From contig JAICXJ010000009.1 of assembly GCA_025980465.1 (NCBI GenBank), forward strand, positions 885 through 64,884: 64,000 nucleotides of DNA. Direction: 5' to 3'. This document shows, piece by piece, positions 1 to 64,000 of this stretch (the stretch's first letter is position 1; every line of letters begins with the position of its first letter). Below the pieces are notes generated by a model, which had not been told where the DNA came from, searched no databases, and saw nothing but the letters and a program-made list of their open reading frames with translations. The position numbers and the translations under genes are program-made. The stretch comes from Frankiales bacterium (GTDB lineage Bacteria; Actinomycetota; Actinomycetes; JAFAQI01).

Positions 1-439
1 CTGCGATCTGGGTGGAGACGACCCGCGTGGCGATCTCGTTTCGATCGAAGATCGCGGTGACGCTGCCGTTTTCAAGGAGGGCCGCGTAGGTCGCGAGCGA
101 GCCACCGGACTCATACAGGCCTCGGACCCGGTCGAGCAGATTCTGCTGTGCCTGCGCTGCCCGGGAGGCGTCGACGCTGCTGTTCTGGTCGGCCGAGACT
201 GCGATGTCGACGCTGTCGGCGACCGCGTTGAACGCCGCCGCGTAGCGCCCTTCAGCGGCTTTCGCCCTCACCTGCAGGGAATGCACTTTCTGCAGGAGAG
301 ACTGCACTTGAGCGCCTGCCTGTCCCGAGGTGTCGGCGCGCGCCGCCGGGAGCACGACGGGTACGGCGGCGAGCGCCGCCGCGGTCAGCGCCACAGCGGC
401 GCTGACGCGGGCACGCCGAGGCAGCGTGAGGAGTCTCAC
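1..439 (-). CDS. Secreted protein with N-terminal coiled-coil, possibly a cell-wall hydrolase N-terminus; runs off the window edge
   Basis: Manual translation from GTG 439: MRLLTLPRRARVSAAVALTAAALAAVPVVLPAARA|DTSGQAG..., a signal peptide followed by an Ala/Gln-rich helix (DRVRGLYESGG); open to position 1. Confidence 0.7.
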   Translation of the reverse strand, partial: MRLLTLPRRARVSAAVALTAAALAAVPVVLPAARADTSGQAGAQVQSLLQKVHSLQVRAKAAEGRYAAAFNAVADSVDIAVSADQNSSVDASRAAQAQQNLLDRVRGLYESGGSLATYAALLENGSVTAIFDRNEIATRVVSTQIA

Positions 440-526
440 CAGGGTGAAATCGGCGGGTTCGGCACTGTCCTGAAGGGGCGCGGGAGCTACCGTCAGGTGT
501 TCGATCGCTACCCCGGAGGGGACACC

Positions 527-1564
527 ATGCCTCGTCGTGCATTCATTTCCGCGTTGGCGCTCGCCGCGACCGCGTCGCTACTGGCGGGCTGTGGCGGTGG
601 CAGCAGCGGCGGCTCGGGCAGCGGGACCAACAACAACTCCGGGCCGGCGGGCGAACTCACCAGCGCCATCGACGCGCTTAGCAACGCCTCGACAGTCGAC
701 GCGACAGTGAAGATCGGCGCCACCGCAAGCCAGCTATTGACCTTCGTCAAGCAGCATGACCCGAGCAGCAAGATGACCGCCTCGCAGGCCAACGCGCTCG
801 CCGGGGCGCAGCTGGCGTTCGAGGCCACGGCACCGAGCGGCAAGACGCTGGGACAGTCGGGAACGAACGGCGGCGGTGCGGCCGACATCTCGATCAGCGA
901 CAACGGCTCGCCGCTTTTCACCTTGCGGGTCGTCAACAAGACGCTGTATTTCCAGGTCGCAGTCAAGAACCTGCTCGACACGCTAGGCAAGTCCTCCACC
1001 TACGCGCAGATCCAATCGGCCGCCGGACAGCTGCCGTCCTTCATCCAGGCGTTGCTGAGGGGCGGCTGGGTCTCACTGCCGGAGTCAACCGCGAAATCAC
1101 TGAGCAGCCAGCTGGGCGGGTCGCAGTCCTCGGGAAGCTCGTCGCAGGGCAACGCCGTACTCAATGCGCTCAAGTCTCTGCTGAGCAAGGACGTCACCGT
1201 GACCCGGACCAGCTCCGGCGGCACCGACGTGCTCACCATCTCCGGCAACGCCCGCACGCTGACCAGCGACTTCATGTCAGCGGTCACGAGCAACGTCCCC
1301 GCGGCAGGTGCTGCGTTGGGATCGACCAACCCGTCGTCAGTTCCGAGCAAGACCATCAGTCTCACCGCTACGGTGACGGGCGGTGCACTGTCGAGCTTGT
1401 CGATCGACCTCGGTCAGTTCACCAAGACCGGCAAGCCGTCGTTGCCACTTCAGCTCGCCATCTCGAAGTCTGGGCCGTCGATTTCCGCCCCCTCAGGTGC
1501 GACGCCCATCGACACCAACGAGCTCGGCCAATTGCTCGGTTCGTTCAGCGGCGGCGGCCTCTAA
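527..1564 (+). CDS. Lipoprotein, paralog 1 (possibly LppX/LprG-like fold)
   Basis: ATG 527 after GGAGG; lipobox LLAG-C followed by a G/S linker. Confidence 0.8.
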   Translation: MPRRAFISALALAATASLLAGCGGGSSGGSGSGTNNNSGPAGELTSAIDALSNASTVDATVKIGATASQLLTFVKQHDPSSKMTASQANALAGAQLAFEATAPSGKTLGQSGTNGGGAADISISDNGSPLFTLRVVNKTLYFQVAVKNLLDTLGKSSTYAQIQSAAGQLPSFIQALLRGGWVSLPESTAKSLSSQLGGSQSSGSSSQGNAVLNALKSLLSKDVTVTRTSSGGTDVLTISGNARTLTSDFMSAVTSNVPAAGAALGSTNPSSVPSKTISLTATVTGGALSSLSIDLGQFTKTGKPSLPLQLAISKSGPSISAPSGATPIDTNELGQLLGSFSGGGL

Positions 1565-1664
1565 CTCGCACCGAGCAGGCGGCTACGCCGCAGAGCGCAG
1601 AACGGATGTTGCGCGGGTCCGGCCGCGGGTACCGTGCAGTTGACCAGTGTCGAAGGGATGAAGC

Positions 1665-2732
1665 GTGGCTCGACCTGCCGTCAGGATCGCGACCGGGTTG
1701 GTAGCCGGTGCGCTGGCGCTGAGTGCGTGCGGCAGCAGCAGCGGGCCGACCTCCGGTCGCAACGACTCATCCGTGGCGCCGGCCCGAGAGCTCACCAACG
1801 CGATCAGCGCCCTGGACGGTGGCAACGCGCTCACCGTTTCCATCGGGCTCGGTGCCAGTACTGCGGACATCCTGAGGCTCGGCACCGACAAGAGCGGCAA
1901 CAACGGTCCGACACCTGCTCAGGCGAAGGCCCTGGCCGAAGACCGGATTGTTTTCGAGGATTTCGCGCCGCCCGGCAAGACCTTGGCGGAAGCCTCCGCA
2001 TCCGGTGGCAACGGGGCGTTCGCGATGCGGTTGCAGTCGCCGAGCGCGACGTACGCGTCGTTCCTTGTGGTCAACAAGTCGCTGTACGCGCAGATCAACC
2101 TCAAGTACTTCTTCGATCTTGGGGGAGCGCCGAATCAGTACCGCGCGCTGCTCCGCCGGAGTGCGTCGCTGCCGCCGTTCGCGAAGGCTGCCGTCGAGGG
2201 CAAGTGGGTTTCGCTGCCGGCCGCCACAGTGAAGAGCCTTCAGGGCTTTCTCAAGGGTGCGACCGGGGGGAGTGCCCCGAGTCCCTCTGCATCGCAGATA
2301 CACGCCATCACTCACGCTGCGATCTCAACCCTGCTCGGCGACCTCAACGTCACGAGAACTGGCACCGGTACGACCGATCACCTCACACTCACGGCGAACC
2401 TGCGAAACGTTCTGCACGACGAGTACACCGCGGTGTTCCCCAGGCTGAGCGCGTTGTCCGGATCGATCACTGCCATCCCGCATCCTGCCTTCAACAAGGT
2501 CCCTAACGTCAACGTCACGGTGCTGGCCGATGTCACCGGCGGGGCGCTGTCCATGCTGACCCTCAACACTGGGCAGTTCGCCAAGAGCATTCCCTTCAGC
2601 CTTCCGGTGACGGCGACGTTCAGCCGCTCTGGTGCGCCCATCACCGCGCCTGCGGGCGCGACTCCCCTCGACCTGAGCCAGCTCTTCCAGCTCGGGGGCA
2701 GCAGCGGGCTGTTCAATAGCAGCGGGGCGTGA
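1665..2732 (+). CDS. Lipoprotein, paralog 2
   Basis: Lipobox LSA-C; shares ELTxAIxAL, APxGKTL, VVNKxLY, WVSLP, VTGGALS and APxGATP blocks with 527-1564. Confidence 0.8.
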   Translation: MARPAVRIATGLVAGALALSACGSSSGPTSGRNDSSVAPARELTNAISALDGGNALTVSIGLGASTADILRLGTDKSGNNGPTPAQAKALAEDRIVFEDFAPPGKTLAEASASGGNGAFAMRLQSPSATYASFLVVNKSLYAQINLKYFFDLGGAPNQYRALLRRSASLPPFAKAAVEGKWVSLPAATVKSLQGFLKGATGGSAPSPSASQIHAITHAAISTLLGDLNVTRTGTGTTDHLTLTANLRNVLHDEYTAVFPRLSALSGSITAIPHPAFNKVPNVNVTVLADVTGGALSMLTLNTGQFAKSIPFSLPVTATFSRSGAPITAPAGATPLDLSQLFQLGGSSGLFNSSGA

Positions 2733-2736
2733 CGAC

Positions 2737-4041
2737 ATGGCTGAGGCGGGTCTCACCGACCGGATCGACGAGGAGGTCGTCGAGACTTGCCGCGACCTGA
2801 TTCGTATCGACTCGTCAAATCCGACGAGCAACGAGCGCGCGATCGCCGAATGGGTGGCCGTGCGACTCACCGACGCCGGCCTGACACCTGAGATCTACGA
2901 GTCGGAACCAGGTCGGGCCAGCGTGGTGGCGCGCTGGGCGGGCGAGGACTCGAGCCGAGAGGCGCTTCTCATCCACGGCCACCTCGACGTCGTACCCGCC
3001 AACGCCGATGACTGGCAGGTCGACCCCTTCGCAGGCGAGATCCGTGACGGCTGCGTCTGGGGTCGCGGCGCGGTCGACATGAAAGATATGGACGCGATGA
3101 TCCTGACGCTGCTCGCAGACTGGCAGCGGCAGGGCAAGCGACCGCCCCGCGACGTTGTCTTCGCCTTCCTCGCCGATGAGGAGGCGGGCGGGGTGAAAGG
3201 CGCGCATCACCTGGTCGACAACCACGCTCAGCTCTTCGAAGGCTGCACCGAGGCGGTCAGTGAGGTCGGCGGGTTCTCGATGACGGTCGGCGGCCGGCGT
3301 CTTTACGCCATCCAGACGGCGGAGAAAGGGATCGCCTGGCTCCGGCTTGTCGCGCAGGGCCGAGCCGGCCACGGCTCGATGCTCAACGACGACAACGCGG
3401 TCACCACGCTTGCCGAAGCGGTGACCCGGGTCGGGCGACACAGCTTCGCGATCGAGCTCTCCGAGACGGTGGAGACATTCCTTCGCGAAATCTGCGATGC
3501 ACTCGAGATCCCGTTCGACCCGGACAACGTCGAGGCGGTGCTGGCCAAGCTCGGCCCGCTCGCCAAGATGATCGGCGCGACGGTACGGCACACCGCCAAC
3601 CCCACGATGCTCGAAGCCGGCTACAAGCAGAACGTGATCCCCGGCGAGGCCTATGCCTACCTTGACTGTCGGTTCCTGCCAGGCAAGAAGAAGCAGTTCG
3701 AGGCGGAGCTGGCGAGAATCGTCGGTCCGGACGTGGCGATCGAAACGGTGCAACACCAGATCGCACTCGAGACCGGCTTCGACGGCCCGCTGGTGGACGC
3801 GATGACCGCCGCGATCCTGGCTGAGGACCCGGACGGACGATGTGTCCCGTACTGCATGTCCGGCGGGACCGACGCCAAGGCGTTCTCAGAACTCGGGATC
3901 CGGTGCTTCGGGTTCTCGCCGCTGCGCCTGCCACCGGAGCTCGATTTCATGGGGATGTTCCACGGGGTCGACGAGCGAGTGCCGGTTGACGGTCTGCAGT
4001 TCGGCGTCCGTGCCCTGTCCCGCTTCTTGACCTCGGCCTGA
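2737..4041 (+). CDS. M20/M25/M40 family metallo-hydrolase
   Basis: HGHLDVVP, GRGAVDMK, ADEEAGG and HGVDERV motifs. Confidence 0.93.
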   Translation: MAEAGLTDRIDEEVVETCRDLIRIDSSNPTSNERAIAEWVAVRLTDAGLTPEIYESEPGRASVVARWAGEDSSREALLIHGHLDVVPANADDWQVDPFAGEIRDGCVWGRGAVDMKDMDAMILTLLADWQRQGKRPPRDVVFAFLADEEAGGVKGAHHLVDNHAQLFEGCTEAVSEVGGFSMTVGGRRLYAIQTAEKGIAWLRLVAQGRAGHGSMLNDDNAVTTLAEAVTRVGRHSFAIELSETVETFLREICDALEIPFDPDNVEAVLAKLGPLAKMIGATVRHTANPTMLEAGYKQNVIPGEAYAYLDCRFLPGKKKQFEAELARIVGPDVAIETVQHQIALETGFDGPLVDAMTAAILAEDPDGRCVPYCMSGGTDAKAFSELGIRCFGFSPLRLPPELDFMGMFHGVDERVPVDGLQFGVRALSRFLTSA

Positions 4042-4043
4042 CG

Positions 4044-4250
4044 TCAGCCGCTCGGGGCGCCCTGCGGCAACGTCGAGCGCATCTTGATGATCCGCCGGCG
4101 CAGCACCACCCGGCGACGACCGTCGGGAAACAACCGGAGCCGCTCGAGTTCCCATCGGCCGTACTCGGCCGCGTCAGTCAGCAGCCGGCGTGCCACGTTG
4201 CGCGAGGTGCCACGCGGCAGATCTATCCGCTGATACTCGTAGTCAGCCAT
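4044..4250 (-). CDS. Small conserved actinobacterial protein (DUF5703-like)
   Basis: LTDAAEYGRWELERLRLFPDGRRRVVLRRRI; usual position next to the M20 gene. Confidence 0.8.
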   Translation of the reverse strand: MADYEYQRIDLPRGTSRNVARRLLTDAAEYGRWELERLRLFPDGRRRVVLRRRIIKMRSTLPQGAPSG

Positions 4251-4256
4251 CGCCGC

Positions 4257-6140
4257 TCACCGTAGCTCGCTGAGCAGGTGTGCGAGCCGGGTACGACGGG
4301 GTCTGGCACCGACCTCGCGGACGCCGCGGGCAAGCGCAGCGCCCGCCGCATGGACGATCGAGACGTGCCGCTGCGCGCGGGTCAATGCGGTGTACACCAG
4401 CGGCCGCGACAGCATTCCGGTTGCCTCCGGGGGGAGGACGACGACGACTGCCGGCCACTCCGAGCCCTGGGCGCGGTGCACTGTGATCGCCCAGCCGTGC
4501 ATGAGATCGGTGCGCGCCTTCGGCGCGACAGTGACCGGGCCGGCGCCGAAGTCCACGACCAGCGAGCCCTCGGACACGTCAGTCACCACGCCGACCTCAC
4601 CATTCGCGAAACCGTCGTCGAGATGATTCGCGGTGGCGACCACGCGGTCGCCGACGTCGAAGCCGCCCACGGTGCCGTCGCCTGGGTTGAGCGCTGCCTT
4701 CAGCGCGGCGTTCAGCGCCGCCGTACCGGCGCCGCCCCGGTGCACGGGAGTCAGCACCTGGACCTCGCTGCTGTCGATGCCCAGCACCCGTGGGATCGAA
4801 TCGGTGACGAGCTGACCGACCCGCTGGGCCGCCTCGCCGGCTCCCTCCGCCGTGATCACCACGACCTCGCGGGTCGGGTCGTCGACTGCGGGAAGCTCGC
4901 CGGTTCGCACCGCCGACGCCAGGCGCGCGATGCTGCCGCCCTCGGCCTGCCGGTGCAGGATCGTCAGCTCAGTCGCCGGGATCGCGCCCGAGTCCAGTAC
5001 GTCGCCGAGCACCCGTCCCGGCCCGATGGACGGCAGCTGTGCCGGATCGCCGACCAGCAGCAGATGGGTGCCGTCGGCGCAGGCGTCGAGGAGAGCGGCA
5101 GCGAGTTCGACGTCGAGCATCGACGTCTCATCGACGACGACGACGTCGGCATCGATCGGCCAGGTCTCGCCGCGGGCGAAGTCGCCGGACTTCCCCTGGG
5201 CACCGAGCAACCGGTGCAGGGTCGAGGCCTCGGCGCCGGTCAGCTCGGCGAGCCGCTTGGCCGCGCGACCGGTCGGTGCAGCCAGCGCGATGCGCTTGTC
5301 GTGCCGGCTGGCGAGCTCGACCACGGCGGCGACTGCTCGGCTTTTCCCGGTGCCGGGGCCACCGTGCAGCACCGTTACGCCGTGCGCCGCGACCCCGGCT
5401 ACCGCGGCCAGCTGAGCCGGGTCGAGGGCCGCGTCGATGCCGGCACCCTCGTCCGCGGCGGCGAACGGTTGAGCAGTCGCGGCGAGTCGAGCGAGTCCCT
5501 CGGCAACGGCGTCCTCGGCCATCGCGTAGCGGACCAGCCCGATCAGCCGCCGCGTCGTGCCGTCCTCGCCGGGCAGCTCGAATTCAGCGACCGGTCCGGC
5601 CTCGACGGCAAGCCGGATGGCGAGGGCGGGGTCGGGTGCGTCCAATCCGGCCAAGGCGGCGAGCAGGGGATCTTCCGGCATGACGGTGTGACCGTCCCGG
5701 GCGGCGCGGCTCAGCGCGTATTGCACCTGGGCCCGGCACCGCCGCGGGTCAGCTTTGGTCGGTCGCTCCTCCAACGTCGCGAGGGCGAACCGGTCTGCGG
5801 TGCGAACGTCGACACCCGGCACCTCCAGCAACCGCCAAGGGTCCGCCCGCAGCACCTCGGCAGCCGACGGCCCGAAGATCTCGACGGCGCCGAAGGTCGG
5901 ACGGACCGGAAGGCTGGCGGCGTACAGCAACTCGGCGACCGCCAGCCGGGGGGCGGCGCCGGCGAATGCCTTCATCAGGTTTTCGGCGCGGGTCTTGCCG
6001 ACCCCGTCGAGGCCGGAGAGGGCATCGACGCTGACGTCCTGCGGCGAGTTGATGTGTGCGCCGGGCAGCGCGGCGGCGAGTCGGCCGAGGCCGGGCCACA
6101 GCCCCGCCTCGCAGAACGCCTCGAACGCGGTGTCTGCCAT
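4257..6140 (-). CDS. RecD2-like SF1B DNA helicase
   Basis: N-terminal HhH (GVGKTRA), Walker A GGPGTGKS, APTGRAA, VDETSM, GDPAQLPSIGPG, TVHRAQGSE, YTALTRA. Confidence 0.9.
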   Translation of the reverse strand: MADTAFEAFCEAGLWPGLGRLAAALPGAHINSPQDVSVDALSGLDGVGKTRAENLMKAFAGAAPRLAVAELLYAASLPVRPTFGAVEIFGPSAAEVLRADPWRLLEVPGVDVRTADRFALATLEERPTKADPRRCRAQVQYALSRAARDGHTVMPEDPLLAALAGLDAPDPALAIRLAVEAGPVAEFELPGEDGTTRRLIGLVRYAMAEDAVAEGLARLAATAQPFAAADEGAGIDAALDPAQLAAVAGVAAHGVTVLHGGPGTGKSRAVAAVVELASRHDKRIALAAPTGRAAKRLAELTGAEASTLHRLLGAQGKSGDFARGETWPIDADVVVVDETSMLDVELAAALLDACADGTHLLLVGDPAQLPSIGPGRVLGDVLDSGAIPATELTILHRQAEGGSIARLASAVRTGELPAVDDPTREVVVITAEGAGEAAQRVGQLVTDSIPRVLGIDSSEVQVLTPVHRGGAGTAALNAALKAALNPGDGTVGGFDVGDRVVATANHLDDGFANGEVGVVTDVSEGSLVVDFGAGPVTVAPKARTDLMHGWAITVHRAQGSEWPAVVVVLPPEATGMLSRPLVYTALTRAQRHVSIVHAAGAALARGVREVGARPRRTRLAHLLSELR

Positions 6141-7123
6141 CAGCGCCCGATGCTGGGCCCGGCCTCCGGGTAGCTGATGTCGGGTGTCGACACGTCGTCG
6201 AGCGCCGTGCGGATCTCCTCCGGCAGCACCGTGGCGTCGGCGTCCAGCGAGCCCTTCAACTGCCCCGCGCTACGAGCGCCGACGACAGGGGCGGTCACAC
6301 CGGGCCGGTCCCGGACCCAGGCGAGTGCGATCGCGAGGGGCGACACCCCGAGACCGTCGGCGGCCGTCATGACCGCGCCGACGACCCGCGACGACCGCTC
6401 GTCGAGGTACGCCGAGATGAAGCGGCTGTAGCCCTCCGACGCGCCGCGGGAGTCCATCGGCGTACCCGTCTGGTACTTGCCGGTCAGGACGCCACGGCCC
6501 AGCGGTGACCACGGCAGCACCCCGATCCCGAGGTTGATCGCTGCCGGGATGACCTCGCGTTCGATGCCGCGCTGCAGCAGCGAGTACTCCATCTGGGTGG
6601 ACACGATCGGTGCCCGCCCCGGGTTCGCCCGCTGCGACGCCGCGGCCTTCGCGGTCTGCCAGCCGCTGTAGTTGCTGATTCCGACGTAGCGAGTGCGCCC
6701 GCTGCTGACGGCGGTGTCGAGGGCGGCGAGAGTTTCCTCGAGCGGCGTCCGTGGATCCCAGGCATGCATCTGCCACAGGTCGACGTGGTCCAAGCCAAGC
6801 CGACCGAGCGACGCATCGAGGGCGGCGAGCAGGTGATGGCGGGAAGCGTTCCGGTCGCGATCGGCATTGCGGACCATTACCGCCTTGGTCGCGACGACGA
6901 CCTCCTCACGCGGGACCGCGCCGTGGAGCAGCCGACCCAGGATGCGCTCGCTCTCGCCATCGGTGTAGACGTCTGCGGTGTCGACGAGTGTCCCGCCGGC
7001 GTCGACGTAAGCGGTCAGCTGATCGGCGGCGTCATCCTCATCGGTTTCCCGACCCCAGCTCATGGTGCCGAGGGCAAGGTGCGACACGTAAAGACCCGTC
7101 GTACCAAGCCGCCGCTGCTTCAT
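6140..7123 (-). CDS. Aldo/keto reductase
   Basis: LGTMSWG, DTADVY, ATKA, IGISN, PWSPLGRGVLTGKY. Confidence 0.93.
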   Translation of the reverse strand: MKQRRLGTTGLYVSHLALGTMSWGRETDEDDAADQLTAYVDAGGTLVDTADVYTDGESERILGRLLHGAVPREEVVVATKAVMVRNADRDRNASRHHLLAALDASLGRLGLDHVDLWQMHAWDPRTPLEETLAALDTAVSSGRTRYVGISNYSGWQTAKAAASQRANPGRAPIVSTQMEYSLLQRGIEREVIPAAINLGIGVLPWSPLGRGVLTGKYQTGTPMDSRGASEGYSRFISAYLDERSSRVVGAVMTAADGLGVSPLAIALAWVRDRPGVTAPVVGARSAGQLKGSLDADATVLPEEIRTALDDVSTPDISYPEAGPSIGR

Positions 7124-7214
7124 GAACCGGAGGCTATCCGCGACACCTGCCGGTCAATCGGCGCAGTCAGGGGTGTGTCGCCGCTCACACCGGGTCGAGG
7201 GCAATGATCGTGGT

Positions 7215-8312
7215 GTGCGGGTCGCCATCGTCGGTGCCGGAGTCGCCGGTCTGACCGCAGCGCTGGCGCTCCAACGGGATGGTCATGACGTTCGGGTCCT
7301 GGAGCAGGCGAGCGAGCTGCGGACGGGTGGCTTCGGGCTGAACCTCTGGGCCAACGCGACCGAGCCGCTGCACCGCCTCGGCGTGAAAGTGCCCGGCGAG
7401 CCCTACCAGCGGATGATCCTGCGCACCCGCGGCCAGGAGCGGGCTCGGGTCGCGCTGCCGACCCGGGGCCAGCCACACATGAATGGTGAGCGGGGAGCGC
7501 TGATGCGCGCCATTCACGACGAGCTCAAGCCCGGCTCGGTGAGGTTCGGCGTGAAGGTGGCCCAAGCCAAGGACCTGTTGGAGGCTGGCGCTGACCTCGT
7601 GGTCGCAGCGGACGGCGTCGGCTCCCAGCTGCGGCCGGACCTCAGCAAGCGGCAGAAGGTGAGCCGGCCATGGTCGGTCTGGCAGGCCGTCATCCCGAGC
7701 GGTGCCGATCTTGTCGAAACCGGCGGCGGGGCGATCGTCATGACCCCGAAGCGGTTCTACGGGATCTGGCGGCACCCGAACGGCGAGCTCTGCTGGTTCG
7801 TCGAGGAGCCATCGCTTCCGCTCGACGCCACCGCCGAGCAGGTGCTGGCCGCGACACTGGAAGAGGACGATGCCCTGGTCCGCGAGGTCGCTCGGCTCAC
7901 TCCGACCGATCGGCTCGGCCAGTGGCTGGCCCGCGACCGGCGGCCGACCCGCGCAATGGTCGTCGATCGGGTGGTCGCGATCGGCGACGCCGCCCACCCG
8001 ATGCTGCCGTGCATCGGGCAGGGAGCCTGTACCTCGATCGAGGACGGGATTGCACTCGCCCTCGCGCTTCGCCATCGGACGGTGAGCGACGGCCTCGACT
8101 TCTACCGCCGGAAACGGCTTCCCGTCACCCGAGTGCGCGTCGCTACCGCGCACTTTGCCTGCGCTCTCCGCCGGCCAAGCCCGGTTGCGACGGCCGTCGT
8201 ATCGAACCCTGTCACGGCGCCATTCGCGCACCTGGCCGGCGTCTGGCTGCGGTTGGTCAACCGGGCACCCGGATGGATGATCCGGGAGCTGGCCGCACTG
8301 CCAGCAGCCTGA
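7215..8312 (+). CDS. FAD-dependent monooxygenase
   Basis: GAGVAG Rossmann motif right after GTG 7215; ADG; GDAAHPMLPCIGQG. Confidence 0.88.
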   Translation: MRVAIVGAGVAGLTAALALQRDGHDVRVLEQASELRTGGFGLNLWANATEPLHRLGVKVPGEPYQRMILRTRGQERARVALPTRGQPHMNGERGALMRAIHDELKPGSVRFGVKVAQAKDLLEAGADLVVAADGVGSQLRPDLSKRQKVSRPWSVWQAVIPSGADLVETGGGAIVMTPKRFYGIWRHPNGELCWFVEEPSLPLDATAEQVLAATLEEDDALVREVARLTPTDRLGQWLARDRRPTRAMVVDRVVAIGDAAHPMLPCIGQGACTSIEDGIALALALRHRTVSDGLDFYRRKRLPVTRVRVATAHFACALRRPSPVATAVVSNPVTAPFAHLAGVWLRLVNRAPGWMIRELAALPAA

Positions 8313-8335
8313 TCATCGCTGGATAGGCTCCGCGA

Positions 8336-9385
8336 ATGCGACTCGGACTCAACCTCGGCTACTGGGGCCTTGCAAGCGACGTCGAGAACGTCGAGCTGGT
8401 GCAGGAGGCGGAGCGGCTGGGCTACAGCTGCGTATGGATGGCGGAGGCATACGGCAACGACGCCGCGACCGTCCTGGCGTATCTGGCCGCGAAGACGTCG
8501 ACGATCGAGCTCGGTAGCGCGATCTTCCAGATTCCTGGGCGTTCGCCCGCGATGACCGCGATGACCGCGGCCACGATCGATCACCTCTCCGGTGGCCGGT
8601 TCCGGCTCGGGCTGGGAGTCTCGGGCCCGCAGGTGTCCGAGGGGTGGCACGGGGTCCGCTTCGACAAGCCACTTGGCCGCACCCGCGAGTACATCGACAT
8701 CATCCGGTTGGCGATGGCCCGCGAGCGGGTCGAGTACCACGGTGAGCACTACGAGCTGCCGCTGCCCGACGGTCCGGGCAAGGCGCTGAAAATGATCATC
8801 CACCCGCTCCGCGAGTACATGCCGATCTATCTCGCAGCGATCGGGCCGAAGAACCTCGAACTCACCGGCGAGAAGTGCGACGGTTGGCTGGCGATCTTCT
8901 TCGACCCGGAGTTCGCACCCGAGCTGCTGTCGTCGGTGCAGGCCGGCAAGGACAAGGCGAACCGCTCGGAAGCGACGATCGATGTGACGCCGACGGTGCC
9001 GGTCATCATCGGCGACGATGTCGACGCGTGCGCGGATCCCTGCCGCGGCTACGCCGCGCTGTACGTCGGTGGGATGGGGTCGCGGGAGCAGAACTTCTAC
9101 AACCGGCTGGCCTGTCGGATGGGGTTCGAAAAGGAAGCCGGCGAGATCCAGGACCTGTACCTGGACAAGAAGTACCTCGAGGCGGCGGCCGCCGTACCGC
9201 TTGAGTTCATCGACCGCACGTCGCTGCTCGGTCCGATCGACCGGATCGCCGAGCGCATGCAGGTGCTGTCAGCGGCAGGCGTCACGACGGTCAACGTGAG
9301 CGGGTTCGCCGGCAGCCAGGAGCAGCGTCTCGCCACGTTGCGCGGCGTTGTTGAGGCGCTGGAAAAGTCCGGCGTCGGCGACTGA
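8336..9385 (+). CDS. LLM class F420-dependent oxidoreductase
   Basis: AEAYG, GRFRLGLGVSGPQVSEGWHG, AAIGPKN. Confidence 0.92.
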   Translation: MRLGLNLGYWGLASDVENVELVQEAERLGYSCVWMAEAYGNDAATVLAYLAAKTSTIELGSAIFQIPGRSPAMTAMTAATIDHLSGGRFRLGLGVSGPQVSEGWHGVRFDKPLGRTREYIDIIRLAMARERVEYHGEHYELPLPDGPGKALKMIIHPLREYMPIYLAAIGPKNLELTGEKCDGWLAIFFDPEFAPELLSSVQAGKDKANRSEATIDVTPTVPVIIGDDVDACADPCRGYAALYVGGMGSREQNFYNRLACRMGFEKEAGEIQDLYLDKKYLEAAAAVPLEFIDRTSLLGPIDRIAERMQVLSAAGVTTVNVSGFAGSQEQRLATLRGVVEALEKSGVGD

Positions 9386-9392
9386 CCGGTGC

Positions 9393-9464
9393 ACAGCAAT
9401 GCCACATTGCTGTCGGAATTGCCGCCAGCAATCCCACATTGCAGACAGCAATGTCACATTGCTA
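9393..9464. repeat. Three copies of an imperfect palindrome CAGCAATGnCACATTGC (REP-like element or operator array)
   Basis: ACAGCAATGCCACATTGCTGT 9393-9413, CAGCAATCCCACATTGCAG 9426-9444, CAGCAATGTCACATTGCTA 9446-9464. Confidence 0.85.
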
Positions 9465-9500
9465 GTGAAGTGAAGATGCCCGGCGTACCAGGATGAGGCC

Positions 9501-10193
9501 ATGACGACTGTCCTGCTGGTGCGGCACGGGTTGACCGACGCCAACACCGGCGGCACCCTCGCCGGCTGGACACCGGGAGTCCACCTCGCCGAGAAGGGCC
9601 GGCAGCAGGTCAGCGCCCTCGCCGAGCGGCTGGGGGCGGTCCCGGTTGCAGGGGTGGTGAGCAGCCCGCTCGAGCGCTGTCAGGAGACCGCCGCGGCTTT
9701 GGTTGTCAGCCGCGATCTCGCGATCACCACCGACGAACGCCTCGGCGAGTGCCACTACGGGGACTGGCAGGGCCAGCCGCTGAAGGTGCTCGCGAAGGAC
9801 CCGTTGTGGAAGGTGGTCCAGGCCCATCCAAGTGCCGCAACCTTCCCCGGCGGCGAGGCGCTTCGCGACACCCAGGCTCGCGCCGTGGCGGCGGTGAGGG
9901 AGCACAACGAGCGGTTCGGGGCAGCGGCAACCTGGATTGCGGTAAGTCATGGCGACGTGATCAAGGCGGTGCTGGCCGATGCGCTCGGGCTGCATCTCGA
10001 CGAGTTTCAGCGCATCGTGGTCGACCCGGCGTCGGTCTCGGTCGTCAGCTATACGACGTTGCGGCCGTTCGTGCTGCGGATGAACGACACCGGCGGTGGT
10101 GTCAGCGGGCTGATCCCGCCGAAGCGTCGGCGCCGGGGCAAGGCGAGTTCGGAGGCGGTCGTCGGCGGCGGAGCAGGAGCGGAGTCGTCCTAG
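9501..10193 (+). CDS. Histidine phosphatase / phosphomutase (MSMEG_4193-like)
   Basis: LVRHG, SSPLERCQET, VSHGDVIK. Confidence 0.9.
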   Translation: MTTVLLVRHGLTDANTGGTLAGWTPGVHLAEKGRQQVSALAERLGAVPVAGVVSSPLERCQETAAALVVSRDLAITTDERLGECHYGDWQGQPLKVLAKDPLWKVVQAHPSAATFPGGEALRDTQARAVAAVREHNERFGAAATWIAVSHGDVIKAVLADALGLHLDEFQRIVVDPASVSVVSYTTLRPFVLRMNDTGGGVSGLIPPKRRRRGKASSEAVVGGGAGAESS

Positions 10194-10216
10194 TGCGCGA
10201 CACATAGGCTGAGTCC

Positions 10217-10783
10217 ATGCCCGGCCGTGAGTTCGCGTTCGACCCCCCGGAGCGCTTCGTCGCCGGGACTGTCGGACAGCCGGGCCAGCGCACCTTTTAT
10301 CTGCAGGCCTCCGGCAGCGGCCGTACCGTCTCAGTCGCGCTCGAGAAAATGCAGGTTTCGGCGCTGGCCGAGCGGCTCGACGAGCTGCTCGACGAGGTAC
10401 GACGTCGGCAGGGTGCTGACTCCACCGTGCCGGCGCTCGCGCCGGCCCAGCTCGAGGACGTGGCACCGCTCGAAGCGCCGGTCGAGGAGGAGTTCAGGGT
10501 CGGCACGCTCGCCCTCGCCTGGGACGACGATACGAGCTTGGTGATCATCGAGGCCCAGTCCCTCGTCGAGGACCTGGAGGAGGGCACGGAAGCGCCCTCG
10601 GACATCGACACGAACGCCGACATGTTGCGAGTCACGCTCGCACCGGCGGTCGCGCGGGCGTTCGCCAAGCGGGCGTTGCGGGTGGTCGCAGCCGGCCGGC
10701 CGCCCTGCCCGCTGTGCGGCAACCCGCTCGATGCCGAGGGGCACATCTGCCCACGGCAAAACGGGCACCTGCACGCCGGGTGA
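10217..10783 (+). CDS. DUF3090 family protein
   Basis: AGTVGQPGQRTFYLQA, LEKxQV, C-terminal GRPPCPLCGNPLDAEGHICPRQNG. Confidence 0.88.
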   Translation: MPGREFAFDPPERFVAGTVGQPGQRTFYLQASGSGRTVSVALEKMQVSALAERLDELLDEVRRRQGADSTVPALAPAQLEDVAPLEAPVEEEFRVGTLALAWDDDTSLVIIEAQSLVEDLEEGTEAPSDIDTNADMLRVTLAPAVARAFAKRALRVVAAGRPPCPLCGNPLDAEGHICPRQNGHLHAG

Positions 10784-10793
10784 CACTGGACCC

Positions 10794-11525
10794 GTGACCG
10801 CGCCCGCCTACACCCTCGACGCAGCCGATGCGCTGCGACTGTTGCGTGACGGCGAGCTCGACGTCGAGGGGCGGCTGGTCGACGCGTCCAATGCGACGTT
10901 GTACTGCTCGGTCGCCCTCGACGGCGTGGTCGCCGCCTGCGTCTACAAGCCGATCGCGGGCGAGCGGCCGCTCTGGGACTTCCCGGACGGGACGCTGGCC
11001 GGCCGAGAGGTCGCGGCCTATCTGGTGTCGGTCGCGACCGGCTGGGACGTCGTGCCCCCCACCGTCATGCGCGACGGGCCGTTCGGTCCCGGCATGTGCC
11101 AACTGTGGATCGACGTCGAGGAGACGATCGACATCGCCATCCTGGCGCGCAGCACGATCGAGCCGCTTCGCCGGATGGCGGTGTTCGACGCGGTCGTCAA
11201 CAACGCCGACCGTAAAGGCGGGCATCTGTTGCCGGTCGCCGACGGTCACGTGTACGGCGTCGACCACGGGGTCTGCTTTTCCGAAGACGACAAGCTGCGC
11301 ACCCTGCTGTGGCACTGGCGCGGCAAACGGCTGACCGAGGAGGCAATGGGCGTGCTCGTCGGCCTCCGGGAGGACCTTCGCGGCAGTCTCGGCTGTCGGC
11401 TGCGGGAGCTGCTCACCGACCGGGAGGTGCTCGCGACCCAGCGGCGGATCCACCGGCTGCTCTCGACGAAGCGGCACCCGATGCCTGACGGCGACTGGCC
11501 CGCCCTCCCATGGCCCCCGTTCTGA
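10794..11525 (+). CDS. SCO1664 family kinase-like protein
   Basis: YKPIAGERPLWDFPDGTLAGRE, NNADRKGGH, GVDHG, terminal PWPPF. Confidence 0.9.
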   Translation: MTAPAYTLDAADALRLLRDGELDVEGRLVDASNATLYCSVALDGVVAACVYKPIAGERPLWDFPDGTLAGREVAAYLVSVATGWDVVPPTVMRDGPFGPGMCQLWIDVEETIDIAILARSTIEPLRRMAVFDAVVNNADRKGGHLLPVADGHVYGVDHGVCFSEDDKLRTLLWHWRGKRLTEEAMGVLVGLREDLRGSLGCRLRELLTDREVLATQRRIHRLLSTKRHPMPDGDWPALPWPPF

Positions 11526-11545
11526 CCAATCCGTAGGCTCCCAGC

Positions 11546-12763
11546 GTGCGTTCGTGGTCCTCGCCCTCGGTTCCTCGGCTGGCCGCCGGGTCTGGCGAGC
11601 CGGTGCAGGTCAACGACTCGGCAACCGGCACGCTGGTGACGCTCGGCGCCGACCGCGACGACGTCACGATGTACGTCTGCGGGATCACGCCGTACGACGC
11701 GACCCACCTCGGCCACGCCGCCACCTACCTGCTCTTCGACGAGTTGCAGCGAGTGCTGCTCGACGCCGGCAAGTCGGTGCGCTACGTGCAGAACGTCACC
11801 GACGTCGATGATCCGCTGCTGGAGCGGGCGAATGCCACCGGGGAGGATTGGACCGCGCTAGCGCAGCGCGAGATCCAGCTGTTCCGCGATGACATGGAGG
11901 CGCTTCGGATCATCGCTCCGGACGCCTACGTCGGCGCGGTCGAGGCGATCCCGCAGATCGTCTCCGCGGTGGTGGGGTTGCGCGAGCGGGGCGCGGCGTA
12001 CGACGTGGAGGGCGACACCTACTTCTCGGTGTCCGCGACGGACAGCTTCGGATCGGTCGGGCACCTCGACCCCGAGCAGATGATCACGCTCTCAGCCGAA
12101 CGCGGGGGAGATCCGGCCCGGGCCGGCAAGAAGGATCCGCTTGACTGCCTGCTCTGGCAGGCCGCCCGTCCCGGCGAACCGGCCTGGGACAGCGAGCTTG
12201 GGCCGGGCCGACCTGGGTGGCACATCGAGTGCGCCGCGATCGCGCTGCAGCACCTCGGCGACACGATCGACGTGCAGGGGGGCGGCGACGATCTGATCTT
12301 TCCGCATCACGAGATGAGCGCCGCCGAGGCCGCCGTTCTGACCGGACGAACGCCCTTCGCCCGGGCCTACGTTCACCAGGCGATGGTTGGCTACGACGGC
12401 GAGAAAATGTCGAAGTCGCGCGGCAACCTGGTGCTGGTGTCGACGCTGCGCGAGTCCGGAATCGATCCGATGGCGATCCGGCTCGGGTTGCTGGACCATC
12501 GTCATGACGGCGCGTGGGAGTGGCACGACGAGGAGCTCACCGCAGCGACCGATCGGCTCGCCACCTGGCGGGCCGGCCTCGCCAGACCTCGCGGGCCGGA
12601 GCCCGGCGCACTCGTCGAGTCGCTTCGGCGCGCCCTGCGCGGTGGTCTCGACACCCCCGCCGCAGTGGCTGCGGTCGACGCCTGGGTCACGACCGACGGT
12701 AACGACCCGCAGGCGCCCGCAGTGGCCGCGCAGGCCATCGACGCGCTGCTCGGGATCCGCTGA
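11546..12763 (+). CDS. mshC: Cysteine:GlcN-Ins ligase (mycothiol biosynthesis)
   Basis: [37 protein letters not shown]. Confidence 0.96.
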
Positions 12764-12784
12764 CCGACGATCGGATCGACGTGG

Positions 12785-13624
12785 TCAGTCGCTGCTGTCG
12801 CGGCGCCGCAGATAACGCTCGAACGCTCGGGCGATCGCTTCGCCACTCGCCTCCGGGAGCGAGGTCTCGTCCTCCCGTAGCTCCAAAGACGCGATGTAGT
12901 CGGCGATCTCGCCGTCTTCTCGCGCCAGCTCGTCGACACCGTTCTCCCAGGCCTGCGCCGCCTCCGGCAGATCCCCGAGCGGTACGGCGAGATCGAGAAC
13001 GTCCTCGACCCGGTGCAACAAGGTGAGCGTCGCCTTCGGACACGGTGGCTGCGCGACGTAATGGGGCACGCTGGCCCAGTAGCTGACCACCTTGCGGCCG
13101 GACTCGGCAAGGGACTGGTGGAACACACTGACCACGCCGGTCGGCCCTTCGTAACGGGAGCGGGTCAGACCCAGCGATGTGGCGAGCGCATCGTCGGATG
13201 CCGAGCCGTTGACGTCGATCGGACGGGTGTGGGGAACGTCGGCGAGCAATGCGGCGAGGCATACCACTCGATCCACATCGAGCTCATCGGCAAACTCGGT
13301 GAGCTCCTGGCAGAACGCCCGCCACCGCATGTTCGGTTCGAGGCCTCGCACCAGCACGATTTCCTGATCGCCGACGGTCGCCAACCCGAGCCGAGTCGTC
13401 GGCCAGTCGATGCGCCGCGTGACCCCGTCGACGAGCCGCACGGTCGGGCGGTTCACCTGGTAGTCGTAGTAGTCCTCGGGGTCGATCGCGGCGAACGGTC
13501 GCGCCTTCCACTCCCGCTCGAGGTGCTCAATCGCCCCGGTAGCAGCGTCGGCCGCGTCGTTCCAACCCTCGAAGGCTGCGATCATCGCGCGCTTCGGACT
13601 CGACCCGCCGCGATCGACCGTCAC
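12785..13624 (-). CDS. PAC2 family proteasome assembly chaperone-like protein
   Basis: AFEGWNDAA, YYDYQVNRP, GLEPNMRW, YEGPTG, WASVPHY. Confidence 0.9.
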   Translation of the reverse strand: MTVDRGGSSPKRAMIAAFEGWNDAADAATGAIEHLEREWKARPFAAIDPEDYYDYQVNRPTVRLVDGVTRRIDWPTTRLGLATVGDQEIVLVRGLEPNMRWRAFCQELTEFADELDVDRVVCLAALLADVPHTRPIDVNGSASDDALATSLGLTRSRYEGPTGVVSVFHQSLAESGRKVVSYWASVPHYVAQPPCPKATLTLLHRVEDVLDLAVPLGDLPEAAQAWENGVDELAREDGEIADYIASLELREDETSLPEASGEAIARAFERYLRRRDSSD

Positions 13625-13702
13625 GAACCCAGGGTATGCCCGGTCCGTAGCGGTCTCCGGCCACGGCGATCGGCACCGCCGCGATCGACTAGTGTCGTGA
13701 CA

Positions 13703-14164
13703 CTAGCGACCGCCGCCGGTCGTGTGGACGATCAGGACGTCGCAGGCGGCACGATGACTGATGTTGGCGGGCACCGAGCCGAGCAGCCGCCCGGCCAGGC
13801 TGTTCAGTCCGCGGTTGCCGACGATGCACAGGTCGACCTTGCGCTCGTCGATCAGCGCGACCAGGACGTCCACGGCGTCGCCCGCCTCGGCCACGGTTTC
13901 GATCTTCTTGGCGCCGGCTTTCACTGCCAATGCCTTCGCGTCGCGTAGGGCGTCCTCGGCGGGGTTGGAGCCCATCACCTTGTAGGCGTCGTTCCCGAGC
14001 TCGTTGACGGCGCGGTCGCGGTCCCGCTCCGATATCGCCTGGTAGGCGGAGGCGATCAGCAGCGTCGCGCCAGTGTCCGAAGCCAGCGCGGCGGCACGCT
14101 CGACCGCGCGGAACGACGAGGCCGACCCATCGGTGCCGACGAGCACTGTGCTGTAGCTACCCAC
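13703..14164 (-). CDS. Universal stress protein
   Basis: VLVGTDGS, VGNRGLNSLAGRLLGSVP, CDVLIV. Confidence 0.92.
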   Translation of the reverse strand: MGSYSTVLVGTDGSASSFRAVERAAALASDTGATLLIASAYQAISERDRDRAVNELGNDAYKVMGSNPAEDALRDAKALAVKAGAKKIETVAEAGDAVDVLVALIDERKVDLCIVGNRGLNSLAGRLLGSVPANISHRAACDVLIVHTTGGGR

Positions 14165-14256
14165 TGATGGCTTCCTCTCGGCTGCTGGCGTGCGATTGGG
14201 GGAACCGTATAACTGCGAGGCAGCCACACGGCACCTTCACCTAGAATCTGTTTCAA

Positions 14257-17200
14257 ATGTCGATTACACCGGATGCTTCCGGACCCGCGGCGCTACTCCA
14301 GGCATTGCGCGAGCGCGTGCTCGTCGCCGACGGCGCGATGGGCACCATGTTGCAGGCGCACGATCTCTCACTCGACGACTTCGAAGGTCACGAGGGGTGC
14401 AACGAGGTCCTCAACGCGACCCGGCCCGACGTCGTGCGGTCGGTCCACGACGCCTACTTTGCGATCGGTTCGGATGCCGTCGAGACCAATACCTTCGGCG
14501 CGAACCTCGCCAACCTCGCCGAGTACGGCATTGAGGACCGCATCCATGAGCTGTCCGAAGCCGGCGCCCGGCTCGCACGGGAGGTTGCCGACGGATATTC
14601 GACGCCGGATCGGCCGCGATGGGTGATCGGCTCGGTCGGTCCGGGGACGAAGCTGCCGACCTTGGGTCACGTCAAGTACGCCGCGCTCCGCGACGCCTAC
14701 CAGGCCGAGGTCGATGGCCTCATCGCCGGTGGCGCCGACGCGGTCCTGGTGGAGACTGCCCAGGACTTGCTTCAGTGCAAGGCCGCGATCAACGGTGCTC
14801 GCCGGGCGTTCAGGTCCAGTGGGCTCAAGCTTCCGCTGTTCGTCCAGGTCACCGTGGAGACCACCGGCACGATGCTGCTGGGCAGCGAGATCGGTGCCGC
14901 GCTGACGGCACTCGAGCCGCTCGAGATCGACCTGATCGGCCTGAACTGCGCGACCGGGCCCGCCGAGATGAGCGAGCATCTGCGCCATCTCTCTCGGCAT
15001 GCCCGGGTCGGGTTGTCGTGCATGCCGAACGCCGGCTTGCCCGAGCTGACCGCGGATGGCGCTCGCTACCCGTTGTCACCGGAAGAGCTCGCCGACGCCC
15101 ACGACACCTTCACCCGCGAGTTCGGTCTCGCCCTCGTTGGCGGTTGTTGTGGGACGACACCGGAACACATCCGACAGGTGGTGGAGCGGGTAGGCGGGCG
15201 CGAGGTGGCGACGCGAAAGCCGCACCCGGATCACGGCGCCGCGAGTCTGTACCAGCACGTCCCGTTCCGCCAGGACACGACGTACCTCACTATCGGCGAG
15301 CGGACCAATGCGAACGGCTCCAAGGCGTTTCGCGAGGCGATGCTCGCCGAGCGGTGGGAGGACTGCGTCGAGATCGCTCGCGATCAGACCCGCGATGGCG
15401 CCCACCTGCTCGACGTCTGCATCGACTACGTCGGACGCGACGGTACGACGGACATGCGCGAGGTCGCGTTCCGGTTCGCCACCGCATCGACTCTGCCGCT
15501 GGTGCTCGACTCGACCGAACCGGACGTCATCGAAGCCGGGCTGGAGTGCCTGGGCGGTCGGAGCGTCATCAACTCGGTCAACTACGAGGACGGCGACGGG
15601 CCGTCGTCGCGCATCGCCCGGATGATGCCGATCGTCAAAGAGCACGGTGCCGCGGTCGTCGCGCTGACCATCGACGAGGAGGGCCAGGCCCGCACCGCAG
15701 AGTGGAAGGTGCGGGTCGCGGAGCGGCTGATCAACGACCTCACGACCAACTGGGGGATGGAGACCAGCGACATCATCGTCGACTGCCTCACCTTCCCGAT
15801 CGCGACCGGTCAGGAGGAGACCCGTCGCGACGGCCTGGAGACGATCGAGGCGATCCGGGAGGTCAAGCGGCGCTTCCCCGAGGTGCAGACGACCCTCGGG
15901 CTGTCGAACGTCTCCTTCGGCCTCAACCCGGCCGCCAGGCAGGTGCTCAACTCGGCCTTCCTGCACGAGTGCGTCAAGGCGGGTCTGGACTCCGCGATCG
16001 TTCACGCGTCGAAGATCCTGCCGTTCTCGCGGATCCCTGAGGAGCAGCGCGAGGTCGCGCTCGACATGGTCTGGGATCGGCGGCGTCCCGCCAGTGACGA
16101 CCAGCCGGCATACGACCCGCTGACCCGGTTCCTGGACTTGTTCGAAGGCGTCGACGTCGCCGCTGCGAAACAGTCGCGCGCCGAGGAACTCGCCGCACTG
16201 CCGCTCGGCGAGCGGCTCGGTCGCCGCATCATCGACGGCGAGCGCAACGGCCTAGAGGCCGACCTGGACGAGGGAATGGGCCAGGGGTGGAAGCCGCTCG
16301 ACATCATCAACGACCACCTGCTCGAGGGCATGCGGGTCGTCGGCGACCTGTTCGGCTCCGGCCAGATGCAGCTGCCGTTCGTGCTGCAGTCTGCCGAGGT
16401 GATGAAAGCGGCCGTCGGATATCTCGAGCCGCACATGGAGAAGTCCGACGACGACGGCAAGGGCACGATCGTGCTCGCCACTGTCCGCGGCGACGTCCAC
16501 GACATCGGAAAGAACCTCGTCGACATCATCTTGAGCAACAACGGCTACACCGTGGTCAACCTCGGCATCAAGCAGCCGATCACCTCGATCGTCGAGGCGG
16601 CGGAGGTGCACGCCGCTGACGTGATCGGCATGAGTGGCCTCCTCGTGAAAAGCACGGTGATCATGAAGGAGAACCTCGAGGAGCTGAACAGTCGCGGCCT
16701 CGCGGACAAGTGGCCGATCCTGCTCGGCGGCGCGGCGCTGACCCGCGCTTACGTCGAGGTCGACCTCGCCGACATGTACCGGGGCGAGGTGCGCTACGCG
16801 AAGGACGCCTTCGAAGGGTTGCGCCTGATGGACGCCGTCATGGCGGTGAAGCGAGGTGAGCCAGGTGCGCAGCTGCCGGCGTTGCGGGAGCGCCGGGTGT
16901 CGGTTCGCAAACGTCCGAGCGAGCTACCACCCGAGGAGCTGCCGGCGCGTTCTGACGTCGCGCTCGACAACACCGTCCCGACGCCACCGTTCTTCGGCGA
17001 TCGTGTCGTCAAGGGGATCGCGCTGGCTGACTATGCCGCGATGCTCGACGAACGGGCGACCTTCCTTGGCCAGTGGGGGCTGAAGCCCACCCGCGGGGAA
17101 GGCCCGTCGTACGACGAGCTGGTCGAGACAGAGGGACGACCCCGGCTACGGGCGTGGCTGGAGCGCATGCAGGCCGAGAAGATGCTCGAGGCGGCCGTTG

Positions 17201-17769
17201 TCTATGGATATTTCCCGTGTGTTTCCAAGGGAGATGACCTCATCGTCCTGCACGAGGACGGATCGGAGAGACTGCGTTTCACGTTCCCCCGACAGCGACG
17301 CGACCGGTTTCTGTGCTTGTCGGACTTCTTCCGGCCGGAGGACTCCGGTGAGATCGACGTGGTCGCGTTCCAGCTCGTGACGGTCGGCGCGCGCGTCAGC
17401 GAGGTCACCGCGGAGCTGTTCGCGAAGAACGCCTACCGCGACTACCTCGAGCTTCATGGGTTGTCCGTGCAGCTCACCGAGGCGCTCGCCGAACTCTGGC
17501 ACAGACGGGTCCGTGAGGAGCTCGGCTTCGGAGCCGAGACGGCCGACGACCTGTCCGAGGTGCTCGCACACCAGGCATATCGCGGATCGCGATACTCATT
17601 CGGCTACCCGGCCTGCCCCGATCTCGAGGACCGGGCCAAGGTCGTCGAACTCTTGCAGCCCGAACGGATCGGCGTGACGCTGTCCGAGGAGTTCCAGCTC
17701 GCGCCGGAGCAGGCCACGGACGCCATCATCGTGCATCACCCCGAGGCGAAATACTTCAACGCGCGGTGA
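14257..17769 (+). CDS. metH: Cobalamin-dependent methionine synthase
   Basis: DGAMGT, GLNCATG, GGCCGT, IGERTNANGS, B12 motif DVHDIGKN, YSFGYPACP. Confidence 0.97.
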   Translation: MSITPDASGPAALLQALRERVLVADGAMGTMLQAHDLSLDDFEGHEGCNEVLNATRPDVVRSVHDAYFAIGSDAVETNTFGANLANLAEYGIEDRIHELSEAGARLAREVADGYSTPDRPRWVIGSVGPGTKLPTLGHVKYAALRDAYQAEVDGLIAGGADAVLVETAQDLLQCKAAINGARRAFRSSGLKLPLFVQVTVETTGTMLLGSEIGAALTALEPLEIDLIGLNCATGPAEMSEHLRHLSRHARVGLSCMPNAGLPELTADGARYPLSPEELADAHDTFTREFGLALVGGCCGTTPEHIRQVVERVGGREVATRKPHPDHGAASLYQHVPFRQDTTYLTIGERTNANGSKAFREAMLAERWEDCVEIARDQTRDGAHLLDVCIDYVGRDGTTDMREVAFRFATASTLPLVLDSTEPDVIEAGLECLGGRSVINSVNYEDGDGPSSRIARMMPIVKEHGAAVVALTIDEEGQARTAEWKVRVAERLINDLTTNWGMETSDIIVDCLTFPIATGQEETRRDGLETIEAIREVKRRFPEVQTTLGLSNVSFGLNPAARQVLNSAFLHECVKAGLDSAIVHASKILPFSRIPEEQREVALDMVWDRRRPASDDQPAYDPLTRFLDLFEGVDVAAAKQSRAEELAALPLGERLGRRIIDGERNGLEADLDEGMGQGWKPLDIINDHLLEGMRVVGDLFGSGQMQLPFVLQSAEVMKAAVGYLEPHMEKSDDDGKGTIVLATVRGDVHDIGKNLVDIILSNNGYTVVNLGIKQPITSIVEAAEVHAADVIGMSGLLVKSTVIMKENLEELNSRGLADKWPILLGGAALTRAYVEVDLADMYRGEVRYAKDAFEGLRLMDAVMAVKRGEPGAQLPALRERRVSVRKRPSELPPEELPARSDVALDNTVPTPPFFGDRVVKGIALADYAAMLDERATFLGQWGLKPTRGEGPSYDELVETEGRPRLRAWLERMQAEKMLEAAVVYGYFPCVSKGDDLIVLHEDGSERLRFTFPRQRRDRFLCLSDFFRPEDSGEIDVVAFQLVTVGARVSEVTAELFAKNAYRDYLELHGLSVQLTEALAELWHRRVREELGFGAETADDLSEVLAHQAYRGSRYSFGYPACPDLEDRAKVVELLQPERIGVTLSEEFQLAPEQATDAIIVHHPEAKYFNAR

Positions 17770-18413
17770 CCGCGGCTGCGGTCCTGTTCGACCTCGACGG
17801 GTTGCTGATCGACTCCGAACCGCTCTGGTACCAGGTCGAGTACGACGTCGTTACCCGGCTCGGCGGGGTGTGGGGACCGAAGGACCAGGAAGCGTGCATC
17901 GGCGGCACGATGGCCGCCTCAGCCCGCTACATGGTTGAGGTCGCGGGCGCGAACGGAACCGTCGACGCCATCAGCGAGGAACTGATCGATGAGATGGTCA
18001 TGCGGTTCCGTGCCGAGCTTCCGGTCCACGACGGCGCGGTCGAACTCGTCGACGCGGTACGCCGGAGGGGCACCCCAGTCGGCCTGGTCTCCTCGTCGTA
18101 CCGCCGTCTGATCAATGCCGCGCTCGACCGGCTCGGGCACGACTGCTTCGAGGTCACCGTTGCCGGCGACGAGACCGCTCGCGGCAAGCCGCATCCCGAG
18201 CCTTATCTCACGGCGTGCGAACGGCTCGGCGTCGACCCGCGCCGAACGGTCGTGCTCGAGGACGCCATCAACGGCGTCAGTTCTGCCGAGGCCGCCGGCT
18301 GCGTGGTCGTCGTCGTACCATCGGTCGCACCGATTGCCGCAACTCCCTCTCGCCATGTCGTCGACGCGCTGGCCAACGTCGACGCCGGGTGGCTGCTTGG
18401 ACTGGTGCCGTGA
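17766..18413 (+). CDS. HAD family phosphatase
   Basis: FDLDGLLIDSE, GKPHPEPY, LEDAING; overlaps the metH stop. Confidence 0.92.
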   Translation: MTAAAVLFDLDGLLIDSEPLWYQVEYDVVTRLGGVWGPKDQEACIGGTMAASARYMVEVAGANGTVDAISEELIDEMVMRFRAELPVHDGAVELVDAVRRRGTPVGLVSSSYRRLINAALDRLGHDCFEVTVAGDETARGKPHPEPYLTACERLGVDPRRTVVLEDAINGVSSAEAAGCVVVVVPSVAPIAATPSRHVVDALANVDAGWLLGLVP

Positions 18414-20455
18414 TCCCGCATCCACCGGTGACCCGGCGCGACCACATCGTCGACGTCCTCCACGGCGAGGCCGTGGCCGATCCGTACCGCTGGCTCGAGG
18501 ACACCGAGGCAGCCGACACCAAGGCGTGGATCGCCGAGCAGAACGCGGTCTCGATCAGCTACCTGAGCGGGCTGAGCTCCCGCAGCGCGATCCGCAACCG
18601 GCTGGCCGAGATCTGGAACGTGACGAGGTGGGGACCGCCTCATTCGCACGCCGACCGCTGGTTCTTCGTTCGTCACGACGCCGGCGCCGACCAGCCGGCG
18701 TTGTTCGTCGCTGCGGAACCGTCCGCCATGGGCACCGCTGTGGTCGACCCGAACCTGCTGAGCCGCGACGGAACCATTTCGCTGAACAAGTGGGCGGTGT
18801 CCCGAGACGGCGCGCGGGTCGCCTACGCCTTGAGCGAGTCAGGCTCCGACTGGATGACGTGGCGAGTGAAGGAGACCGCAACCGGCGAGGAGCTACCTGA
18901 CCTCGTCGAGTGGTGCAAGTGGTCCTCGGCGGTGTGGCTGCCGAACGGATCCGGCTTCATCTACGGCGCCCAGGACGCCCCAACCCGAGGGCAGGAGTAT
19001 CTCGAGGGCCACGGCCAATGCCGGCTTGCACTGCACCGGCTCGGGCAGCCGTCAGCCGCCGACAGTGTCGTCTTCGCCGATGACCAGGTCGGATGGGAGT
19101 CCTACGCCGACGGCTTCGGTGATGGTCGCTGGCTCGTGATCACCAGCGAGGGCAACACCGGGCCGCAGACCAAGCTCCATGTCGCCGACCTGGCCGCCGG
19201 CGAGCTCCGGGTTGAGCCGCTTCTACCCGCCGCAGCTGATCAGAACTTCGTCGTCGGCAACGACGACCGGACCTTTTTCGTCCTCACCGATGCTGACGCG
19301 CCGCGACGTCGGGTCGTCGCCGTCACGCTTGACGCACCGACCAAAGCGGACTGGCGGGAGGTGGTTCCCGAGAGCCCGGACGCCATCATCGGAGTCACCG
19401 AGGCAGGTGAGTGTCTCGTCGTCCACGTCCTTCACGATGCGAGCTCGGCGCTGCAGATCTGGACCAAATCGGGGGAGCGGCGCTCGGACCTGCCGCTCCC
19501 GCCGCAGGTCACGGTCACGGAGGTCACGGCCAACCGGACCAGCGTGATCTGGATCGGCCTGCGGTCCTTCACCGACCCCGGCTCGGTCTGGACAGCGGAC
19601 GTGCGGACCGGCGAGCTTCGGATGGTGCACGACGCCGCGCCACCGATCGACGCCGACGCACTCGTGGTGTCGCGGGCATCGGCACGGTCGACCGATGGGA
19701 CGGCGGTGCCGATGTTCGTGATCCATCGCCGCGACGTCGCACCCACGGGCGAGGTGCCCGCGATGCTCTACGGGTACGGCGGCTTCGACATCGCGCTGAC
19801 CCCGGAGTTCAATCCCGGGCGTCTCGTGTGGAGCGAACGCGGAGGCGTCGTCGTCGTCGCCAACCTCCGGGGAGGTGGCGAGTTCGGTAAGGAGTGGTTC
19901 GAGGCCGGCAGGCGTGAGGCGAAGCAGAACGTGTTCGACGACTTCGCGGGCTGCGCCCGGTGGCTCGTCGAGTCAGGGTGGTCCCGGCCGGATCGGATCG
20001 CGATCAACGGTGGATCCAACGGCGGCCTGCTCGTCGGCGCCCTGCTGACTCAACATCCCGAGCTGATCGGGGCCGCCGTCCCGGAAGTCGGGGTCATGGA
20101 CATGCTTCGTTACCACCGATTCACCATCGGCTGGGCCTGGACCGGCGACCTCGGCGATCCCGATGACCCGCAGCAGTACCGCTGGGTGCGTGCCTACTCG
20201 CCGCTACACAACCTGCAGCCCGGTACGGCGTACCCGGCCACCTTGGTGATGACCGCAGATCACGATGATCGGGTCGTCCCGGGGCACTCGTTCAAGTTCG
20301 TCGCTGCGCTGCAGGCGGCGCAGGCCAGCGACGCGCCGGTGCTGATCAGGGTGGAGACGTCGGCCGGACACGGCGCTGCAACGCCGGTGAGCAAGTTGAT
20401 CGACGCTCGCGCCGACATGCTGGCGTTCTGCGAGTCAGCCTTGGGAGTCGGCTGA
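18410..20455 (+). CDS. Prolyl oligopeptidase (S9A)
   Basis: DPYRWLED, YGYGGF, RGGGEFG, GGSNGG, DDRV, AGHG. Confidence 0.95.
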   Translation: MIPHPPVTRRDHIVDVLHGEAVADPYRWLEDTEAADTKAWIAEQNAVSISYLSGLSSRSAIRNRLAEIWNVTRWGPPHSHADRWFFVRHDAGADQPALFVAAEPSAMGTAVVDPNLLSRDGTISLNKWAVSRDGARVAYALSESGSDWMTWRVKETATGEELPDLVEWCKWSSAVWLPNGSGFIYGAQDAPTRGQEYLEGHGQCRLALHRLGQPSAADSVVFADDQVGWESYADGFGDGRWLVITSEGNTGPQTKLHVADLAAGELRVEPLLPAAADQNFVVGNDDRTFFVLTDADAPRRRVVAVTLDAPTKADWREVVPESPDAIIGVTEAGECLVVHVLHDASSALQIWTKSGERRSDLPLPPQVTVTEVTANRTSVIWIGLRSFTDPGSVWTADVRTGELRMVHDAAPPIDADALVVSRASARSTDGTAVPMFVIHRRDVAPTGEVPAMLYGYGGFDIALTPEFNPGRLVWSERGGVVVVANLRGGGEFGKEWFEAGRREAKQNVFDDFAGCARWLVESGWSRPDRIAINGGSNGGLLVGALLTQHPELIGAAVPEVGVMDMLRYHRFTIGWAWTGDLGDPDDPQQYRWVRAYSPLHNLQPGTAYPATLVMTADHDDRVVPGHSFKFVAALQAAQASDAPVLIRVETSAGHGAATPVSKLIDARADMLAFCESALGVG

Positions 20456-21292
20456 CGGCTCGGGTAGCTCGACCCGCTCGGGCAGCGGTGGCGGCGTACC
20501 ACCGAAGGCCGGACAGAACTCGTGGTAGGAGCACCAGTCGCACAACTTGCTGGGCTTGTGCCGCCAGTCGCCGGTCGCGCGGGCCTTCTCGATCGCTGTC
20601 GCGATCGCGCCGATCTGGCGCTCGAGTGCGTCCAGATCTGCGGCATCGGGGGAGTAGTCGAGGACCTCTCGGTTGCTGAGGTAGTACAGCCGCAGCAGGC
20701 GTGGCAGCACGCCGGTCGAGCGCCACAGCACCAGCGCGTAGAACCGGAGTTGGAACAGCGCCTTGCCCTCGAAGGCCTCGCTGGGAGCCTTCCCGCTCTT
20801 GTAGTCGACCACCCGAAGGTCGCCGGCGGGAGAGCGATCGAGGCGGTCGACGAACCCCTTGAGGTGGACGCCTGAGGGCAGCGTCGTCTCGACCAGGACC
20901 TCCCGCTCCGCGGGTTCGAGCCGGGTCGGGTCCTCCAGCGCGAAGTAGCTGGCCAGCAGGGTCTGAGTCGAGGAGATCAGGCTGTCGAGCCCGCCGGGCT
21001 CGTCACCCACAAGTGCCGCCAGCTCGGGCTCCTCGGCGAGGATCGTGGCCCAGCCGGGCTCGACGTCAGCCACCGCCGCGTCGAGCGTCCGGTCGGCAGC
21101 GGCGAGGTCGAACAACCGCTCCAGGATGCCGTGGATCACCGTCCCGCGGGCGGCGTCGAGGCTCGGCGGCTCGGGCAGCCGGTCGATCGCCCGGAAGCGG
21201 TAAAGCAACGCACAGTTCTTGAAGTCGAGGGCGCGCGACGGCGAGAGCGACCAGCCTGATTCGGTCTCCACGACCAGGGTCTCCGCCGTCAT
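20435..21292 (-). CDS. RecB-like PD-(D/E)XK exonuclease (Rv2119-like)
   Basis: LSPSRALDFKNC, GFVDRLD, VVDYKSG, QLRFYAL, C-terminal CDWC-x4-CP Fe-S cysteines. Confidence 0.9.
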   Translation of the reverse strand: MTAETLVVETESGWSLSPSRALDFKNCALLYRFRAIDRLPEPPSLDAARGTVIHGILERLFDLAAADRTLDAAVADVEPGWATILAEEPELAALVGDEPGGLDSLISSTQTLLASYFALEDPTRLEPAEREVLVETTLPSGVHLKGFVDRLDRSPAGDLRVVDYKSGKAPSEAFEGKALFQLRFYALVLWRSTGVLPRLLRLYYLSNREVLDYSPDAADLDALERQIGAIATAIEKARATGDWRHKPSKLCDWCSYHEFCPAFGGTPPPLPERVELPEPSADSQG

Positions 21293-21299
21293 GAATGGG

Positions 21300-21321
21300 A
21301 CGGTAGACGACGGCGACGACG
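21300..21321 (-). promoter_or_regulatory. Leaderless promoter resembling the PafBC (RecA-NDp) motif
   Basis: Minus strand CGTCGT-N10-TA-CCG-T, then 7 nt to ATG; consensus is TGTCGG-N10-TA-N3-T (2 mismatches). Confidence 0.5.
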
Positions 21322-21408
21322 AAATCCGGCGCCGCGCCCGGGATGTGGGGAACAGCCGCGGCAACAAGAATCGCTCATTGCGTCATCCGGCGCGCCTACC
21401 ATCGGTAG

Positions 21409-22563
21409 ATGAGCCAAGAGGGCCCGCCCGCCGAGCGGCTGACGCCGCGGATGGCTGGCGGGATCTCGGCGGGTCGGATCTTCGGGGTGCCGCTGGTCGT
21501 CACTCCCACCTGGCTGTTGCTGGTCGTCCTCGCGACGTTGGCCATGCCGAGCTTTATCCGCGACAACGTCCACGTCAGCACGGCGGCCAGTTACGCCGTC
21601 GCGCTCGTCCTGGTGTTGCTCGTCTACGGCGCCGTGCTCGTCCACGAGGCCAGCCATGTGCTGGTTGCCAAGGCTCTCGGCCTGCGGGTCGGCCGGGTCG
21701 TGCTGCAGTTTCTCGGCGCCCAGTCCGAGGTCCTCGACGAGCCTCCTACGCCGGCCGCCGAGTACCTCGTGGCGTCGGTCGGGCCGCTCACTTCGGTGTT
21801 GCTCGCCGGCATCGCGGCGGCAATCGGGGCGCAGTTTCCGCACCATTCGGTCGGTTGGCTGCTCGCCGAAGCAACGGCAGCTATCAACGGCGTCGTCGCT
21901 GCGTTCAACCTGCTACCCGGCATGCCGCTCGACGGCGGTCGGATGCTCCGCGCGTTGCTCTGGCACCTCACTCACGACAAGCTGCGTGGCCTGCTCGTCG
22001 CCGGATGGATCGGTCGGCTCGTGGCCGCCGGCACCTTCGGCTACGCGATGCTCGCGCCGAAGTTCGAGACCGGCAATGCCAGCTTCGCCACCCTCTATCT
22101 GTTCTTCGTCGCGGTGTTCATCTGGGTCAACGCCTCGCTCGCCATCGCTCAGGCACGCGTCGGTGCGGTGATACCGCGCCTCGAGATGAACTCGCTGATC
22201 CGCCCGGCACTCACCGTCGAGGCTCAGCTACCGCTGGCGGAGGCGGTTCGGCGGGCACGGGCGATCGGGGCCCGAGCCCTGGTCGTGGTCGACAGCCGCG
22301 ACCGATGGTCAGGGATCGTCTCCGAAGCCGCCGTGCAGGCGACCCCGCCCGAGCGGCAGCCGTGGATGTCGGTGAGCGACCTCGCCCGACCGGTGGAGTC
22401 CGGGCTGGTCCTGTCACCGACGCTGACCGGCGAAGATCTCATGACCGCCGTGCAGCAGACCCCGGCGACCGAGTACCTGGTGGCCGGCGCCGACGGCAAC
22501 CTGAAGGGCGTTCTCGCCCGCGCCGACCTGGTCGCTGCGCTGCGCGCGGCCGGTGTCCGGTAA
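21409..22563 (+). CDS. Site-2 (M50) metalloprotease with CBS domains
   Basis: HEASH, GP, FNLLPGMPLDGG; C-terminal CBS-like pair. Confidence 0.92.
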   Translation: MSQEGPPAERLTPRMAGGISAGRIFGVPLVVTPTWLLLVVLATLAMPSFIRDNVHVSTAASYAVALVLVLLVYGAVLVHEASHVLVAKALGLRVGRVVLQFLGAQSEVLDEPPTPAAEYLVASVGPLTSVLLAGIAAAIGAQFPHHSVGWLLAEATAAINGVVAAFNLLPGMPLDGGRMLRALLWHLTHDKLRGLLVAGWIGRLVAAGTFGYAMLAPKFETGNASFATLYLFFVAVFIWVNASLAIAQARVGAVIPRLEMNSLIRPALTVEAQLPLAEAVRRARAIGARALVVVDSRDRWSGIVSEAAVQATPPERQPWMSVSDLARPVESGLVLSPTLTGEDLMTAVQQTPATEYLVAGADGNLKGVLARADLVAALRAAGVR

Positions 22564-23472
<909 letters not shown>

Positions 23473-23581
23473 CAACCGGGGCAATCGCCACGCCGCGCGC
23501 GTAACCGGTAATTGCACGGGTATGGGCACCGCCACGGTTATAGGCTCAGAGGTTGAGTAACCGCTGATTGCAGCAGGGGAG

Positions 23582-25351
23582 GTGGCCGTGCCCGCGAAGG
23601 AGGAGCCTGCGGCACGGGCCGCCCGGCTGGAGAAGGAGACCCAGGACCTCTCCGCCCAGGTGGCCTTCCTCGAGGACGAAATCGGCACGCTTCGGCGCCG
23701 GATGGCGGCATCCTCGCGGCCGAGCACCGCGATCGACGAGCGGCTCGCTCAGACTCAGGCCGACCTCTCCAGCGCGCTGACACGCAATGAGCGGCTCGTC
23801 ACGACCCTCAAGGAAGCTCGCGAGCAGATCGTCGCGCTCAAGGAAGAGGTCGACCGGCTCGCCCAGCCGCCGTCCGGATACGGCTACTACCTCGCGACGC
23901 ACGAGGACGGCACCGTCGACATTTTCACCGGCGGTCGCAAGTTGCGGGTTGCGGTGTCCCCGTCACTCGATGTCGAAGAGTTGCGGCGTGGCCAGGAGGT
24001 CATGCTGAACGAGGCGCTGAACGTCGTCGAAGCGCTGAGCTTCGAACGTCAGGGTGACGTCGTGATGCTCAAAGAGGTGCTCGAGGACGGCGACCGAGCC
24101 CTGGTGATCGGTCACACCGACGAGGAACGGGTCGTGATGCTCGCCGACTCGCTGCTCGGATCACCGTTGCGGGCCGGTGATTCGCTGTTGCTGGAGGCGC
24201 GCTCCGGCTACGCCTACGAGCGGATCCCGAAGTCGGAAGTCGAGGAACTGGTCCTCGAGGAGGTGCCGGACATCGGCTACGAGGACATCGGTGGCCTCAG
24301 CGATCAGATCGAGGCGATTCGCGACGCTGTCGAGTTGCCGTTCCTGCACAAGGACCTGTTCATCGAACACCAGCTGCGTCCGCCGAAGGGGATCCTGCTC
24401 TACGGCCCGCCGGGATGTGGCAAGACCCTCATCGCGAAGGCGGTCGCGAACTCGCTCGCCAAGAAGGTCGCCGAGGCCGGCAAGGGCGAGGGCCGTTCGT
24501 ACTTCCTGAACATCAAGGGTCCCGAGCTGCTCAACAAGTACGTGGGTGAGACCGAGCGGCACATCCGGCTGGTGTTCCAGCGCGCCCGTGAGAAGGCCAG
24601 CGAAGGTACGCCGGTCATCGTGTTCTTCGACGAGATGGACTCGATCTTCCGCACCCGAGGATCAGGTGTCTCCTCCGACGTCGAGAACACGATCGTGCCG
24701 CAGCTGCTGAGCGAGATCGACGGCGTCGAGGGCCTCGAGAACGTCATCGTCATCGGCGCATCCAACCGCGAGGACATGATCGACCCCGCGATCCTGCGGC
24801 CCGGCCGGCTCGACGTGAAGATAAAGATCGAGCGCCCCGACGCGGAGGCGGCGAAAGACATCTTCTCGAAGTACATCGTCGAGGAGCTCCCGCTGCATGC
24901 CGAGGACCTCAGCGAGCACGGTGGGTCCGCGGCGGCCACCATCGACGCGATGGTGCAGCGCACCGTCGAGCGGATGTACGCCGAATCGGAGGAGAACCGC
25001 TTCCTCGAGGTCACCTATGCCAACGGCGACAAGGAGGAGCTGTACTTCCGCGACTTCAACTCCGGCGCGATGATCGAGAACATCGTCGCCAGGGCGAAGA
25101 AGATGGCGATCAAGGACTTCCTTGAGTCGGGTCAGAAGGGGCTTCGGATCACCCACCTGCTCTCGGCGTGCGTGGATGAGTTCAAGGAGAACGAGGACCT
25201 CCCCAACACGACCAACCCCGACGACTGGGCCCGGATCTCCGGAAAGAAGGGCGAGCGGATCGTGTACATCCGTACCCTCATCACCGGCAAGCAGGGCGAC
25301 GAGTCCGGCCGCGCGATCGATACCGTCGCAAACACCGGCCAGTACCTGTAG
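23582..25351 (+). CDS. arc: Proteasome ATPase ARC/Mpa
   Basis: N-terminal coiled coil, [15 protein letters not shown]-terminal GQYL docking motif. Confidence 0.98.
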
Positions 25352-25410
25352 GCGCGCTGTCCACGGCGCTGTAACAGCGCGGTGTGGGCGCTAGCGCCTA
25401 GGCTTGACCT

Positions 25411-26946
25411 ATGACGGTCCGCCGCGTGATCGGGACCGAGACGGAATACGGCATCTCGGTTCCGGGCCAGACAGCGGCCAACCACATGCTGGCGTCGAGC
25501 CAGATCGTGAACGCCTATCTGAACGCGACCACCGGGATCTCCCGCGACCGCAGCCCGCGGTGGGACTTCGAAGAGGAGTCGCCGCTGCGCGACGCCCGTG
25601 GCTTTGATGCCGGTCCGGCGGTTGTGCGCGACGCCGCCGACGTGCTTCCCGACGACGAGGTCGGGCTCGCCAACGTGATCCTCACCAACGGCGCGAGGCT
25701 CTACGTCGACCATGCCCACCCGGAGTACTCGACACCGGAGGTCACCAACCCCCGCGACGCGGTGCTGTGGGACAAGGCGGGAGAGCTGGTCATGGTGGCA
25801 GCGGCCGAGCACGCCGCGAAGATCCCCGGCGCCGGCCACATCCAGCTGTACAAGAACAACACCGACAACAAGGGTGCCTCCTACGGTGCCCATGAGAACT
25901 ACTTGATGCGTCGGCAGACGCCGTTCGCCGACATCGTTCGTCACCTCACGCCGTTCTTCGTGACGCGGCAGATCGTGTGCGGCGCCGGCCGGGTCGGGTT
26001 GGGCCAGGACGGTCACGGCCACGGCTTCCAGATCTCGCAGCGCGCCGACTTCTTCGAAGTCGAGGTGGGGCTGGAGACAACCCTCAAGCGGCCGATCATC
26101 AACACCCGCGACGAGCCACATGCCGATCCGGAGCGCTATCGCCGACTGCACGTGATCATCGGTGACGCGAACATGAGTGAGATCTCGTGCTACCTCAAGG
26201 TGGGCACTACCTCGCTGGTCCTTTCGATGATCGAACAGGACTGGTTCGGCGAGACCGGCGTCGACCTGACGATCGACAGCCCGGTCGCCTCGCTGCGCGC
26301 GATCTCGCACGACCCGACGTTGCGTCGTACCGTCACGCTGCGCGACGGCCGGGTGCTCACCGGTCTGCAGGTGCAGGCGGAATATCTGGAGCAGGCGCGC
26401 AAGTTCGTCGAGTCGAGGTACGGCGCGGACGCCGATGAGCAGACGCTCGACGTGCTCGATCGGTGGGACCGAGTCCTGGTGCGGCTCGCTGACGACCCGA
26501 TGTCGCTCGCCGGCGAGCTCGACTGGGTGGCGAAGCTGTCGCTGCTCGAGGGCTACCGCGACCGGGAAGGTCTCGAGTGGGACGCCCACAAGCTGCAACT
26601 CGTCGATCTCCAGTACAGCGACGTCCGCCCGGACAAGGGGCTGTACAACCGGCTGGTGGCCCGCGGCCGGATGCAGCGCCTGCTCACCGACGAGGAGATC
26701 CAGCGTGCCGTCACGGAGCCGCCGGAAGACACCCGGGCCTACTTCAGGGGGCGGTGCCTGGCCAAGTTCGCGGCCGACGTCGCGGCTGCCTCGTGGGATT
26801 CAGTGATCTTCGATGTCGGGCGTGACTCGTTGCAGCGGGTACCGATGCTGGAGCCGTTGCGCGGGACCAAGGCTCATGTCGAGGAGCTGCTGGCACGCTG
26901 CGAGACAGCGGCGCAGCTGGTCGACGAGATCGCTGGCACGCGCTAG
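25411..26946 (+). CDS. dop: Depupylase/deamidase Dop
   Basis: [23 protein letters not shown] Dop loop, [14 protein letters not shown]. Confidence 0.97.
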
Positions 26947-27092
26947 CCAACCGCCGTTAGGTCAGGATCGGCACCAGTTGTGCCGATATTCAACCGCGGA
27001 CGCTCTTAGCCCTGCTGCACCATGCCGACTAGGGAGAACGCTGGGACTGGCAGGTAACGTCAGAACCAACGACAGCACCTTGGAGGTGCCCG

Positions 27093-27302
27093 ATGACGAC
27101 CCGCGACGAGGGCGGTCAGGCGCGTGCGTCGCGCCGCAAGCAAGAAGCGGACGAGGTCGAGGAGCTCGACACCACCGACCTGCAGGAACGGCAAGAAGAA
27201 CTGAGTGACGACGTCGAGGACATCCTCGACGAAATCGACTCAGTTTTGGAGTCAAATGCCGAAGAGTTCGTCCGCGGCTACGTCCAGAAAGGCGGCGAAT
27301 GA
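27093..27302 (+). CDS. pup: Prokaryotic ubiquitin-like protein (Glu-terminated)
   Basis: [25 protein letters not shown]. Confidence 0.98.
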
Positions 27303-27444
27303 TGATCGAGGTAGGCGATCTACTCTAGTTCTGGGTGGGCGTGCCCTGCGACGGCATCCGGGTTCGCGCCCCCGGCGCGAGCCTGACTGCGCCGAGAGCG
27401 AACCCCGCCTCACTGCTCGGGCCCGGTCGTGGCAGGGTGGTGCG

Positions 27445-28299
27445 GTGGATCTCTCCGACGGCCTCACGCTTCCCGCCGCGTTCTTCATGCCTGGGACCTC
27501 GTCGTTCAGCGACTTTCTCGCCAACCACTCGCCGGACCTGCTGCCCGGGAAGCGGCTCCAGGCCGGAGTCGCCTCGATGACGGTCGAGGCGCCGCATGGC
27601 ACGACGATCGTGGCGATCGCTCACACCACCGGTGTGATCCTGGCCGGCGACCGCCGGGCCACGATGGGCAACGTCATCGCGCAGCGTGACATGGAGAAGG
27701 TGTTCCAGGCCGACGAGTACTCCGCCGTCGGCATCGCCGGAACGGCCGGCGTCGCGGTCGAGCTGGTCCGGTTGTTCCAGGTCGAGCTCGAGCACTACGA
27801 GAAGATCGAGGGCGTCACGCTGTCGCTCGAGGGCAAGGCCAACCGGCTCTCGCTGCTGATCCGCAACAACCTTCCGATGGCGATGCAGGGCCTCGCCGTC
27901 GTACCGATGTTCGCCGGCTACGACCTCGAAGTGACCGACCCGGCAGCCGCCGGCCGGATCTTCTCCTACGACGTGACCGGCGGTCGCTACGAGGAGCGCA
28001 AGTTCCACTCGGTCGGCTCCGGCAGTGTCTACGCCCGCGGTGCGCTGAAGAAGCTCTACCGCGACGACTTCAGCGAGAGCGACGCGGTCCTCAGCAGCGT
28101 CCACGCGCTGTACGACGCCGCCGACGACGATGCGGCGACCGGCGGGCCGGATCTCACCCGGCGCATCTATCCGGTCATCACCAGCGTCACCGCAGCCGGC
28201 TTCCGCCGCCTCGGGGACGACGAGGTAGCCGGGATCACCGAGCAGGTCGTCAACGAGCGCATGGAACACCCAGGCGGTCCGCAGGCGCCGCTTCAATAG
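27445..28299 (+). CDS. prcB: 20S proteasome beta subunit
   Basis: Propeptide (GTSSFSDFL), then HG|TTIVA, AGDRRAT, GSGS. Confidence 0.97.
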
Positions 28300-28354
28300 C
28301 TCCTCGCACGGCGAGTGCAGCCCCGACCACGACGAGAGAGGACCGCGACGACCG

Positions 28355-29053
28355 ATGACGATGCCCTTCGGCTACGTCTCACCCGAGCAGGTCATGAAGG
28401 ACCGCGCCGATTACGCGCGGAAGGGGATCGCGCGTGGCCGCGCCGTGCTCGTCATGACCTATGCCGACGGCATACTGTTCGTCGCCGAGAACCCGTCCAG
28501 TGCGCTTCACAAGATCTCGGAGATCTACGACCGGATCGGCTTCGCAGCAGTCGGCAAATACAACGAGTTCGAGAACCTGCGCGTCGCCGGCGTGCGGATG
28601 GCCGACCTGCGCGGCTATTCCTACGACCGTCGCGACGTGACCGGACGCGCGCTCGCCAACACCTACGCGCAGATTCTCGGAACGATTTTCTCCAGCGGCG
28701 GTGACAAGCCGTTCGAAGTCGAGATCACGGTCGCGGAGGTGGGGGAGACCTCGGCCACCGACCAGCTCTACCGGCTCACGTACGACGGGAGCGTCGCCGA
28801 CGAGCAGGACATCGTCGTCATGGGTGGGTCAGCCGATTCGATCGGGAACGCGCTCCGCGAAGGTCACCGCGCCGACCTTCCGCTGGACGAAGGCCTCCGG
28901 CTGGCGGTCTCGGCCCTGACGAACGCCGACGGTGAGAATCGCGAGATCGCTGCCGCAAGCCTCGAGGTAGCCATCCTCGACCGCACCCGGCCCCGCCGTA
29001 CCTTCCGGCGACTGCCCGACGCTGCCGTCGCGCAGTCGCTCGGTGCGTCTTAG
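28355..29053 (+). CDS. prcA: 20S proteasome alpha subunit
   Basis: [35 protein letters not shown]. Confidence 0.97.
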
Positions 29054-29823
29054 CCGCGCTGACCCGCGCGCAGCAGCACGACGTGGCGAAACCCCGCCAC
29101 CTTGTGCATCTGCCACATCGCCTTCGCGAGGCTGTACGTCTCTGCCGGTGACTTCGCGACCAAGCCAGAGGGCAGGACCGTCAGCATCCCGACCAGCTGG
29201 TTCGCGAACACGACCGGCGCCCCGACATCAGCGGGACCGAGCGCCGCGAGGGTCGTGAAGTCATGCTCCCAGCCGTGATGGTGGGTGGCACCAGCGGTGG
29301 CGGGCGCACGGTTGACAGTCATCGCCGTGCCGGACGTGGGCCGTGCGGCGGTGACCTGCTGCGGCGCCTTCGATCCGGGGATGGCGCCGCTGACCCGCGA
29401 CGCATCGCGACGATTGATCCGGACCAGGGCGAGATCGTTGTAGTCGCACATCGTCTTGTCGGTCACGCCATGCAGCTGCATCTCGGTGAAGGAGTTGTAG
29501 ACCAGCGTGCCGTGATGGCGGGCACCTGCGATGTGCACGGGTATGCCGATCGGGGTCTCGGCTGCAGCGCAGCCGTCCTGGAGTACCCCGGGCTGGATCC
29601 CCGCGCACGAGGCCGGGATGGCGACGTAGAGTCTCGCGCCCTGTCGCATGATCGCGCCGGCCTTGCAGGTGATCCCGCCGAACGTCACGGCGACACCGGG
29701 ATGTATGCCGCTCGGCGTGGCCGCGTGGGCGGCCGGCGAGCCGGCCAGTGCGGGCAAAAGCGCCACCGAAACAGCGCATGCTGCCATGAATCGCCTGGGG
29801 GCTAGCCGCAACCGTACCTCCAC
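29050..29823 (-). CDS. Secreted trypsin-fold protein lacking catalytic His and Ser (putative pseudoprotease)
   Basis: Signal peptide ending AHA; IHPG..C..PASC in place of AAHC, NDLALV, ADVG in place of GDSG; start may be 29787. Confidence 0.7.
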
Positions 29824-29962
29824 GCATGCAGGTGAGTCAGGTCACACTTCGCTACCAGTCGGCCATATCCTGCCCAGCCGGTCAAGGCCTCGCGGCGCGA
29901 AGGTCAACCGCTATCCGTCGAATGTCCCGCCCGTGGTGAAGGCGGGCGCTTACGCTCAAGGG

Positions 29963-31321
29963 GTGGATAGGCGCATCTATGGCCTGGAGAACGAGTACGG
30001 CGTGACGTGCACGTTCCGGGGGCAGCGCCGGCTCTCACCCGACGAGGTCGCCCGCTATCTCTTCCGGCGGGTGGTCTCCTGGGGCCGGAGTAGCAATGTG
30101 TTTCTGAAGAACGGCGCCCGGCTCTATCTCGACGTCGGCTCTCACCCCGAGTACGCGACACCGGAATGCGACGACGTCGTCGAGCTCGTGACACACGACA
30201 AGGCCGGAGAGCGGACCCTCGAAGGCCTGCTCATGGACGCCGAGCGACGGCTGCGCGAGGAGGGCATCGCCGGCGACATCTACCTGTTCAAGAACAACAC
30301 CGACTCGGCCGGCAACTCCTATGGCTGCCACGAGAACTACTTGGTGGGCCGTCACGGCGAGTTCAGCCGGTTGGCCGACGTTCTCATTCCGTTTCTCGTC
30401 ACGCGTCAGATCATCTGCGGCGCAGGCAAGGTGCTCCTCACGCCGCGAGGGGCAGTGTTCTGCGTCAGCCAACGCGCCGAGCACATCTGGGAGGGCGTGT
30501 CGTCGGCGACGACCCGGAGCCGACCGATCATCAACACCCGCGACGAGCCACACGCCGACGCCGAGCGATTCCGCCGCCTGCATGTCATCGTCGGTGACAG
30601 CAACATGTCGGAGACGACGACGTTGCTGAAGATCGGAACGACGGACCTCGTGCTTCGGATGATCGAGGCTGGGGTCGTGATGCGCGATCTCACTCTCGAG
30701 AACGCGATCCGCGCCATCCGCGAGATCAGCCACGACATCACCGGCCGGCGTCTGGTCAAGCTCGCGAACGGCCGCGAGGCGAGTGCCCTCGACATCCAGC
30801 AGGAGTACTTCGTCAAGGCCCGCGACTTCGTCCAGCGCCGTGGCGGTGACGCGACAACGGAACGCGTTCTCGAGCTTTGGGAACGCACCCTCAAGGCGGT
30901 CGACACCGGAGACCTCGCGCTGGTCGACCGCGAGATCGACTGGGTGATCAAGCATCAGATGGTCGAGCGGTACCGCGCGAAGCACGACCTCGCGCTGTCC
31001 TCGCCACGGATTGCGCAGATCGACCTGACCTACCACGATGTCAATCGCCGTCGCGGCCTGTACTACCTGATGGAACGCCGCGGCGCGGTCGATCGGGTGT
31101 GCAACGACCTGCGAATCTTCGAGGCGAAGTCGGTGCCGCCGCAGACCACCCGCGCCCGGCTGCGCGGCGACTTCATCCGGCGGGCGCAGGAGAAGCGTCG
31201 CGACTTCACCGTCGACTGGGTGCACTTGAAGCTCAACGACCAGGCGCAACGCACCGTGCTGTGCAAGGACCCCTTCCGTGCTGTCGACGACCGGGTCGAG
31301 AAGCTGATCGCGAGCATGTAA
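29963..31321 (+). CDS. pafA: Pup--protein ligase
   Basis: [40 protein letters not shown]. Confidence 0.98.
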
Positions 31322-31333
31322 CCGCCTCGGCCG

Positions 31334-32401
31334 TCAGGCCAGCAGCGCGGCTGCGTGACGACCAGCGGCGGCGCACGCGAGGAAGCACGCCGGATCCTCA
31401 TCGAGCGACCGCCCCATGCTCGCCACGGCGACCGGTGCCGCAGACATCGCGTCGAGGAGGCCGTCGACCGGCACATCGACGAGCCGGTGCGGCGGCGACA
31501 GGGCGTCGGCCGCGGAGCGGATCGATGCGCCGAACTCGCCCTCGAGGACCGGAACGGCGATGTCAGCCGGGGCGAGCGCCACCCGCCCGAGCGCCGTCAG
31601 GGTGTGGTGCGAGATGCCGCGGTGCCGCTCGCGCGGGTCCGCCGCGCTGACGCGCAATGCGGCAACCGGTCGGCCGTGCAATGCCGCCGCGGCATTGATT
31701 GCCTCGCCACTCGCCACCCCGCTGAAGCCCCATCGGGTGCCGGTGCCGAGGTTGCCCGGGCCCTGGGTCACCACAGCCAGATCGGCGCCGAGCACCAGCC
31801 GGGCGGCCAACAGCCCGGTCTGCAGGGTCACCGCTTCGAGGTCCCCGCCGTACGCCTGGCCGACCGTCACCGTCGCCGCGAGCCAGCCGGCATCGGCGAG
31901 TGCTGCGACGGTGTCTGAGAACCCGAGCGGAAGGGCACCGCCGTCGGTCATCACGTACACGATCCGCGGCGGCTCCGCGTCAGTCCGTAATCCCGCGATC
32001 ACCGGAGCGAGGGCGGAGTGCAGGTCAGCCACCACGACCGGCATGCCATCGAGATCCTCGGCCTCGCGGAGGACGTCGTAGTGAGGTGAATCCGGCTCGT
32101 CGACCGCGAGCACGGTGGCTTGAAGCGGGGTGTAGCGGGCTTTCACGACGTGGCCCGGCTCGTCGCGGTCGACCGGAAGCCGGTCTGGGAGCGCGACGAC
32201 CATCGCGTAGCCCCCGGTGCCGAGCCCGAGGGACATCGCGGTGATGTTGAGCAGCACCCGGTCGCCGACGTCGGGGGTGCCGACGAGCTGCGGGTAGGCG
32301 AGAGCGGCGACGCGACCGTCGGTCGTTTCAACCTCGAGCTCGATCGCGCCCGGCCGGCTTCGACCGACCGCCACGACCCGGCCGTCCCGCCACTGGATCA
32401 C
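31334..32401 (-). CDS. DUF3866 family protein
   Basis: LGTGG, GHVVKARYTPLQ, DLHS, MTDGGALP, GPGNLGTG. Confidence 0.88.
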   Translation of the reverse strand: MIQWRDGRVVAVGRSRPGAIELEVETTDGRVAALAYPQLVGTPDVGDRVLLNITAMSLGLGTGGYAMVVALPDRLPVDRDEPGHVVKARYTPLQATVLAVDEPDSPHYDVLREAEDLDGMPVVVADLHSALAPVIAGLRTDAEPPRIVYVMTDGGALPLGFSDTVAALADAGWLAATVTVGQAYGGDLEAVTLQTGLLAARLVLGADLAVVTQGPGNLGTGTRWGFSGVASGEAINAAAALHGRPVAALRVSAADPRERHRGISHHTLTALGRVALAPADIAVPVLEGEFGASIRSAADALSPPHRLVDVPVDGLLDAMSAAPVAVASMGRSLDEDPACFLACAAAGRHAAALLA

Positions 32402-32450
32402 TGCGCGACCCTACCGAGCCCCGCGGCCGGTCCACGGTAGGTTCCGAGGC

Positions 32451-33410
32451 ATGGCGGCAGAGCGCACCGAGCGGCTGATGAACCTCGTCATCTGCCTGCT
32501 GCACACCCGCTCGTACATCACGGCCGAACGCCTCCGCGAGACGATCCCGGGGTACGCCGAGGCGCCGAGCGACGAGGCGTTCAAGCGGATGTTCGAGCGT
32601 GACAAGGAGGATCTTCGCGATCTCGGTATCCCGCTGGAGACCGGCTCGTTGAGCCACTTCGACGACGAGCCGGGCTATCGCATCCCCCGCAACGACTACG
32701 CCTTGCCGTCGATCACCCTCGAGCCCGACGAGGCCGCCGCGCTGGTGCTGGCCGCGCGGATGTGGTCCTCAGCGGCGCTGGGCGCCTCGGCGACCCGAGC
32801 GCTGCGCAAGCTCGAGGCGGCCGGCGTGGAGATCTCGCGGCTCCCCGATGGGCTGCAACCGCGCGTCGGCGCCGGCGGGACCGGGCTTCCGATCGTCGCG
32901 GAGGCCGCCCGCGAAGGCAGGCGGCTGCGATTCGACTACCGGGGTGCCAGCGACGCCGCACCCGCTACCCGGCACGTCGAGCCCTGGGGCGTGGTCTGGT
33001 GGCACGGCCGGTGGTATCTGGTCGGACATGACCTCGACCGCGAGGCGCCGCGGGTCTTTCGGCTGTCGCGGGTGATGGGGGACCCGAAGGCGGAGGGCAA
33101 GGCCGGCGCCGTCACAGTGCCGGAAGGAGTTGACTTGCGGGCGCTGGTGGTGGCCAGCGATCCGCCGACCACCGACGCGATGGCACGGGTCAAGGTGCGT
33201 CACAACCGCGCGATCGGGCTGCGCCGGCAGACCGTCGACGTCAGCGACGACGGCGGCGGTTGGGACGTGGTCACGGTGCCGTGCCCAGATCCGCATCGGC
33301 TGGCCGAGCAGGTGCTCGGCTACGGCGCCGACGCGGTGATTCTCTCGCCCGCCGAAGCTCGCGATGCGATCGTCCAGCGACTGCACGCGCTCACGGGGGC
33401 GCACCAATGA
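32451..33410 (+). CDS. pafB: WYL-domain regulator PafB
   Basis: ERLMNLVICLL, RMFERDK, WYLVGHD, FRLSR. Confidence 0.95.
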   Translation: MAAERTERLMNLVICLLHTRSYITAERLRETIPGYAEAPSDEAFKRMFERDKEDLRDLGIPLETGSLSHFDDEPGYRIPRNDYALPSITLEPDEAAALVLAARMWSSAALGASATRALRKLEAAGVEISRLPDGLQPRVGAGGTGLPIVAEAAREGRRLRFDYRGASDAAPATRHVEPWGVVWWHGRWYLVGHDLDREAPRVFRLSRVMGDPKAEGKAGAVTVPEGVDLRALVVASDPPTTDAMARVKVRHNRAIGLRRQTVDVSDDGGGWDVVTVPCPDPHRLAEQVLGYGADAVILSPAEARDAIVQRLHALTGAHQ

Positions 33411-34360
33411 GTGGAGCGACCGATCATCTACCGCGGCTGCTCGCGCTCGTGCCGTGGCTGCTTGCCCACCCCGGCACCGAGGTCTCCGACGTGGCGCGGG
33501 AGTTCGGAATCACCGAGGCGCAGGTGCGCGCCGACGTGAACCTGCTCTGGATGTGTGGGCTGCCGGGCTACGGTCCCGGCGACCTCATCGACGTGACCTG
33601 GCACGGCGACCGGGTGACGCTGTCGAACGCCGAGACGATCGAGCGGCCGCTGCGGCTCACCAGCGACGAAGCGCTAGCGATGATCACCGCGCTGCGGGCG
33701 CTCTCCGGCGTACCCGGCATCGTCTCCACCGAGGCGATCGACCGGGCGCTCGCCAAGCTCGAGGCGGCTGCCGGTACCGCCGGCGTCGCTGACCGGGTGG
33801 TCGCGGCGCCCGAGTCGGGCACCGACGTCGAGATCGTGACCACCGCCTCGAACGCCCTCGCCCGTGGCCGCCGGCTCCACCTGAGGTACTGGGTGCCGGC
33901 GCGTGATGAAGCCACCGAGCGAGATGTCGATCCGTTGCGGCTGTTCACCAGCGACGGGTCGGCATACCTGAAGGGCTACTGCCACGCTTCGGAGGACCTG
34001 CGCACTTTCAAGCTCAGCCGGGTGCTCTCGGCGGAGATCCTGGACGTGGCCGTCGCGGCGCCGGACGAAGCCCGGCGCCGCGCGTTCGATGCGGACCTGT
34101 TCACCCCGGCCGCGGATGACCGGCTCGTGACGTTCTCGCTGGACCCGGCCGCCCGCTGGGTGTCGGACTACTACCCCTGCGAGACGGTGCAGGAGCGCGG
34201 CGACGGCGGACTAATCGTGCAAATGCGGTCACATGATGACGATTGGGTGCGTTGGCTTGCGCTCGGCCTCGCGGGTGTGGCTGTCCTGACCGAACCATTG
34301 GATCTCGCCGCCGAAGTCCGACATGTCGCGGCTTGTGCCCTGGCGGCCTACCAGAACTAG
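33407..34360 (+). CDS. pafC: WYL-domain regulator PafC
   Basis: RLLALVPW, LWMCGLPGYGPGDLID, AYL, WVSDYYP. Confidence 0.95.
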   Translation: MSGATDHLPRLLALVPWLLAHPGTEVSDVAREFGITEAQVRADVNLLWMCGLPGYGPGDLIDVTWHGDRVTLSNAETIERPLRLTSDEALAMITALRALSGVPGIVSTEAIDRALAKLEAAAGTAGVADRVVAAPESGTDVEIVTTASNALARGRRLHLRYWVPARDEATERDVDPLRLFTSDGSAYLKGYCHASEDLRTFKLSRVLSAEILDVAVAAPDEARRRAFDADLFTPAADDRLVTFSLDPAARWVSDYYPCETVQERGDGGLIVQMRSHDDDWVRWLALGLAGVAVLTEPLDLAAEVRHVAACALAAYQN

Positions 34361-34382
34361 TTCCTTCGCGCCGGTTGTCCGT

Positions 34383-34409
34383 TAAGCCAGAGCGGTGATC
34401 TGCCGAAGA
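34383..34409 (+). promoter_or_regulatory. Sigma28/WhiG/FliA-type promoter
   Basis: TAAG-N15-GCCGAAGA, about 50 nt upstream of the GTG at 34460. Confidence 0.55.
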
Positions 34410-34459
34410 GAGGTTCTACGTCACTTGCCCGAAGGTGACAGGACCGGAGGTTGGCAGCC

Positions 34460-34792
34460 GTGACCACGATCAAGGCGTCCTGCCCGAGCTGTGGCGAGGT
34501 CGAACTGAGCAACGACGACGTTCGCCTGCGGGTGTGCAGCCACGGTCCGCTGTCCTACTACTCCTTCACCTGTCCAGAGTGCGCAGAGCTGGTCCGCAAG
34601 CCGGCCGACGACCACATCGTGTCGCTGCTGATGTCCGGTGGTGTCCGCGCCGAGGTGTGGGAGGTCCCGGCCGAGGCGCTCGAGCCGAAGTCAGGCGCCG
34701 AGCTGACCTACGACGACCTGCTCGACTTCGTGCTGCAGCTGGGCCGCGACGACATGCTCGCCGCCCGCGCGACGCAGCCGGCTCACCACTGA
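34460..34792 (+). CDS. Conserved small Zn-ribbon protein
   Basis: GGAGG RBS; CPSC...YSFTCPEC, LTYDDLLDF. Confidence 0.85.
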   Translation: MTTIKASCPSCGEVELSNDDVRLRVCSHGPLSYYSFTCPECAELVRKPADDHIVSLLMSGGVRAEVWEVPAEALEPKSGAELTYDDLLDFVLQLGRDDMLAARATQPAHH

Positions 34793-34851
34793 GACCGGCG
34801 ATCACTCGGCGTTCCTGACGAGGTAGGCCGCGCTGCCATTAGCCTTCGGGC

Positions 34852-35052
34852 ATGCCCTGGGTGGTTTTCTACGTCGGAATCGCCGTCCTCGGGCTTGCTG
34901 TCCTCGGCTTGCTCACCTTCCGCCTCTACCGGCAGGTCCGGCAGTTCGCGCGTGACATCGGCGCGGCCGGAGAGCGGATTTCAGCCGCCAGCGCCGCGAT
35001 GGAGCAGGTGCCCGTCAGTTCGAACCGATCCCGCGGCGCCCGAAGGTCGTAA
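34852..35052 (+). CDS. Small membrane protein upstream of tatA
   Basis: One N-terminal TM helix plus an amphipathic helix; TAGCCT-6 nt-ATG. Confidence 0.75.
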   Translation: MPWVVFYVGIAVLGLAVLGLLTFRLYRQVRQFARDIGAAGERISAASAAMEQVPVSSNRSRGARRS

Positions 35053-35083
35053 ACTAGGAGGCGGCTAGAGGAGAGGACCACTC

Positions 35084-35323
35084 ATGGACATCGGTTGGCC
35101 AGAGATCGCCATCATCGCGGTCGTCATCCTCGTGCTCTTCGGCTCGAAGAAGCTTCCCGACGCCGCCCGGTCGCTCGGCCGGTCGATGCGGATCCTGAAG
35201 GCCGAGGTCAAGGGACTGCACGACGACGAGCCGAGCCCGCCCGCGGAGATCACTGCCGCTCCTCCGACCTCGAGCCCTCCGGCCGAGATCGTAGGCGCAG
35301 GCGAGCCCAAATCCACGCCGTAG
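35084..35323 (+). CDS. tatA: Tat translocase TatA
   Basis: [24 protein letters not shown]. Confidence 0.96.
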
Positions 35324-35364
35324 CGGCCGTCCGGCACTAACAGTCGCCACCGCCGGATCTGGCG

Positions 35365-36213
35365 ATGAGGATGCCGCGCCCGGCACGGGCGCATACCGAC
35401 CGCTCGCCTGACGGTCGGATGACGCTGGCCGAGCATCTCTACGAGTTGCGCTACCGGGTCGTCGTCTCGGCCATCGCGGTGATCGTGACGACGATCGTCG
35501 CCTACGTCTTCCACACCCATATCCTCCATTTCCTCACCCACCCGTACTGCACGCTGCCGGCCAAGGACCGCGCGATTCAGGGCCGCTGCGTTCTGGTCAC
35601 CGGCGGCGTCCTGGAACCATTCACCGTCACGCTGAAGATCTCGCTGTACGCCGGTGTGCTCGCCGCATCTCCGGTGTGGCTGTATCAACTCTGGCGTTTC
35701 ATCACGCCGGGTCTCTATGCGCATGAGAAGCGTTACGCCACCGCATTCGTCACCTCGTCGGTGCTGCTCTTCGCACTGGGTGCGGCGTTCGCCTATCTCA
35801 CGCTCGAGAAGGGCCTGCACTTCCTGCTCGGCTTCGCGAACGGCGGAATCGCCTCGCTGCTGCAAGTGAACGCGTACCTGGGATTCGTCACCGCAATGGT
35901 CCTGATCTTTGCGGTCTCGTTCGAGTTCCCGCTGCTGGTGATCATGCTGAACCTGATCGGCGTGCTGTCTGCCGCCCGGCTCCGCGCGTGGGCCCTCGCG
36001 ATCATCTTCGGGATCTTTGTTTTCGCCGCCGTCGCCACGCCGAGTCAGGATCCGATCACGATGAGCGCACTGGCGATCCCGATGTGCCTTCTCTACGGCA
36101 TATCCGTCCTGGTCGCCTCGATCCACGACCGGCGAGTCGCTGCCCGCGGGCCGCTCTACGATCTCCCGGATGATCAGCTGTCGAGCATCGACGACGAAGC
36201 TGCCATCACATGA
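35365..36213 (+). CDS. tatC: Tat translocase TatC
   Basis: MTLAEHLYELR, YQLWRFITPGL, FEFP, TPSQD. Confidence 0.96.
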   Translation: MRMPRPARAHTDRSPDGRMTLAEHLYELRYRVVVSAIAVIVTTIVAYVFHTHILHFLTHPYCTLPAKDRAIQGRCVLVTGGVLEPFTVTLKISLYAGVLAASPVWLYQLWRFITPGLYAHEKRYATAFVTSSVLLFALGAAFAYLTLEKGLHFLLGFANGGIASLLQVNAYLGFVTAMVLIFAVSFEFPLLVIMLNLIGVLSAARLRAWALAIIFGIFVFAAVATPSQDPITMSALAIPMCLLYGISVLVASIHDRRVAARGPLYDLPDDQLSSIDDEAAIT

Positions 36214-37100
36214 GGACTAGCGACGTCGCGCTAATCGTGAATCCCACCGCCGGCAAGGGGCGGGCCGCCAGGCTGGTCGCCGCTGTTGCCGGCCGGATTC
36301 GCGAGGCAGGGGCCAACGTCTCGATCCTCATCGGCCACGACGCCGAGGACGCAGTGACCTTGGCCCGCAAGGCGGCGGCGGACGGAGCGAGCGCGGTTGT
36401 CGCGCTCGGCGGCGACGGCATGGTCCACCTCGCGCTCAATGCCGTCGCCGGCACCGACACGCCGCTCGGTATCGTCCCGGCGGGGACCGGCAACGACCTT
36501 GCCCACACCCTCGGCCTGCCCACCAACGACCCATTGGCCGCGGCCGCCCTTGTCGCGCAGCGGTTGGCGGCCGGCGGGGCATGGCCGATGGACGCGATCC
36601 GAGTCGGCGAGAAGTGGTTCGGCTGCGTCCTCGGCTGCGGTTTCGACTCCCGGGTCAACGACCGAGCGAATCGGATGAGCTGGCCGAAGGGAAAGATGCG
36701 CTACAACTTCGCGATGCTCGCCGAGCTCCCGGTGTTCTCACCCCTACCGTTCCGGTTGGTGCTCGACGACGGGGAGCCATGGGAAACCGACGCCATGCTT
36801 GTTGCGATCGGCAACGCCCAGTCATACGGCGCCGGGATGAAGGTGCTTCCCGACGCCGACGTCCGCGACGGCCTGCTCGATGTGATGGTGCTCGGACCGG
36901 TCAGCAAGCCCGAGTTCTTGAAGACCTTCCCGAAGGTGTTCAAGGGCACCCACGTCAGCCACCCGGCGGTGACCGTGAAGCGGGCACGCACCATCGAGGT
37001 CTCTTCGCCAGGCGTCACGGCGTACGCCGACGGCGAGTACCTCGCCGACCTCCCGATCCGCTGCGAGTGCGTACCGGGCGCGGTCCAGATCCTGGCCTGA
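36210..37100 (+). CDS. Diacylglycerol/lipid kinase family protein
   Basis: NPTAG, GGDG, PAGTGND, YGAG, DGE. Confidence 0.92.
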   Translation: MRTSDVALIVNPTAGKGRAARLVAAVAGRIREAGANVSILIGHDAEDAVTLARKAAADGASAVVALGGDGMVHLALNAVAGTDTPLGIVPAGTGNDLAHTLGLPTNDPLAAAALVAQRLAAGGAWPMDAIRVGEKWFGCVLGCGFDSRVNDRANRMSWPKGKMRYNFAMLAELPVFSPLPFRLVLDDGEPWETDAMLVAIGNAQSYGAGMKVLPDADVRDGLLDVMVLGPVSKPEFLKTFPKVFKGTHVSHPAVTVKRARTIEVSSPGVTAYADGEYLADLPIRCECVPGAVQILA

Positions 37101-37144
37101 GCCTTTCTTCAAGCCGCTCCACCCACCCGGCCTACGCTGGGGTG

Positions 37145-39850
37145 ATGGCGAGCCCGGCGGAGCGCTATGCCGAGGCTCGACGTCGAGGGGCGCGACCGGC
37201 ACTGACGGAGTTCGCGGCCGGATACGGCTTCGAGTTCGACGACTTCCAGCTGCGTGCTTGTGAGGCACTCGAGGCGGGGCATGGTGTGCTCGTCGCTGCC
37301 CCGACCGGTGCCGGCAAGACCCTGGTCGGTGAATTCGCCGTCCATCTCGCGCTTCGCTCCGGCGGCAAGTGCTTCTACACGACGCCGATCAAGGCGCTGT
37401 CGAACCAGAAGTACCACGATCTCACCGAGCGGTATGGCGCCGAGTCGGTCGGCTTGCTGACGGGCGACAACTCGATCAACGGTGAGGCCGCCGTCGTCGT
37501 CATGACGACGGAGGTGCTTCGCAACATGCTGTACGCCGGCTCGCCGACGCTCACCGGACTGTCCTCGGTCGTGATGGACGAGGTGCACTATCTCGCCGAC
37601 CGGTTCCGCGGACCGGTATGGGAGGAGGTCATCCTGCACCTGCCGGCCGACGTGCAACTCGTGTCATTGTCCGCGACAGTCAGCAACGCCGAGGAGTTCG
37701 GCGAATGGCTGCAGGAGGTGCGAGGCGACACGACGGTCATCGTCGAAGAACACCGACCCGTGCCGCTCTGGCAGTCGGTGATGGTCCGCGACCGGTTGTA
37801 CGACCTGTTCATCGACGATGCGCAGCAAGAGGTCAATCCGCAGCTCTCGCGGCTCGCGGCGCAGGAAGCGCGGTTCGGGCGGTTTCACGACGATCGGCGG
37901 CCGCACCGCGGTGGCAAACGACCGCGTCCATTCAACGGCCCGCGCCGCCCCGATGTTGTTGAGCGGCTGGAGCGGGACGGCCTGCTTCCGGCGATCGTGT
38001 TCATCTTCAGCCGCGCCGGCTGCGACGCGGCAGTGCGTCAATGCCTGCGGGCCGGGCTGCGCCTGACGCATCCGGACGAGCGCGACCGGATCCGCGAGGT
38101 CGTCGAGCGCCGGATAGCGGCGATCCCGAGCGAGGACCTCGCCGTACTCGGATCCGACGAGTTCATCGACGGGCTGATGCGCGGCATCGCCGCCCACCAC
38201 GCCGGACTGCTGCCAGTGTTCAAGGAGGCAGTGGAGGAGCTGTTCGTTGCCGGCCTGGTGCAGGTCGTGTTCGCCACCGAGACCCTCGCGCTCGGCATCA
38301 ACATGCCGGCTCGAAGCGTCGTCCTCGAGTCGCTGGTCAAATGGAACGGCGAGGCGCACGTCGACCTCACGCCGGGGGAGTACACCCAACTGACCGGACG
38401 CGCCGGCCGGCGCGGCATCGACATCGAGGGTCACGGCGTCGTGCTGTGGACCAGCGGCTTCGATCCCCGCCATGTGGCGAGCCTCGCCTCGACGCGTACC
38501 TATCCGCTTCGATCGAGCTTCCGGCCCTCCTACAACATGGCTGTCAACCTCGTCGCCGCAATGGGTCGCCCCGCGGCCCGCGAACTCCTTGAGTCGTCGT
38601 TCGCGCAGTTCCAGGCTGACCGGGCTGTGGTCGGGCTGTCCCGCCAGGTCAGGCGCAACCACGAGGCGCTCGAGGGCTACCGGGAGGCCATGACGTGCCA
38701 TCTCGGTGACTTTGGTGAGTACGCCGCGCTGCGCCGCGCGCTGTCCGACCGCGAGTCGCTGCTGGCCAAGGATCGCGCGGGCCAGCGGCGGGCCGCCGCG
38801 GCGGCATCCTTCGAAACGCTGCGGGTCGGTGACGTGATCCGGATGCCAGCGGGGCGACACGCCCAATTGGCCATCGTCGTGGATCCCGACGTCGCAGGCG
38901 GGACGCCCCGCACGCTGGTCGTCACCGCCGATCGCCAACTCAAGCGGTTGGCGCCGTCGGACTTCGGCTCCGCCGTCGTCCCGGTCGGCAAGGTCCGACT
39001 ACCTCGCAACTTCGATCCACGGTCGCCACAGTCCCGCCGCGATCTGGTGTCGAGTCTGCGGGCCTTGGACCTCGAGACCGAGACGAAACGGGCGCCGAAG
39101 AGCCGCAGTGCGGCGGCCGATGACGCCGACATCGCGCGGCTCCGTGCCGCGATCCGCCGACACCCATGCCACGGCTGTCCGGATCGCGAACACCATGCCC
39201 GTTGGGCCGAGCGCCATGACCGCCTCCAGCGCGACACCGACGCGCTGGAGCGCCGGGTGCGCAACCGGACCGGGACTTTGGCGCGGACCTTCGACTCGGT
39301 CTGCGACGTGCTGACGTCGCTCGGCTACTTCACTGACGACGAGATCACACCCGCCGGTCGGTCACTCGCCCGGCTCTACGGTGAGTCGGACCTGTTGGTC
39401 GCAGAGTCGCTGCGTGCCGGTGCCTGGGATGACCTCGACCCGGCAGAACTGTCAGCCGTGGTGTCGGCACTGGTCTACGAGGCCCGTCGCGACGACGATC
39501 CGGCGCCGAAGCTGCCACCGGGGCGCTGCCGATCCGCACTGGAGGATCTCGAGCGACGGTGGGACACGCTGCGCGGTGTCGAGGCCGACGCCGGGTTGTC
39601 GTTCCTGCGCCGGCCCGAGCCTGGTTTCGCGTGGCTGGCGTGGCGCTGGGCGAAGGGCCACACGCTCGATGCGGTCCTTCGCGACAGTCCGCTCGCGCCC
39701 GGTGACTTCGTCCGCTGGATGAAGCAGCTGATCGACCTGCTCGATCAGATCACCGATGCGGCTGTCGACGGCTCGCCGGTCCGCGCCACCGCCGCCGCAG
39801 CTGTCGGACAGCTTCGCCGCGGTGTCGTCGCGTACTCAGGCATGAGCTGA
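37145..39850 (+). CDS. helY: Ski2-like RNA helicase HelY
   Basis: APTGAGKT, PIKALSNQKY, DEVH, LSAT, GRAGRRG. Confidence 0.93.
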   Translation: MASPAERYAEARRRGARPALTEFAAGYGFEFDDFQLRACEALEAGHGVLVAAPTGAGKTLVGEFAVHLALRSGGKCFYTTPIKALSNQKYHDLTERYGAESVGLLTGDNSINGEAAVVVMTTEVLRNMLYAGSPTLTGLSSVVMDEVHYLADRFRGPVWEEVILHLPADVQLVSLSATVSNAEEFGEWLQEVRGDTTVIVEEHRPVPLWQSVMVRDRLYDLFIDDAQQEVNPQLSRLAAQEARFGRFHDDRRPHRGGKRPRPFNGPRRPDVVERLERDGLLPAIVFIFSRAGCDAAVRQCLRAGLRLTHPDERDRIREVVERRIAAIPSEDLAVLGSDEFIDGLMRGIAAHHAGLLPVFKEAVEELFVAGLVQVVFATETLALGINMPARSVVLESLVKWNGEAHVDLTPGEYTQLTGRAGRRGIDIEGHGVVLWTSGFDPRHVASLASTRTYPLRSSFRPSYNMAVNLVAAMGRPAARELLESSFAQFQADRAVVGLSRQVRRNHEALEGYREAMTCHLGDFGEYAALRRALSDRESLLAKDRAGQRRAAAAASFETLRVGDVIRMPAGRHAQLAIVVDPDVAGGTPRTLVVTADRQLKRLAPSDFGSAVVPVGKVRLPRNFDPRSPQSRRDLVSSLRALDLETETKRAPKSRSAAADDADIARLRAAIRRHPCHGCPDREHHARWAERHDRLQRDTDALERRVRNRTGTLARTFDSVCDVLTSLGYFTDDEITPAGRSLARLYGESDLLVAESLRAGAWDDLDPAELSAVVSALVYEARRDDDPAPKLPPGRCRSALEDLERRWDTLRGVEADAGLSFLRRPEPGFAWLAWRWAKGHTLDAVLRDSPLAPGDFVRWMKQLIDLLDQITDAAVDGSPVRATAAAAVGQLRRGVVAYSGMS

Positions 39851-40765
39851 GGCGAGCGCGGCGAGCACCCGCTCGACGGAACTGCCGAGCCCCCATCTCC
39901 CGACCAGCTCCTGGAGGGCGTCCGGATCGGCCGGTCGGGCCGGCAGGGTCGCGTCGTACTGGCCCAGCTTGGCGTCGCGCTTCACCGCGACGACGAGGCG
40001 GGCGCGGTCCAGATAGTCGGCGGCGGCAAGGATCTTCGGGCGGCAACCGCGCGGGAAGCCCACGTCGGACTCGGCTGCCGCCTCGACGACACCGTCGAGA
40101 TCACCGAACGTGGTGATGAGCGCTGCCGCCGTCTTGTCGCCCACTCCGGGTACGCCGGGCAGGCCGTCCGAGGGATCGCCCCGCAGCGTGGCGAAGTCCG
40201 CGTAGGCGCGACCGGGGATGTTGTAACGGCTGGTGACAGCAGCCTCGTCGATAATCTCGCGGTTTCCGACACCCTTTGCGATGTAGACGATCCGCACCGC
40301 GCGCTCGTCGTCGACGAGTTGGAACAGATCGCGGTCACCCGTGACGATCTCGACCGGCATCGTCGCCGTCGCGGTCAGCGTGCCGATCACGTCATCCGCC
40401 TCGCAGTCGGGGAGGCCGATCCGGCATAAGCCCAGCGCGTCCAGCGCCGCCTCGATGATCGGCACCTGCGGGCTGAGCAGGTCCGGTACCTCCTCGGCGA
40501 GCCCGTCTCCGGCTACCCGATGGGTCTTGTACGTCGGGATCGCCTCGACCCGCCAGGCCGGTCGCCAGTCGTCGTCCATCGCCGCGACGAGATGGGTCGG
40601 GTGGCGGTCCTCGACGAGCCTCGCGATGTAGTCGAGAAACCCGCGCACCGCGTTCGTCGGCGTGCCGTCCGGCGCCACCACTGTGTCCGGCACGCCGTAG
40701 AAGGCGCGGAAGTACATCGACGCGGAGTCGAGCAACAGCAGCCGGTGATCGGCGTCGTTCGCCAT
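39836..40765 (-). CDS. 5'-3' exonuclease (flap endonuclease-like)
   Basis: LLDSASMYFRAFYG, YKTHR, EADD, TGDRD, GDPSDGLPGVPGVG. Confidence 0.93.
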   Translation of the reverse strand: MANDADHRLLLLDSASMYFRAFYGVPDTVVAPDGTPTNAVRGFLDYIARLVEDRHPTHLVAAMDDDWRPAWRVEAIPTYKTHRVAGDGLAEEVPDLLSPQVPIIEAALDALGLCRIGLPDCEADDVIGTLTATATMPVEIVTGDRDLFQLVDDERAVRIVYIAKGVGNREIIDEAAVTSRYNIPGRAYADFATLRGDPSDGLPGVPGVGDKTAAALITTFGDLDGVVEAAAESDVGFPRGCRPKILAAADYLDRARLVVAVKRDAKLGQYDATLPARPADPDALQELVGRWGLGSSVERVLAALASAHA

Positions 40766-40783
40766 GAATGGCACGCTAGCGGT

Positions 40784-41461
40784 ATGCCGCACCTCGATCG
40801 CGACGGTGATCTCGCCGTGCTCAACATCGGAGCCGACGAGAACCGGTTTACCGTCGACTGGCTCGCCCAGATCCACGCCTGCCTCGACGAGGTGGCGTTG
40901 ATGCCGGCGCCCGTAGCGCTGGTCACGGTGGCGGAAGGGAAGTTCTGGTCGAACGGTCTGGACCTGGACTGGCTCACGACGCATCTCGATCAGGCGGGGG
41001 AGTACGTCGCCTCGGTCCAGTCGCTGTTTTCCCGGACCATGACCCTTGGTGTCCCGACCGTTGCGGCGATCCAGGGTCACTGCTTCGCAGCCGGCGCGCT
41101 TCTCGCGCTTGCTCACGACTGGCGTGTGATGCGGGCCGACCGCGGGTTCTTCTGTCTGCCCGAGGTCGACATCAACATCCCGTTCTCGGTCGGCATGGAT
41201 GCGCTGCTGCGCGCCAAGCTCCCCATCGCGACCGCGGTCGAGGCAATGACAACCGGTCGCCGCTACGGCGGGGACGAGGCCGTTGCTGCCGGCATCGTCG
41301 ACGTTGCCGTGGCCGAGGACGAGGTCCGTTCGACCGCGCTCGAAAGGGCTCGCCCGCTTGCCGGGAAGGCCGGGCCGACCTTGGCGACGATCAAGGGACG
41401 GATGTTCGCCGATCCGGCTGCGCGGCTCGCCGTGGTGGAAGGGCTCGCGGTTGGCGACTGA
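40784..41461 (+). CDS. Enoyl-CoA hydratase/isomerase
   Basis: FWSNGLDL, PTVAAIQGHCFAAG, LPEV. Confidence 0.92.
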   Translation: MPHLDRDGDLAVLNIGADENRFTVDWLAQIHACLDEVALMPAPVALVTVAEGKFWSNGLDLDWLTTHLDQAGEYVASVQSLFSRTMTLGVPTVAAIQGHCFAAGALLALAHDWRVMRADRGFFCLPEVDINIPFSVGMDALLRAKLPIATAVEAMTTGRRYGGDEAVAAGIVDVAVAEDEVRSTALERARPLAGKAGPTLATIKGRMFADPAARLAVVEGLAVGD

Positions 41462-42629
41462 CGTCCTCACCGTCGGGTCGTCCACCGCCGGCGATCAGGA
41501 GGTCCGGCAGGCCGGCGAGGTGCGCAGCCGGCGGGTCGAATCGATGCGTGCGCTGGCGGCTCTCGCAGTGCTTCTCACCCACGCCTACGGCTTCACGCAC
41601 CTGACGAACGTGACGTTTTCCGGCGCTGTCGCGCATGTCGCCCTCGGCGGTGCCTGGGGCGTGTATGTCTTCTTCGCGCTGTCCGGCTATCTGATCTTCC
41701 TTCCGTTCGCTCGGCACTGGTGGGGGAGCGGCGTACCGATCAGCTACCGGAAGTACGCCCTGAACCGCGCGCTTCGAATCCTGCCGATCTACTACACGAT
41801 CCTGCTGATCTACACGGGCTGGCACCGCGACGGCGGCTCGTGGTCGGTGTTTCCGCGGTTCGCGGGATTCTGGGAGAACTACAGCATTCACACGATCTAC
41901 CTGACCGACGGGCCGATGTGGTCACTCGTCGACGAAGTGCAGTTCTACGTGCTGCTCCCGGTTCTCGCGGCCCTCCTCGCGATCGTCAGCTTCCGCTCGC
42001 GGCGCTGGGCGGTCGTCGCGCTGCTTGTCATCGGCGCGGTCTCCGGAGGTGCTCGGCTGTGGTACTGGCTGGCGACCAGCCATCCATCGATGCTGGTCGA
42101 GTTCCACCAAAGGCACTGGTATCTATGGGTCGTTTCGCTGCCCATGACGTTCGTCTTCTTCGTGCCGGGGATGCTTCTCGCATTGATGCGGGTGTCATGG
42201 CAGGAGCGTCGCCCGGCATGGACCGACGGGTTCTTGGGTCGCGGTGAGGCCTGGTTCGCGGCGGGCGTGGTCGTCTTCCTCGTGGGGTGCACCAACTCCT
42301 ACCTGCAGGTGGCGGATCTGATCGTGTTGTTCGGATCGTTCCTGGTGGTCGGATCGGTCGTCTTGCCGTTCCCGTCGGCGGCTCGACTGGCTTTTCTCGA
42401 CTGGCGGCCGATCGCGCTGCTTGGCATCGCGTCGTACAGCTTCTACCTGGTGCATCAGCCGATGGTCGAACTGCTCGCCGGCGCCTCCTGGTATCCGAAC
42501 GGCTTCGCCGCCGTACTCGTGGGATCGCTGGTCGTCTGCTGCGGCCTCGCTGCGATCGGGTACGCCGTGATCGAGCGCACCTTCCTTCGGTTGCGCCGCG
42601 GCTGGTCGCCAGGCCGCGCGGCGCAGTGA
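41451..42629 (+). CDS. Acyltransferase-3 (OafA-like) membrane O-acyltransferase
   Basis: RALAALAVLLTH, FFALSGYL, RALRILP, WSLVDEVQFY, SYSFYLVH; start approximate. Confidence 0.88.
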   Translation: MATDVLTVGSSTAGDQEVRQAGEVRSRRVESMRALAALAVLLTHAYGFTHLTNVTFSGAVAHVALGGAWGVYVFFALSGYLIFLPFARHWWGSGVPISYRKYALNRALRILPIYYTILLIYTGWHRDGGSWSVFPRFAGFWENYSIHTIYLTDGPMWSLVDEVQFYVLLPVLAALLAIVSFRSRRWAVVALLVIGAVSGGARLWYWLATSHPSMLVEFHQRHWYLWVVSLPMTFVFFVPGMLLALMRVSWQERRPAWTDGFLGRGEAWFAAGVVVFLVGCTNSYLQVADLIVLFGSFLVVGSVVLPFPSAARLAFLDWRPIALLGIASYSFYLVHQPMVELLAGASWYPNGFAAVLVGSLVVCCGLAAIGYAVIERTFLRLRRGWSPGRAAQ

Positions 42630-43849
42630 CCGAATCCCGACCCGGCCGAGGCAGCGACAGCTGGCCGAGCGTCCGCCGCCCCGTCTATGCGGTGCTGGGG
42701 ATCGGCTTGTTGGCACGCCTGGTCCTGGACTTCGCAACCGGAAGCAACGGCGACATCGACCACACCGGCCAGCTCGCTGCCGTCCTGATCCACCATCCGC
42801 TGTCGGCGTACTCGTTCCAACACACCGCCATCTACCCGTACCCGCCCGGCTACTTCGGCGTATTCGCGGCGACCAAGTGGTTCAGCGACGCCACCGGTGT
42901 CGCGTTCCACAACCTCGAGCGGCTCCCAGTGATCGCGGCAGACCTGGCGATTGCCTGGATCGTCGCGCGTTGGCTGGCGGACCGAGGCGGTTCCGTACGA
43001 CGCTGCACCGTTGGGGCCGCTCTGATCGCGCTCAACCCGCTGTTCATCGCGATCTCGGGATTCCACGGCCAGCTCGACCCGATCTCAACCGCCTGCGCGG
43101 TGGCGGCACTCTGGGCGTGGAGCCGGCTGCCGATCGGCCGGCGGGCCTACGTCGCCGGAGCGCTGCTCGGCGTCGGGGCCGCCGTGAAACCGGCACCGAC
43201 GGTGGTCATCGTGGCGTTGCTGGTGATCTGCGACAGCCTGCGCGAAGCGGCGAAGCTGGTGGTGCCGTTCGCCGTGATCCTCGCCGGCGCGTTAGCCCCA
43301 TGGCTGATCGCCAGTTGGTCAGCCACCACGACCTGGCTTCGCTATCAGGGCTTGCCCGGGATCGGCGGCCTGTCCCTGCTCGCGGAGCCGCGCGCCGCAA
43401 CGCTGTGGTTGTCGGGGGTGATCGTGCATCCGAACGGAGCACTTCGCCAGCTCGAACGACATGCCGACGCAGCGACGCTGGTCGCGCTGGCCATAGCGGC
43501 AGTTGTGGTCGCGCTACGTCGGTCCCGGCCCGACGTGGGCGCGTTGCTGATGGTGTTGCCGTTGTACGTTCTCGGCGTCAACCTCAGCGTCCACTACTCG
43601 GTGTGGGTCCTGCCGCTGCTGATCCTCGCCGCACCTCGGGCTGCCGCCGCGGTAGCCGTCGTACTGCTCATCCCGGGGACGTTCGTGTACCTGCCATTCA
43701 TCCGGGGCGAACTGGCTTCGCCGGCGAGCCCGTGGAGCGCCGGCGTGGTCGAGGCGGTCTATGACCCGGTCGTCTTCGGGCTGATGCTTGCTTCGGCGGT
43801 CGGCTTCGTCGTGGTGGCGGCCAGGTCACGGCGCCAGGACATAATCTGA
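42626..43849 (+). CDS. GT-C fold membrane glycosyltransferase (GT87/mannosyltransferase-like)
   Basis: Polytopic; YPYPP, ADL, LNP, HGQLD, K-P motifs. Confidence 0.75.
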   Translation: MTESRPGRGSDSWPSVRRPVYAVLGIGLLARLVLDFATGSNGDIDHTGQLAAVLIHHPLSAYSFQHTAIYPYPPGYFGVFAATKWFSDATGVAFHNLERLPVIAADLAIAWIVARWLADRGGSVRRCTVGAALIALNPLFIAISGFHGQLDPISTACAVAALWAWSRLPIGRRAYVAGALLGVGAAVKPAPTVVIVALLVICDSLREAAKLVVPFAVILAGALAPWLIASWSATTTWLRYQGLPGIGGLSLLAEPRAATLWLSGVIVHPNGALRQLERHADAATLVALAIAAVVVALRRSRPDVGALLMVLPLYVLGVNLSVHYSVWVLPLLILAAPRAAAAVAVVLLIPGTFVYLPFIRGELASPASPWSAGVVEAVYDPVVFGLMLASAVGFVVVAARSRRQDII

Positions 43850-43853
43850 GCTG

Positions 43854-44984
43854 GTGAGCGCCACTGGGGGAGCCCATCGCGACCGGCTCGCGGCAGCTGC
43901 CGCCTCGGCCGCGGCTGCCGGCATCGACACCCTGCTGATCACGCCCGGCGCAGACCTGCGCTACCTCGTCGGTTACGACGCGCTTCCGCTCGAGCGGCTC
44001 ACCTGCCTCGTCGTCCCGGCCGGCGGACCCGCGACCCTCGTCGTCCCTCGCCTGGAGCTGGGCGCGGCGAGCGCCAGCGGCGCCGGTGAGGTCGTCACCG
44101 TCATCACGCACGAAGAGACCGACGACGCCTTCGCGCTAGCGGCTCGACATGCCAGCGAGGCGCTCGGGCGCGAGCCGCGGACCGTCGGGGTGTCCGACCG
44201 GATGTGGGCGGAGCAGGTGCTGCGGTTCCGCAGCATTCTCCCCGGCGCGGAGCAGCGGACGGCGGGCGAGGTGCTGCGACCGCTGCGGCTGCGCAAGCGG
44301 CCGGACGAGATCGACGCGTTGCGGGGCGCCGCCCAGGCGATCGACCGGGTGCACGCGCGCATGGGGGAGTGGCTGCGGCCCGGGCGCACCGAGAGCACCG
44401 TCGGGCGGGACATCGCCGACGCGATCATCGCGGAGGGTCACGCCGCGGTGAACTTCGTGATCGTCGGCTCGGGACCAAACGGTGCGAGTCCGCATCACCA
44501 CACCGCCGAGCGGGTGATCGAGGTCGGCGATCCGGTCGTCGTCGACATCGGCGGCACGATGCCCGACGGCTACTGCTCGGACTGCACCCGCACCTACGTG
44601 GCGGGCGGCAAGGCACCGAGCGACTTCGCCGAGTACTACCAGGTGCTTCTCGCCGCTCAGAAGTCGAGCTGCGAGGTCGTGCGCCCCGGCGTCACCTCCC
44701 ACAGCGTCGACGCGGCGGCACGCGAGGTAATCGCCGATGCCGGGTACGGCGAGCTGTTCATCCATCGGACCGGGCACGGGATCGGGCTCGAGGAGCACGA
44801 GGAGCCCTACATCGTCGCCGGCAGCGAGGTCGTGCTCGAGCCCGGCATGTGCTTCTCGATCGAGCCTGGGATCTACGCGTCGGGCCGGCACGGCGCCAGG
44901 ATCGAGGACATCGTCGTCGTCACCGAGGACGGCGTCGAACGGCTCGACACCATCGACCGCGAGCTCGCGGTGCTCAGCGGCTGA
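43854..44984 (+). CDS. Xaa-Pro peptidase (M24B)
   Basis: DIGG, YCSDCTRT, HRTGHGIG, EPGIY, RIED. Confidence 0.94.
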   Translation: MSATGGAHRDRLAAAAASAAAAGIDTLLITPGADLRYLVGYDALPLERLTCLVVPAGGPATLVVPRLELGAASASGAGEVVTVITHEETDDAFALAARHASEALGREPRTVGVSDRMWAEQVLRFRSILPGAEQRTAGEVLRPLRLRKRPDEIDALRGAAQAIDRVHARMGEWLRPGRTESTVGRDIADAIIAEGHAAVNFVIVGSGPNGASPHHHTAERVIEVGDPVVVDIGGTMPDGYCSDCTRTYVAGGKAPSDFAEYYQVLLAAQKSSCEVVRPGVTSHSVDAAAREVIADAGYGELFIHRTGHGIGLEEHEEPYIVAGSEVVLEPGMCFSIEPGIYASGRHGARIEDIVVVTEDGVERLDTIDRELAVLSG

Positions 44985-46123
44985 TGGCCGTCGATCGTGC
45001 CCTGCCGAGCGAGGATGCTCGACAGCTCCTGTCCCTCGCCCGCGAAATCGCGCAGGCAGAGGTAGCGCCGCACGCCGCGGCCTTCGAGGAACGCAGCGAG
45101 TTCCCCCGCGAAATCCTCCGGTTGCTCGGCCGCGCCGGTCTGCTCGGCCTGGCCTACCCGGAGCAGTACGGCGGCGGGGACGTGCCCTACGAGGTCTACC
45201 TCCAGGTCCTCGAGGAGCTCGGCTCAGCTTGGGCAGCGGTGGGCGTCGCGGTGAGCGTCCACACCCTGAGCTGTTATCCAGTCATGGCGTTCGGCACCGA
45301 ACAGCAGCGCAGCCGGTGGCTGCCCGACATGCTCGGTGGCGAACTTCTCGGCGCGTACTGCCTGTCCGAAGCCGGATCCGGATCGGACGCCGGCTCACTC
45401 CAAGCGCGGGCGGTGCGGGTCGGCGACAGCTACACCCTCACCGGCACGAAGGCCTGGGTCACCCATGGCGGCGTCGCGGATTACTACAACGTCTTCTGCC
45501 GCACGGCCGATGACCGCCGCGGTGTGTCGACCTTCCTGGTGCCGGCGGACACTGTGGGCCTGCTGCCCCAGCCGCCCGAGCGCAAGATGGGACTGCGGGC
45601 CTCGCCAACCGCTCAGATCGTCCTCGACAACGTCGCGGTCGAGGCAGAGCGGCTGATCGGCAACGAAGGAGACGGCCTGCGAATCGCGCTGTCCGCGCTC
45701 GATGGCGGCAGGCTCGGGATCAGCGCAGTCGCCACCGGGGTCGCGCAGGCGGCACTCGATGCGGCGGTGTCGTGGGCCAAGGAACGTCACCAGTTCGGCC
45801 GGCCGATCGCGGACAACCAGGGGGTGAGCTTCCTGCTCGCCGACATGGCGACCGGCGTCGAGGCGGCCCGTTCGACGTACCTGGCTGCCGCCCGGCGCCG
45901 CGACGCCGGCGATTCCTACGTCGAGCAGGCGGCGATGGCGAAGCTGTTTGCCACTGACACTGCGATGCAGGTGACGACCGACGCCGTGCAGGTGTTCGGC
46001 GGCTACGGCTACACCGCGGAGTACCCGGTCGAGCGCTACCTGCGCGAAGCGAAGGTGATGCAGATTTTCGAAGGGACCAACCAAATCCAGCGCCTGGTCA
46101 TCGGAAGGACCTTGCTGTCCTGA
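44984..46123 (+). CDS. Acyl-CoA dehydrogenase
   Basis: LSEAGSGSD, GTKAWVT, RHQFG, GGYGY, IFEGTNQIQ. Confidence 0.95.
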   Translation: MAVDRALPSEDARQLLSLAREIAQAEVAPHAAAFEERSEFPREILRLLGRAGLLGLAYPEQYGGGDVPYEVYLQVLEELGSAWAAVGVAVSVHTLSCYPVMAFGTEQQRSRWLPDMLGGELLGAYCLSEAGSGSDAGSLQARAVRVGDSYTLTGTKAWVTHGGVADYYNVFCRTADDRRGVSTFLVPADTVGLLPQPPERKMGLRASPTAQIVLDNVAVEAERLIGNEGDGLRIALSALDGGRLGISAVATGVAQAALDAAVSWAKERHQFGRPIADNQGVSFLLADMATGVEAARSTYLAAARRRDAGDSYVEQAAMAKLFATDTAMQVTTDAVQVFGGYGYTAEYPVERYLREAKVMQIFEGTNQIQRLVIGRTLLS

Positions 46124-46184
46124 CCGGCCCGCAGTTAATGGCAACCCGGGATCTCGGGAAGCCCTGGCGAGGATCGCCCCGTGG

Positions 46185-46919
46185 TCAGACCGGCTCCATC
46201 GCTGGTTCGGGTTGCGGGTGCGGCACGACGATGTCGGCCGCGACCGCACTCGCTGCCGGGTAGAGCACATACACGACGCCAACGGCAGCGGCTCCGCCGA
46301 TGAGCTGCATGAGGACGAACATCGGGACGGAACTCGGCGCGATCCCAGCGAAGGTGTTGGACAGCGTCCGGGAGACGTCGATCATGGGGTTGGCAAAGCT
46401 GGTCGACGATGACCACCAGTACGCCGCGGTGATGTACGCGCCGACGGCGAACGGTGCGCTAGCAGCGCGGTCGGTTCGGGCCAGGCCGAAGATCAGCACG
46501 ATCAGGCCGAAGGTAGCGAGCACCTCCGAGAGCCAGAGTCCTCCTGATGACCGGTGGTGGCTGGAGATCGTCAACGGCTTCAGGTGGAACATCAGGTTCG
46601 CCGCGATTGCCCCGACCACGCCGCCCGCGAACTGGGTCGGCAGGTAGACCGCGACTTGCCGGTTGGTGAGGCCACCAAACGCCCGGTCGGCAAGCGTCAC
46701 GACGGGATTGAAGTGGCCGCCTGACACCGGGCCGAACGCGAGGATCAGCGCGAGCAGCCCACAACCGGTGATGAGGGCGTTCTCGAGCAACTCGAGACCG
46801 ATGTCACCGGGGGAGAGGTGCTGGGCGGCGACGCCGCAGCCGATCACGACGGCGACCAGACCGGCAGAGCCGAGGAACTCGGCCAACGCCTGTCGCACCA
46901 GCAGCGGAGCCGACCGCAT
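46185..46919 (-). CDS. MIP/aquaporin channel, arsenic-associated AqpS type
   Basis: AEFLG, SGGHFNPVVT, SSTSFANPM; translationally coupled to the ArsR gene. Confidence 0.88.
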   Translation of the reverse strand: MRSAPLLVRQALAEFLGSAGLVAVVIGCGVAAQHLSPGDIGLELLENALITGCGLLALILAFGPVSGGHFNPVVTLADRAFGGLTNRQVAVYLPTQFAGGVVGAIAANLMFHLKPLTISSHHRSSGGLWLSEVLATFGLIVLIFGLARTDRAASAPFAVGAYITAAYWWSSSTSFANPMIDVSRTLSNTFAGIAPSSVPMFVLMQLIGGAAAVGVVYVLYPAASAVAADIVVPHPQPEPAMEPV

Positions 46920-47272
46920 CAGCAGCAGTTGGGGTCGATGACCCGGCACAGCGCGACCAGGGAGTTGCGGCGCGCGCGGTAGTACACATTCATCCCACGG
47001 CGCTCGCCGTCGCTGATGAGCCCGGCCTTCTTCAGGACGGACAGGTGGTGGCTGACCGTGGCTTCGGTGACGCCGAGAGCCGGAGCGAGGTCACAGGTGC
47101 AGATCTCGTCCTCGGCCAGCAGCAGCGAGACGAGCCGGACCCGCACCGGGTCGGCCAGGGCCTTCAGACGCAGGGCAACCTCAAGCGCGTCGTCCGGGGA
47201 CATCGGCGCTGCCGCGACCGGCGAGCAACAGATCGGACCGGACGTGTCGATCAGCGGAAGGGCCTTGGGCAC
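46919..47272 (-). CDS. ArsR-family regulator (Rv2640c-like)
   Basis: PKALP..CC, KALADPVR, CTCDL, TVSHHL, terminal CC. Confidence 0.9.
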   Translation of the reverse strand: MPKALPLIDTSGPICCSPVAAAPMSPDDALEVALRLKALADPVRVRLVSLLLAEDEICTCDLAPALGVTEATVSHHLSVLKKAGLISDGERRGMNVYYRARRNSLVALCRVIDPNCC

Positions 47273-47290
47273 TAGATCATCGTCGCAGGG

Positions 47291-47345
47291 ATTTGACATA
47301 TGTCAAATATATTGCCACGGTGGCATGAGTTAGACGAATATCTAA
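47291..47345. promoter_or_regulatory. Two ArsR-type operator palindromes in a divergent promoter
   Basis: Perfect ATTTGACATATGTCAAAT 47291-47308; TTAGACGAATATCTAA 47330-47345. Confidence 0.8.
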
Positions 47346-47362
47346 GACCCTAGGAGGTCACC

Positions 47363-47815
47363 ATGTCCCGCGTCCAGCTCGCTCTCAACGTCGATGACCT
47401 CGATGAGGCGATCGGCTTCTACTCCAAGCTGTTCGGCACCGAGCCGGCGAAGGTCCGGCCCGGCTACGCGAACTTCGCGGTGACCAATCCGCCGCTCAAG
47501 CTGGTCCTGCTCGAGAACCCCGGCCGCGGCGGGAGTCTGAATCACCTCGGGGTGGAGGTCACGTCGACCGATGAGGTCAACGCCGAGCAGACCCGGCTAC
47601 GTGCGGTCGGTCTCGCCTCAGCCGATGAGCGGCAGACCACGTGTTGCTACGCGACGCAGGACAAGTTCTGGGTCGAGGGTTCCCCGAACGGCGAGCGCTG
47701 GGAGATCTACGCCGTCCTCGCCGACAGCGACACGTTCGGCGCCGAGAGCGGGGTTGTTGACTGCGCGTGCGGATCCGCGGCCGCAGCCACCGCGGAGGTG
47801 TGCTGCGCCGGCTGA
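47363..47815 (+). CDS. ArsI/CadI VOC-family metalloenzyme (C-As lyase-like)
   Basis: RVQLALNV, NHLG, CCYATQDKFWV, WEIY. Confidence 0.92.
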   Translation: MSRVQLALNVDDLDEAIGFYSKLFGTEPAKVRPGYANFAVTNPPLKLVLLENPGRGGSLNHLGVEVTSTDEVNAEQTRLRAVGLASADERQTTCCYATQDKFWVEGSPNGERWEIYAVLADSDTFGAESGVVDCACGSAAAATAEVCCAG

Positions 47816-48161
47816 CCCCGGCGGGGGGCAACGCCGACAGTCGGGCGAGCCTGCCACTAGCGACAATTCGGACACCGGCACCACGCGCCACACCGACATC
47901 CTGGGTCACAGTTGGGTCACAATTGTCCTTGACCTCACCCTTTCGTTGACTTAAGCGAGAGAGGATGGCGGCCGATCGGAGAAGTGAAGCCGGCAACCGC
48001 CGGTTTCATGGGACACGGTGATCCGAGTGACCCTCACCGACTCCCGGCGCGTTCGCGCGGCGGGGGCACGGAGAAAGACGGTCGCCTAGGTTGCTCGGGG
48101 AGTGAATGGCGAGACCGGCCCGACCGGATGGGGCGCAAGCCCTGATGGACGGGAGCACTCT

Positions 48162-48401
48162 ATGCGCACGGTCCTCAACAGGTCGGCGGGGCGCGCCTCG
48201 TTCATCCTTGCTATTGCCGGGATGGTGGGCAGCGTGGCGTTCCCCGCCGTACCAGCGCTGGCAAGAGCCGCGGGTCATCACTCGCAGCGCCCTGCCGTGA
48301 TCAAGCACCAGCCTGGTGCCCGGACGGGCAACACTGTCCGGCTCGGCCCTGCTGTTGCCTATGTTCGCGGCAAGGACGGCGTGGTTCGTCGGGTTCGCTG
48401 A
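48162..48401 (+). CDS. Small secreted basic protein, 79 aa, unknown function
   Basis: GGGAG RBS, signal-peptide-like N-terminus ending ALA, strong hairpin downstream. Confidence 0.55.
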   Translation: MRTVLNRSAGRASFILAIAGMVGSVAFPAVPALARAAGHHSQRPAVIKHQPGARTGNTVRLGPAVAYVRGKDGVVRRVR

Positions 48402-48430
48402 CGAGCTGACGCCGGCCGGCCCAGCACGAC

Positions 48431-48472
48431 AGAGGCGCCGCTCCATCCACGTGGCGGAGCGGCGCCTCTTCA
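48431..48472 (+). terminator. Probable intrinsic terminator
   Basis: Perfect 14-bp stem AGAGGCGCCGCTCC / GGAGCGGCGCCTCT with a weak T tail. Confidence 0.7.
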
Positions 48473-48520
48473 TGTCGTGTCCGAAGCGATTTGGTGCCAA
48501 TGGCACTAAGGTTCACCCTC

Positions 48521-48961
48521 GTGGAGGACGTCGACCGCTCAATTGTGCGGCTGCTGAGCGAGGACGGCCGGAGAAGTTTCACCGATCTGTCCCGTGACAC
48601 CGGGCTATCGGTCTCAGCCGTCCACCAGCGAGTACGGCGTCTGGAACAGCGCGGCGTCATCCGCGGCTACCGGGCAATCGCCGACCCGGTCGAGCTCGGC
48701 TTGCCGGTCACCGCATTCATCTCGATCAAGCCGATCGATCCCAGCGGCCCCGACGACGCGCCGGAACGGCTGTCCCATCTGCGCCAGATCGAGGCCTGTC
48801 ACAGCGTGGCGGGGGACGAGAACTACATCTTGAAAGTGCGCGTCGCGTCGCCTGCCGACCTCGAGTCGCTGCTGCAGGAGATCCGCGCCGCAGCGAGTGT
48901 GTCGACACGGACATCTGTCGTTTTGTCGACACCGTACGAGGATCGTCCGCCCGCGCTGTGA
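48521..48961 (+). CDS. Lrp/AsnC family regulator
   Basis: DGRRSFTDL, GLSVSAVHQRVRRLE, CHSVAGDENY. Confidence 0.94.
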   Translation: MEDVDRSIVRLLSEDGRRSFTDLSRDTGLSVSAVHQRVRRLEQRGVIRGYRAIADPVELGLPVTAFISIKPIDPSGPDDAPERLSHLRQIEACHSVAGDENYILKVRVASPADLESLLQEIRAAASVSTRTSVVLSTPYEDRPPAL

Positions 48962-49860
48962 CCAGTTCCGCCGGCCGGTTGCCGACGTTTCTCATCATCG
49001 GGGCGCAGAAGTCAGGCACGACGAGCCTGCACCGGCTGCTCCAGCAGCACCCCGAGGCGTTCCTGTGTGACCCCAAGGAACCCGACTTCTTCAGCTCGCC
49101 GCAGGCCTGGGGGAGAGGGGTGGGCTGGTACCGGTCGCTGTTCGCCGCGGCCGGCGACGCCGGCGCGATCGGTGAGGCCTCGACGACGTACTCGATGTAC
49201 CCCCACTACGCCGGCGTCGTGGACCGGGCGCTCTCGGTCCTGCCGGAACCAAAGATCGTCTATCTGACCCGCGAGCCGCTGGCCCGGATGCGGTCGGCGT
49301 ACCAACACGCGCTGAGTTGGGGGACCGAGACCCGACCGATCGGCACCGCCCTCTTAGAAGACCCGCGCTACCTGCTGACGAGTAGCTACGCCCTCCAGGC
49401 CGACCAGTGGCTCGCCCAGATCCCTCGCGAGCGGCTCCTGCTGCTCAGCCTCGAGGATCTCGGCGCCGATCCGGCCAGAGTGCTCGAGCGGGCGCTCCGC
49501 TTCCTCGGGATCGACGCCAGCTGGCAACCCGCTGCCGATCCGGCGCCACAGAACACCAGCGCCGGCAAGCGGGCTCCGCGGGCTTGGTGGCGGGGGGCGG
49601 GCGGCCTGATGCTGCGTCACGACAAGACCCACTGGGCGCCGCACTGGCTGGCGCGACTCGACGAGCGCCGCTCGCCGTTGGTCCGCCGCGAGATCTCCGG
49701 GGCCGAACTGGAGATTCCGGCGGCAATCGCCGACAGTCTGCGGCGCGCGTTGGCCCCGGACCTGGCCCGGCTAGGTCAGATCTGGACGGATTCGTTTCCG
49801 GGGTGGCTGGATAATCAGTCGGACCGTTCTCAGATATCTCTACCTAAAGTCGAGGGTTAG
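48958..49860 (+). CDS. PAPS-dependent sulfotransferase
   Basis: IIGAQKSGTTSL, KEPDFF, GEAST, REPLARMRS. Confidence 0.9.
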   Translation: MTSSAGRLPTFLIIGAQKSGTTSLHRLLQQHPEAFLCDPKEPDFFSSPQAWGRGVGWYRSLFAAAGDAGAIGEASTTYSMYPHYAGVVDRALSVLPEPKIVYLTREPLARMRSAYQHALSWGTETRPIGTALLEDPRYLLTSSYALQADQWLAQIPRERLLLLSLEDLGADPARVLERALRFLGIDASWQPAADPAPQNTSAGKRAPRAWWRGAGGLMLRHDKTHWAPHWLARLDERRSPLVRREISGAELEIPAAIADSLRRALAPDLARLGQIWTDSFPGWLDNQSDRSQISLPKVEG

Positions 49861-50092
49861 TGTCGTGTTGGCAAAGATCATCTCGCGCTTCGGTCTGAGC
49901 GGGGGGCAAGGCGCGTTGGACGGGACGACCGTGGTCGATCGTCAGGTTTGGTGCCGAATCCGGGCCGCAGCGCCCCGACAGCCTCGCGGGTTACCAACAG
50001 GGGCTGTGGAGGAGAATTCACTGAATTTGATCAAGATCGTCGATCACCGGCCTGACCTGCAGTTTCGGGCGTTTTCGCAGGTCAAGGCGGTG

Positions 50093-50123
50093 TTGACAGC
50101 CACGGGCCCTCGGGCGCTAGGTT
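50093..50123 (+). promoter_or_regulatory. Housekeeping-sigma promoter preceded by a TGACCTGC-N16-GCAGGTCA inverted repeat (50053-50084)
   Basis: TTGACA 50093-50098, 19-nt spacer, TAGGTT 50118-50123. Confidence 0.6.
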
Positions 50124-50129
50124 GCCTGC

Positions 50130-50412
50130 CGTCCACCACAGGGACGTTCGACCTTCACCGCGGTGACGATTCCGGGGATACCGGCTGGCCGGTCGGCGCG
50201 ATGCGTGCACCCGCATCCGTCGAGCTGGTGCCAGGTCCAGTTGGCCCCCGGCGCGTCATGAGCGACAAGGGCGAGCGTGGTGCGACTACTCGGGACAGGC
50301 CCGGGTGCCCAGTAGACAACGGCACTGAGGCGGCTGCCGGCCGCCACAGGGTCGGTCCGAAGGGCACCCGGGCCGGATCCGTTTCCGGCCCGAGGCGAAC
50401 CGTGCCGCCCGG
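50130..50412 (+). ncRNA. Candidate structured ncRNA or cis-regulatory leader upstream of lnt; family not recognised
   Basis: Nested helices 50172-50251, perfect 13-bp stem 50298-50310/50362-50374, alternative pairings, own promoter. Confidence 0.55.
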
Positions 50413-52056
50413 GTGGCGTTGGTAGCGTCGCCGGTTGTAAAGACCGACCGTTTGCGTCATCGCCTCCGACGGGACGCCGCGCGTGCCCTCGCTCGACCCG
50501 GCTGCGCCCTCGCCGCCGGCGTCGCCATCTGGGCCTCGTTCCCGCCGCTGTCGCTCTGGCCGCTGGCGATCTGCGGCGTCGCCGGGCTCACGCTGACCCT
50601 GCGGGGGAGCAGCAAGCGGGTCGCAGCCGGCCTGGGCATGCTGGCCGGTCTCGGGCTGTGGGTGCCACTCATGAGCTTCCTGCGGCTGTCCTTCGGGTTC
50701 GAGGCATGGGCCGCCGTCGCCGTGATCGAGTCGCTGTGGTTCCTCGGGCTCGCGCTCGCGCTGCGGGTCGTCCTGCGGGCCCGCTGGTGGCCACTGACCA
50801 GCTCCCTGTTGTGGGTGGGGCAGGAGTTTCTGCGGGACCGGTGGCCGTTCGGCGGCCTTCCGTGGGGGCGGCTGGCCTTCGGTCAAGCCGGCAGCCCGCT
50901 CGTGCACCTCGCCGCGGTTGCAGGAGCGCCGCTGGTGAGCTTCGCGGTCGCCCTTTCCGGCGCAGCTCTCGCCTGGGTCCTCCTCGCCCGCAGGCGGCGC
51001 CGCGGCGCCGCAGCGGCCATCGTGGGGCTCGCGGCGCTGCTCGCCGGCCCGCTGGCGATCCAGCTGCCGACTGCCGGCACCTCGCGACACGGCGCCCCAA
51101 GCTCAACGGTGGTCGCGGCCGTCCAGGGGAACGTGCCGCGGCTGGGGCTGGCGGAGTTCGCCCAGAAGCGAGCGGTCACCGAGTACCACCTGGCCGAAAC
51201 CCGGGTCCTCGCCGCCGCCGTCGCGGCCGGCCGGCTGCCCCGGCCGGACCTGGTGATCTGGCCCGAGAACGCCTCCGACCTCGACCCCACGACCGACCCG
51301 ATCGCCCGCGCCGTCATCGACAGTGCCGCCGCCGCGGTCCGGGTGCCGATCCTGGTCGGGGCGGTGCTGGACGGACCCGGGCCGAGCCATGTGCGCAACG
51401 CCGCGATCGTCTGGTCGCCCACCACCGGGCCGGGGCAGACCTACGTCAAGCGGCACCTGGTGCCGTTCGGGGAGTACCTGCCGTGGCGTAGCTTGCTGCT
51501 CAAGCTCAATGGCAAGTTCTCGTTGATTTCCAAGGACTTTGCCGCGGGCCATGCGGCTGGAACACTGCATATCGGGGCGATCACCGTCGCCGACACGATC
51601 TGCTTCGAGATCGCCGACGACACCGTCGTGCGGCAGGCGGTCACGGGCGGCGGCCGGTTGCTCGTCGTACAGACCAACAACGCTGACTACGAGCGGAAGG
51701 GCGACAGCGGGAACGGGGGAGAAACCGCCCAGCAACTCGACATCGCCCGGCTTCGGGCGGTTGAGAGCGGCCGGGCGGTCGTGGTCGCGGCCACCAGCGG
51801 CGTGAGCGCGATGATTTCCCCCGACGGCAAGGTGCTGGCCCGGACCGGGGTGTTCACCCCGGCGATACTCGACCTTCGGTTGCCGCTGCGCGACCCGCTC
51901 ACCATCGCCGACCGGGTCGGAGCCTGGCCGGAATGGGTCCTCAGCGCCGCGGGGCTGCTCGGGCTGGGAATCGTCGTCGCAGCAGGCCGCAGGAAACGCC
52001 CGCCGGTCACCCTCAAGCCGGAGTCGAGGGTGGAGCCGTCAGCAGTCGCCAGTTAG
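50413..52056 (+). CDS. lnt: Apolipoprotein N-acyltransferase
   Basis: PFGGLPW, QGN, WPEN, YVKRHLVPFGEY, ICFE, QTNNA, RAVE; start approximate. Confidence 0.94.
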   Translation: MALVASPVVKTDRLRHRLRRDAARALARPGCALAAGVAIWASFPPLSLWPLAICGVAGLTLTLRGSSKRVAAGLGMLAGLGLWVPLMSFLRLSFGFEAWAAVAVIESLWFLGLALALRVVLRARWWPLTSSLLWVGQEFLRDRWPFGGLPWGRLAFGQAGSPLVHLAAVAGAPLVSFAVALSGAALAWVLLARRRRRGAAAAIVGLAALLAGPLAIQLPTAGTSRHGAPSSTVVAAVQGNVPRLGLAEFAQKRAVTEYHLAETRVLAAAVAAGRLPRPDLVIWPENASDLDPTTDPIARAVIDSAAAAVRVPILVGAVLDGPGPSHVRNAAIVWSPTTGPGQTYVKRHLVPFGEYLPWRSLLLKLNGKFSLISKDFAAGHAAGTLHIGAITVADTICFEIADDTVVRQAVTGGGRLLVVQTNNADYERKGDSGNGGETAQQLDIARLRAVESGRAVVVAATSGVSAMISPDGKVLARTGVFTPAILDLRLPLRDPLTIADRVGAWPEWVLSAAGLLGLGIVVAAGRRKRPPVTLKPESRVEPSAVAS

Positions 52057-52403
52057 GCCGACTTCCGCGACTTCGGCGCGGGGTGCAGCTCGGCCAGCCG
52101 CTCGTTGAGGACGTCCTCGAGGTCATCGATAGACCGCCGCTCGAGCAGCATGTCCCAGTGCGTCCTGGCCTGCTTGCCGACCTTCGCCGCCGGCGCCTCG
52201 ACGTCACGCTGCACGGCGGGAGCGCCACAGGTCCGGCATTCCCAGCTCGCCGGCACCTCGGCGTCGAGCGCCATCGGCATCCGGGTCTCGTGGCCCTCCG
52301 GGCAGTCGAAGATGACCTCACGCCGCGGCGCAAGATCGGTATTACGGTCGGTCTCGTAACTTGTGGTTCCGAGGCGGCTGCCCCGTAGGACGCGCTCACC
52401 CAT
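52053..52403 (-). CDS. rbpA: RNA polymerase-binding protein RbpA
   Basis: RVLRGSRLG, CPEGH, WECRTCG, RTHWDMLLERRS. Confidence 0.97.
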   Translation of the reverse strand: MGERVLRGSRLGTTSYETDRNTDLAPRREVIFDCPEGHETRMPMALDAEVPASWECRTCGAPAVQRDVEAPAAKVGKQARTHWDMLLERRSIDDLEDVLNERLAELHPAPKSRKSA

Positions 52404-52438
52404 GTCCGCCTCCTGGCAGTTGCGGCGTTCGTTGGCAT

Positions 52439-52466
52439 AACGCCGTTCGTTAGTACGTCGATTCCC
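52439..52466 (-). promoter_or_regulatory. SigR/SigH-type promoter for rbpA
   Basis: Minus strand GGGAAT-N18-CGTT; rbpA is an established SigR target in Streptomyces. Confidence 0.7.
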
Positions 52467-52625
52467 GGATCCGCGGTTCATACCCACCGGCCGGCGACCT
52501 GCTGTCCGGTAGGTGTAGGTGTAGCCCACCTACCTGAACAGACGCTGGGACGCCGGGGATGGTTGACCGGTTCACATCACGGTTGCGCAACGCGCCGGTT
52601 CCATCGGTTCTCAGCATTCTAGTCT

Positions 52626-52653
52626 GACGCCGATAATGGACATTATGTCAGGT
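52626..52653. other. dif: dif site (XerCD chromosome dimer resolution)
   Basis: GACGCCGATAA-TGGACA-TTATGTCAGGT, an 11-6-11 layout matching dif (E. coli GGTGCGCATAA-TGTATA-TTATGTTAAAT); intergenic; gene orientation converges here. Confidence 0.88.
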
Positions 52654-52878
52654 CTACCATATCGGGCCGAAGGTGAAGGGATCCCCCGCAGACGGGCCAG
52701 GATTTCGACCCAGGGTCGCTCCGGGCGGCACCCCCGGCCACTCCACAGTCTCAGGTCGCGCAGAACTCATTCACAGTTCGCCGCGATTCGCTATACGGAA
52801 TTCGTCCGGTCGTGCCGACACTGGATGTACCGGCGCGATCCGGCGTCGGAAGGAACGCACAGAAAGAGGGGCACAACG

Positions 52879-53085
52879 ATGTGCCTGCACCACCCGACTT
52901 GCCCGTCGGCCGATGCCGCTGACCGCGACGCCGCCCGCGTGGTCGCGAGTCACCCCGAGCAGGGCTGGAGCCTGCTCTGCAACGGCGTTGTCAGTTTCGA
53001 CGACGCGGGGGACCTACTTCCGGATGGAAGCGTGATCCCGCCGCAGCAGCGGCAGCCGCACGACCACCACCTCCCCGCCGCGTAG
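52879..53085 (+). CDS. DUF5999-like small protein
   Basis: MCxHxPxCP...HPEQGWSLLCNGVVSFDDAGDLLPDG; GAGGGG RBS. Confidence 0.85.
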   Translation: MCLHHPTCPSADAADRDAARVVASHPEQGWSLLCNGVVSFDDAGDLLPDGSVIPPQQRQPHDHHLPAA

Positions 53086-53091
53086 GGCTCG

Positions 53092-55935
<2,844 letters not shown>

Positions 55936-56039
55936 TGGAGCCTCCTCGAGTCCGTCCCAAACCGGGCGGGACGGTGCGGGTCGATCCGCATCGCGGACCT
56001 GACCAGTCGGACGATCCGCCCTTGGGCGGATCGAAGGCT

Positions 56040-56250
56040 CCCCCTCTGTCTACGAACCTGAGAGTGTCCCCCGCCGTAGCGGACCCACTGCGGGTCCGCC
56101 GGGCGAGCTTGCCCCGTCGGTGAGGCGTCGAACGACGCCTGCTCTCCAGAGTGCCCTGCCCGCGCGGTCCGTCTGCCTGAGAGGTTCCGGGGAGGTTGCT
56201 CCTTCGGCGCCCCGGACTGGCGTGCCGGGGACTCTCCCACGCGGGGTGAT
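56040..56250 (-). promoter_or_regulatory. Tandem glycine riboswitch
   Basis: Minus strand GGGAGAG..CGCCGAAGGAGCAA..CTCTCAGGC..GGAC, then CTCTGGAGAG..CACCGACGGGGCAA..CTCTCAGGT..GACAGAG; upstream of gcvP. Confidence 0.95.
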
Positions 56251-56341
56251 CAGGCTACTTGACGGTATCAGTGACGGCCGCCAGATCGGGCCGTGGAACG
56301 CCGGAAACGCCGCGCTGAGCGCCTCGTAGCGCCGCGATCGG

Positions 56342-56920
56342 CTAGGCGGGGGTACGACGCTTGCGGCGGGCCGCCAATTCGTCTGCAGCGTCCGCTGAGA
56401 GGCCCGTACCGGGTTCGGCGCGCTCGGCCGGGAGCTCGGCAAGGCTGCCCTCGACCTCGCTCACCACCCGGCCGACGGCGATCCCGAAGACCCCCTGGCC
56501 GCCCTGCACCAGGTCGACGACCTCGTCGGGAGAGGTGCAGGCGTAGACCGTGGTGCCGTCGCTCATCAGCGTGACATCGGTCAGGTCCGCTTCGCCGGCC
56601 TCCCGAAGATGAGTGACGGCGAGCCGGATGTTCTGCAACGAGACGCCGGTGTCGAGCAGCCGCTTGACGACCTTGAGCAACAGGATGTCGCGGAAGGAGT
56701 ACAGCCGCTGGGTCCCGGAGCCCGACGCCGGACGCACCGAGGGCACTACGAGGCCGGTGCGGGCCCAGTAGTCGAGTTGGCGATAGGTGATCCCGGCGAC
56801 TGTGCACGCGGTGGGTCCTCGGTAGCCGACCGGGTCGCCGCCGGCCTGTTCCATGCCGAACAGCGCAGGCTGCGTTGCGCGCGTGCCGGGGTCTTTGCTA
56901 CCTGACTCGTCGCCCGTCAC
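56342..56920 (-). CDS. MerR-family regulator (Rv1830-like)
   Basis: GYRGPTAC..GITYRQLDYWART, GSGTQRLYSF, EVVDLVQGGQGVFGI. Confidence 0.92.
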   Translation of the reverse strand: MTGDESGSKDPGTRATQPALFGMEQAGGDPVGYRGPTACTVAGITYRQLDYWARTGLVVPSVRPASGSGTQRLYSFRDILLLKVVKRLLDTGVSLQNIRLAVTHLREAGEADLTDVTLMSDGTTVYACTSPDEVVDLVQGGQGVFGIAVGRVVSEVEGSLAELPAERAEPGTGLSADAADELAARRKRRTPA

Positions 56921-57063
56921 GTGCCCTCCGAACCGCGCCGATCCCGCCGCCACCGAGGTAAACGCCATCGATGGAATTCCGTGGCTGACGGTAGGAGCCT
57001 GGCCGGTAGGCGTCAATGACAGATTCAGGCGCGTCCTAGATCTCGATGTCTAGTCGAGACTTT

Positions 57064-57537
57064 TTATGAGTCGCCCGTCTCAAAGTCCTCAGGAGATATC
57101 TGGTCGAGGAACTCCCGGAAGCGTTCGACCTCGGTCTCCTGCTCGTCGGCGATCGCGATCCCAGCGGTGTCGAGAACGGACTCCTCGGCGTAAATGACCG
57201 TCCCCACCCGGATCGCGAGCGCGATCGCGTCTGACGGCCGCGCCGACACGGCGGTGCCGTCCTGAAACTTTAGATCCGCGTAGTAGACGCCATCGCGCAG
57301 ATCGGTGATCAGGACTGCGTCGAGCTGGGCGCCGAGCGCCTCGAGGACGTCCTTGAGCAGGTCGTGGGTCAGTGGGCGGGCGGGCACGATCCCCTGCTGC
57401 GCGAAGGCGATCGCGGTGGCCTCGACCGCGCCGATCCAGATCGGCAGGTAGCGGTCGCCGGCTGACTCTTTGAGCAGCACGATCGGCTGGTTGGACGGAA
57501 GCTCGACTCGGACGCCGACGACGGTGAGTTCGTTCAC
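57064..57537 (-). CDS. Bifunctional nuclease family protein (DUF151)
   Basis: RYLPIWIG, RPLTHDL, ARPSDAIA. Confidence 0.92.
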   Translation of the reverse strand: MNELTVVGVRVELPSNQPIVLLKESAGDRYLPIWIGAVEATAIAFAQQGIVPARPLTHDLLKDVLEALGAQLDAVLITDLRDGVYYADLKFQDGTAVSARPSDAIALAIRVGTVIYAEESVLDTAGIAIADEQETEVERFREFLDQISPEDFETGDS

Positions 57538-57614
57538 ACCCTCACTCCGCTCCGACTCGTGCTGGCTGTGCTGCGAACCTACACCGCGATCCGGCAGCGG
57601 AGGCTCGCGATCAC

Positions 57615-58352
57615 TCAGCCGCCGAGTTGGGGTCGAAGCCCTGCCCGCACCAAGGTGGCGTGCAGCCGCACTGACAGGCTGGCCAGCTCGCGCGCGACCT
57701 CGTCGGCGCGGCCCCGGGCCTCGGGATTGCGCTGGCGAACCAGCGGCGCCACGACCTGTTCCACCAACCCCAGCTCGCGCTCGGCGGTCGTCCGAAACGA
57801 TCGCAGGTGACGAGGCTCGAGCCCGAAGCGGCTCATCTGCGCCACGGTCTTGGCGATGACCAGCGCGTCACCGTCGTAGTGACCCCCCGGCCGCGGGCTG
57901 ATCAGGCCGAACGATTCGATCTGGTTCAACTGCTCGGCCTCGATGCCGGCTGCCTGAACGAGCTCATCCCGCGACAGCCGGAGCTCGGAGGGCTCCGGCA
58001 GGAAGTCGTCCGCGTGTGGCAGGCCATCAGCCTCCTCCCCCGCACTGACCGGCACCTGCGGTCCGCTCTGGCCCGCCACCGCCGGCTGCAGACCGCGGTC
58101 GATCGCTTCAAGGTGGGACTTGATCACCCGCAGCGGCAGGTAGTTGTCGCGCTGTGCGGCGAGCACGTAACGGAGCCGGCCGACGTCATCGCGGCTGAAC
58201 TTGCGGTAGCCCGAGGACGTGCGAGCCGGCTCCACCAGACCTTCCGCCTCGAGGAACCGGATCTTCGAGATCGTCACGTCCGGAAATTCGCCGCGCAGCT
58301 GCCCGAGGACCTCGCCGATGCTCATGAAGGCGTGGGAGGCGCTGGTGCTCAT
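57615..58352 (-). CDS. MerR-family regulator (FtsR/Rv1828-like)
   Basis: MSIGEVL..FPDVTISKIRFLE, SGYRKF, QRDNYLPL, GLEPRHLR. Confidence 0.92.
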   Translation of the reverse strand: MSTSASHAFMSIGEVLGQLRGEFPDVTISKIRFLEAEGLVEPARTSSGYRKFSRDDVGRLRYVLAAQRDNYLPLRVIKSHLEAIDRGLQPAVAGQSGPQVPVSAGEEADGLPHADDFLPEPSELRLSRDELVQAAGIEAEQLNQIESFGLISPRPGGHYDGDALVIAKTVAQMSRFGLEPRHLRSFRTTAERELGLVEQVVAPLVRQRNPEARGRADEVARELASLSVRLHATLVRAGLRPQLGG

Positions 58353-58861
58353 CACGCCCCAGCCGGGTAGCTGGTGAAGAACAGCAGCCGGAACTTCCCC
58401 ACCTGCACCTCGTCGCCGTTACCGAGCGGCGCCGACTCGATTCGCTCCCGGTTGAGGTACGTGCCGTTGAGGCTGCCGGTGTCGGCCACGACATAGCCGT
58501 CCGCGGTCCGAGTAAATGTTGCGTGGTGACGCGACACGGTGACGTCGTCGAGGAAGATGTCGCTGTCGGGGTGCCGGCCGGCGGTCGTCACCTCCTGGTC
58601 GAGCAGGAATCGGCTGCCGGCGTTGGGTCCTCGCTGCACGACGAGAAGCGCGAAACCGGCCGGAAGCGACTCGCCGAGCAGTTCACCGGCCAGGTCGTCA
58701 TGTTCGTCGACCTCGACGCCGGCAAGCGAGAGCGTGCTGGTCTGGTCCGCAGACACGGCCGCGGCGCCCCCGGCGCCGGAAAGCGCGGTCCCGCACCGCG
58801 AGCAGAACCTGGAGTCGCCCGGATTCTGGTTTCCGCACTCGGGACAGAAGACGCTGGGCAT
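58352..58861 (-). CDS. FHA domain protein (GarA/OdhI-like) with N-terminal Zn ribbon
   Basis: CPECG..FCSRCG; GRHPDSDIFLDDVTVSRHH, SLNGTY. Confidence 0.92.
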   Translation of the reverse strand: MPSVFCPECGNQNPGDSRFCSRCGTALSGAGGAAAVSADQTSTLSLAGVEVDEHDDLAGELLGESLPAGFALLVVQRGPNAGSRFLLDQEVTTAGRHPDSDIFLDDVTVSRHHATFTRTADGYVVADTGSLNGTYLNRERIESAPLGNGDEVQVGKFRLLFFTSYPAGA

Positions 58862-59047
58862 CGGGTGGTTCGCCTACTTCCCGGTGGCTCGTTCCGTGGT
58901 CCGGGTGGACTTCGGTGGCCTAGCGCCTGCTAGATGAAACCTCAACCACAGGTCTAGGGCAGGCACACGCTAGAGCCACGGCCGACACTGGTCAACCCGA
59001 CAGGTAAGCGGGCTGGCGCCGAGCCGTGAAAGCGGCCGGGGCCTGGT

Positions 59048-59434
59048 TCAGGAGCCGGCGTCGATGAGCGCCTGGTACGCCGCGGCATCGAGCAAGCCAT
59101 CCGCAGCACCCTGCTCGATCGGCTTGATCGCGACGATCCACCCCGAGCCGTAGGCGTCGCTGTTCACCAGGTCCGGCCGGGTCTCGAGCTCCTCGTTGCG
59201 GGCGACCACCTCGCCGGCGAACGGGGCGTAGATCTCCGACACGCTCTTCGTGGACTCGACCTCGCCGAGCACCGACCCGGCCGCGACGGTCGCGCCGATC
59301 TCGGGCAGCGCCACGAAGACGATGTCGCCGAGCGCCTCCTGAGCGAAGTCCGTGATGCCGACTCGCACCGCACCGTCGGCCTCGGTGCGCGCCCACTCGT
59401 GCTCGGTCGTGTAGCTCAGATCCTCCGGTACCAC
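59048..59434 (-). CDS. gcvH: Glycine cleavage H protein
   Basis: HEW, GITDFAQEALGD, lipoyl motif VESTKS. Confidence 0.96.
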   Translation of the reverse strand: MVPEDLSYTTEHEWARTEADGAVRVGITDFAQEALGDIVFVALPEIGATVAAGSVLGEVESTKSVSEIYAPFAGEVVARNEELETRPDLVNSDAYGSGWIVAIKPIEQGAADGLLDAAAYQALIDAGS

Positions 59435-59483
59435 GTCGCTCGCTCCCGCTCGTCGACTGCTTCGGCCCACTGCTGGCGGGAGC

Positions 59484-60059
59484 CTAACGTGCGAGCACGC
59501 GGCGTTCCTCGACCAGGTACAGCCAGCCCGACCACAGGTAGAGCGCTGCGCCCCAGCCGGTGAAGGCCCAGGCGAGCGGCCGCATCACGTGCCCGAGCGT
59601 GTTGTCACCCACGGAGAGCAGCAGACCAGGGAACGCGTAGAGCAGATTGAGCGTGGCCGCCTTGCCGAGGAAGTGCACCGGCGGCGGCCCGTGACCTGCG
59701 CGCCGAAGAGCCACCAGCCCGCCGGAGAGGACCAGATCTCGGCCGACCAGGACCGCGGCGAGCCAAATCGGAATGATCCCCCGCGCCGTCAGCGCGGCGA
59801 GCGTCGCCAGGATGTAGAGCCGGTCGGCCGCCGGGTCGAGCAGCTCGCCGACCCGGCTAGTCAGGTTGAACCGTCGGGCGATCTTGCCGTCCGCGTAGTC
59901 GGAGAATCCGGCGAGCATCAGCACGATCACCGCCCAGCCGTCCGCATGCCGCCCGAGCGCGAGCCAGAGGAAGACTGGCACCCCCACCAGACGCAGTGCC
60001 GACAGCAGGTTCGGGACCGTCCACACCCGGTCGCTCGCCGGGGCCGGTCCCGTGCTCAT
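59484..60059 (-). CDS. CDP-alcohol phosphatidyltransferase
   Basis: TVPNLLSALR, DYADGKIARR...GELLDPAAD. Confidence 0.93.
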   Translation of the reverse strand: MSTGPAPASDRVWTVPNLLSALRLVGVPVFLWLALGRHADGWAVIVLMLAGFSDYADGKIARRFNLTSRVGELLDPAADRLYILATLAALTARGIIPIWLAAVLVGRDLVLSGGLVALRRAGHGPPPVHFLGKAATLNLLYAFPGLLLSVGDNTLGHVMRPLAWAFTGWGAALYLWSGWLYLVEERRVLAR

Positions 60060-60137
60060 CGAGCGGAGTCTAGAGAGGCGCGATCACATCCTTGACGACG
60101 TGGCGCGAGCGGCGCGCCCACTAGACTTCGCGGCCAG

Positions 60138-60211
<74 letters not shown>

Positions 60212-60265
60212 CGCACTGGCGGGGCTGCCGCTGTGAGCGGGCTAGCGCATATCGCGTCACCGGGC

Positions 60266-61615
60266 TCACCGGCGTCCCTTCGCCGCCTTCCGCGACTCCC
60301 TCGGCTTCACCACGAGCTGGATCGGCGTACCAGCGAAGCCGTACTGCTCGCGCAACCGCCGTTCGATGAAGCGCCGGTACGACGCCTCGAGCGGCCCGGT
60401 GGTGAAGAGCACGAAGCGAGGCGGCGCCACGCCTGGCTGGGTCGCGAACAGCACCTTCGGCTGCTTGCCACCGCGCACCGGCGGCGGCGTCGCCGCCACC
60501 AGCGCGCTGAGGAACGCGTTGAGCTCGCTGGTGGGGATTCGGGTCTCCCACGCCTCGAGAGCGGCCACGAGCGCCGGCGCGATCCGGCGCAGCCCGCGGC
60601 CGGTCCGTGCCGAGAGGTTGAGGCGAGCCGCCCAGCTGACCCGACCGAGTTCTCGCTCGATCTCTCGGTCGAGTCGCTCCCGCCGATCCTCATCGACCAG
60701 GTCCCACTTGTTCAGCAGCAGGACGAGTGCCCGACCCGCGTCGACGACCATGTCGGCGATCCGCAGGTCCTGATCGGTGATCGGCTCCGATGCATCCAGT
60801 AGCAGCAAGACGACCTCGGCCGCGTCGATCGCCGCGGAAGTTCGCAGGCTCGAGTAGTACTCGGCCCCCTTCGCCTCGTGCACCCTTCGCCGCAGGCCCG
60901 CGGTGTCGACAAACCGCCATGTCGTCTCATCGATCGTCACCATCGAGTCCACCGGGTCTCGCGTGGTGCCCGCCACTGCGTCGACTAGGGCGCGCTCAGC
61001 ACCCGACAGGGCGTTGAGCAGGCTGGACTTGCCGACATTGGGCTTCCCGACCAGGGCGACCCGGCGTGGCCCGACCGGCGCCGCACCCGGTGCCGGTGAC
61101 GCCGGCAGCGCCGCGACAATCGCGTCGAGCAGCTCGCCACTCCCCCGGCCGTGCAGCGCGCTGACCGCCAGCGGCTCGCCGACCCCGAGGCCCCACAACG
61201 CCGCCACCTCCGGTTCACTTGTCGACGAGTCGACTTTGTTGGCGGCGAGCACGACTGCCGGCGCCCGGCGTTGGAGCACCCGGGCGACCGCGGCATCGGC
61301 GTCGGTGATCCCGACCGTGGCGTCGACGACGAGGACGACGACGTCGGCAGCTTCAGCAGCAACCTCCGCCCCGGCGGCGATTCGAGCGGCCATGCCTTTG
61401 GCGTCCGGGAGCCAGCCGCCGGTATCCACGACGGTGAAGGTCCGTCCCGCCCACTCCGCCTCGTAGCTAACTCGGTCACGCGTGACCCCGGGGACGTCTT
61501 CGACGACCGCTTCGCGGCGGCCGAGCACTCGGTTCACCAGCGTCGACTTACCGACATTCGGACGGCCGATGACCGCCACGACCGGAATGGCCGTGGCCGA
61601 GCCTGGCTGGGTCAC
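60266..61615 (-). CDS. der: Ribosome biogenesis GTPase Der
   Basis: Two G domains ([16 protein letters not shown]; DTGG, DTAG; NKVD, NKWD) and a KH-like tail. Confidence 0.97.
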
Positions 61616-62295
61616 GCTGCCCGGCCGGACTCGCCGCCGGTTGCCCGAAGGTGCTCGAGCAACTGGATACGAATCTGCTCGGCGGCGTCCGCGATCGTCG
61701 CCCGGGTGCGAGGATCGCCGCTGACCTCGAGCGAGAACGCCGGCCCGAACACCACCTGGATCGGCGCGCGGAAGCGCGGCAGCGCCTTGCCCTTGGGCAG
61801 CGCCGCCGCCGTTCCGGTGCAGACGACCGGCACGATCGGGCAGCGCCCGCCAAGTGCCAAGTAGCCGATCCCGTGCTGGATGATGGCCAGCTCGCCGGTC
61901 CCGCGGGTCCCCTCCGGGAAGACGCCGAGGACGCCGCCGCCGCGAAGCACGGCAAGCGCTCGATGCAGGTTCGTCCGGTCAGGGGTGCCGCGAATGATCG
62001 GGATCTGGCGGGCAAAGTTCAGGATCGGCCTGAATCCGGTGTCGTAGAGCTCGCTTTTGACCAAGAAGGCGGAGGGCCGCGACAGCATGATCATCACGAT
62101 CGGCCCGTCGAGGAAGCCGGAGTGGTTTCCGGCGAGGAGCACCGGCCCCGACGACGGTAGATGTTCCAATCCAACAAGTCTCAACCTGAACACGAGCCTC
62201 AACAGGAGTTGAGCAGCTCGTCGTGTGATCGCGAGCGGGATTGACTCTTTCGCCGGATCATCGACTCGCCGTAGCCTGCTCGTGGGCCGGGTCAT
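61612..62295 (-). CDS. Lysophospholipid acyltransferase (PlsC-like)
   Basis: NHSGFLD, VFPEGTR. Confidence 0.92.
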
Positions 62296-62963
62296 GAGAC
62301 AACCTCCGCGACCTGGCCCACAATCACCGCGATGACCTCGTCGGCCGACAGTGAGCTGGTGTCGACGACCACCGCGTCCGGGGCCTGGGTCAGCGGGGAC
62401 GCCGCCCGTGATGAGTCGGCTTGATCGCGGCGGATCAGCTCCGCCTCGGTGCCGGCAACCGCCTCCGCGCCCTGGCCGTCCTGGCTGGCACGTCGCCGCG
62501 CCCTGGTTGCCGGGTCGGCCGTGAGATAGACCTTCACCGGCGCATCAGGCGCCACTGTGGTGCCGATGTCCCGCCCCTCGACCACGATGCCGCCGGCGCC
62601 GATCAGGTCACGCTGGCGCGCAACCATCACTAGGCGCACTCCCGGCACTGCACTGACCGCGCTCACCGCGGCAGTCACCTTGCGGGTACGGACCTGATCG
62701 GTGACATCGGTCCCGTCGATCGCGATCCGGGGCGCTGCCGGGTCCGGCGTGATCGAGAGCTCGGCAGCCTCCGCCAGCGCCGTCAACGCTGCACCGTCGG
62801 CCAACCCCACGCCGCGCTCCAAGGCCAGCCACGTGACCGATCGGTACATCGCACCGGTGTCGAGGTAGCGCAACCCGAGCGCTACCGCGGTCCCTCGCGC
62901 GACGGTGGACTTTCCCGACCCGGACGGCCCGTCGATGGCGACGACGAGATTGCGCCGCTGCAC
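62292..62963 (-). CDS. cmk: Cytidylate kinase
   Basis: AIDGPSGSGKST, LDTGAMYR, EGRDIG. Confidence 0.96.
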   Translation of the reverse strand: MQRRNLVVAIDGPSGSGKSTVARGTAVALGLRYLDTGAMYRSVTWLALERGVGLADGAALTALAEAAELSITPDPAAPRIAIDGTDVTDQVRTRKVTAAVSAVSAVPGVRLVMVARQRDLIGAGGIVVEGRDIGTTVAPDAPVKVYLTADPATRARRRASQDGQGAEAVAGTEAELIRRDQADSSRAASPLTQAPDAVVVDTSSLSADEVIAVIVGQVAEVVS

Positions 62964-63094
62964 CGGACCTCCTCGCGGTTTCACTGGCCGGGCAGAGTCT
63001 AGGCCTCCGGCGCTCGGGACCCTCCCCACGCTGCGCGAACCGGTCCGGCCTGAGCGTGAATGAGGCGCTCAGAGCCGACTTGTCGATATGACGA

Positions 63095-64000
63095 TCAGTC
63101 GCCACTCGGCTCGCTTGCGCTGGCGCGCCAGCCCCGTGCCTCCAGCCCCGCCTCGAGCCTGCCACCCATGCCCGGCGCTACGTCGAGCTCGACGATGCCC
63201 AGCGGCTGCCCCGGCGAGTGGTCCACCCGGATGTCCTCGACATTGACACCGTCGGCCGCGGCATCCGCCAGCAGCCGGGCCAGCCGGCCCGGCTCATCGG
63301 GAACCACCACCGAGACGGTCGCCCAACGGACCGCCGCCTGCCCGTGCTTGCCGGCGAGCAGGCCTCGGCCGGCTCGACCCCGCTCAACGAGGCTGTGGAC
63401 CAGCTCACCGGCCGCGTCACCACTCGCGAGGGCGCGCTGCAAGCTCGCGAGCGGCGCGAGTGCTGCCTCGAGGGCACTCGCCACCGCGGCCGGGTTGGCC
63501 GTGACGATCTCCGCCCACAACGCCGGATCGCTGTCGGCGATCCGCGAGGTGTCCCGCAGGCCGGTGCCGGCAAGCGCCACGTCACCGCGATCGAGACCGA
63601 GCAACGATCCTGCAAGCGCCGAGGCGATCAGCTGGGGGGCATGCGACAGCCTGGCCAGCACGAGGTCATGGTCGGCGGCAGCCATCTGGCGCACCGCTGC
63701 CCCACAGCCCTCGGCGAGCGCAACGACCGCTGCAACGGCCGGCGGCGACGATCGCGAGGTGGGGCACACGACCCAAGGGCGCTCCCGGAACAAGTCGGCC
63801 GAGGCGTGATGCGGCCCGGACCGCTCTCGGCCGGCGATCGGGTGGCTACCGACAAACCCGATGAAGTTCGGTTGTAAGATCTCTACCTCGACTTGAGGTC
63901 GATGCTGAACACTACTGACATGGGTCACAGTGGCAGCAACACCAGAACGAACTAGCTCATCGACGACCGGGGCGACCTGGACCGGGGGCACGGCAACAAC
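63095..64000 (-). CDS. tyrA: Prephenate dehydrogenase with ACT domain; 5' end outside the window
   Basis: HPIAGRERSG, DLF, HD..A..SHAPQ, GLRDTSRIA, ACT domain DEPGRL. Confidence 0.92.
   Translation of the reverse strand, partial: VVAVPPVQVAPVVDELVRSGVAATVTHVSSVQHRPQVEVEILQPNFIGFVGSHPIAGRERSGPHHASADLFRERPWVVCPTSRSSPPAVAAVVALAEGCGAAVRQMAAADHDLVLARLSHAPQLIASALAGSLLGLDRGDVALAGTGLRDTSRIADSDPALWAEIVTANPAAVASALEAALAPLASLQRALASGDAAGELVHSLVERGRAGRGLLAGKHGQAAVRWATVSVVVPDEPGRLARLLADAAADGVNVEDIRVDHSPGQPLGIVELDVAPGMGGRLEAGLEARGWRASASEPSGD

Follow-up and report, generated by a model that had tools for sequence, protein, structure and literature searches.

FtsR-type palindromes clustered around ftsR and a dif-like site in a Frankiales bacterium

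Palindromes of the form CTCNAC-N5-GTNGAG form a cluster near a dif-like site in this soil actinobacterium (Frankiales) and, judging from their motif, are very probably binding boxes for FtsR, the MerR-family division regulator whose own gene lies centrally in the array. Our overall reading, put forward tentatively, is that the array comprises two classes: two promoter boxes, which would bracket the odhI-ftsR-nuclease operon, and six orphan boxes, located in ORFs or between gene ends from about 3 kb left to 32 kb right of dif, which would mainly hold FtsR dimers on terminus-proximal DNA rather than drive promoters. Here, the window is the whole stretch of 64,000 nucleotides that was analysed; it lies on a 90-kb contig (C16), on which positions past 64 kb are given in window numbering. 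The genome searched has 3,446,940 bases (3.45 Mb) and is 95% complete.

Table 1 Features of the array and its surroundings (box scores from the palindromic matrix).
Feature	Position	Strand	Score and remarks
Site outside the box family, first palindrome of the earlier note	47934..47950	.	6.7 bits; negative with the ftsZ-only matrix
FtsR-type box	49833..49859	.	27.2 bits; strongest after the ftsZ promoter
FtsR-type box	52007..52033	.	20.6 bits; final 17 codons of lnt, converging 3' ends of lnt and rbpA
dif-like XerCD site	52626..52653	+	between rbpA and a DUF5999 gene
Second MerR-family gene, Rv1830/McdR-like	56342..57016	-	Pfam MerR_1
Promoter-like TTGACG-N18-TACCGT, McdR-like gene	56988..57016	-	pattern scan
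FtsR-type box	57037..57063	.	18.8 bits; centre about 70 nt upstream of the predicted McdR-like transcript start
Bifunctional-nuclease-domain gene (Rv1829-like)	57064..57537	-	Pfam BFN_dom, 138.9 bits; last gene of the odhI-ftsR operon
ftsR	57615..58355	-	NCBIfam NF050798 FtsR equivalog, 292 bits (cut-off 150)
odhI/garA-like FHA gene, N-terminal zinc ribbon	58352..58861	-	first operon gene
FtsR-type box	58936..58962	.	22.3 bits; directly downstream of the odhI-ftsR promoter -10
Promoter-like TTGACC-N18-TAGCGT, odhI-ftsR operon	58967..58995	-	pattern scan
FtsR-type box	62175..62201	.	19.9 bits; codons 32-41 of the PlsC-like gene
N4-spaced palindrome of the earlier note, outside the family by the N5 model	62198..62213	.	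-2.2 bits; abuts box 62175
FtsR-type box	63876..63902	.	20.2 bits; codons 107-116 of tyrA
FtsR-type boxes beyond the window	68550 and 84504		at least 18 bits

Motif and clustering of the boxes

The pattern CTCNAC-N5-GTNGAG, whose resemblance to an FtsR site had been pointed out in the earlier note, forms the core of the box published for FtsR (Rv1828/SCO1383). In the accessible part of the C. glutamicum study, this box is described as a 25-bp inverted repeat ending in GGTTGAGGGTA, and the ftsZ-promoter boxes of C. glutamicum and M. tuberculosis end in GGTTGAGG (PMC6683498). Compared by eye, the palindromes here are likewise inverted repeats of about 25 bp whose half-sites match those published for the ftsZ promoter (GTTGAG-type, 11 bp apart), and the consensus of the relatives' boxes is TAACCCTCAACCTCAGGTTGAGGGTTA, with a 5-nt centre. 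The same box was found upstream of the genome's own ftsZ (contig C9, position 52226), about 200 nt before the FtsZ N-terminus.

Two matrices were used for scoring. The first, 27 bp long, was trained solely on ftsZ-promoter boxes from 15 relatives and is a clean test of clustering; the second is palindromic and was trained on relatives' boxes, and its p-values are inflated because orthologues of some of the own boxes (three or four) are among these. The own ftsZ promoter was the top match of both (42.1 and 30.3 bits, respectively). With the ftsZ-only matrix, 7 of the 31 other distinct genome matches above 8 bits lay on C16 (0.81 expected; binomial p 1.3e-5), all of them at 49-85.5 kb and two of them at ranks two and three, while 100 column-permuted matrices gave a C16 mean of 0.43 and a maximum of 3. 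With the palindromic matrix, 10 distinct boxes of at least 18 bits were found in the genome, namely the ftsZ promoter, one on contig C11, and eight on C16 (starting at 49833, 52007, 57037, 58936, 62175, 63876, 68550, and 84504). These eight boxes span 34.7 kb (49.8-84.5 kb), about 1% of the genome, and no other 40-kb stretch of the genome holds more than one box of this strength. Neither the first 49 kb of the window, where the earlier note had seen no comparable sites in 47 kb, nor the rest of C16 outside the eight-box span contains a box of at least 12 bits. The flanks of the boxes are mutually unrelated (26% identity), and the boxes are therefore not a mobile repeat.

The seven palindromes that had been picked out by eye are all present in the sequence. 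Five of them (49838, 57042, 58941, 62180, and 63881) are boxes of 18.8-27.2 bits, while those at 47934 and 62198 drop out; the list had missed 52007 and, beyond the window, 68550 and 84504, and a degenerate array proposed in gcvP found no support (best position, 8.7 bits). With at most one mismatch, the literal pattern has 158 matches in the genome (0.046 per kb), and between 47934 and 63897 there are 8 matches versus 0.73 expected. Two of these eight, at 59527 and 61002, were discarded as GC-rich chance matches (less than 8 bits, with no motif kept in relatives).

Selection on the DNA and conservation in relatives

The intragenic boxes are maintained by rare codons, that is, by selection at the DNA level. 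Five intragenic boxes of at least 18 bits are present in 39 ORFs, whereas 300 synonymous-codon shuffles gave 0.06 on average and never more than 1. This control, of a kind that the earlier note had proposed, leaves the observed frequency unmatched. The box in the parA-like gene uses the codons CCT CAA CTA GAG CTT in a gene with a GC3 of 0.82 and recurs in four relatives (G004, G018, G009, and G025), whereas three others (G020, G021, and G028) have similar residues with GC-ending codons and no box. At the place aligned to the tyrA box, the scores are 19.0 bits in G004, 15.3 bits in G025, and 11.1 bits in G009; apart from this, the protein shows little conservation along that stretch.

These data bear on chance, base composition, or protein-coding constraint as the origin of the array. 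The literal pattern with up to two mismatches is indeed at chance level in the window (52 matches versus 44.7 +/- 6.8 in shuffled sequence, with 16 of 100 shuffles reaching 52), a conserved NPxLxLEG motif of the protein coincides with the parA-like box, and the synonymous shuffles yield 1.07 boxes of at least 12 bits in these ORFs, which is above the genome average. However, such an origin is extremely improbable and already refuted by the permuted matrices, the synonymous shuffles, and the genome-wide ranks, in which the matches are far from evenly spread; coding constraint is further contradicted by the rare codons and by the relatives that have the same residues without the box. The clustering is far above chance, and coding needs do not explain it.

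Both promoter boxes recur across the class, and those in the parA-like gene and tyrA are found again in other orders. In the complete genome of G025, a 114-kb stretch including dif and ftsR contains 6 of 12 distinct model matches, and the ftsZ promoter supplies a seventh. Of the distinct top matches, 3 of 4 in G018, 3 of 3 in G020, and 4 of 5 in G028 belong to the ftsZ promoter or the ftsR-dif region, the other two being elsewhere. G009 has 13 boxes of at least 12 bits in 77 kb. Among the 150 candidates scored of 364-1163 in each, six genomes (G019-G024) showed no boxes other than the core ones. Only some lineages have the array, and in relatives further away the two promoter boxes were all that was found.

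FtsR as the expected binder

The earlier note had tentatively ascribed the palindromes to one of the local MerR proteins; of these, FtsR rather than the Rv1830-like protein is the binder to expect. An FtsR orthologue is encoded in the genome: the equivalog score places the gene product in the Cg1631/Rv1828/SCO1383 family, and its C-terminal half matches the Rv1828 structure 5ydc (E 4.2e-26). According to the available parts of the sources, purified FtsR homologues bind the ftsZ-promoter element in C. glutamicum (PMC6683498) and, as SCO1383, in S. coelicolor; binding of SCO1383 upstream of ftsZ is reported for 16 of 17 actinomycetes, and of all factors it was the one most associated with the KEGG cell-cycle pathway (Streptomyces DAP-seq preprint).

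Two MerR genes and a gene with a nucleic-acid-binding domain lie inside the array, and the McdR-like protein or the operon's nuclease-domain protein might thus have a similar specificity. We consider such a binder improbable: the boxes match the very element that purified FtsR homologues bind, whereas the published McdR/ResR (Rv1830) motif, AATnACAnnnnTGTnATT, has other half-sites and a 4-nt centre (PMC9040748) and differs by eye from the box consensus. McdR/ResR is also a MerR-family cell-division regulator with a palindromic operator, encoded two genes away, and its mapped sites are whiB2 and a few other promoters (PMC9040748).

Promoter geometry of the two core boxes

The odhI-ftsR box is present in 18 of 20 ftsR loci and the box of the McdR-like gene in 17 of 20, which bears out the earlier observation that two sites lie upstream of the FHA/FtsR operon and the Rv1830-like gene. 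The promoter pattern TTGAC-N17-20-TANNNT occurs three times on C16, and two of these occurrences adjoin the core boxes. Box 58936 covers the predicted odhI-ftsR transcription start, an operator position that would predict negative autoregulation, and by eye the promoter and box are arranged likewise in 11 own-family loci. Box 57037 is directly followed by a conserved GAC(A/G)CGC element and, at about -70, would hold an activator-like position comparable to the -73 box of C. glutamicum ftsZ; the promoter downstream of it is conserved, by eye, in most of 17 loci. The true start of the McdR-like gene is likely near 56920, downstream of this predicted promoter. Gene order around it is conserved in relatives, and the local order is what we take to be that of Rv1826-1832 in M. 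tuberculosis. We consider it probable that the core boxes regulate in the manner described.

Position of the orphan boxes relative to genes and dif

The name dif for the XerCD site is based on the general dif consensus. The cumulative GC skew turns at this position (about 52626-52653), and the same core with 0-2 changes lies beside or near rbpA in G018, G020, G021, G025, and G028. The palindromes had been described as clustered around dif; they are near it but not centred on it, with two boxes on the left (within about 3 kb) and six on the right, out to +32 kb. In G025, two box-bearing blocks are held apart by a 91-kb insert that includes dif but no box of at least 12 bits (one weak match, 8.6 bits, with the first matrix), and the boxes therefore follow their gene blocks.

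Four of the eight boxes lie inside ORFs, away from gene starts and ends or at 5' ends, and two (52007 and 84504) sit where gene ends converge. Box 49833 occupies the final 10 codons of a sulfotransferase ORF; the next ORF, taken from its longest start, begins 19 nt downstream of the box, and lnt about 580 nt downstream. The local GC3 is 0.40 versus 0.85 for the whole gene, and G009, G011, and G025 have counterparts in similar positions upstream of lnt. At box 52007 the local GC3 is not lowered, and its counterpart in G009 is a 15.4-bit box just beyond the rbpA stop. The PlsC-like box is present in this genome alone, the aligned place being without a box in G004 and G009. A further box, at 74279, sits just upstream of a gene, as does box 49833. 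The region also holds scpA, scpB, a parA-like gene, xerD, steA, and recN.

A question raised from these positions is whether all boxes are ordinary FtsR operators of a purely local regulon, the non-core boxes acting on internal, antisense, or neighbouring promoters of cell-cycle genes that are syntenic here by coincidence (lnt operon, cmk-plsC-der, parA-like-scpAB, and pyrG) and the clustering arising since a scarce regulator most easily finds targets near its own gene. This is possible, and nearly as likely as a terminus or titration role. It agrees with the clear promoter geometry of both core boxes, with boxes 49833 and 74279, which could be ordinary operators, with a 20.3-bit box of G009 at a GT4 tail before pyrG, and with a box that lies upstream of the parA-like gene instead of within it in G028; the genes of the region, from scpA to recN, and the cell-cycle association of SCO1383 in the available preprint text also fit. 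On the other hand, the tyrA box lies 333 nt inside its gene, with about 860 nt separating it from the next one, boxes 52007 and 84504 are flanked by converging gene ends, and none of the seven non-core boxes tested has TTGAC-N17-20-TANNNT within 200 nt, a scan that leaves room for weak internal promoters because actinobacterial promoters often lack a -35 element. Moreover, local regulators usually have one to three adjacent targets, far fewer than eight of the ten best boxes in 1% of the genome. The several intragenic boxes around the terminus suggest that the work of FtsR there may go beyond promoter control, and we give a role of the orphan boxes beyond promoters somewhat less than an even chance.

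If the orphan boxes do tether FtsR, the segment would be, next to the ftsZ promoter, the chromosome's main FtsR-binding domain. One possible function would be to mark the terminus for the division machinery, in the manner of ZapT and MatP. Another would be titration: the copy number of the last-replicated DNA would then set the level of free FtsR and, through it, ftsZ transcription.

Comparison with known FtsR targets and terminus systems

No array like this one was found in the literature. FtsR targets are dispersed in published work, the accessible parts of which mention neither an array around its own gene and dif, nor conserved boxes within genes, nor boxes at the odhI-ftsR or mcdR promoters, whereas here the array surrounds ftsR and dif. 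In the part of the C. glutamicum study available, the nine strongest peaks in FtsR ChAP-seq all lie away from ftsR, and a terminus role is therefore not general for FtsR; peaks 4, 7, and 8 lie inside genes or at 3' ends, with expression unchanged (Table 1, PMC6683498).

The parallel to Caulobacter crescentus ZapT, drawn in the earlier note, agrees with the available text of the ZapT paper: ZapT is a MerR-family protein linked to division, and its 10 ChIP peaks are terminus-biased and mostly within ORFs (PMC7188993). According to the same text, however, no motif is known for ZapT, whose sites extend over 1.3-2.2 Mb, while the array here has a sharp motif and covers 35 kb; the zapT gene shares an operon with ihfA, while ftsR lies between odhI and the nuclease-domain gene; and ZapT works through ZapA and ZauP, while the ZapA profile (PF05164) was not found in this genome. 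FtsR is, in addition, a proven transcription activator.

The array also has features in common with MatP/matS, whose link to the divisome through ZapB is named in the available ZapT text (PMC7188993). For MatP (PF06303), no match was found in this genome (95% complete), and the E. coli control was positive. In enterobacteria, palindromic matS sites cluster around dif, many of them inside genes, define the Ter macrodomain, and link the terminus to the divisome. They cover about a fifth of the chromosome, several hundred kb, in contrast to 34.7 kb here, and MatP is not a MerR protein. That FtsR replaces ZapT or MatP in this lineage, the array of about 35 kb serving as a high-affinity mark of the terminus at dif, is in our view plausible but less likely than not. 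If true, the array would tether the terminus to the division site or couple free FtsR and ftsZ transcription to terminus replication, giving a link between termination and division in bacteria that, to our knowledge, lack Min, Noc/SlmA, and MatP.

Actinobacterial ParB/parS differs in both the protein family and the motif; spreading from parS is a property of ParB for which we know of no counterpart in FtsR. In both cases a palindrome is repeated at a chromosome landmark, parS with several copies, some intragenic, within tens of kb near oriC, and the boxes here close to the terminus.

Gene setting of the boxes

Contig C16, which carries the window at bases 885-64884, is 90,413 bases long and belongs to a 3.45-Mb genome of 106 contigs with 69% G+C. 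The cumulative GC skew changes direction at 50-56 kb, and the dif core was found again beside or near rbpA in five relatives, which together mark this region as the replication terminus. The gene order surrounding ftsR is conserved throughout the class. The product of the FHA gene next to ftsR matched the OdhI model with 179.8 bits, below the cut-off of 200, the alignment starting at residue 61. Among the 20 coded sequencing runs listed as containing the stretch, all were from soil or other metagenomes and none was an RNA run. Farther left, the 28-mer with the highest AT content in the window (47286-47313) includes the palindrome TTTGACATATGTCAAA, which sits between a minus-strand small ORF (46919-47299) and an arsI/cadI-type gene (47363-47815) and which we take to resemble an ArsR/SmtB-type operator.

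Table. Genes and strong boxes on contig C16, in window coordinates continued past 64 kb (L030 and L031 are loci of the contig beyond the window; box scores are from the palindromic matrix)
Feature	Position	Strand	Score (bits)	Context
sulfotransferase gene	48958-49860	+		
box	49833		27.2	sulfotransferase tail
lnt	50413-52056	+		
box	52007		20.6	converging lnt/rbpA ends
rbpA	52053-52529	-		
dif-like site	about 52626-52653			between rbpA and DUF5999 gene
DUF5999 gene	52636-53085	+		
gcvP	53092-55935	-		
second MerR gene, Rv1830/McdR-like	56342-57016	-		
core box	57037		18.8	upstream of McdR-like gene
bifunctional-nuclease-domain gene	57064-57537	-		
ftsR	57615-58355	-	292 (cut-off 150)	model NF050798
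odhI/garA-like FHA gene	58352-58861	-		zinc-ribbon match at N-terminus, residues 5-27
core box	58936		22.3	upstream of odhI
gcvH, clsA/pgsA, der, plsC-like, cmk, tyrA	downstream of odhI/garA-like gene to window end	-		
box	62175		19.9	5' part of plsC-like gene
box	63876		20.2	inside tyrA
aroH, rluB, scpB, scpA, two unknown genes, parA-like, xerD, ald, nudix	past window, in this order			
box	68550-68576 (L030:4550-4576)		24.2	parA-like gene, residues LNPQLELEGI
pyrG, GT4, murJ-like, mctB, steA, recN, nadK, tlyA, HAD gene	past window, continuing in this order			
box	84504-84530 (L031:504-530)		18.2	orf223/HAD converging ends

Identity of the motif

The FtsR box of the Corynebacterium glutamicum ftsZ promoter is described as an imperfect 25-bp inverted repeat, and the Mycobacterium tuberculosis ftsZ promoter has a similar sequence, both ending in GGTTGAGG (PMC6683498). 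Their palindromic core is CTCAAC-N5-GTTGAG. The earlier note had proposed CTCNAC-N5-GTNGAG palindromes around dif as a MerR-type terminus-binding system and named a similar inverted repeat for FtsR, correctly, as the published ftsZ-promoter boxes share this core (PMC6683498). In most of the ftsZ loci retrieved from 30 relatives, and in the genome studied here, the same element precedes ftsZ by 50-200 nt. The McdR-like protein is disfavoured as the binder, because the motif published for McdR/Rv1830, AATnACAnnnnTGTnATT, differs from the boxes (PMC9040748); if either local MerR protein binds them, it would therefore be FtsR. Judged by sequence, the ftsR product belongs to the FtsR family and the boxes conform to the FtsR box, and they are almost certainly FtsR sites.

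Clustering of the boxes on C16

All seven sequences listed in the earlier note were found at their positions. As a literal pattern with two mismatches, CTCNAC-N5-GTNGAG gave 52 matches in the window against 44.7 ± 6.8 in shuffles, which is the chance level, and matrices were therefore used instead. With one mismatch there were 158 matches genome-wide, 8 of them in the 16 kb spanned by the seven sequences, where 0.73 were expected; those at 59527 and 61002 were set aside as chance, being GC-rich, not conserved as a motif and below 8 bits.

Since the motif had been picked after the sites were viewed, we built a matrix independent of them (27 bp, derived from the boxes in the ftsZ promoters of 15 relatives, own genome excluded) and scanned the whole genome. 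The results showed that the genome's own ftsZ promoter ranked top with 42 bits, and that ranks 2 and 3 were on C16. Above 8 bits there were 31 distinct matches besides ftsZ, of which 7 fell on C16 against 0.81 expected (p 1.3e-5), all seven within window 49-85.5 kb. A composition artefact was ruled out, as 100 column-permuted matrices averaged 0.43 matches on C16, with a maximum of 3.

A second, palindromic matrix was made from 36 boxes of relatives, taken by coordinate from their loci. It gave ten distinct boxes of at least 18 bits in the genome, namely the ftsZ promoter (30.3 bits), one on contig C11 and eight on C16, after which the best remaining C16 score was 11.9 bits. Any other 40-kb stretch of the genome holds at most one box of this strength. 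The p value from this matrix, 9.6e-12, is inflated because three or four of the genome's own boxes have orthologues in the matrix, and the first matrix is the clean clustering test. Five of the seven listed sequences are among the eight strong boxes; the one at 47934 (6.7 bits) and the N4-spaced one at 62198 (-2.2) dropped out, as did a degenerate array noted in gcvP, whose best position scored 8.7 bits.

Outside C16, a second, weaker box in the ftsZ promoter (14.4 bits, C9:52094-52120) precedes the main box (C9:52226-52252) by about 130 nt. The only strong box elsewhere (22.9 bits, C11:190594-190620) is inside an SDR oxidoreductase gene, and a box of 16.8 bits (C96:3754-3780) lies within a gene of the PBP1A family; the strongest FtsR peak of C. 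glutamicum adjoined a penicillin-binding-protein gene (PMC6683498). The dispersed next-best boxes, including further ones on C33 (fumarase/aspartase) and C37 (past an amidase gene), formed no coherent picture.

Position relative to dif

The distance between ftsR and dif is 5-10 kb in the own genome (G000) and in G018, G020, G021 and G028, relatives of several orders. To the left of dif, G000 has two boxes at distances of 0.6-2.8 kb, and the other six are found 4-32 kb to its right; the rbpA/dif position is flanked by boxes on both sides in G009 and G018. In G025, rbpA and the DUF5999 gene, neighbours elsewhere, are separated by 91 kb (C1:4393600-4485000), perhaps because DNA at the terminus was inserted or rearranged. 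The dif site (2 changes) is inside this stretch, where we found no box of at least 12 bits and one weak first-matrix match (8.6 bits at 4433760), and the boxes remain on two gene blocks, lnt-rbpA and ftsR-parA-like. The layouts of G025 and G000 thus tie the boxes to gene blocks, so that the proposed cluster around dif holds in being terminus-proximal but not in being centred on dif. In G018, G020, G023, G025 and G028, ftsZ and ftsR are on one contig, 40-500 kb apart, which places the division gene cluster also fairly near the terminus.

Selection at the DNA level and conservation in relatives

When synonymous codons were shuffled within each of 39 regional ORFs (37.4 kb, N = 300), the shuffles averaged 0.06 boxes of at least 18 bits, with a maximum of 1, against 5 observed. 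Coding constraint is thus ruled out as their source; a frequency matching a codon-preserving shuffle, which the earlier note had named as refuting its proposal, was not observed. GC3 is 0.40 in the ten-codon stretches where the sulfotransferase, tyrA and parA-like boxes are located, compared with 0.79-0.85 for the whole genes. A mobile repeat was also ruled out, because the flanks of the eight boxes are unrelated, their mean identity of 26% being that of random sequence.

The two core boxes recur widely: the one upstream of odhI was present in 18 of 20 ftsR loci, and 17 of the 20 have the box that lies between the nuclease-domain and McdR-like genes; a contig end truncates one of the loci. The placement of two sites upstream of the Rv1830-like gene and the FHA/FtsR operon, as first noticed, is therefore a recurrent one. 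Stretches of 37-200 kb surrounding ftsR were taken from eight relatives and scanned. The parA-like box was found in G000, G004, G018, G009 and G025 (22-32 bits) with CCT, CAA, CTA/CTG and CTT codons, and is retained through rare AT-ending codons in these five genomes of at least three families. The parA-like gene of G020, G021 and G028 encodes similar residues with GC-ending codons and has no box; in G028, a box is located just upstream of the gene instead. Of the intragenic sites whose conservation the earlier note had wished to see checked, the tyrA box is found again at the corresponding aligned position in G004 (19.0 bits), G025 (15.3) and, weakly, G009 (11.1), over an otherwise poorly conserved protein stretch, but the plsC box is present in the own genome only. 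Boxes also occur upstream of lnt in G009, G011 and G025, at the rluB/scpB junction in G009 and G025, and, in both G000 (11.9 bits) and G009, at the tail of the GT4 gene preceding pyrG. At the position corresponding to 84504, G018 has only a weak match at the HAD 3' end (8.7 bits, first matrix).

Boxes of at least 12 bits numbered 13 in 77 kb of G009, 9 in 160 kb of G018 (8 of them within 31 kb around ftsR and dif) and 10 in 200 kb of G025. A sequence-only model without G025 sites, run on the complete 5.23-Mb G025 genome with 150 of 1351 candidates scored, returned at least 12 distinct matches; six fell within 114 kb that also contain dif and ftsR, and a seventh was the ftsZ promoter. Among the distinct top matches listed for G018, G020 and G028, the ftsZ promoter or the ftsR-dif region accounted for 3 of 4, 3 of 3 and 4 of 5, respectively, leaving two elsewhere. 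For G019, G021, G022, G023 and G024, the matches listed comprised only the ftsZ promoter, one core box, or nothing, where an absent match is weak evidence since each such search scored 150 candidates. None of the claims made here depends on the unpublished genome G026. The core boxes, recurring across ftsR loci, are thus old, and the lineage-restricted array, seen in the window's own family and the G025 lineage, is an elaboration.

Possible roles of the orphan boxes

The six strong boxes other than the core pair (orphan boxes) lie in ORFs (four, in the sulfotransferase tail, the plsC-like 5' part, tyrA and the parA-like gene) or at converging gene ends (two, lnt/rbpA and orf223/HAD); the box at 84504 occupies the 30-nt gap between an unknown gene and the HAD-hydrolase gene. 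Searched for on both strands of the whole contig C16, the promoter pattern TTGAC-N17-20-TANNNT gave three matches, two of which are the core-box promoters; none was found within 200 nt of the seven other boxes tested. A general scan of 47.5-64 kb for sigma-70 promoters and terminators was uninformative, with 1 promoter-like site (0.8 expected), overlapping dif, and 4 terminator-like sites (4.9 expected).

These positions, the upkeep against codon bias, the conservation and the confinement to one 35-kb terminus stretch favour a role beyond promoters, as do the precedent of ZapT (PMC7188993) and the C. glutamicum FtsR peaks reported within genes or at 3' ends with unchanged expression (PMC6683498). 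We hold such a role tentatively, at somewhat less than an even chance. That the orphan boxes form a local regulon is only slightly less probable: cell-cycle genes surround them, some boxes do stand just upstream of genes, the array is lineage-restricted, and the account of C. glutamicum FtsR peaks in the text of PMC6683498 places none at the terminus.

If the boxes do have a role beyond promoters, the FtsR array may, by analogy, work like ZapT, although the features that define ZapT (PMC7188993) differ here, there being no ihfA operon and ZapA not having been found in the own genome. A MatP/matS system was rejected, because MatP was not found in the genome, the protein families differ and the boxes span about 1% of the genome.

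The finding bears on how actinobacteria coordinate cell division with the completion of chromosome replication. To our knowledge, the division-termination coupling systems of other phyla are missing from actinobacteria. FtsR activates ftsZ. Besides the ftsZ promoter, nearly all the best boxes are beside dif, around ftsR, and some are conserved in ORFs across orders; this placement and intragenic conservation turn a vague idea of coupling into a testable one. No FtsR box array at the terminus was reported in the literature we searched, and supplementary peak tables may list relevant weaker peaks.

Core boxes in the odhI and McdR-homologue promoters

We aligned 20 ftsR loci by orientation on the gene strand. 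The odhI box is immediately preceded by a TTGACC-N17-18-TA(G/C)CGT promoter in the 11 loci of the own family and would thus cover the predicted transcription start, an operator position. At the McdR-like gene, the box is immediately followed by a conserved GAC(A/G)CGC and, about 20 nt on, by TTGAC(G/C)-N17-18-CTA(C/A)CGT, so that the box centre lies near -70 relative to the predicted start, resembling the C. glutamicum ftsZ box at -73 (PMC6683498). By this geometry, the core boxes are ordinary promoter elements and predicted FtsR sites, implying that FtsR feeds back on the odhI-ftsR operon and controls the McdR homologue.

The GAC(A/G)CGC element (57028-57036, minus strand) recurs at this position in 16 further ftsR loci and matches the cGACACGc element through which WhiB2 is reported to activate mycobacterial mcdR. 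Upstream of cGACACGc, the mycobacterial promoter has a conserved region_1, described as of unexplained function; that region_1 is an FtsR box is only our guess, as its sequence does not appear in the paper's text. Even on the ordinary reading, two conserved regulatory links not found in the literature searched would be added: FtsR feedback on the odhI-ftsR operon, and an FtsR box adjoining a WhiB2-type element in the McdR-homologue promoter, which would unite the three cell-division regulators FtsR, McdR and WhiB2 in one circuit.

Follow-up and report, generated by a model that had tools for sequence, protein, structure and literature searches.

To our knowledge, few RNAs are common to the whole class Actinomycetes, essentially the housekeeping RNAs, Ms1 and 6C. 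Ms1 (MTS2823/scr3559), an RNA that binds the RNA polymerase core, is ~230–300 nt long, restricted to actinomycetes and mostly single-copy; its promoter is strongly conserved, and the RNA folds largely into a rod and has a hairpin at its 3' end. 6S RNA (RF00013) is abundant and structured, has its own promoter and is kept beside a downstream gene, ygfA, with which it is probably co-transcribed. In the HMP-PP class (thiS motif), the gene under control is immediately preceded by a terminator-like hairpin that holds the conserved nucleotides. The Lnt motif of Chlorobi (RF01711) precedes lnt; this motif and the actinobacterial mraW (RF01746) and msiK (RF01747) motifs are presented in the available part of PMC2864571 as candidate cis-regulatory motifs of hairpin type, each defined by its occurrence in the 5' UTRs of a single family of genes.

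The element analyzed here, a structured RNA of ~250 nt on the + strand (~50131–50378) directly 5' of lnt, resembles Ms1 in size, taxonomic range, copy number, promoter, fold and 3' hairpin, 6S RNA in its structured nature, apparent abundance, own promoter and retention beside a downstream gene with which it is probably co-transcribed, the HMP-PP class in the placement of its conserved nucleotides, and RF01711 in its position. It is a genuine conserved structured RNA gene with its own promoter. Screening of the window, i.e. the whole 64-kb stretch of DNA that was analyzed, with the 4227 models of Rfam 15 at gathering score gave matches elsewhere only (tRNA, glycine, c-di-GMP-II-GAG). Between 49800 and 50600, only sub-threshold noise (miRNA, Xoo2, ROSE) was observed at E ≤ 10, and 13 homologous loci from other families gave 0 matches, so that the description of this RNA as unrecognized in an earlier note on the DNA stands.

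The likeness to Ms1 extends to its carriers, since many genera are shared with the list in the available part of PMC9130861 (Table 4). Identity with Ms1 was ruled out by flanking genes and by sequence motifs. Ms1 homologues are defined, in the available part of PMC9130861, by an intergenic position beside a HAD-IB hydrolase gene. Ms1 itself is flanked by the genes for this hydrolase and an oxidoreductase, whereas the element is flanked by lnt/ppm1. The HAD-IB genes of the source genome (TIGR01490) are found on contigs C49, C39 and C59 and the element on C16; in two complete genomes they are located at 8.95 and 2.27 Mb, compared to 5.78 Mb for the element, and at 2.40 and 3.48 Mb, compared to 6.48 Mb. 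In the same genomes a separate conserved intergenic block, away from the element, adjoins the HAD-IB gene and is consistent with the Ms1 locus. Three invariant motifs of the element had 0 occurrences in the RACE-verified Ms1 of S. coelicolor, as determined by motif look-up and by eye on unaligned sequence.

The element is likewise neither SRP RNA nor the Chlorobi Lnt motif. SRP RNA (RF00169) was ruled out by the canonical copy of the source genome at C39:6289–6386 (59.6 bits), and its model scores neither the element nor the short paralogue described below. The RF01711, RF01746 and RF01747 models gave no score at the element or in the 13 homologous loci; compared with these motifs the element is longer, has a conserved promoter of its own and at some loci stands alone. 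It differs from 6S RNA in lacking an Rfam 6S match and in having as its core a hairpin with internal loops at the 3' end, and from the HMP-PP class in that no conserved alternative pairing was found and stand-alone copies exist. No prior description was found in a literature search confined to openly accessible papers without bioRxiv supplements, and transcriptome supplements for Streptomyces or Actinoplanes may already list the transcript under a local name.

Promoter, fold and terminal hairpin

Folding of the + strand from 50125 to 50415 gave −165.8 kcal/mol (z = −4.13), a value matched by 0 of 200 shuffled sequences, while the − strand of this interval folds worse (z = −1.49). The block from 50052 to 50380 has counterparts of 70–81% identity in 26/35 further genomes from the family, and its flanks are not conserved. 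An alignment of 29 sequences from family members and three other families, referred to as A1, was used to examine its parts. A protein-coding role for the open reading frame at 49865–50425 was ruled out, as GC3 is 0.6–0.8 in all frames (49870–50440) compared to ~0.9 in the flanking genes; indels of homologues across the region are not multiples of three, and conservation tracks base pairs. Every helix and promoter-like box described in the earlier note was found at the coordinates given there.

These include the −35 box TTGACA (50093–50098) and, after a 19-nt spacer, the −10 box TAGGTT (50118–50123). TTGACA is invariant in 29/29 sequences of A1, in agreement with the placement of the RNA behind these boxes and upstream of lnt in the earlier note, and the −10 box fits TAnnnT. 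The distance from TTGACA to the 5' box of the RNA is 36–38 nt and is constant in distant lineages. Conservation of the aligned boxes shows a promoter of sigma-A type (TTGACA, ~18–19 nt, TAnnnT), from which transcription is predicted to start near 50130–50131. A simple consensus scan of 49800–50600 called neither promoter nor terminator because the spacer is 19 nt long and the hairpin is without a T run; for the same reason, the scan neither supports nor excludes either signal.

An inverted repeat, TGACCTGC ... GCAGGTCA, with a T-rich spacer between its arms, occupies 50053–50084 and stops 8 nt short of the −35 box. Each of its 8 pairs is retained in 27–29 of the 29 sequences with zero compensatory changes, so sequence-specific recognition of the DNA fits better than an RNA helix, and the repeat is probably a protein-binding site or an UP-like promoter element. 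It was also identified in Nocardioidaceae, Jiangellales, a Frankiaceae MAG and the 9.2-Mb genome of another family. This last, distant genome displays the same anatomy throughout: inverted repeat, TTGACA, TAGGTT, GUCCACC, GGUG-U-GAC and hairpin. Farther upstream, the palindrome GATCGTCGATC (50035–50045; columns 33–47 of A1) appears as (A)TGATC-N3-GATCA(T) in many family members and is absent from the three other families in A1, which would make it a possible, family-only operator.

The 5' box GUCCACCAC (50131–50139), in which GTCCACC is invariant in 29/29 sequences, would provide the 5' strand of a closing helix, P1, and the 3' box GUGGUG-C-GAC (50277–50286) its 3' strand, with one bulged base. 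The two boxes pair in the minimum free energy (MFE) fold, and the 5' box alternatively forms the local GUCC/GGAC hairpin (50131–50145) reported before. In the 29 sequences 91% of P1 cells are paired with zero double changes, a result that is uninformative either way. Duplex energies of own and foreign boxes were not discriminating in wide windows (−27.2 vs −25.7 kcal/mol) or in narrow ones (−13.1 vs −12.9, with 46% of dissimilar partners at least as good). P1 is therefore proposed from inspection of distant lineages only, in which the boxes co-vary by eye (GUCCAGC/GUUGGAC, GUCCGC/GCGGAC, GUCCUAC/GUA-C-GGGC and GUCCACUCA/GGGUGGAC) and C, A or U occupies the bulge.

Between the boxes lies a rod domain (50172–50251) made of CCGGGG/CCCCGG (50172–50177 with 50246–50251), CCGGCUGG/CCAGUUGG and an apical GAUGCG/CGCAUC helix (50200–50205 with 50212–50217), and containing the conserved GCCAGGUCCAG (50230–50240). 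The pairing of CCGGCTGG (50181–50188) with CCAGTTGG (50237–50244), also claimed for this nested arm, is present. RNAalifold retains CCGGCUGG/CCAG..GG, two pairs of which show compensatory changes in 5 and 9 sequences. When the homologues are folded individually, 17/29 form this long rod and pair their 5' and 3' boxes. As predicted by the MFE folds of 29 homologues, the rod has small internal loops and a 6-nt bulge, and no large 6S-like central bubble. It is shortened or missing in L088 and L081, two minimal variants that keep promoter and hairpin only. A MAFFT alignment of 144 full-length homologues was too gappy for rod analysis.

The terminal hairpin (50298–50374), a universally conserved module, has a 13-bp base (50298–50310 with 50362–50374) that encloses AGTAGACAAC and a GGCGGC/GCCGCC hairpin (50329–50345), as described previously. 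Above the base follow an internal loop of AGUA (50311–50314) opposite CGAA (50358–50361), a GAC/GUC helix, an AA bulge (50318–50319), CGGC/GUCG, a variable distal stem and an apical loop with GCC(G/A). The AGUA/CGAA loops and the AA bulge are near-invariant across the class, and near-invariant unpaired nucleotides concentrate in the internal loops. Covariation was tested for 29 pairs in 142 distinct sequences against 500 shuffles and slid controls. Paired cells amounted to 84.4% (69.4% when shuffled), double-change cells to 631 (259 when shuffled) and covariation to 0.426 (0.181 when shuffled; 0.06–0.16 in slid controls), and each of the three values was reached by 0/500 shuffles. The pairing of the terminal hairpin is thus shown by covariation among homologous sequences, and its many G-U pairs identify the + strand as the RNA strand.

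The mutually exclusive helices of the earlier note did not withstand comparison with homologues. The alternative pairing of 50286–50294 with 50308–50315 exists in the source sequence but is not conserved, being broken at one pair in 19/28 and at another in 10/29 homologues; its covariation was 0.042 compared to 0.034 for the control, with 52/500 shuffles as high (29 homologues). The 9-bp hairpin at 50369–50392, likewise present in the source sequence and not conserved, falls outside the conserved block.

Conservation in A1 ends right after 50374. The 10 nt 3' of the stem are pyrimidine-rich in the 142 homologues (C 0.47, T 0.26, compared to T 0.11 in the hairpin), and at least 4 T are found among them in only 37/142. 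Since the source sequence and most homologues have no canonical U-tract, termination at the hairpin is assumed. An unconserved spacer (50375–50412), in which the 9-bp hairpin is located, separates the terminal hairpin from the earliest possible start codon of lnt (50413–52056, + strand), which encodes apolipoprotein N-acyltransferase (Pfam LNT_N 9e-26, CN_hydrolase 2e-9). The true start may be later than 50413, as coding GC3 rises from ~50460 and relatives align only from residue ~30.

One 10-nt stretch in the 3' strand of the terminal hairpin, beside a bulged helix, is reminiscent of the conserved Ro60-binding helix of Y RNAs. Assignment to the Y RNA/Ro60 system was ruled out, as the TROVE domain (PF05731) was found in only 2/5 carriers searched and no Rfam Y-RNA model matched; a search for a TROVE protein was negative in the source genome (95% complete), G084 and G069 (99% complete).

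Distribution, gene context and short paralogue

A covariance model of the hairpin, R1, gave a strong full-length match in 101/151 genomes of the class (approximately two thirds) and in 81/120 high-quality genomes, mostly with one strong copy per genome and two in a few. It gave 0 matches in ~140 genomes of other classes from a phylum sample of 151. Named records that carry the element belong to Micromonospora, Nocardioides, Nonomuraea, Streptosporangium, Nocardiopsis, Actinoplanes and Frankia-type organisms. The suggestion of similar blocks in other actinomycetes, given as unverified in the earlier note, is borne out by these matches. Because of this widespread recurrence and the lack of a match to a catalogued family, the element looks like a new widespread RNA.

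Among 80 named loci, the gene that follows on the same strand is lnt in 56, a ppm1-like glycosyltransferase gene (GT2) in 13 and neither in 9, with 2 loci too short to assess; lnt or the ppm1-like gene is thus downstream on the same strand in 69/78 assessable loci. In 8 further families, lnt follows directly in 5, GT2 in 1 and lnt after an intervening opposite-strand gene in 1, and neither was found in 1. Where lnt is missing, the RNA is found before the GT2 gene instead. The 9 exceptional loci, made up of Frankia-type and a few other loci, may represent copies that have decayed or moved. A same-strand gene is lacking downstream in at least 5 loci, namely those of Parafrankia and Protofrankia (divergent from lnt) as well as L100, L175 and L093. 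At L100 the RNA is convergent with rbpA, a gene that is part of the same conserved cluster in some loci. The distance from the hairpin to the conserved Lnt core is 50–190 nt in the closest families and only ~50 nt in two Nocardioides-type loci. With such spacing, there is hardly room for a separate lnt promoter in the latter loci, and the hairpin cannot act as a complete stop.

A paralogue of ~90 nt with the same hairpin module and a similar promoter was identified in 26 genomes and mostly stands alone, the downstream gene being on the opposite strand in 7/9 loci. An ANTAR response regulator gene is convergent to the paralogue in 2/9 loci, too few to build on.

Proposed mechanism and alternative explanations

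It is tentatively proposed, at a probability somewhat below even, that the element is an uncatalogued RNA gene of Actinomycetes that combines an attenuating, factor-docking hairpin with a stable RNA product and read-through to lnt(-ppm1). Transcription would begin near 50131, and the 5' end of the RNA would pair with 50277–50286 and close the variable rod. The GC-rich terminal hairpin and its pyrimidine-rich tail would stop or pause most polymerases and leave a stable, abundant RNA of ~250 nt, while read-through transcripts would become lnt(-ppm1) mRNA. The loop-E-like AGUA/CGAA loop and the AA bulge may serve as the docking site for a trans factor, most likely a protein, that either sets read-through or is titrated through its binding to the RNA. 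If the loops are such a docking site, the hairpin module would be the functional unit and the link to lnt/ppm1 would come from co-transcription. The hairpin is regarded as the unit because the minimal variants keep promoter and hairpin only and the ~90-nt paralogue carries the same module. Synteny favors a link to lnt/ppm1, whereas the exceptional loci and the stand-alone paralogue favor an RNA working on its own.

The same-strand placement in 69/78 loci would fit a plain cis-regulatory leader equally well. A purely cis-acting riboswitch, in which binding of a small molecule to the hairpin loops, alone or together with the rod, switches read-through into lnt-ppm1, would be in keeping with this placement (and with 6–7 of the 8 other families), with the position before GT2 where lnt is missing and with the clustering of near-invariant unpaired nucleotides in internal loops; its ligand might be a metabolite of envelope glycolipids or lipoproteins, e.g. 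a nucleotide-sugar or a polyprenyl-phosphate-related compound. Terminator-embedded aptamers have precedent in the HMP-PP/thiS class. A riboswitch is nevertheless unlikely, given that no conserved anti-terminator pairing was found (the helix of the earlier note, the one candidate examined systematically, fails), that the minimal variants start so close to the hairpin base that a switch does not fit, and that at least 5 loci without a same-strand downstream gene and a stand-alone paralogue have the same module. A perfectly conserved strong −35 box is also unusual for a riboswitch leader. Still less probable is a 5'-UTR element of stability or processing, i.e. a hairpin that shields the lnt-ppm1 mRNA or labels it, e.g. 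by providing an RNase site, with the abundant short RNA as no more than a stable decay remnant. Structured fragments are known to outlive their mRNAs, and a hairpin that often lacks a U-tract and, in the closest families, is 50–190 nt upstream of the Lnt core would suit this explanation, but loops invariant across the class and a paralogue without a downstream gene exceed the needs of a protective hairpin.

A stand-alone trans-acting sRNA or RNP scaffold, without regulatory tie to lnt/ppm1 and with a gene order merely inherited, as for 6S-ygfA, is a rather unlikely alternative. It is suggested by the invariant promoter and upstream sites of a usually single-copy gene across the class, by high apparent abundance in one metatranscriptome, by loci that are inverted relative to lnt or without a downstream gene, and by the paralogue standing alone in 7/9 loci. 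Against it, several lineages have a spacer that cannot accommodate a separate lnt promoter, so the promoter of the RNA must feed lnt there. In addition, the RNA goes with ppm1 when lnt is missing, a pattern in favor of a functional operon link. An RNA of the 6S/Ms1 kind that binds RNA polymerase, possibly tied to nearby rbpA, would account for the rod-like 5' domain closed by pairing of 5' and 3' boxes, for the strong conserved promoter and for the occurrence of rbpA within this conserved cluster at some loci (L100). This is very improbable in view of flanking genes and motifs unlike those of Ms1, of the separate HAD-IB block, and of the absence of both an Rfam 6S match and a large central bubble in the folds. 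Furthermore, RIP-seq in S. coelicolor recovered only scr3559 and scr0792 on RNA polymerase, according to the available part of PMC11077062, a result that counts only if this species carries and expresses the element.

A wider role of the hairpin can be imagined but is regarded as doubtful. The hairpin with its AGUAGACAACG / GGUCCGAAGG loops might be the RNA half of an undescribed class-wide RNP or sensing system, encoded twice (long before lnt-ppm1 and short as a stand-alone gene), that would couple a protein or metabolite signal to polyprenyl-phosphate-mannose supply and lipoprotein acylation, and hence to envelope glycosylation and intrinsic antibiotic tolerance. The product of lnt yields triacylated lipoproteins and that of ppm1 the donor of mannose for lipoglycans and protein O-mannosylation, and the main producers of antibiotics are found among Actinomycetes. 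In Streptomyces coelicolor, loss of ppm1 leads to hyper-susceptibility to many antibiotics, as reported in the available part of PMC5882110, so a regulator of this operon would bear on envelope biology and intrinsic drug tolerance. The element would add to the RNAs of the class one that is usually single-copy, highly conserved and apparently abundant and was missed by Rfam, and it offers a clean, testable target in the search for a novel ligand or RNA-binding factor.

Metatranscriptome contigs

Contigs 90–96% alike to the element were found in metatranscriptomes of soil and rhizosphere from four studies and cover 50139–50334; DNA carry-over in the RNA libraries is possible, assembled contigs cannot show RNA ends, and the missing cover of the flanks and of lnt is not taken as evidence. 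Three of these contigs, from three studies, start at 50139/50140, a position that may reflect a break of the assembly graph at the invariant box and is not claimed as an RNA end. One contig had a word depth of 974, compared to at most 28 for other pieces of the same run.

Structure and conservation of the RNA upstream of lnt

All helices and boxes described in the earlier note are present at the coordinates given there, on the + strand upstream of lnt (50413-52056; LNT_N and CN_hydrolase domains). The region 50125-50415 has a predicted folding energy of -165.8 kcal/mol (z = -4.13), which was equalled by 0 of 200 dinucleotide shuffles; the reverse strand gave z = -1.49. No coding signal was detected by GC3 in the 550-nt gap that separates lnt from the sulfotransferase gene (48958-49860); within it GC3 is 0.6-0.8 in all frames, compared with at least 0.9 in one frame of both flanking genes. 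The earlier statement that the RNA belongs to no recognised class held, as Rfam 15 gave nothing at the locus even at E ≤ 10. Across the window, Rfam matches were confined to other places and comprised a tRNA, a tandem glycine riboswitch and a c-di-GMP-II-GAG aptamer. The latter (48002-48129, +; 48.2 bits, gathering score 40) is followed after ~360 nt by the gene for an AsnC/Lrp-type regulator (48491-48958) and then by the sulfotransferase gene. The glycine aptamers (56042-56249, -; 63.6 and 39.1 bits) are found upstream of gcvP, encoding the glycine-cleavage P-protein (53095-55935, -), an ordinary arrangement.

A DNA search of 61 genomes (the source genome and 60 related) matched 39, with 26 of 35 matched in the same family. 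Family matches span 50030-50380 at 70-81% identity, and the core over the 13-bp hairpin was also matched in other families. Alignment of 29 sequences displayed sharp conservation edges, from an inverted repeat at 50053-50084 to the hairpin end at 50374, with an invariant TTGACA just 3' of the repeat and an unconserved spacer between hairpin and lnt. RNAalifold predicted 58 pairs in this alignment, 21 with compensatory changes, and 48 pairs in an RNA-only alignment, 19 with compensatory changes. The 9-bp hairpin placed directly before lnt in the earlier note falls outside the conserved part of the 29-sequence alignment, and the proposed switch between alternative helices was unsupported.

The promoter is conserved across lineages as TTGACA followed about 18-19 nt on by a TAnnnT-like -10 box, and the 5' box lies 36-38 nt from the start of TTGACA. 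Upstream of the -35 box are the palindrome GATCGTCGATC (50035-50045), found in the family only, and the class-wide inverted repeat TGACCTGC-N16-GCAGGTCA (50053-50084). Both are invariant and without compensation, for which reason the inverted repeat, unchanged on both arms, is more in keeping with a DNA operator than with an RNA helix; this pattern suggests that the two palindromes may be operators for DNA-binding regulators. Some 100-130 nt 5' of the -35 box, Micromonospora, Actinoplanes and some Nocardioidaceae also carry direct repeats of GACACGCC(G) (loci L075, L032, L095, L037 and L035); the GACAC core of these repeats presumably resembles the Streptomyces WhiA site.

The closing helix, P1, would join the 5' box to the stretch directly before the terminal hairpin (50298-50374). 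By eye the partners change in step, as GUCCACC/GGUG-N-GAC (bulged base C, A or U), GUCCAGC/GUUGGAC, GUCCGC/GCGGAC and GUCCUAC/GUA-C-GGGC; formal tests did not discriminate, and P1 is therefore a helix that we infer. The sequence of the rod between the boxes is variable. When homologues were folded singly, the long hairpin with pairing of the 5' and 3' boxes was obtained in 17 of 29. One locus (L088) has the rod cut to 25 nt, another (L081) retains the promoter, inverted repeat and hairpin alone, and the full plan from inverted repeat through hairpin is preserved in a 9.2-Mb genome from another family. The 10 nt 3' of the hairpin are pyrimidine-rich (C 0.47, T 0.26), with four or more T in just 37 of 142 sequences.

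Hairpin covariation and distribution in Actinomycetes

When one genome per species was scanned for an exact pattern, at least 120 stretches were returned. Among the matches listed were Micromonospora, Actinoplanes, Plantactinospora, Phytohabitans, Nocardioides, Marmoricola, Nonomuraea, Streptosporangium, Sphaerisporangium, Microtetraspora, Nocardiopsis, Lipingzhangella, Parafrankia, Protofrankia, Phytoactinopolyspora and Jiangellaceae. In the pattern-selected loci (L031-L150), the selection itself fixes the two pattern words, and the evidence from these loci is limited to the remainder of the hairpin. In an alignment of 142 distinct hairpin segments, the 29-pair hairpin had 84.4% paired cells (69.4 ± 0.5 shuffled), 631 double-change cells (259 ± 13 shuffled) and a covariation of 0.426 (0.181 shuffled), none of which was reached in 500 shuffles. 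Sliding the partners by 1-3 columns gave a covariation of 0.06-0.16. Homologues and covariation, to which the earlier note had pointed as a check, were both found for the hairpin in these 142 sequences. Frequent G-U pairs identify the + strand as the RNA strand.

A covariance model built on this alignment, R1, matched at full length in 101 of 151 genomes sampled class-wide (81 of 120 high-quality genomes), which bears out the earlier mention of similar blocks in other actinomycetes. Most genomes have one strong match and a few have two (E 1e-9 to 1e-20). The hairpin covaries and has invariant loops; the copies found by R1, which are not pattern-selected, keep CAGUAGACAACGG and GG(U/C/A)CCGAAGG almost unchanged. 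A phylum-wide sample (n = 151) gave five R1 matches, all in genomes of the same class, and none in roughly 140 genomes from other families. Within the class, R1 was not found in those searched of families f10 (0/3), f11 (0/5), f28 (0/2) and f48 (0/4). Tallies take in genomes flagged unpublished (G043, G051, G060, G070, G073 and G080), although none of the single claims depends on these genomes.

Gene neighbourhood and a stand-alone paralogue

The RNA heads lnt or ppm1 in most genomes, not all. Among 80 named loci with 2.5-kb flanks, a same-strand lnt lies within 1.3 kb downstream in 56, a GT2 glycosyltransferase gene (260-330 aa) follows in 13, neither is present in nine, and two are too short. 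The GT2 gene is read as the polyprenyl-phosphate-mannose synthase Ppm1, and FxsA comes next after it in one locus; lnt, ppm1, fxsA and rbpA form what we take to be a known conserved actinobacterial cluster. Eight further families from the class sample have lnt directly downstream (five), GT2 (one), nothing (one) or an opposite-strand gene between the RNA and lnt (one). The hairpin is as little as ~50 nt from the conserved Lnt core in Nocardioides-type loci and, at the other extreme, >800 nt from it. With a gap of ~50 nt, lnt can hardly own a promoter, so transcripts must cross the hairpin.

At the window locus, lnt is followed by an ORF of 84 aa that lacks a Pfam match (52105-52356, +) and a DUF5999 protein gene (52636-53082, +), in place of the ppm1-like gene common elsewhere. 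Among class-level loci L173, L175, L177 and L178, which come from several families, the genes that recur 5' of the RNA encode lysine or ornithine aminomutase (Lys-AminoMut_A, OAM_dimer/B12-binding) and a 4HBT thioesterase.

A weak second R1 match in the source genome (C51:33464-33550) marks a shorter paralogue of about 90 nt outside the window (C51:33454-33559, -). It has a TTGACC and TAGTTT-type promoter and a hairpin in which (G/C)AGUAGACAACG and GG(A/U)(C/A)CCAA(A/C)GG flank a GGGGAAG-loop stem. With its own model, R2, strong and separate loci scoring ≥46 bits were obtained in 26 of the 151 class genomes; weaker R2 matches are cross-matches to the lnt-linked RNA. The paralogue had no Rfam match at E ≤ 0.1. 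The paralogue (loci L185-L194) mostly stands alone, and in seven of nine loci the next downstream gene was on the opposite strand. Its neighbours encode a GNAT acetyltransferase (divergent), a 4HBT thioesterase and, in convergent orientation, either a Liv-type ABC ATPase or an ANTAR response regulator. The 4HBT gene beside both RNAs may reflect an old duplication. The existence of a stand-alone RNA with little beyond the hairpin speaks for the hairpin itself as the functional part.

Proposed mode of action and comparison with known RNAs

We tentatively favour a composite of attenuator-like leader, short RNA and trans factor. Transcription would start near 50131, the 5' end would close P1, and the hairpin would cause partial termination or pausing and so let a short stable RNA accumulate, with read-through transcripts serving as lnt(-ppm1) mRNA. 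A putative trans factor would dock on the AA bulge and the AGUA/CGAA loop, which we take to be loop-E or sarcin-ricin-like. The RNA is directed away from lnt or the lnt-GT2 gene in Parafrankia and Protofrankia, is convergent with rbpA at L100, and has no downstream same-strand gene at L175 and L093. These exceptions, in which it does not head lnt/ppm1, favour an RNA acting in trans without relation to lnt, a less probable reading that keeps some weight. That the RNA is a small-molecule riboswitch we regard as unlikely, that it is a mere 5'-UTR stability element as more doubtful again, and that it binds RNA polymerase as very improbable.

Of the sampled words, 50% or more occurred in each of fourteen soil DNA runs and 9-17% in six metatranscriptome runs. 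Contigs from four metatranscriptome runs (four studies) cover 50139-50334 and, being 90-96% alike, come from relatives. One 179-nt contig had a word depth of 974 compared with ≤28 for other pieces from the same run. The data hint at an abundant RNA, from contigs that carry neither ends nor strand and from RNA libraries that may hold DNA.

In kind the RNA is familiar, as a structured promoter-proximal leader or sRNA. As a family it appears new, with no Rfam match and no prior description in the full-text literature searched, a scope outside which lie subscription-only papers and transcriptome supplements, where the transcript may carry a local name in some species. It is not the SRP RNA, whose canonical copy is elsewhere (C39:6289-6386). 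The hairpin has what we take to be a likeness to the Ro60-binding helix of Y RNA, but identity with Y RNA does not hold, as three of five carriers searched gave no TROVE protein. The Lnt motif RF01711, assigned to Chlorobi (PMC2864571), had no score at the locus. Nor is the RNA Ms1, which is defined by HAD-IB hydrolase synteny (PMC9130861): HAD-IB genes of the source genome are on other contigs, in two complete genomes megabases separate such genes from the element, and the invariant motifs of the RNA are absent from the verified S. coelicolor Ms1 sequence. A separate conserved non-coding block of about 300 nt adjoins one HAD-IB gene, directly upstream in the source genome (L152:2236-2303, equal to C39:41487-41554), one Micromonospora and one Actinoplanes genome (L155:1143-1465 and L156:1166-1420), and is plausibly the Ms1 locus, distinct from the RNA upstream of lnt.
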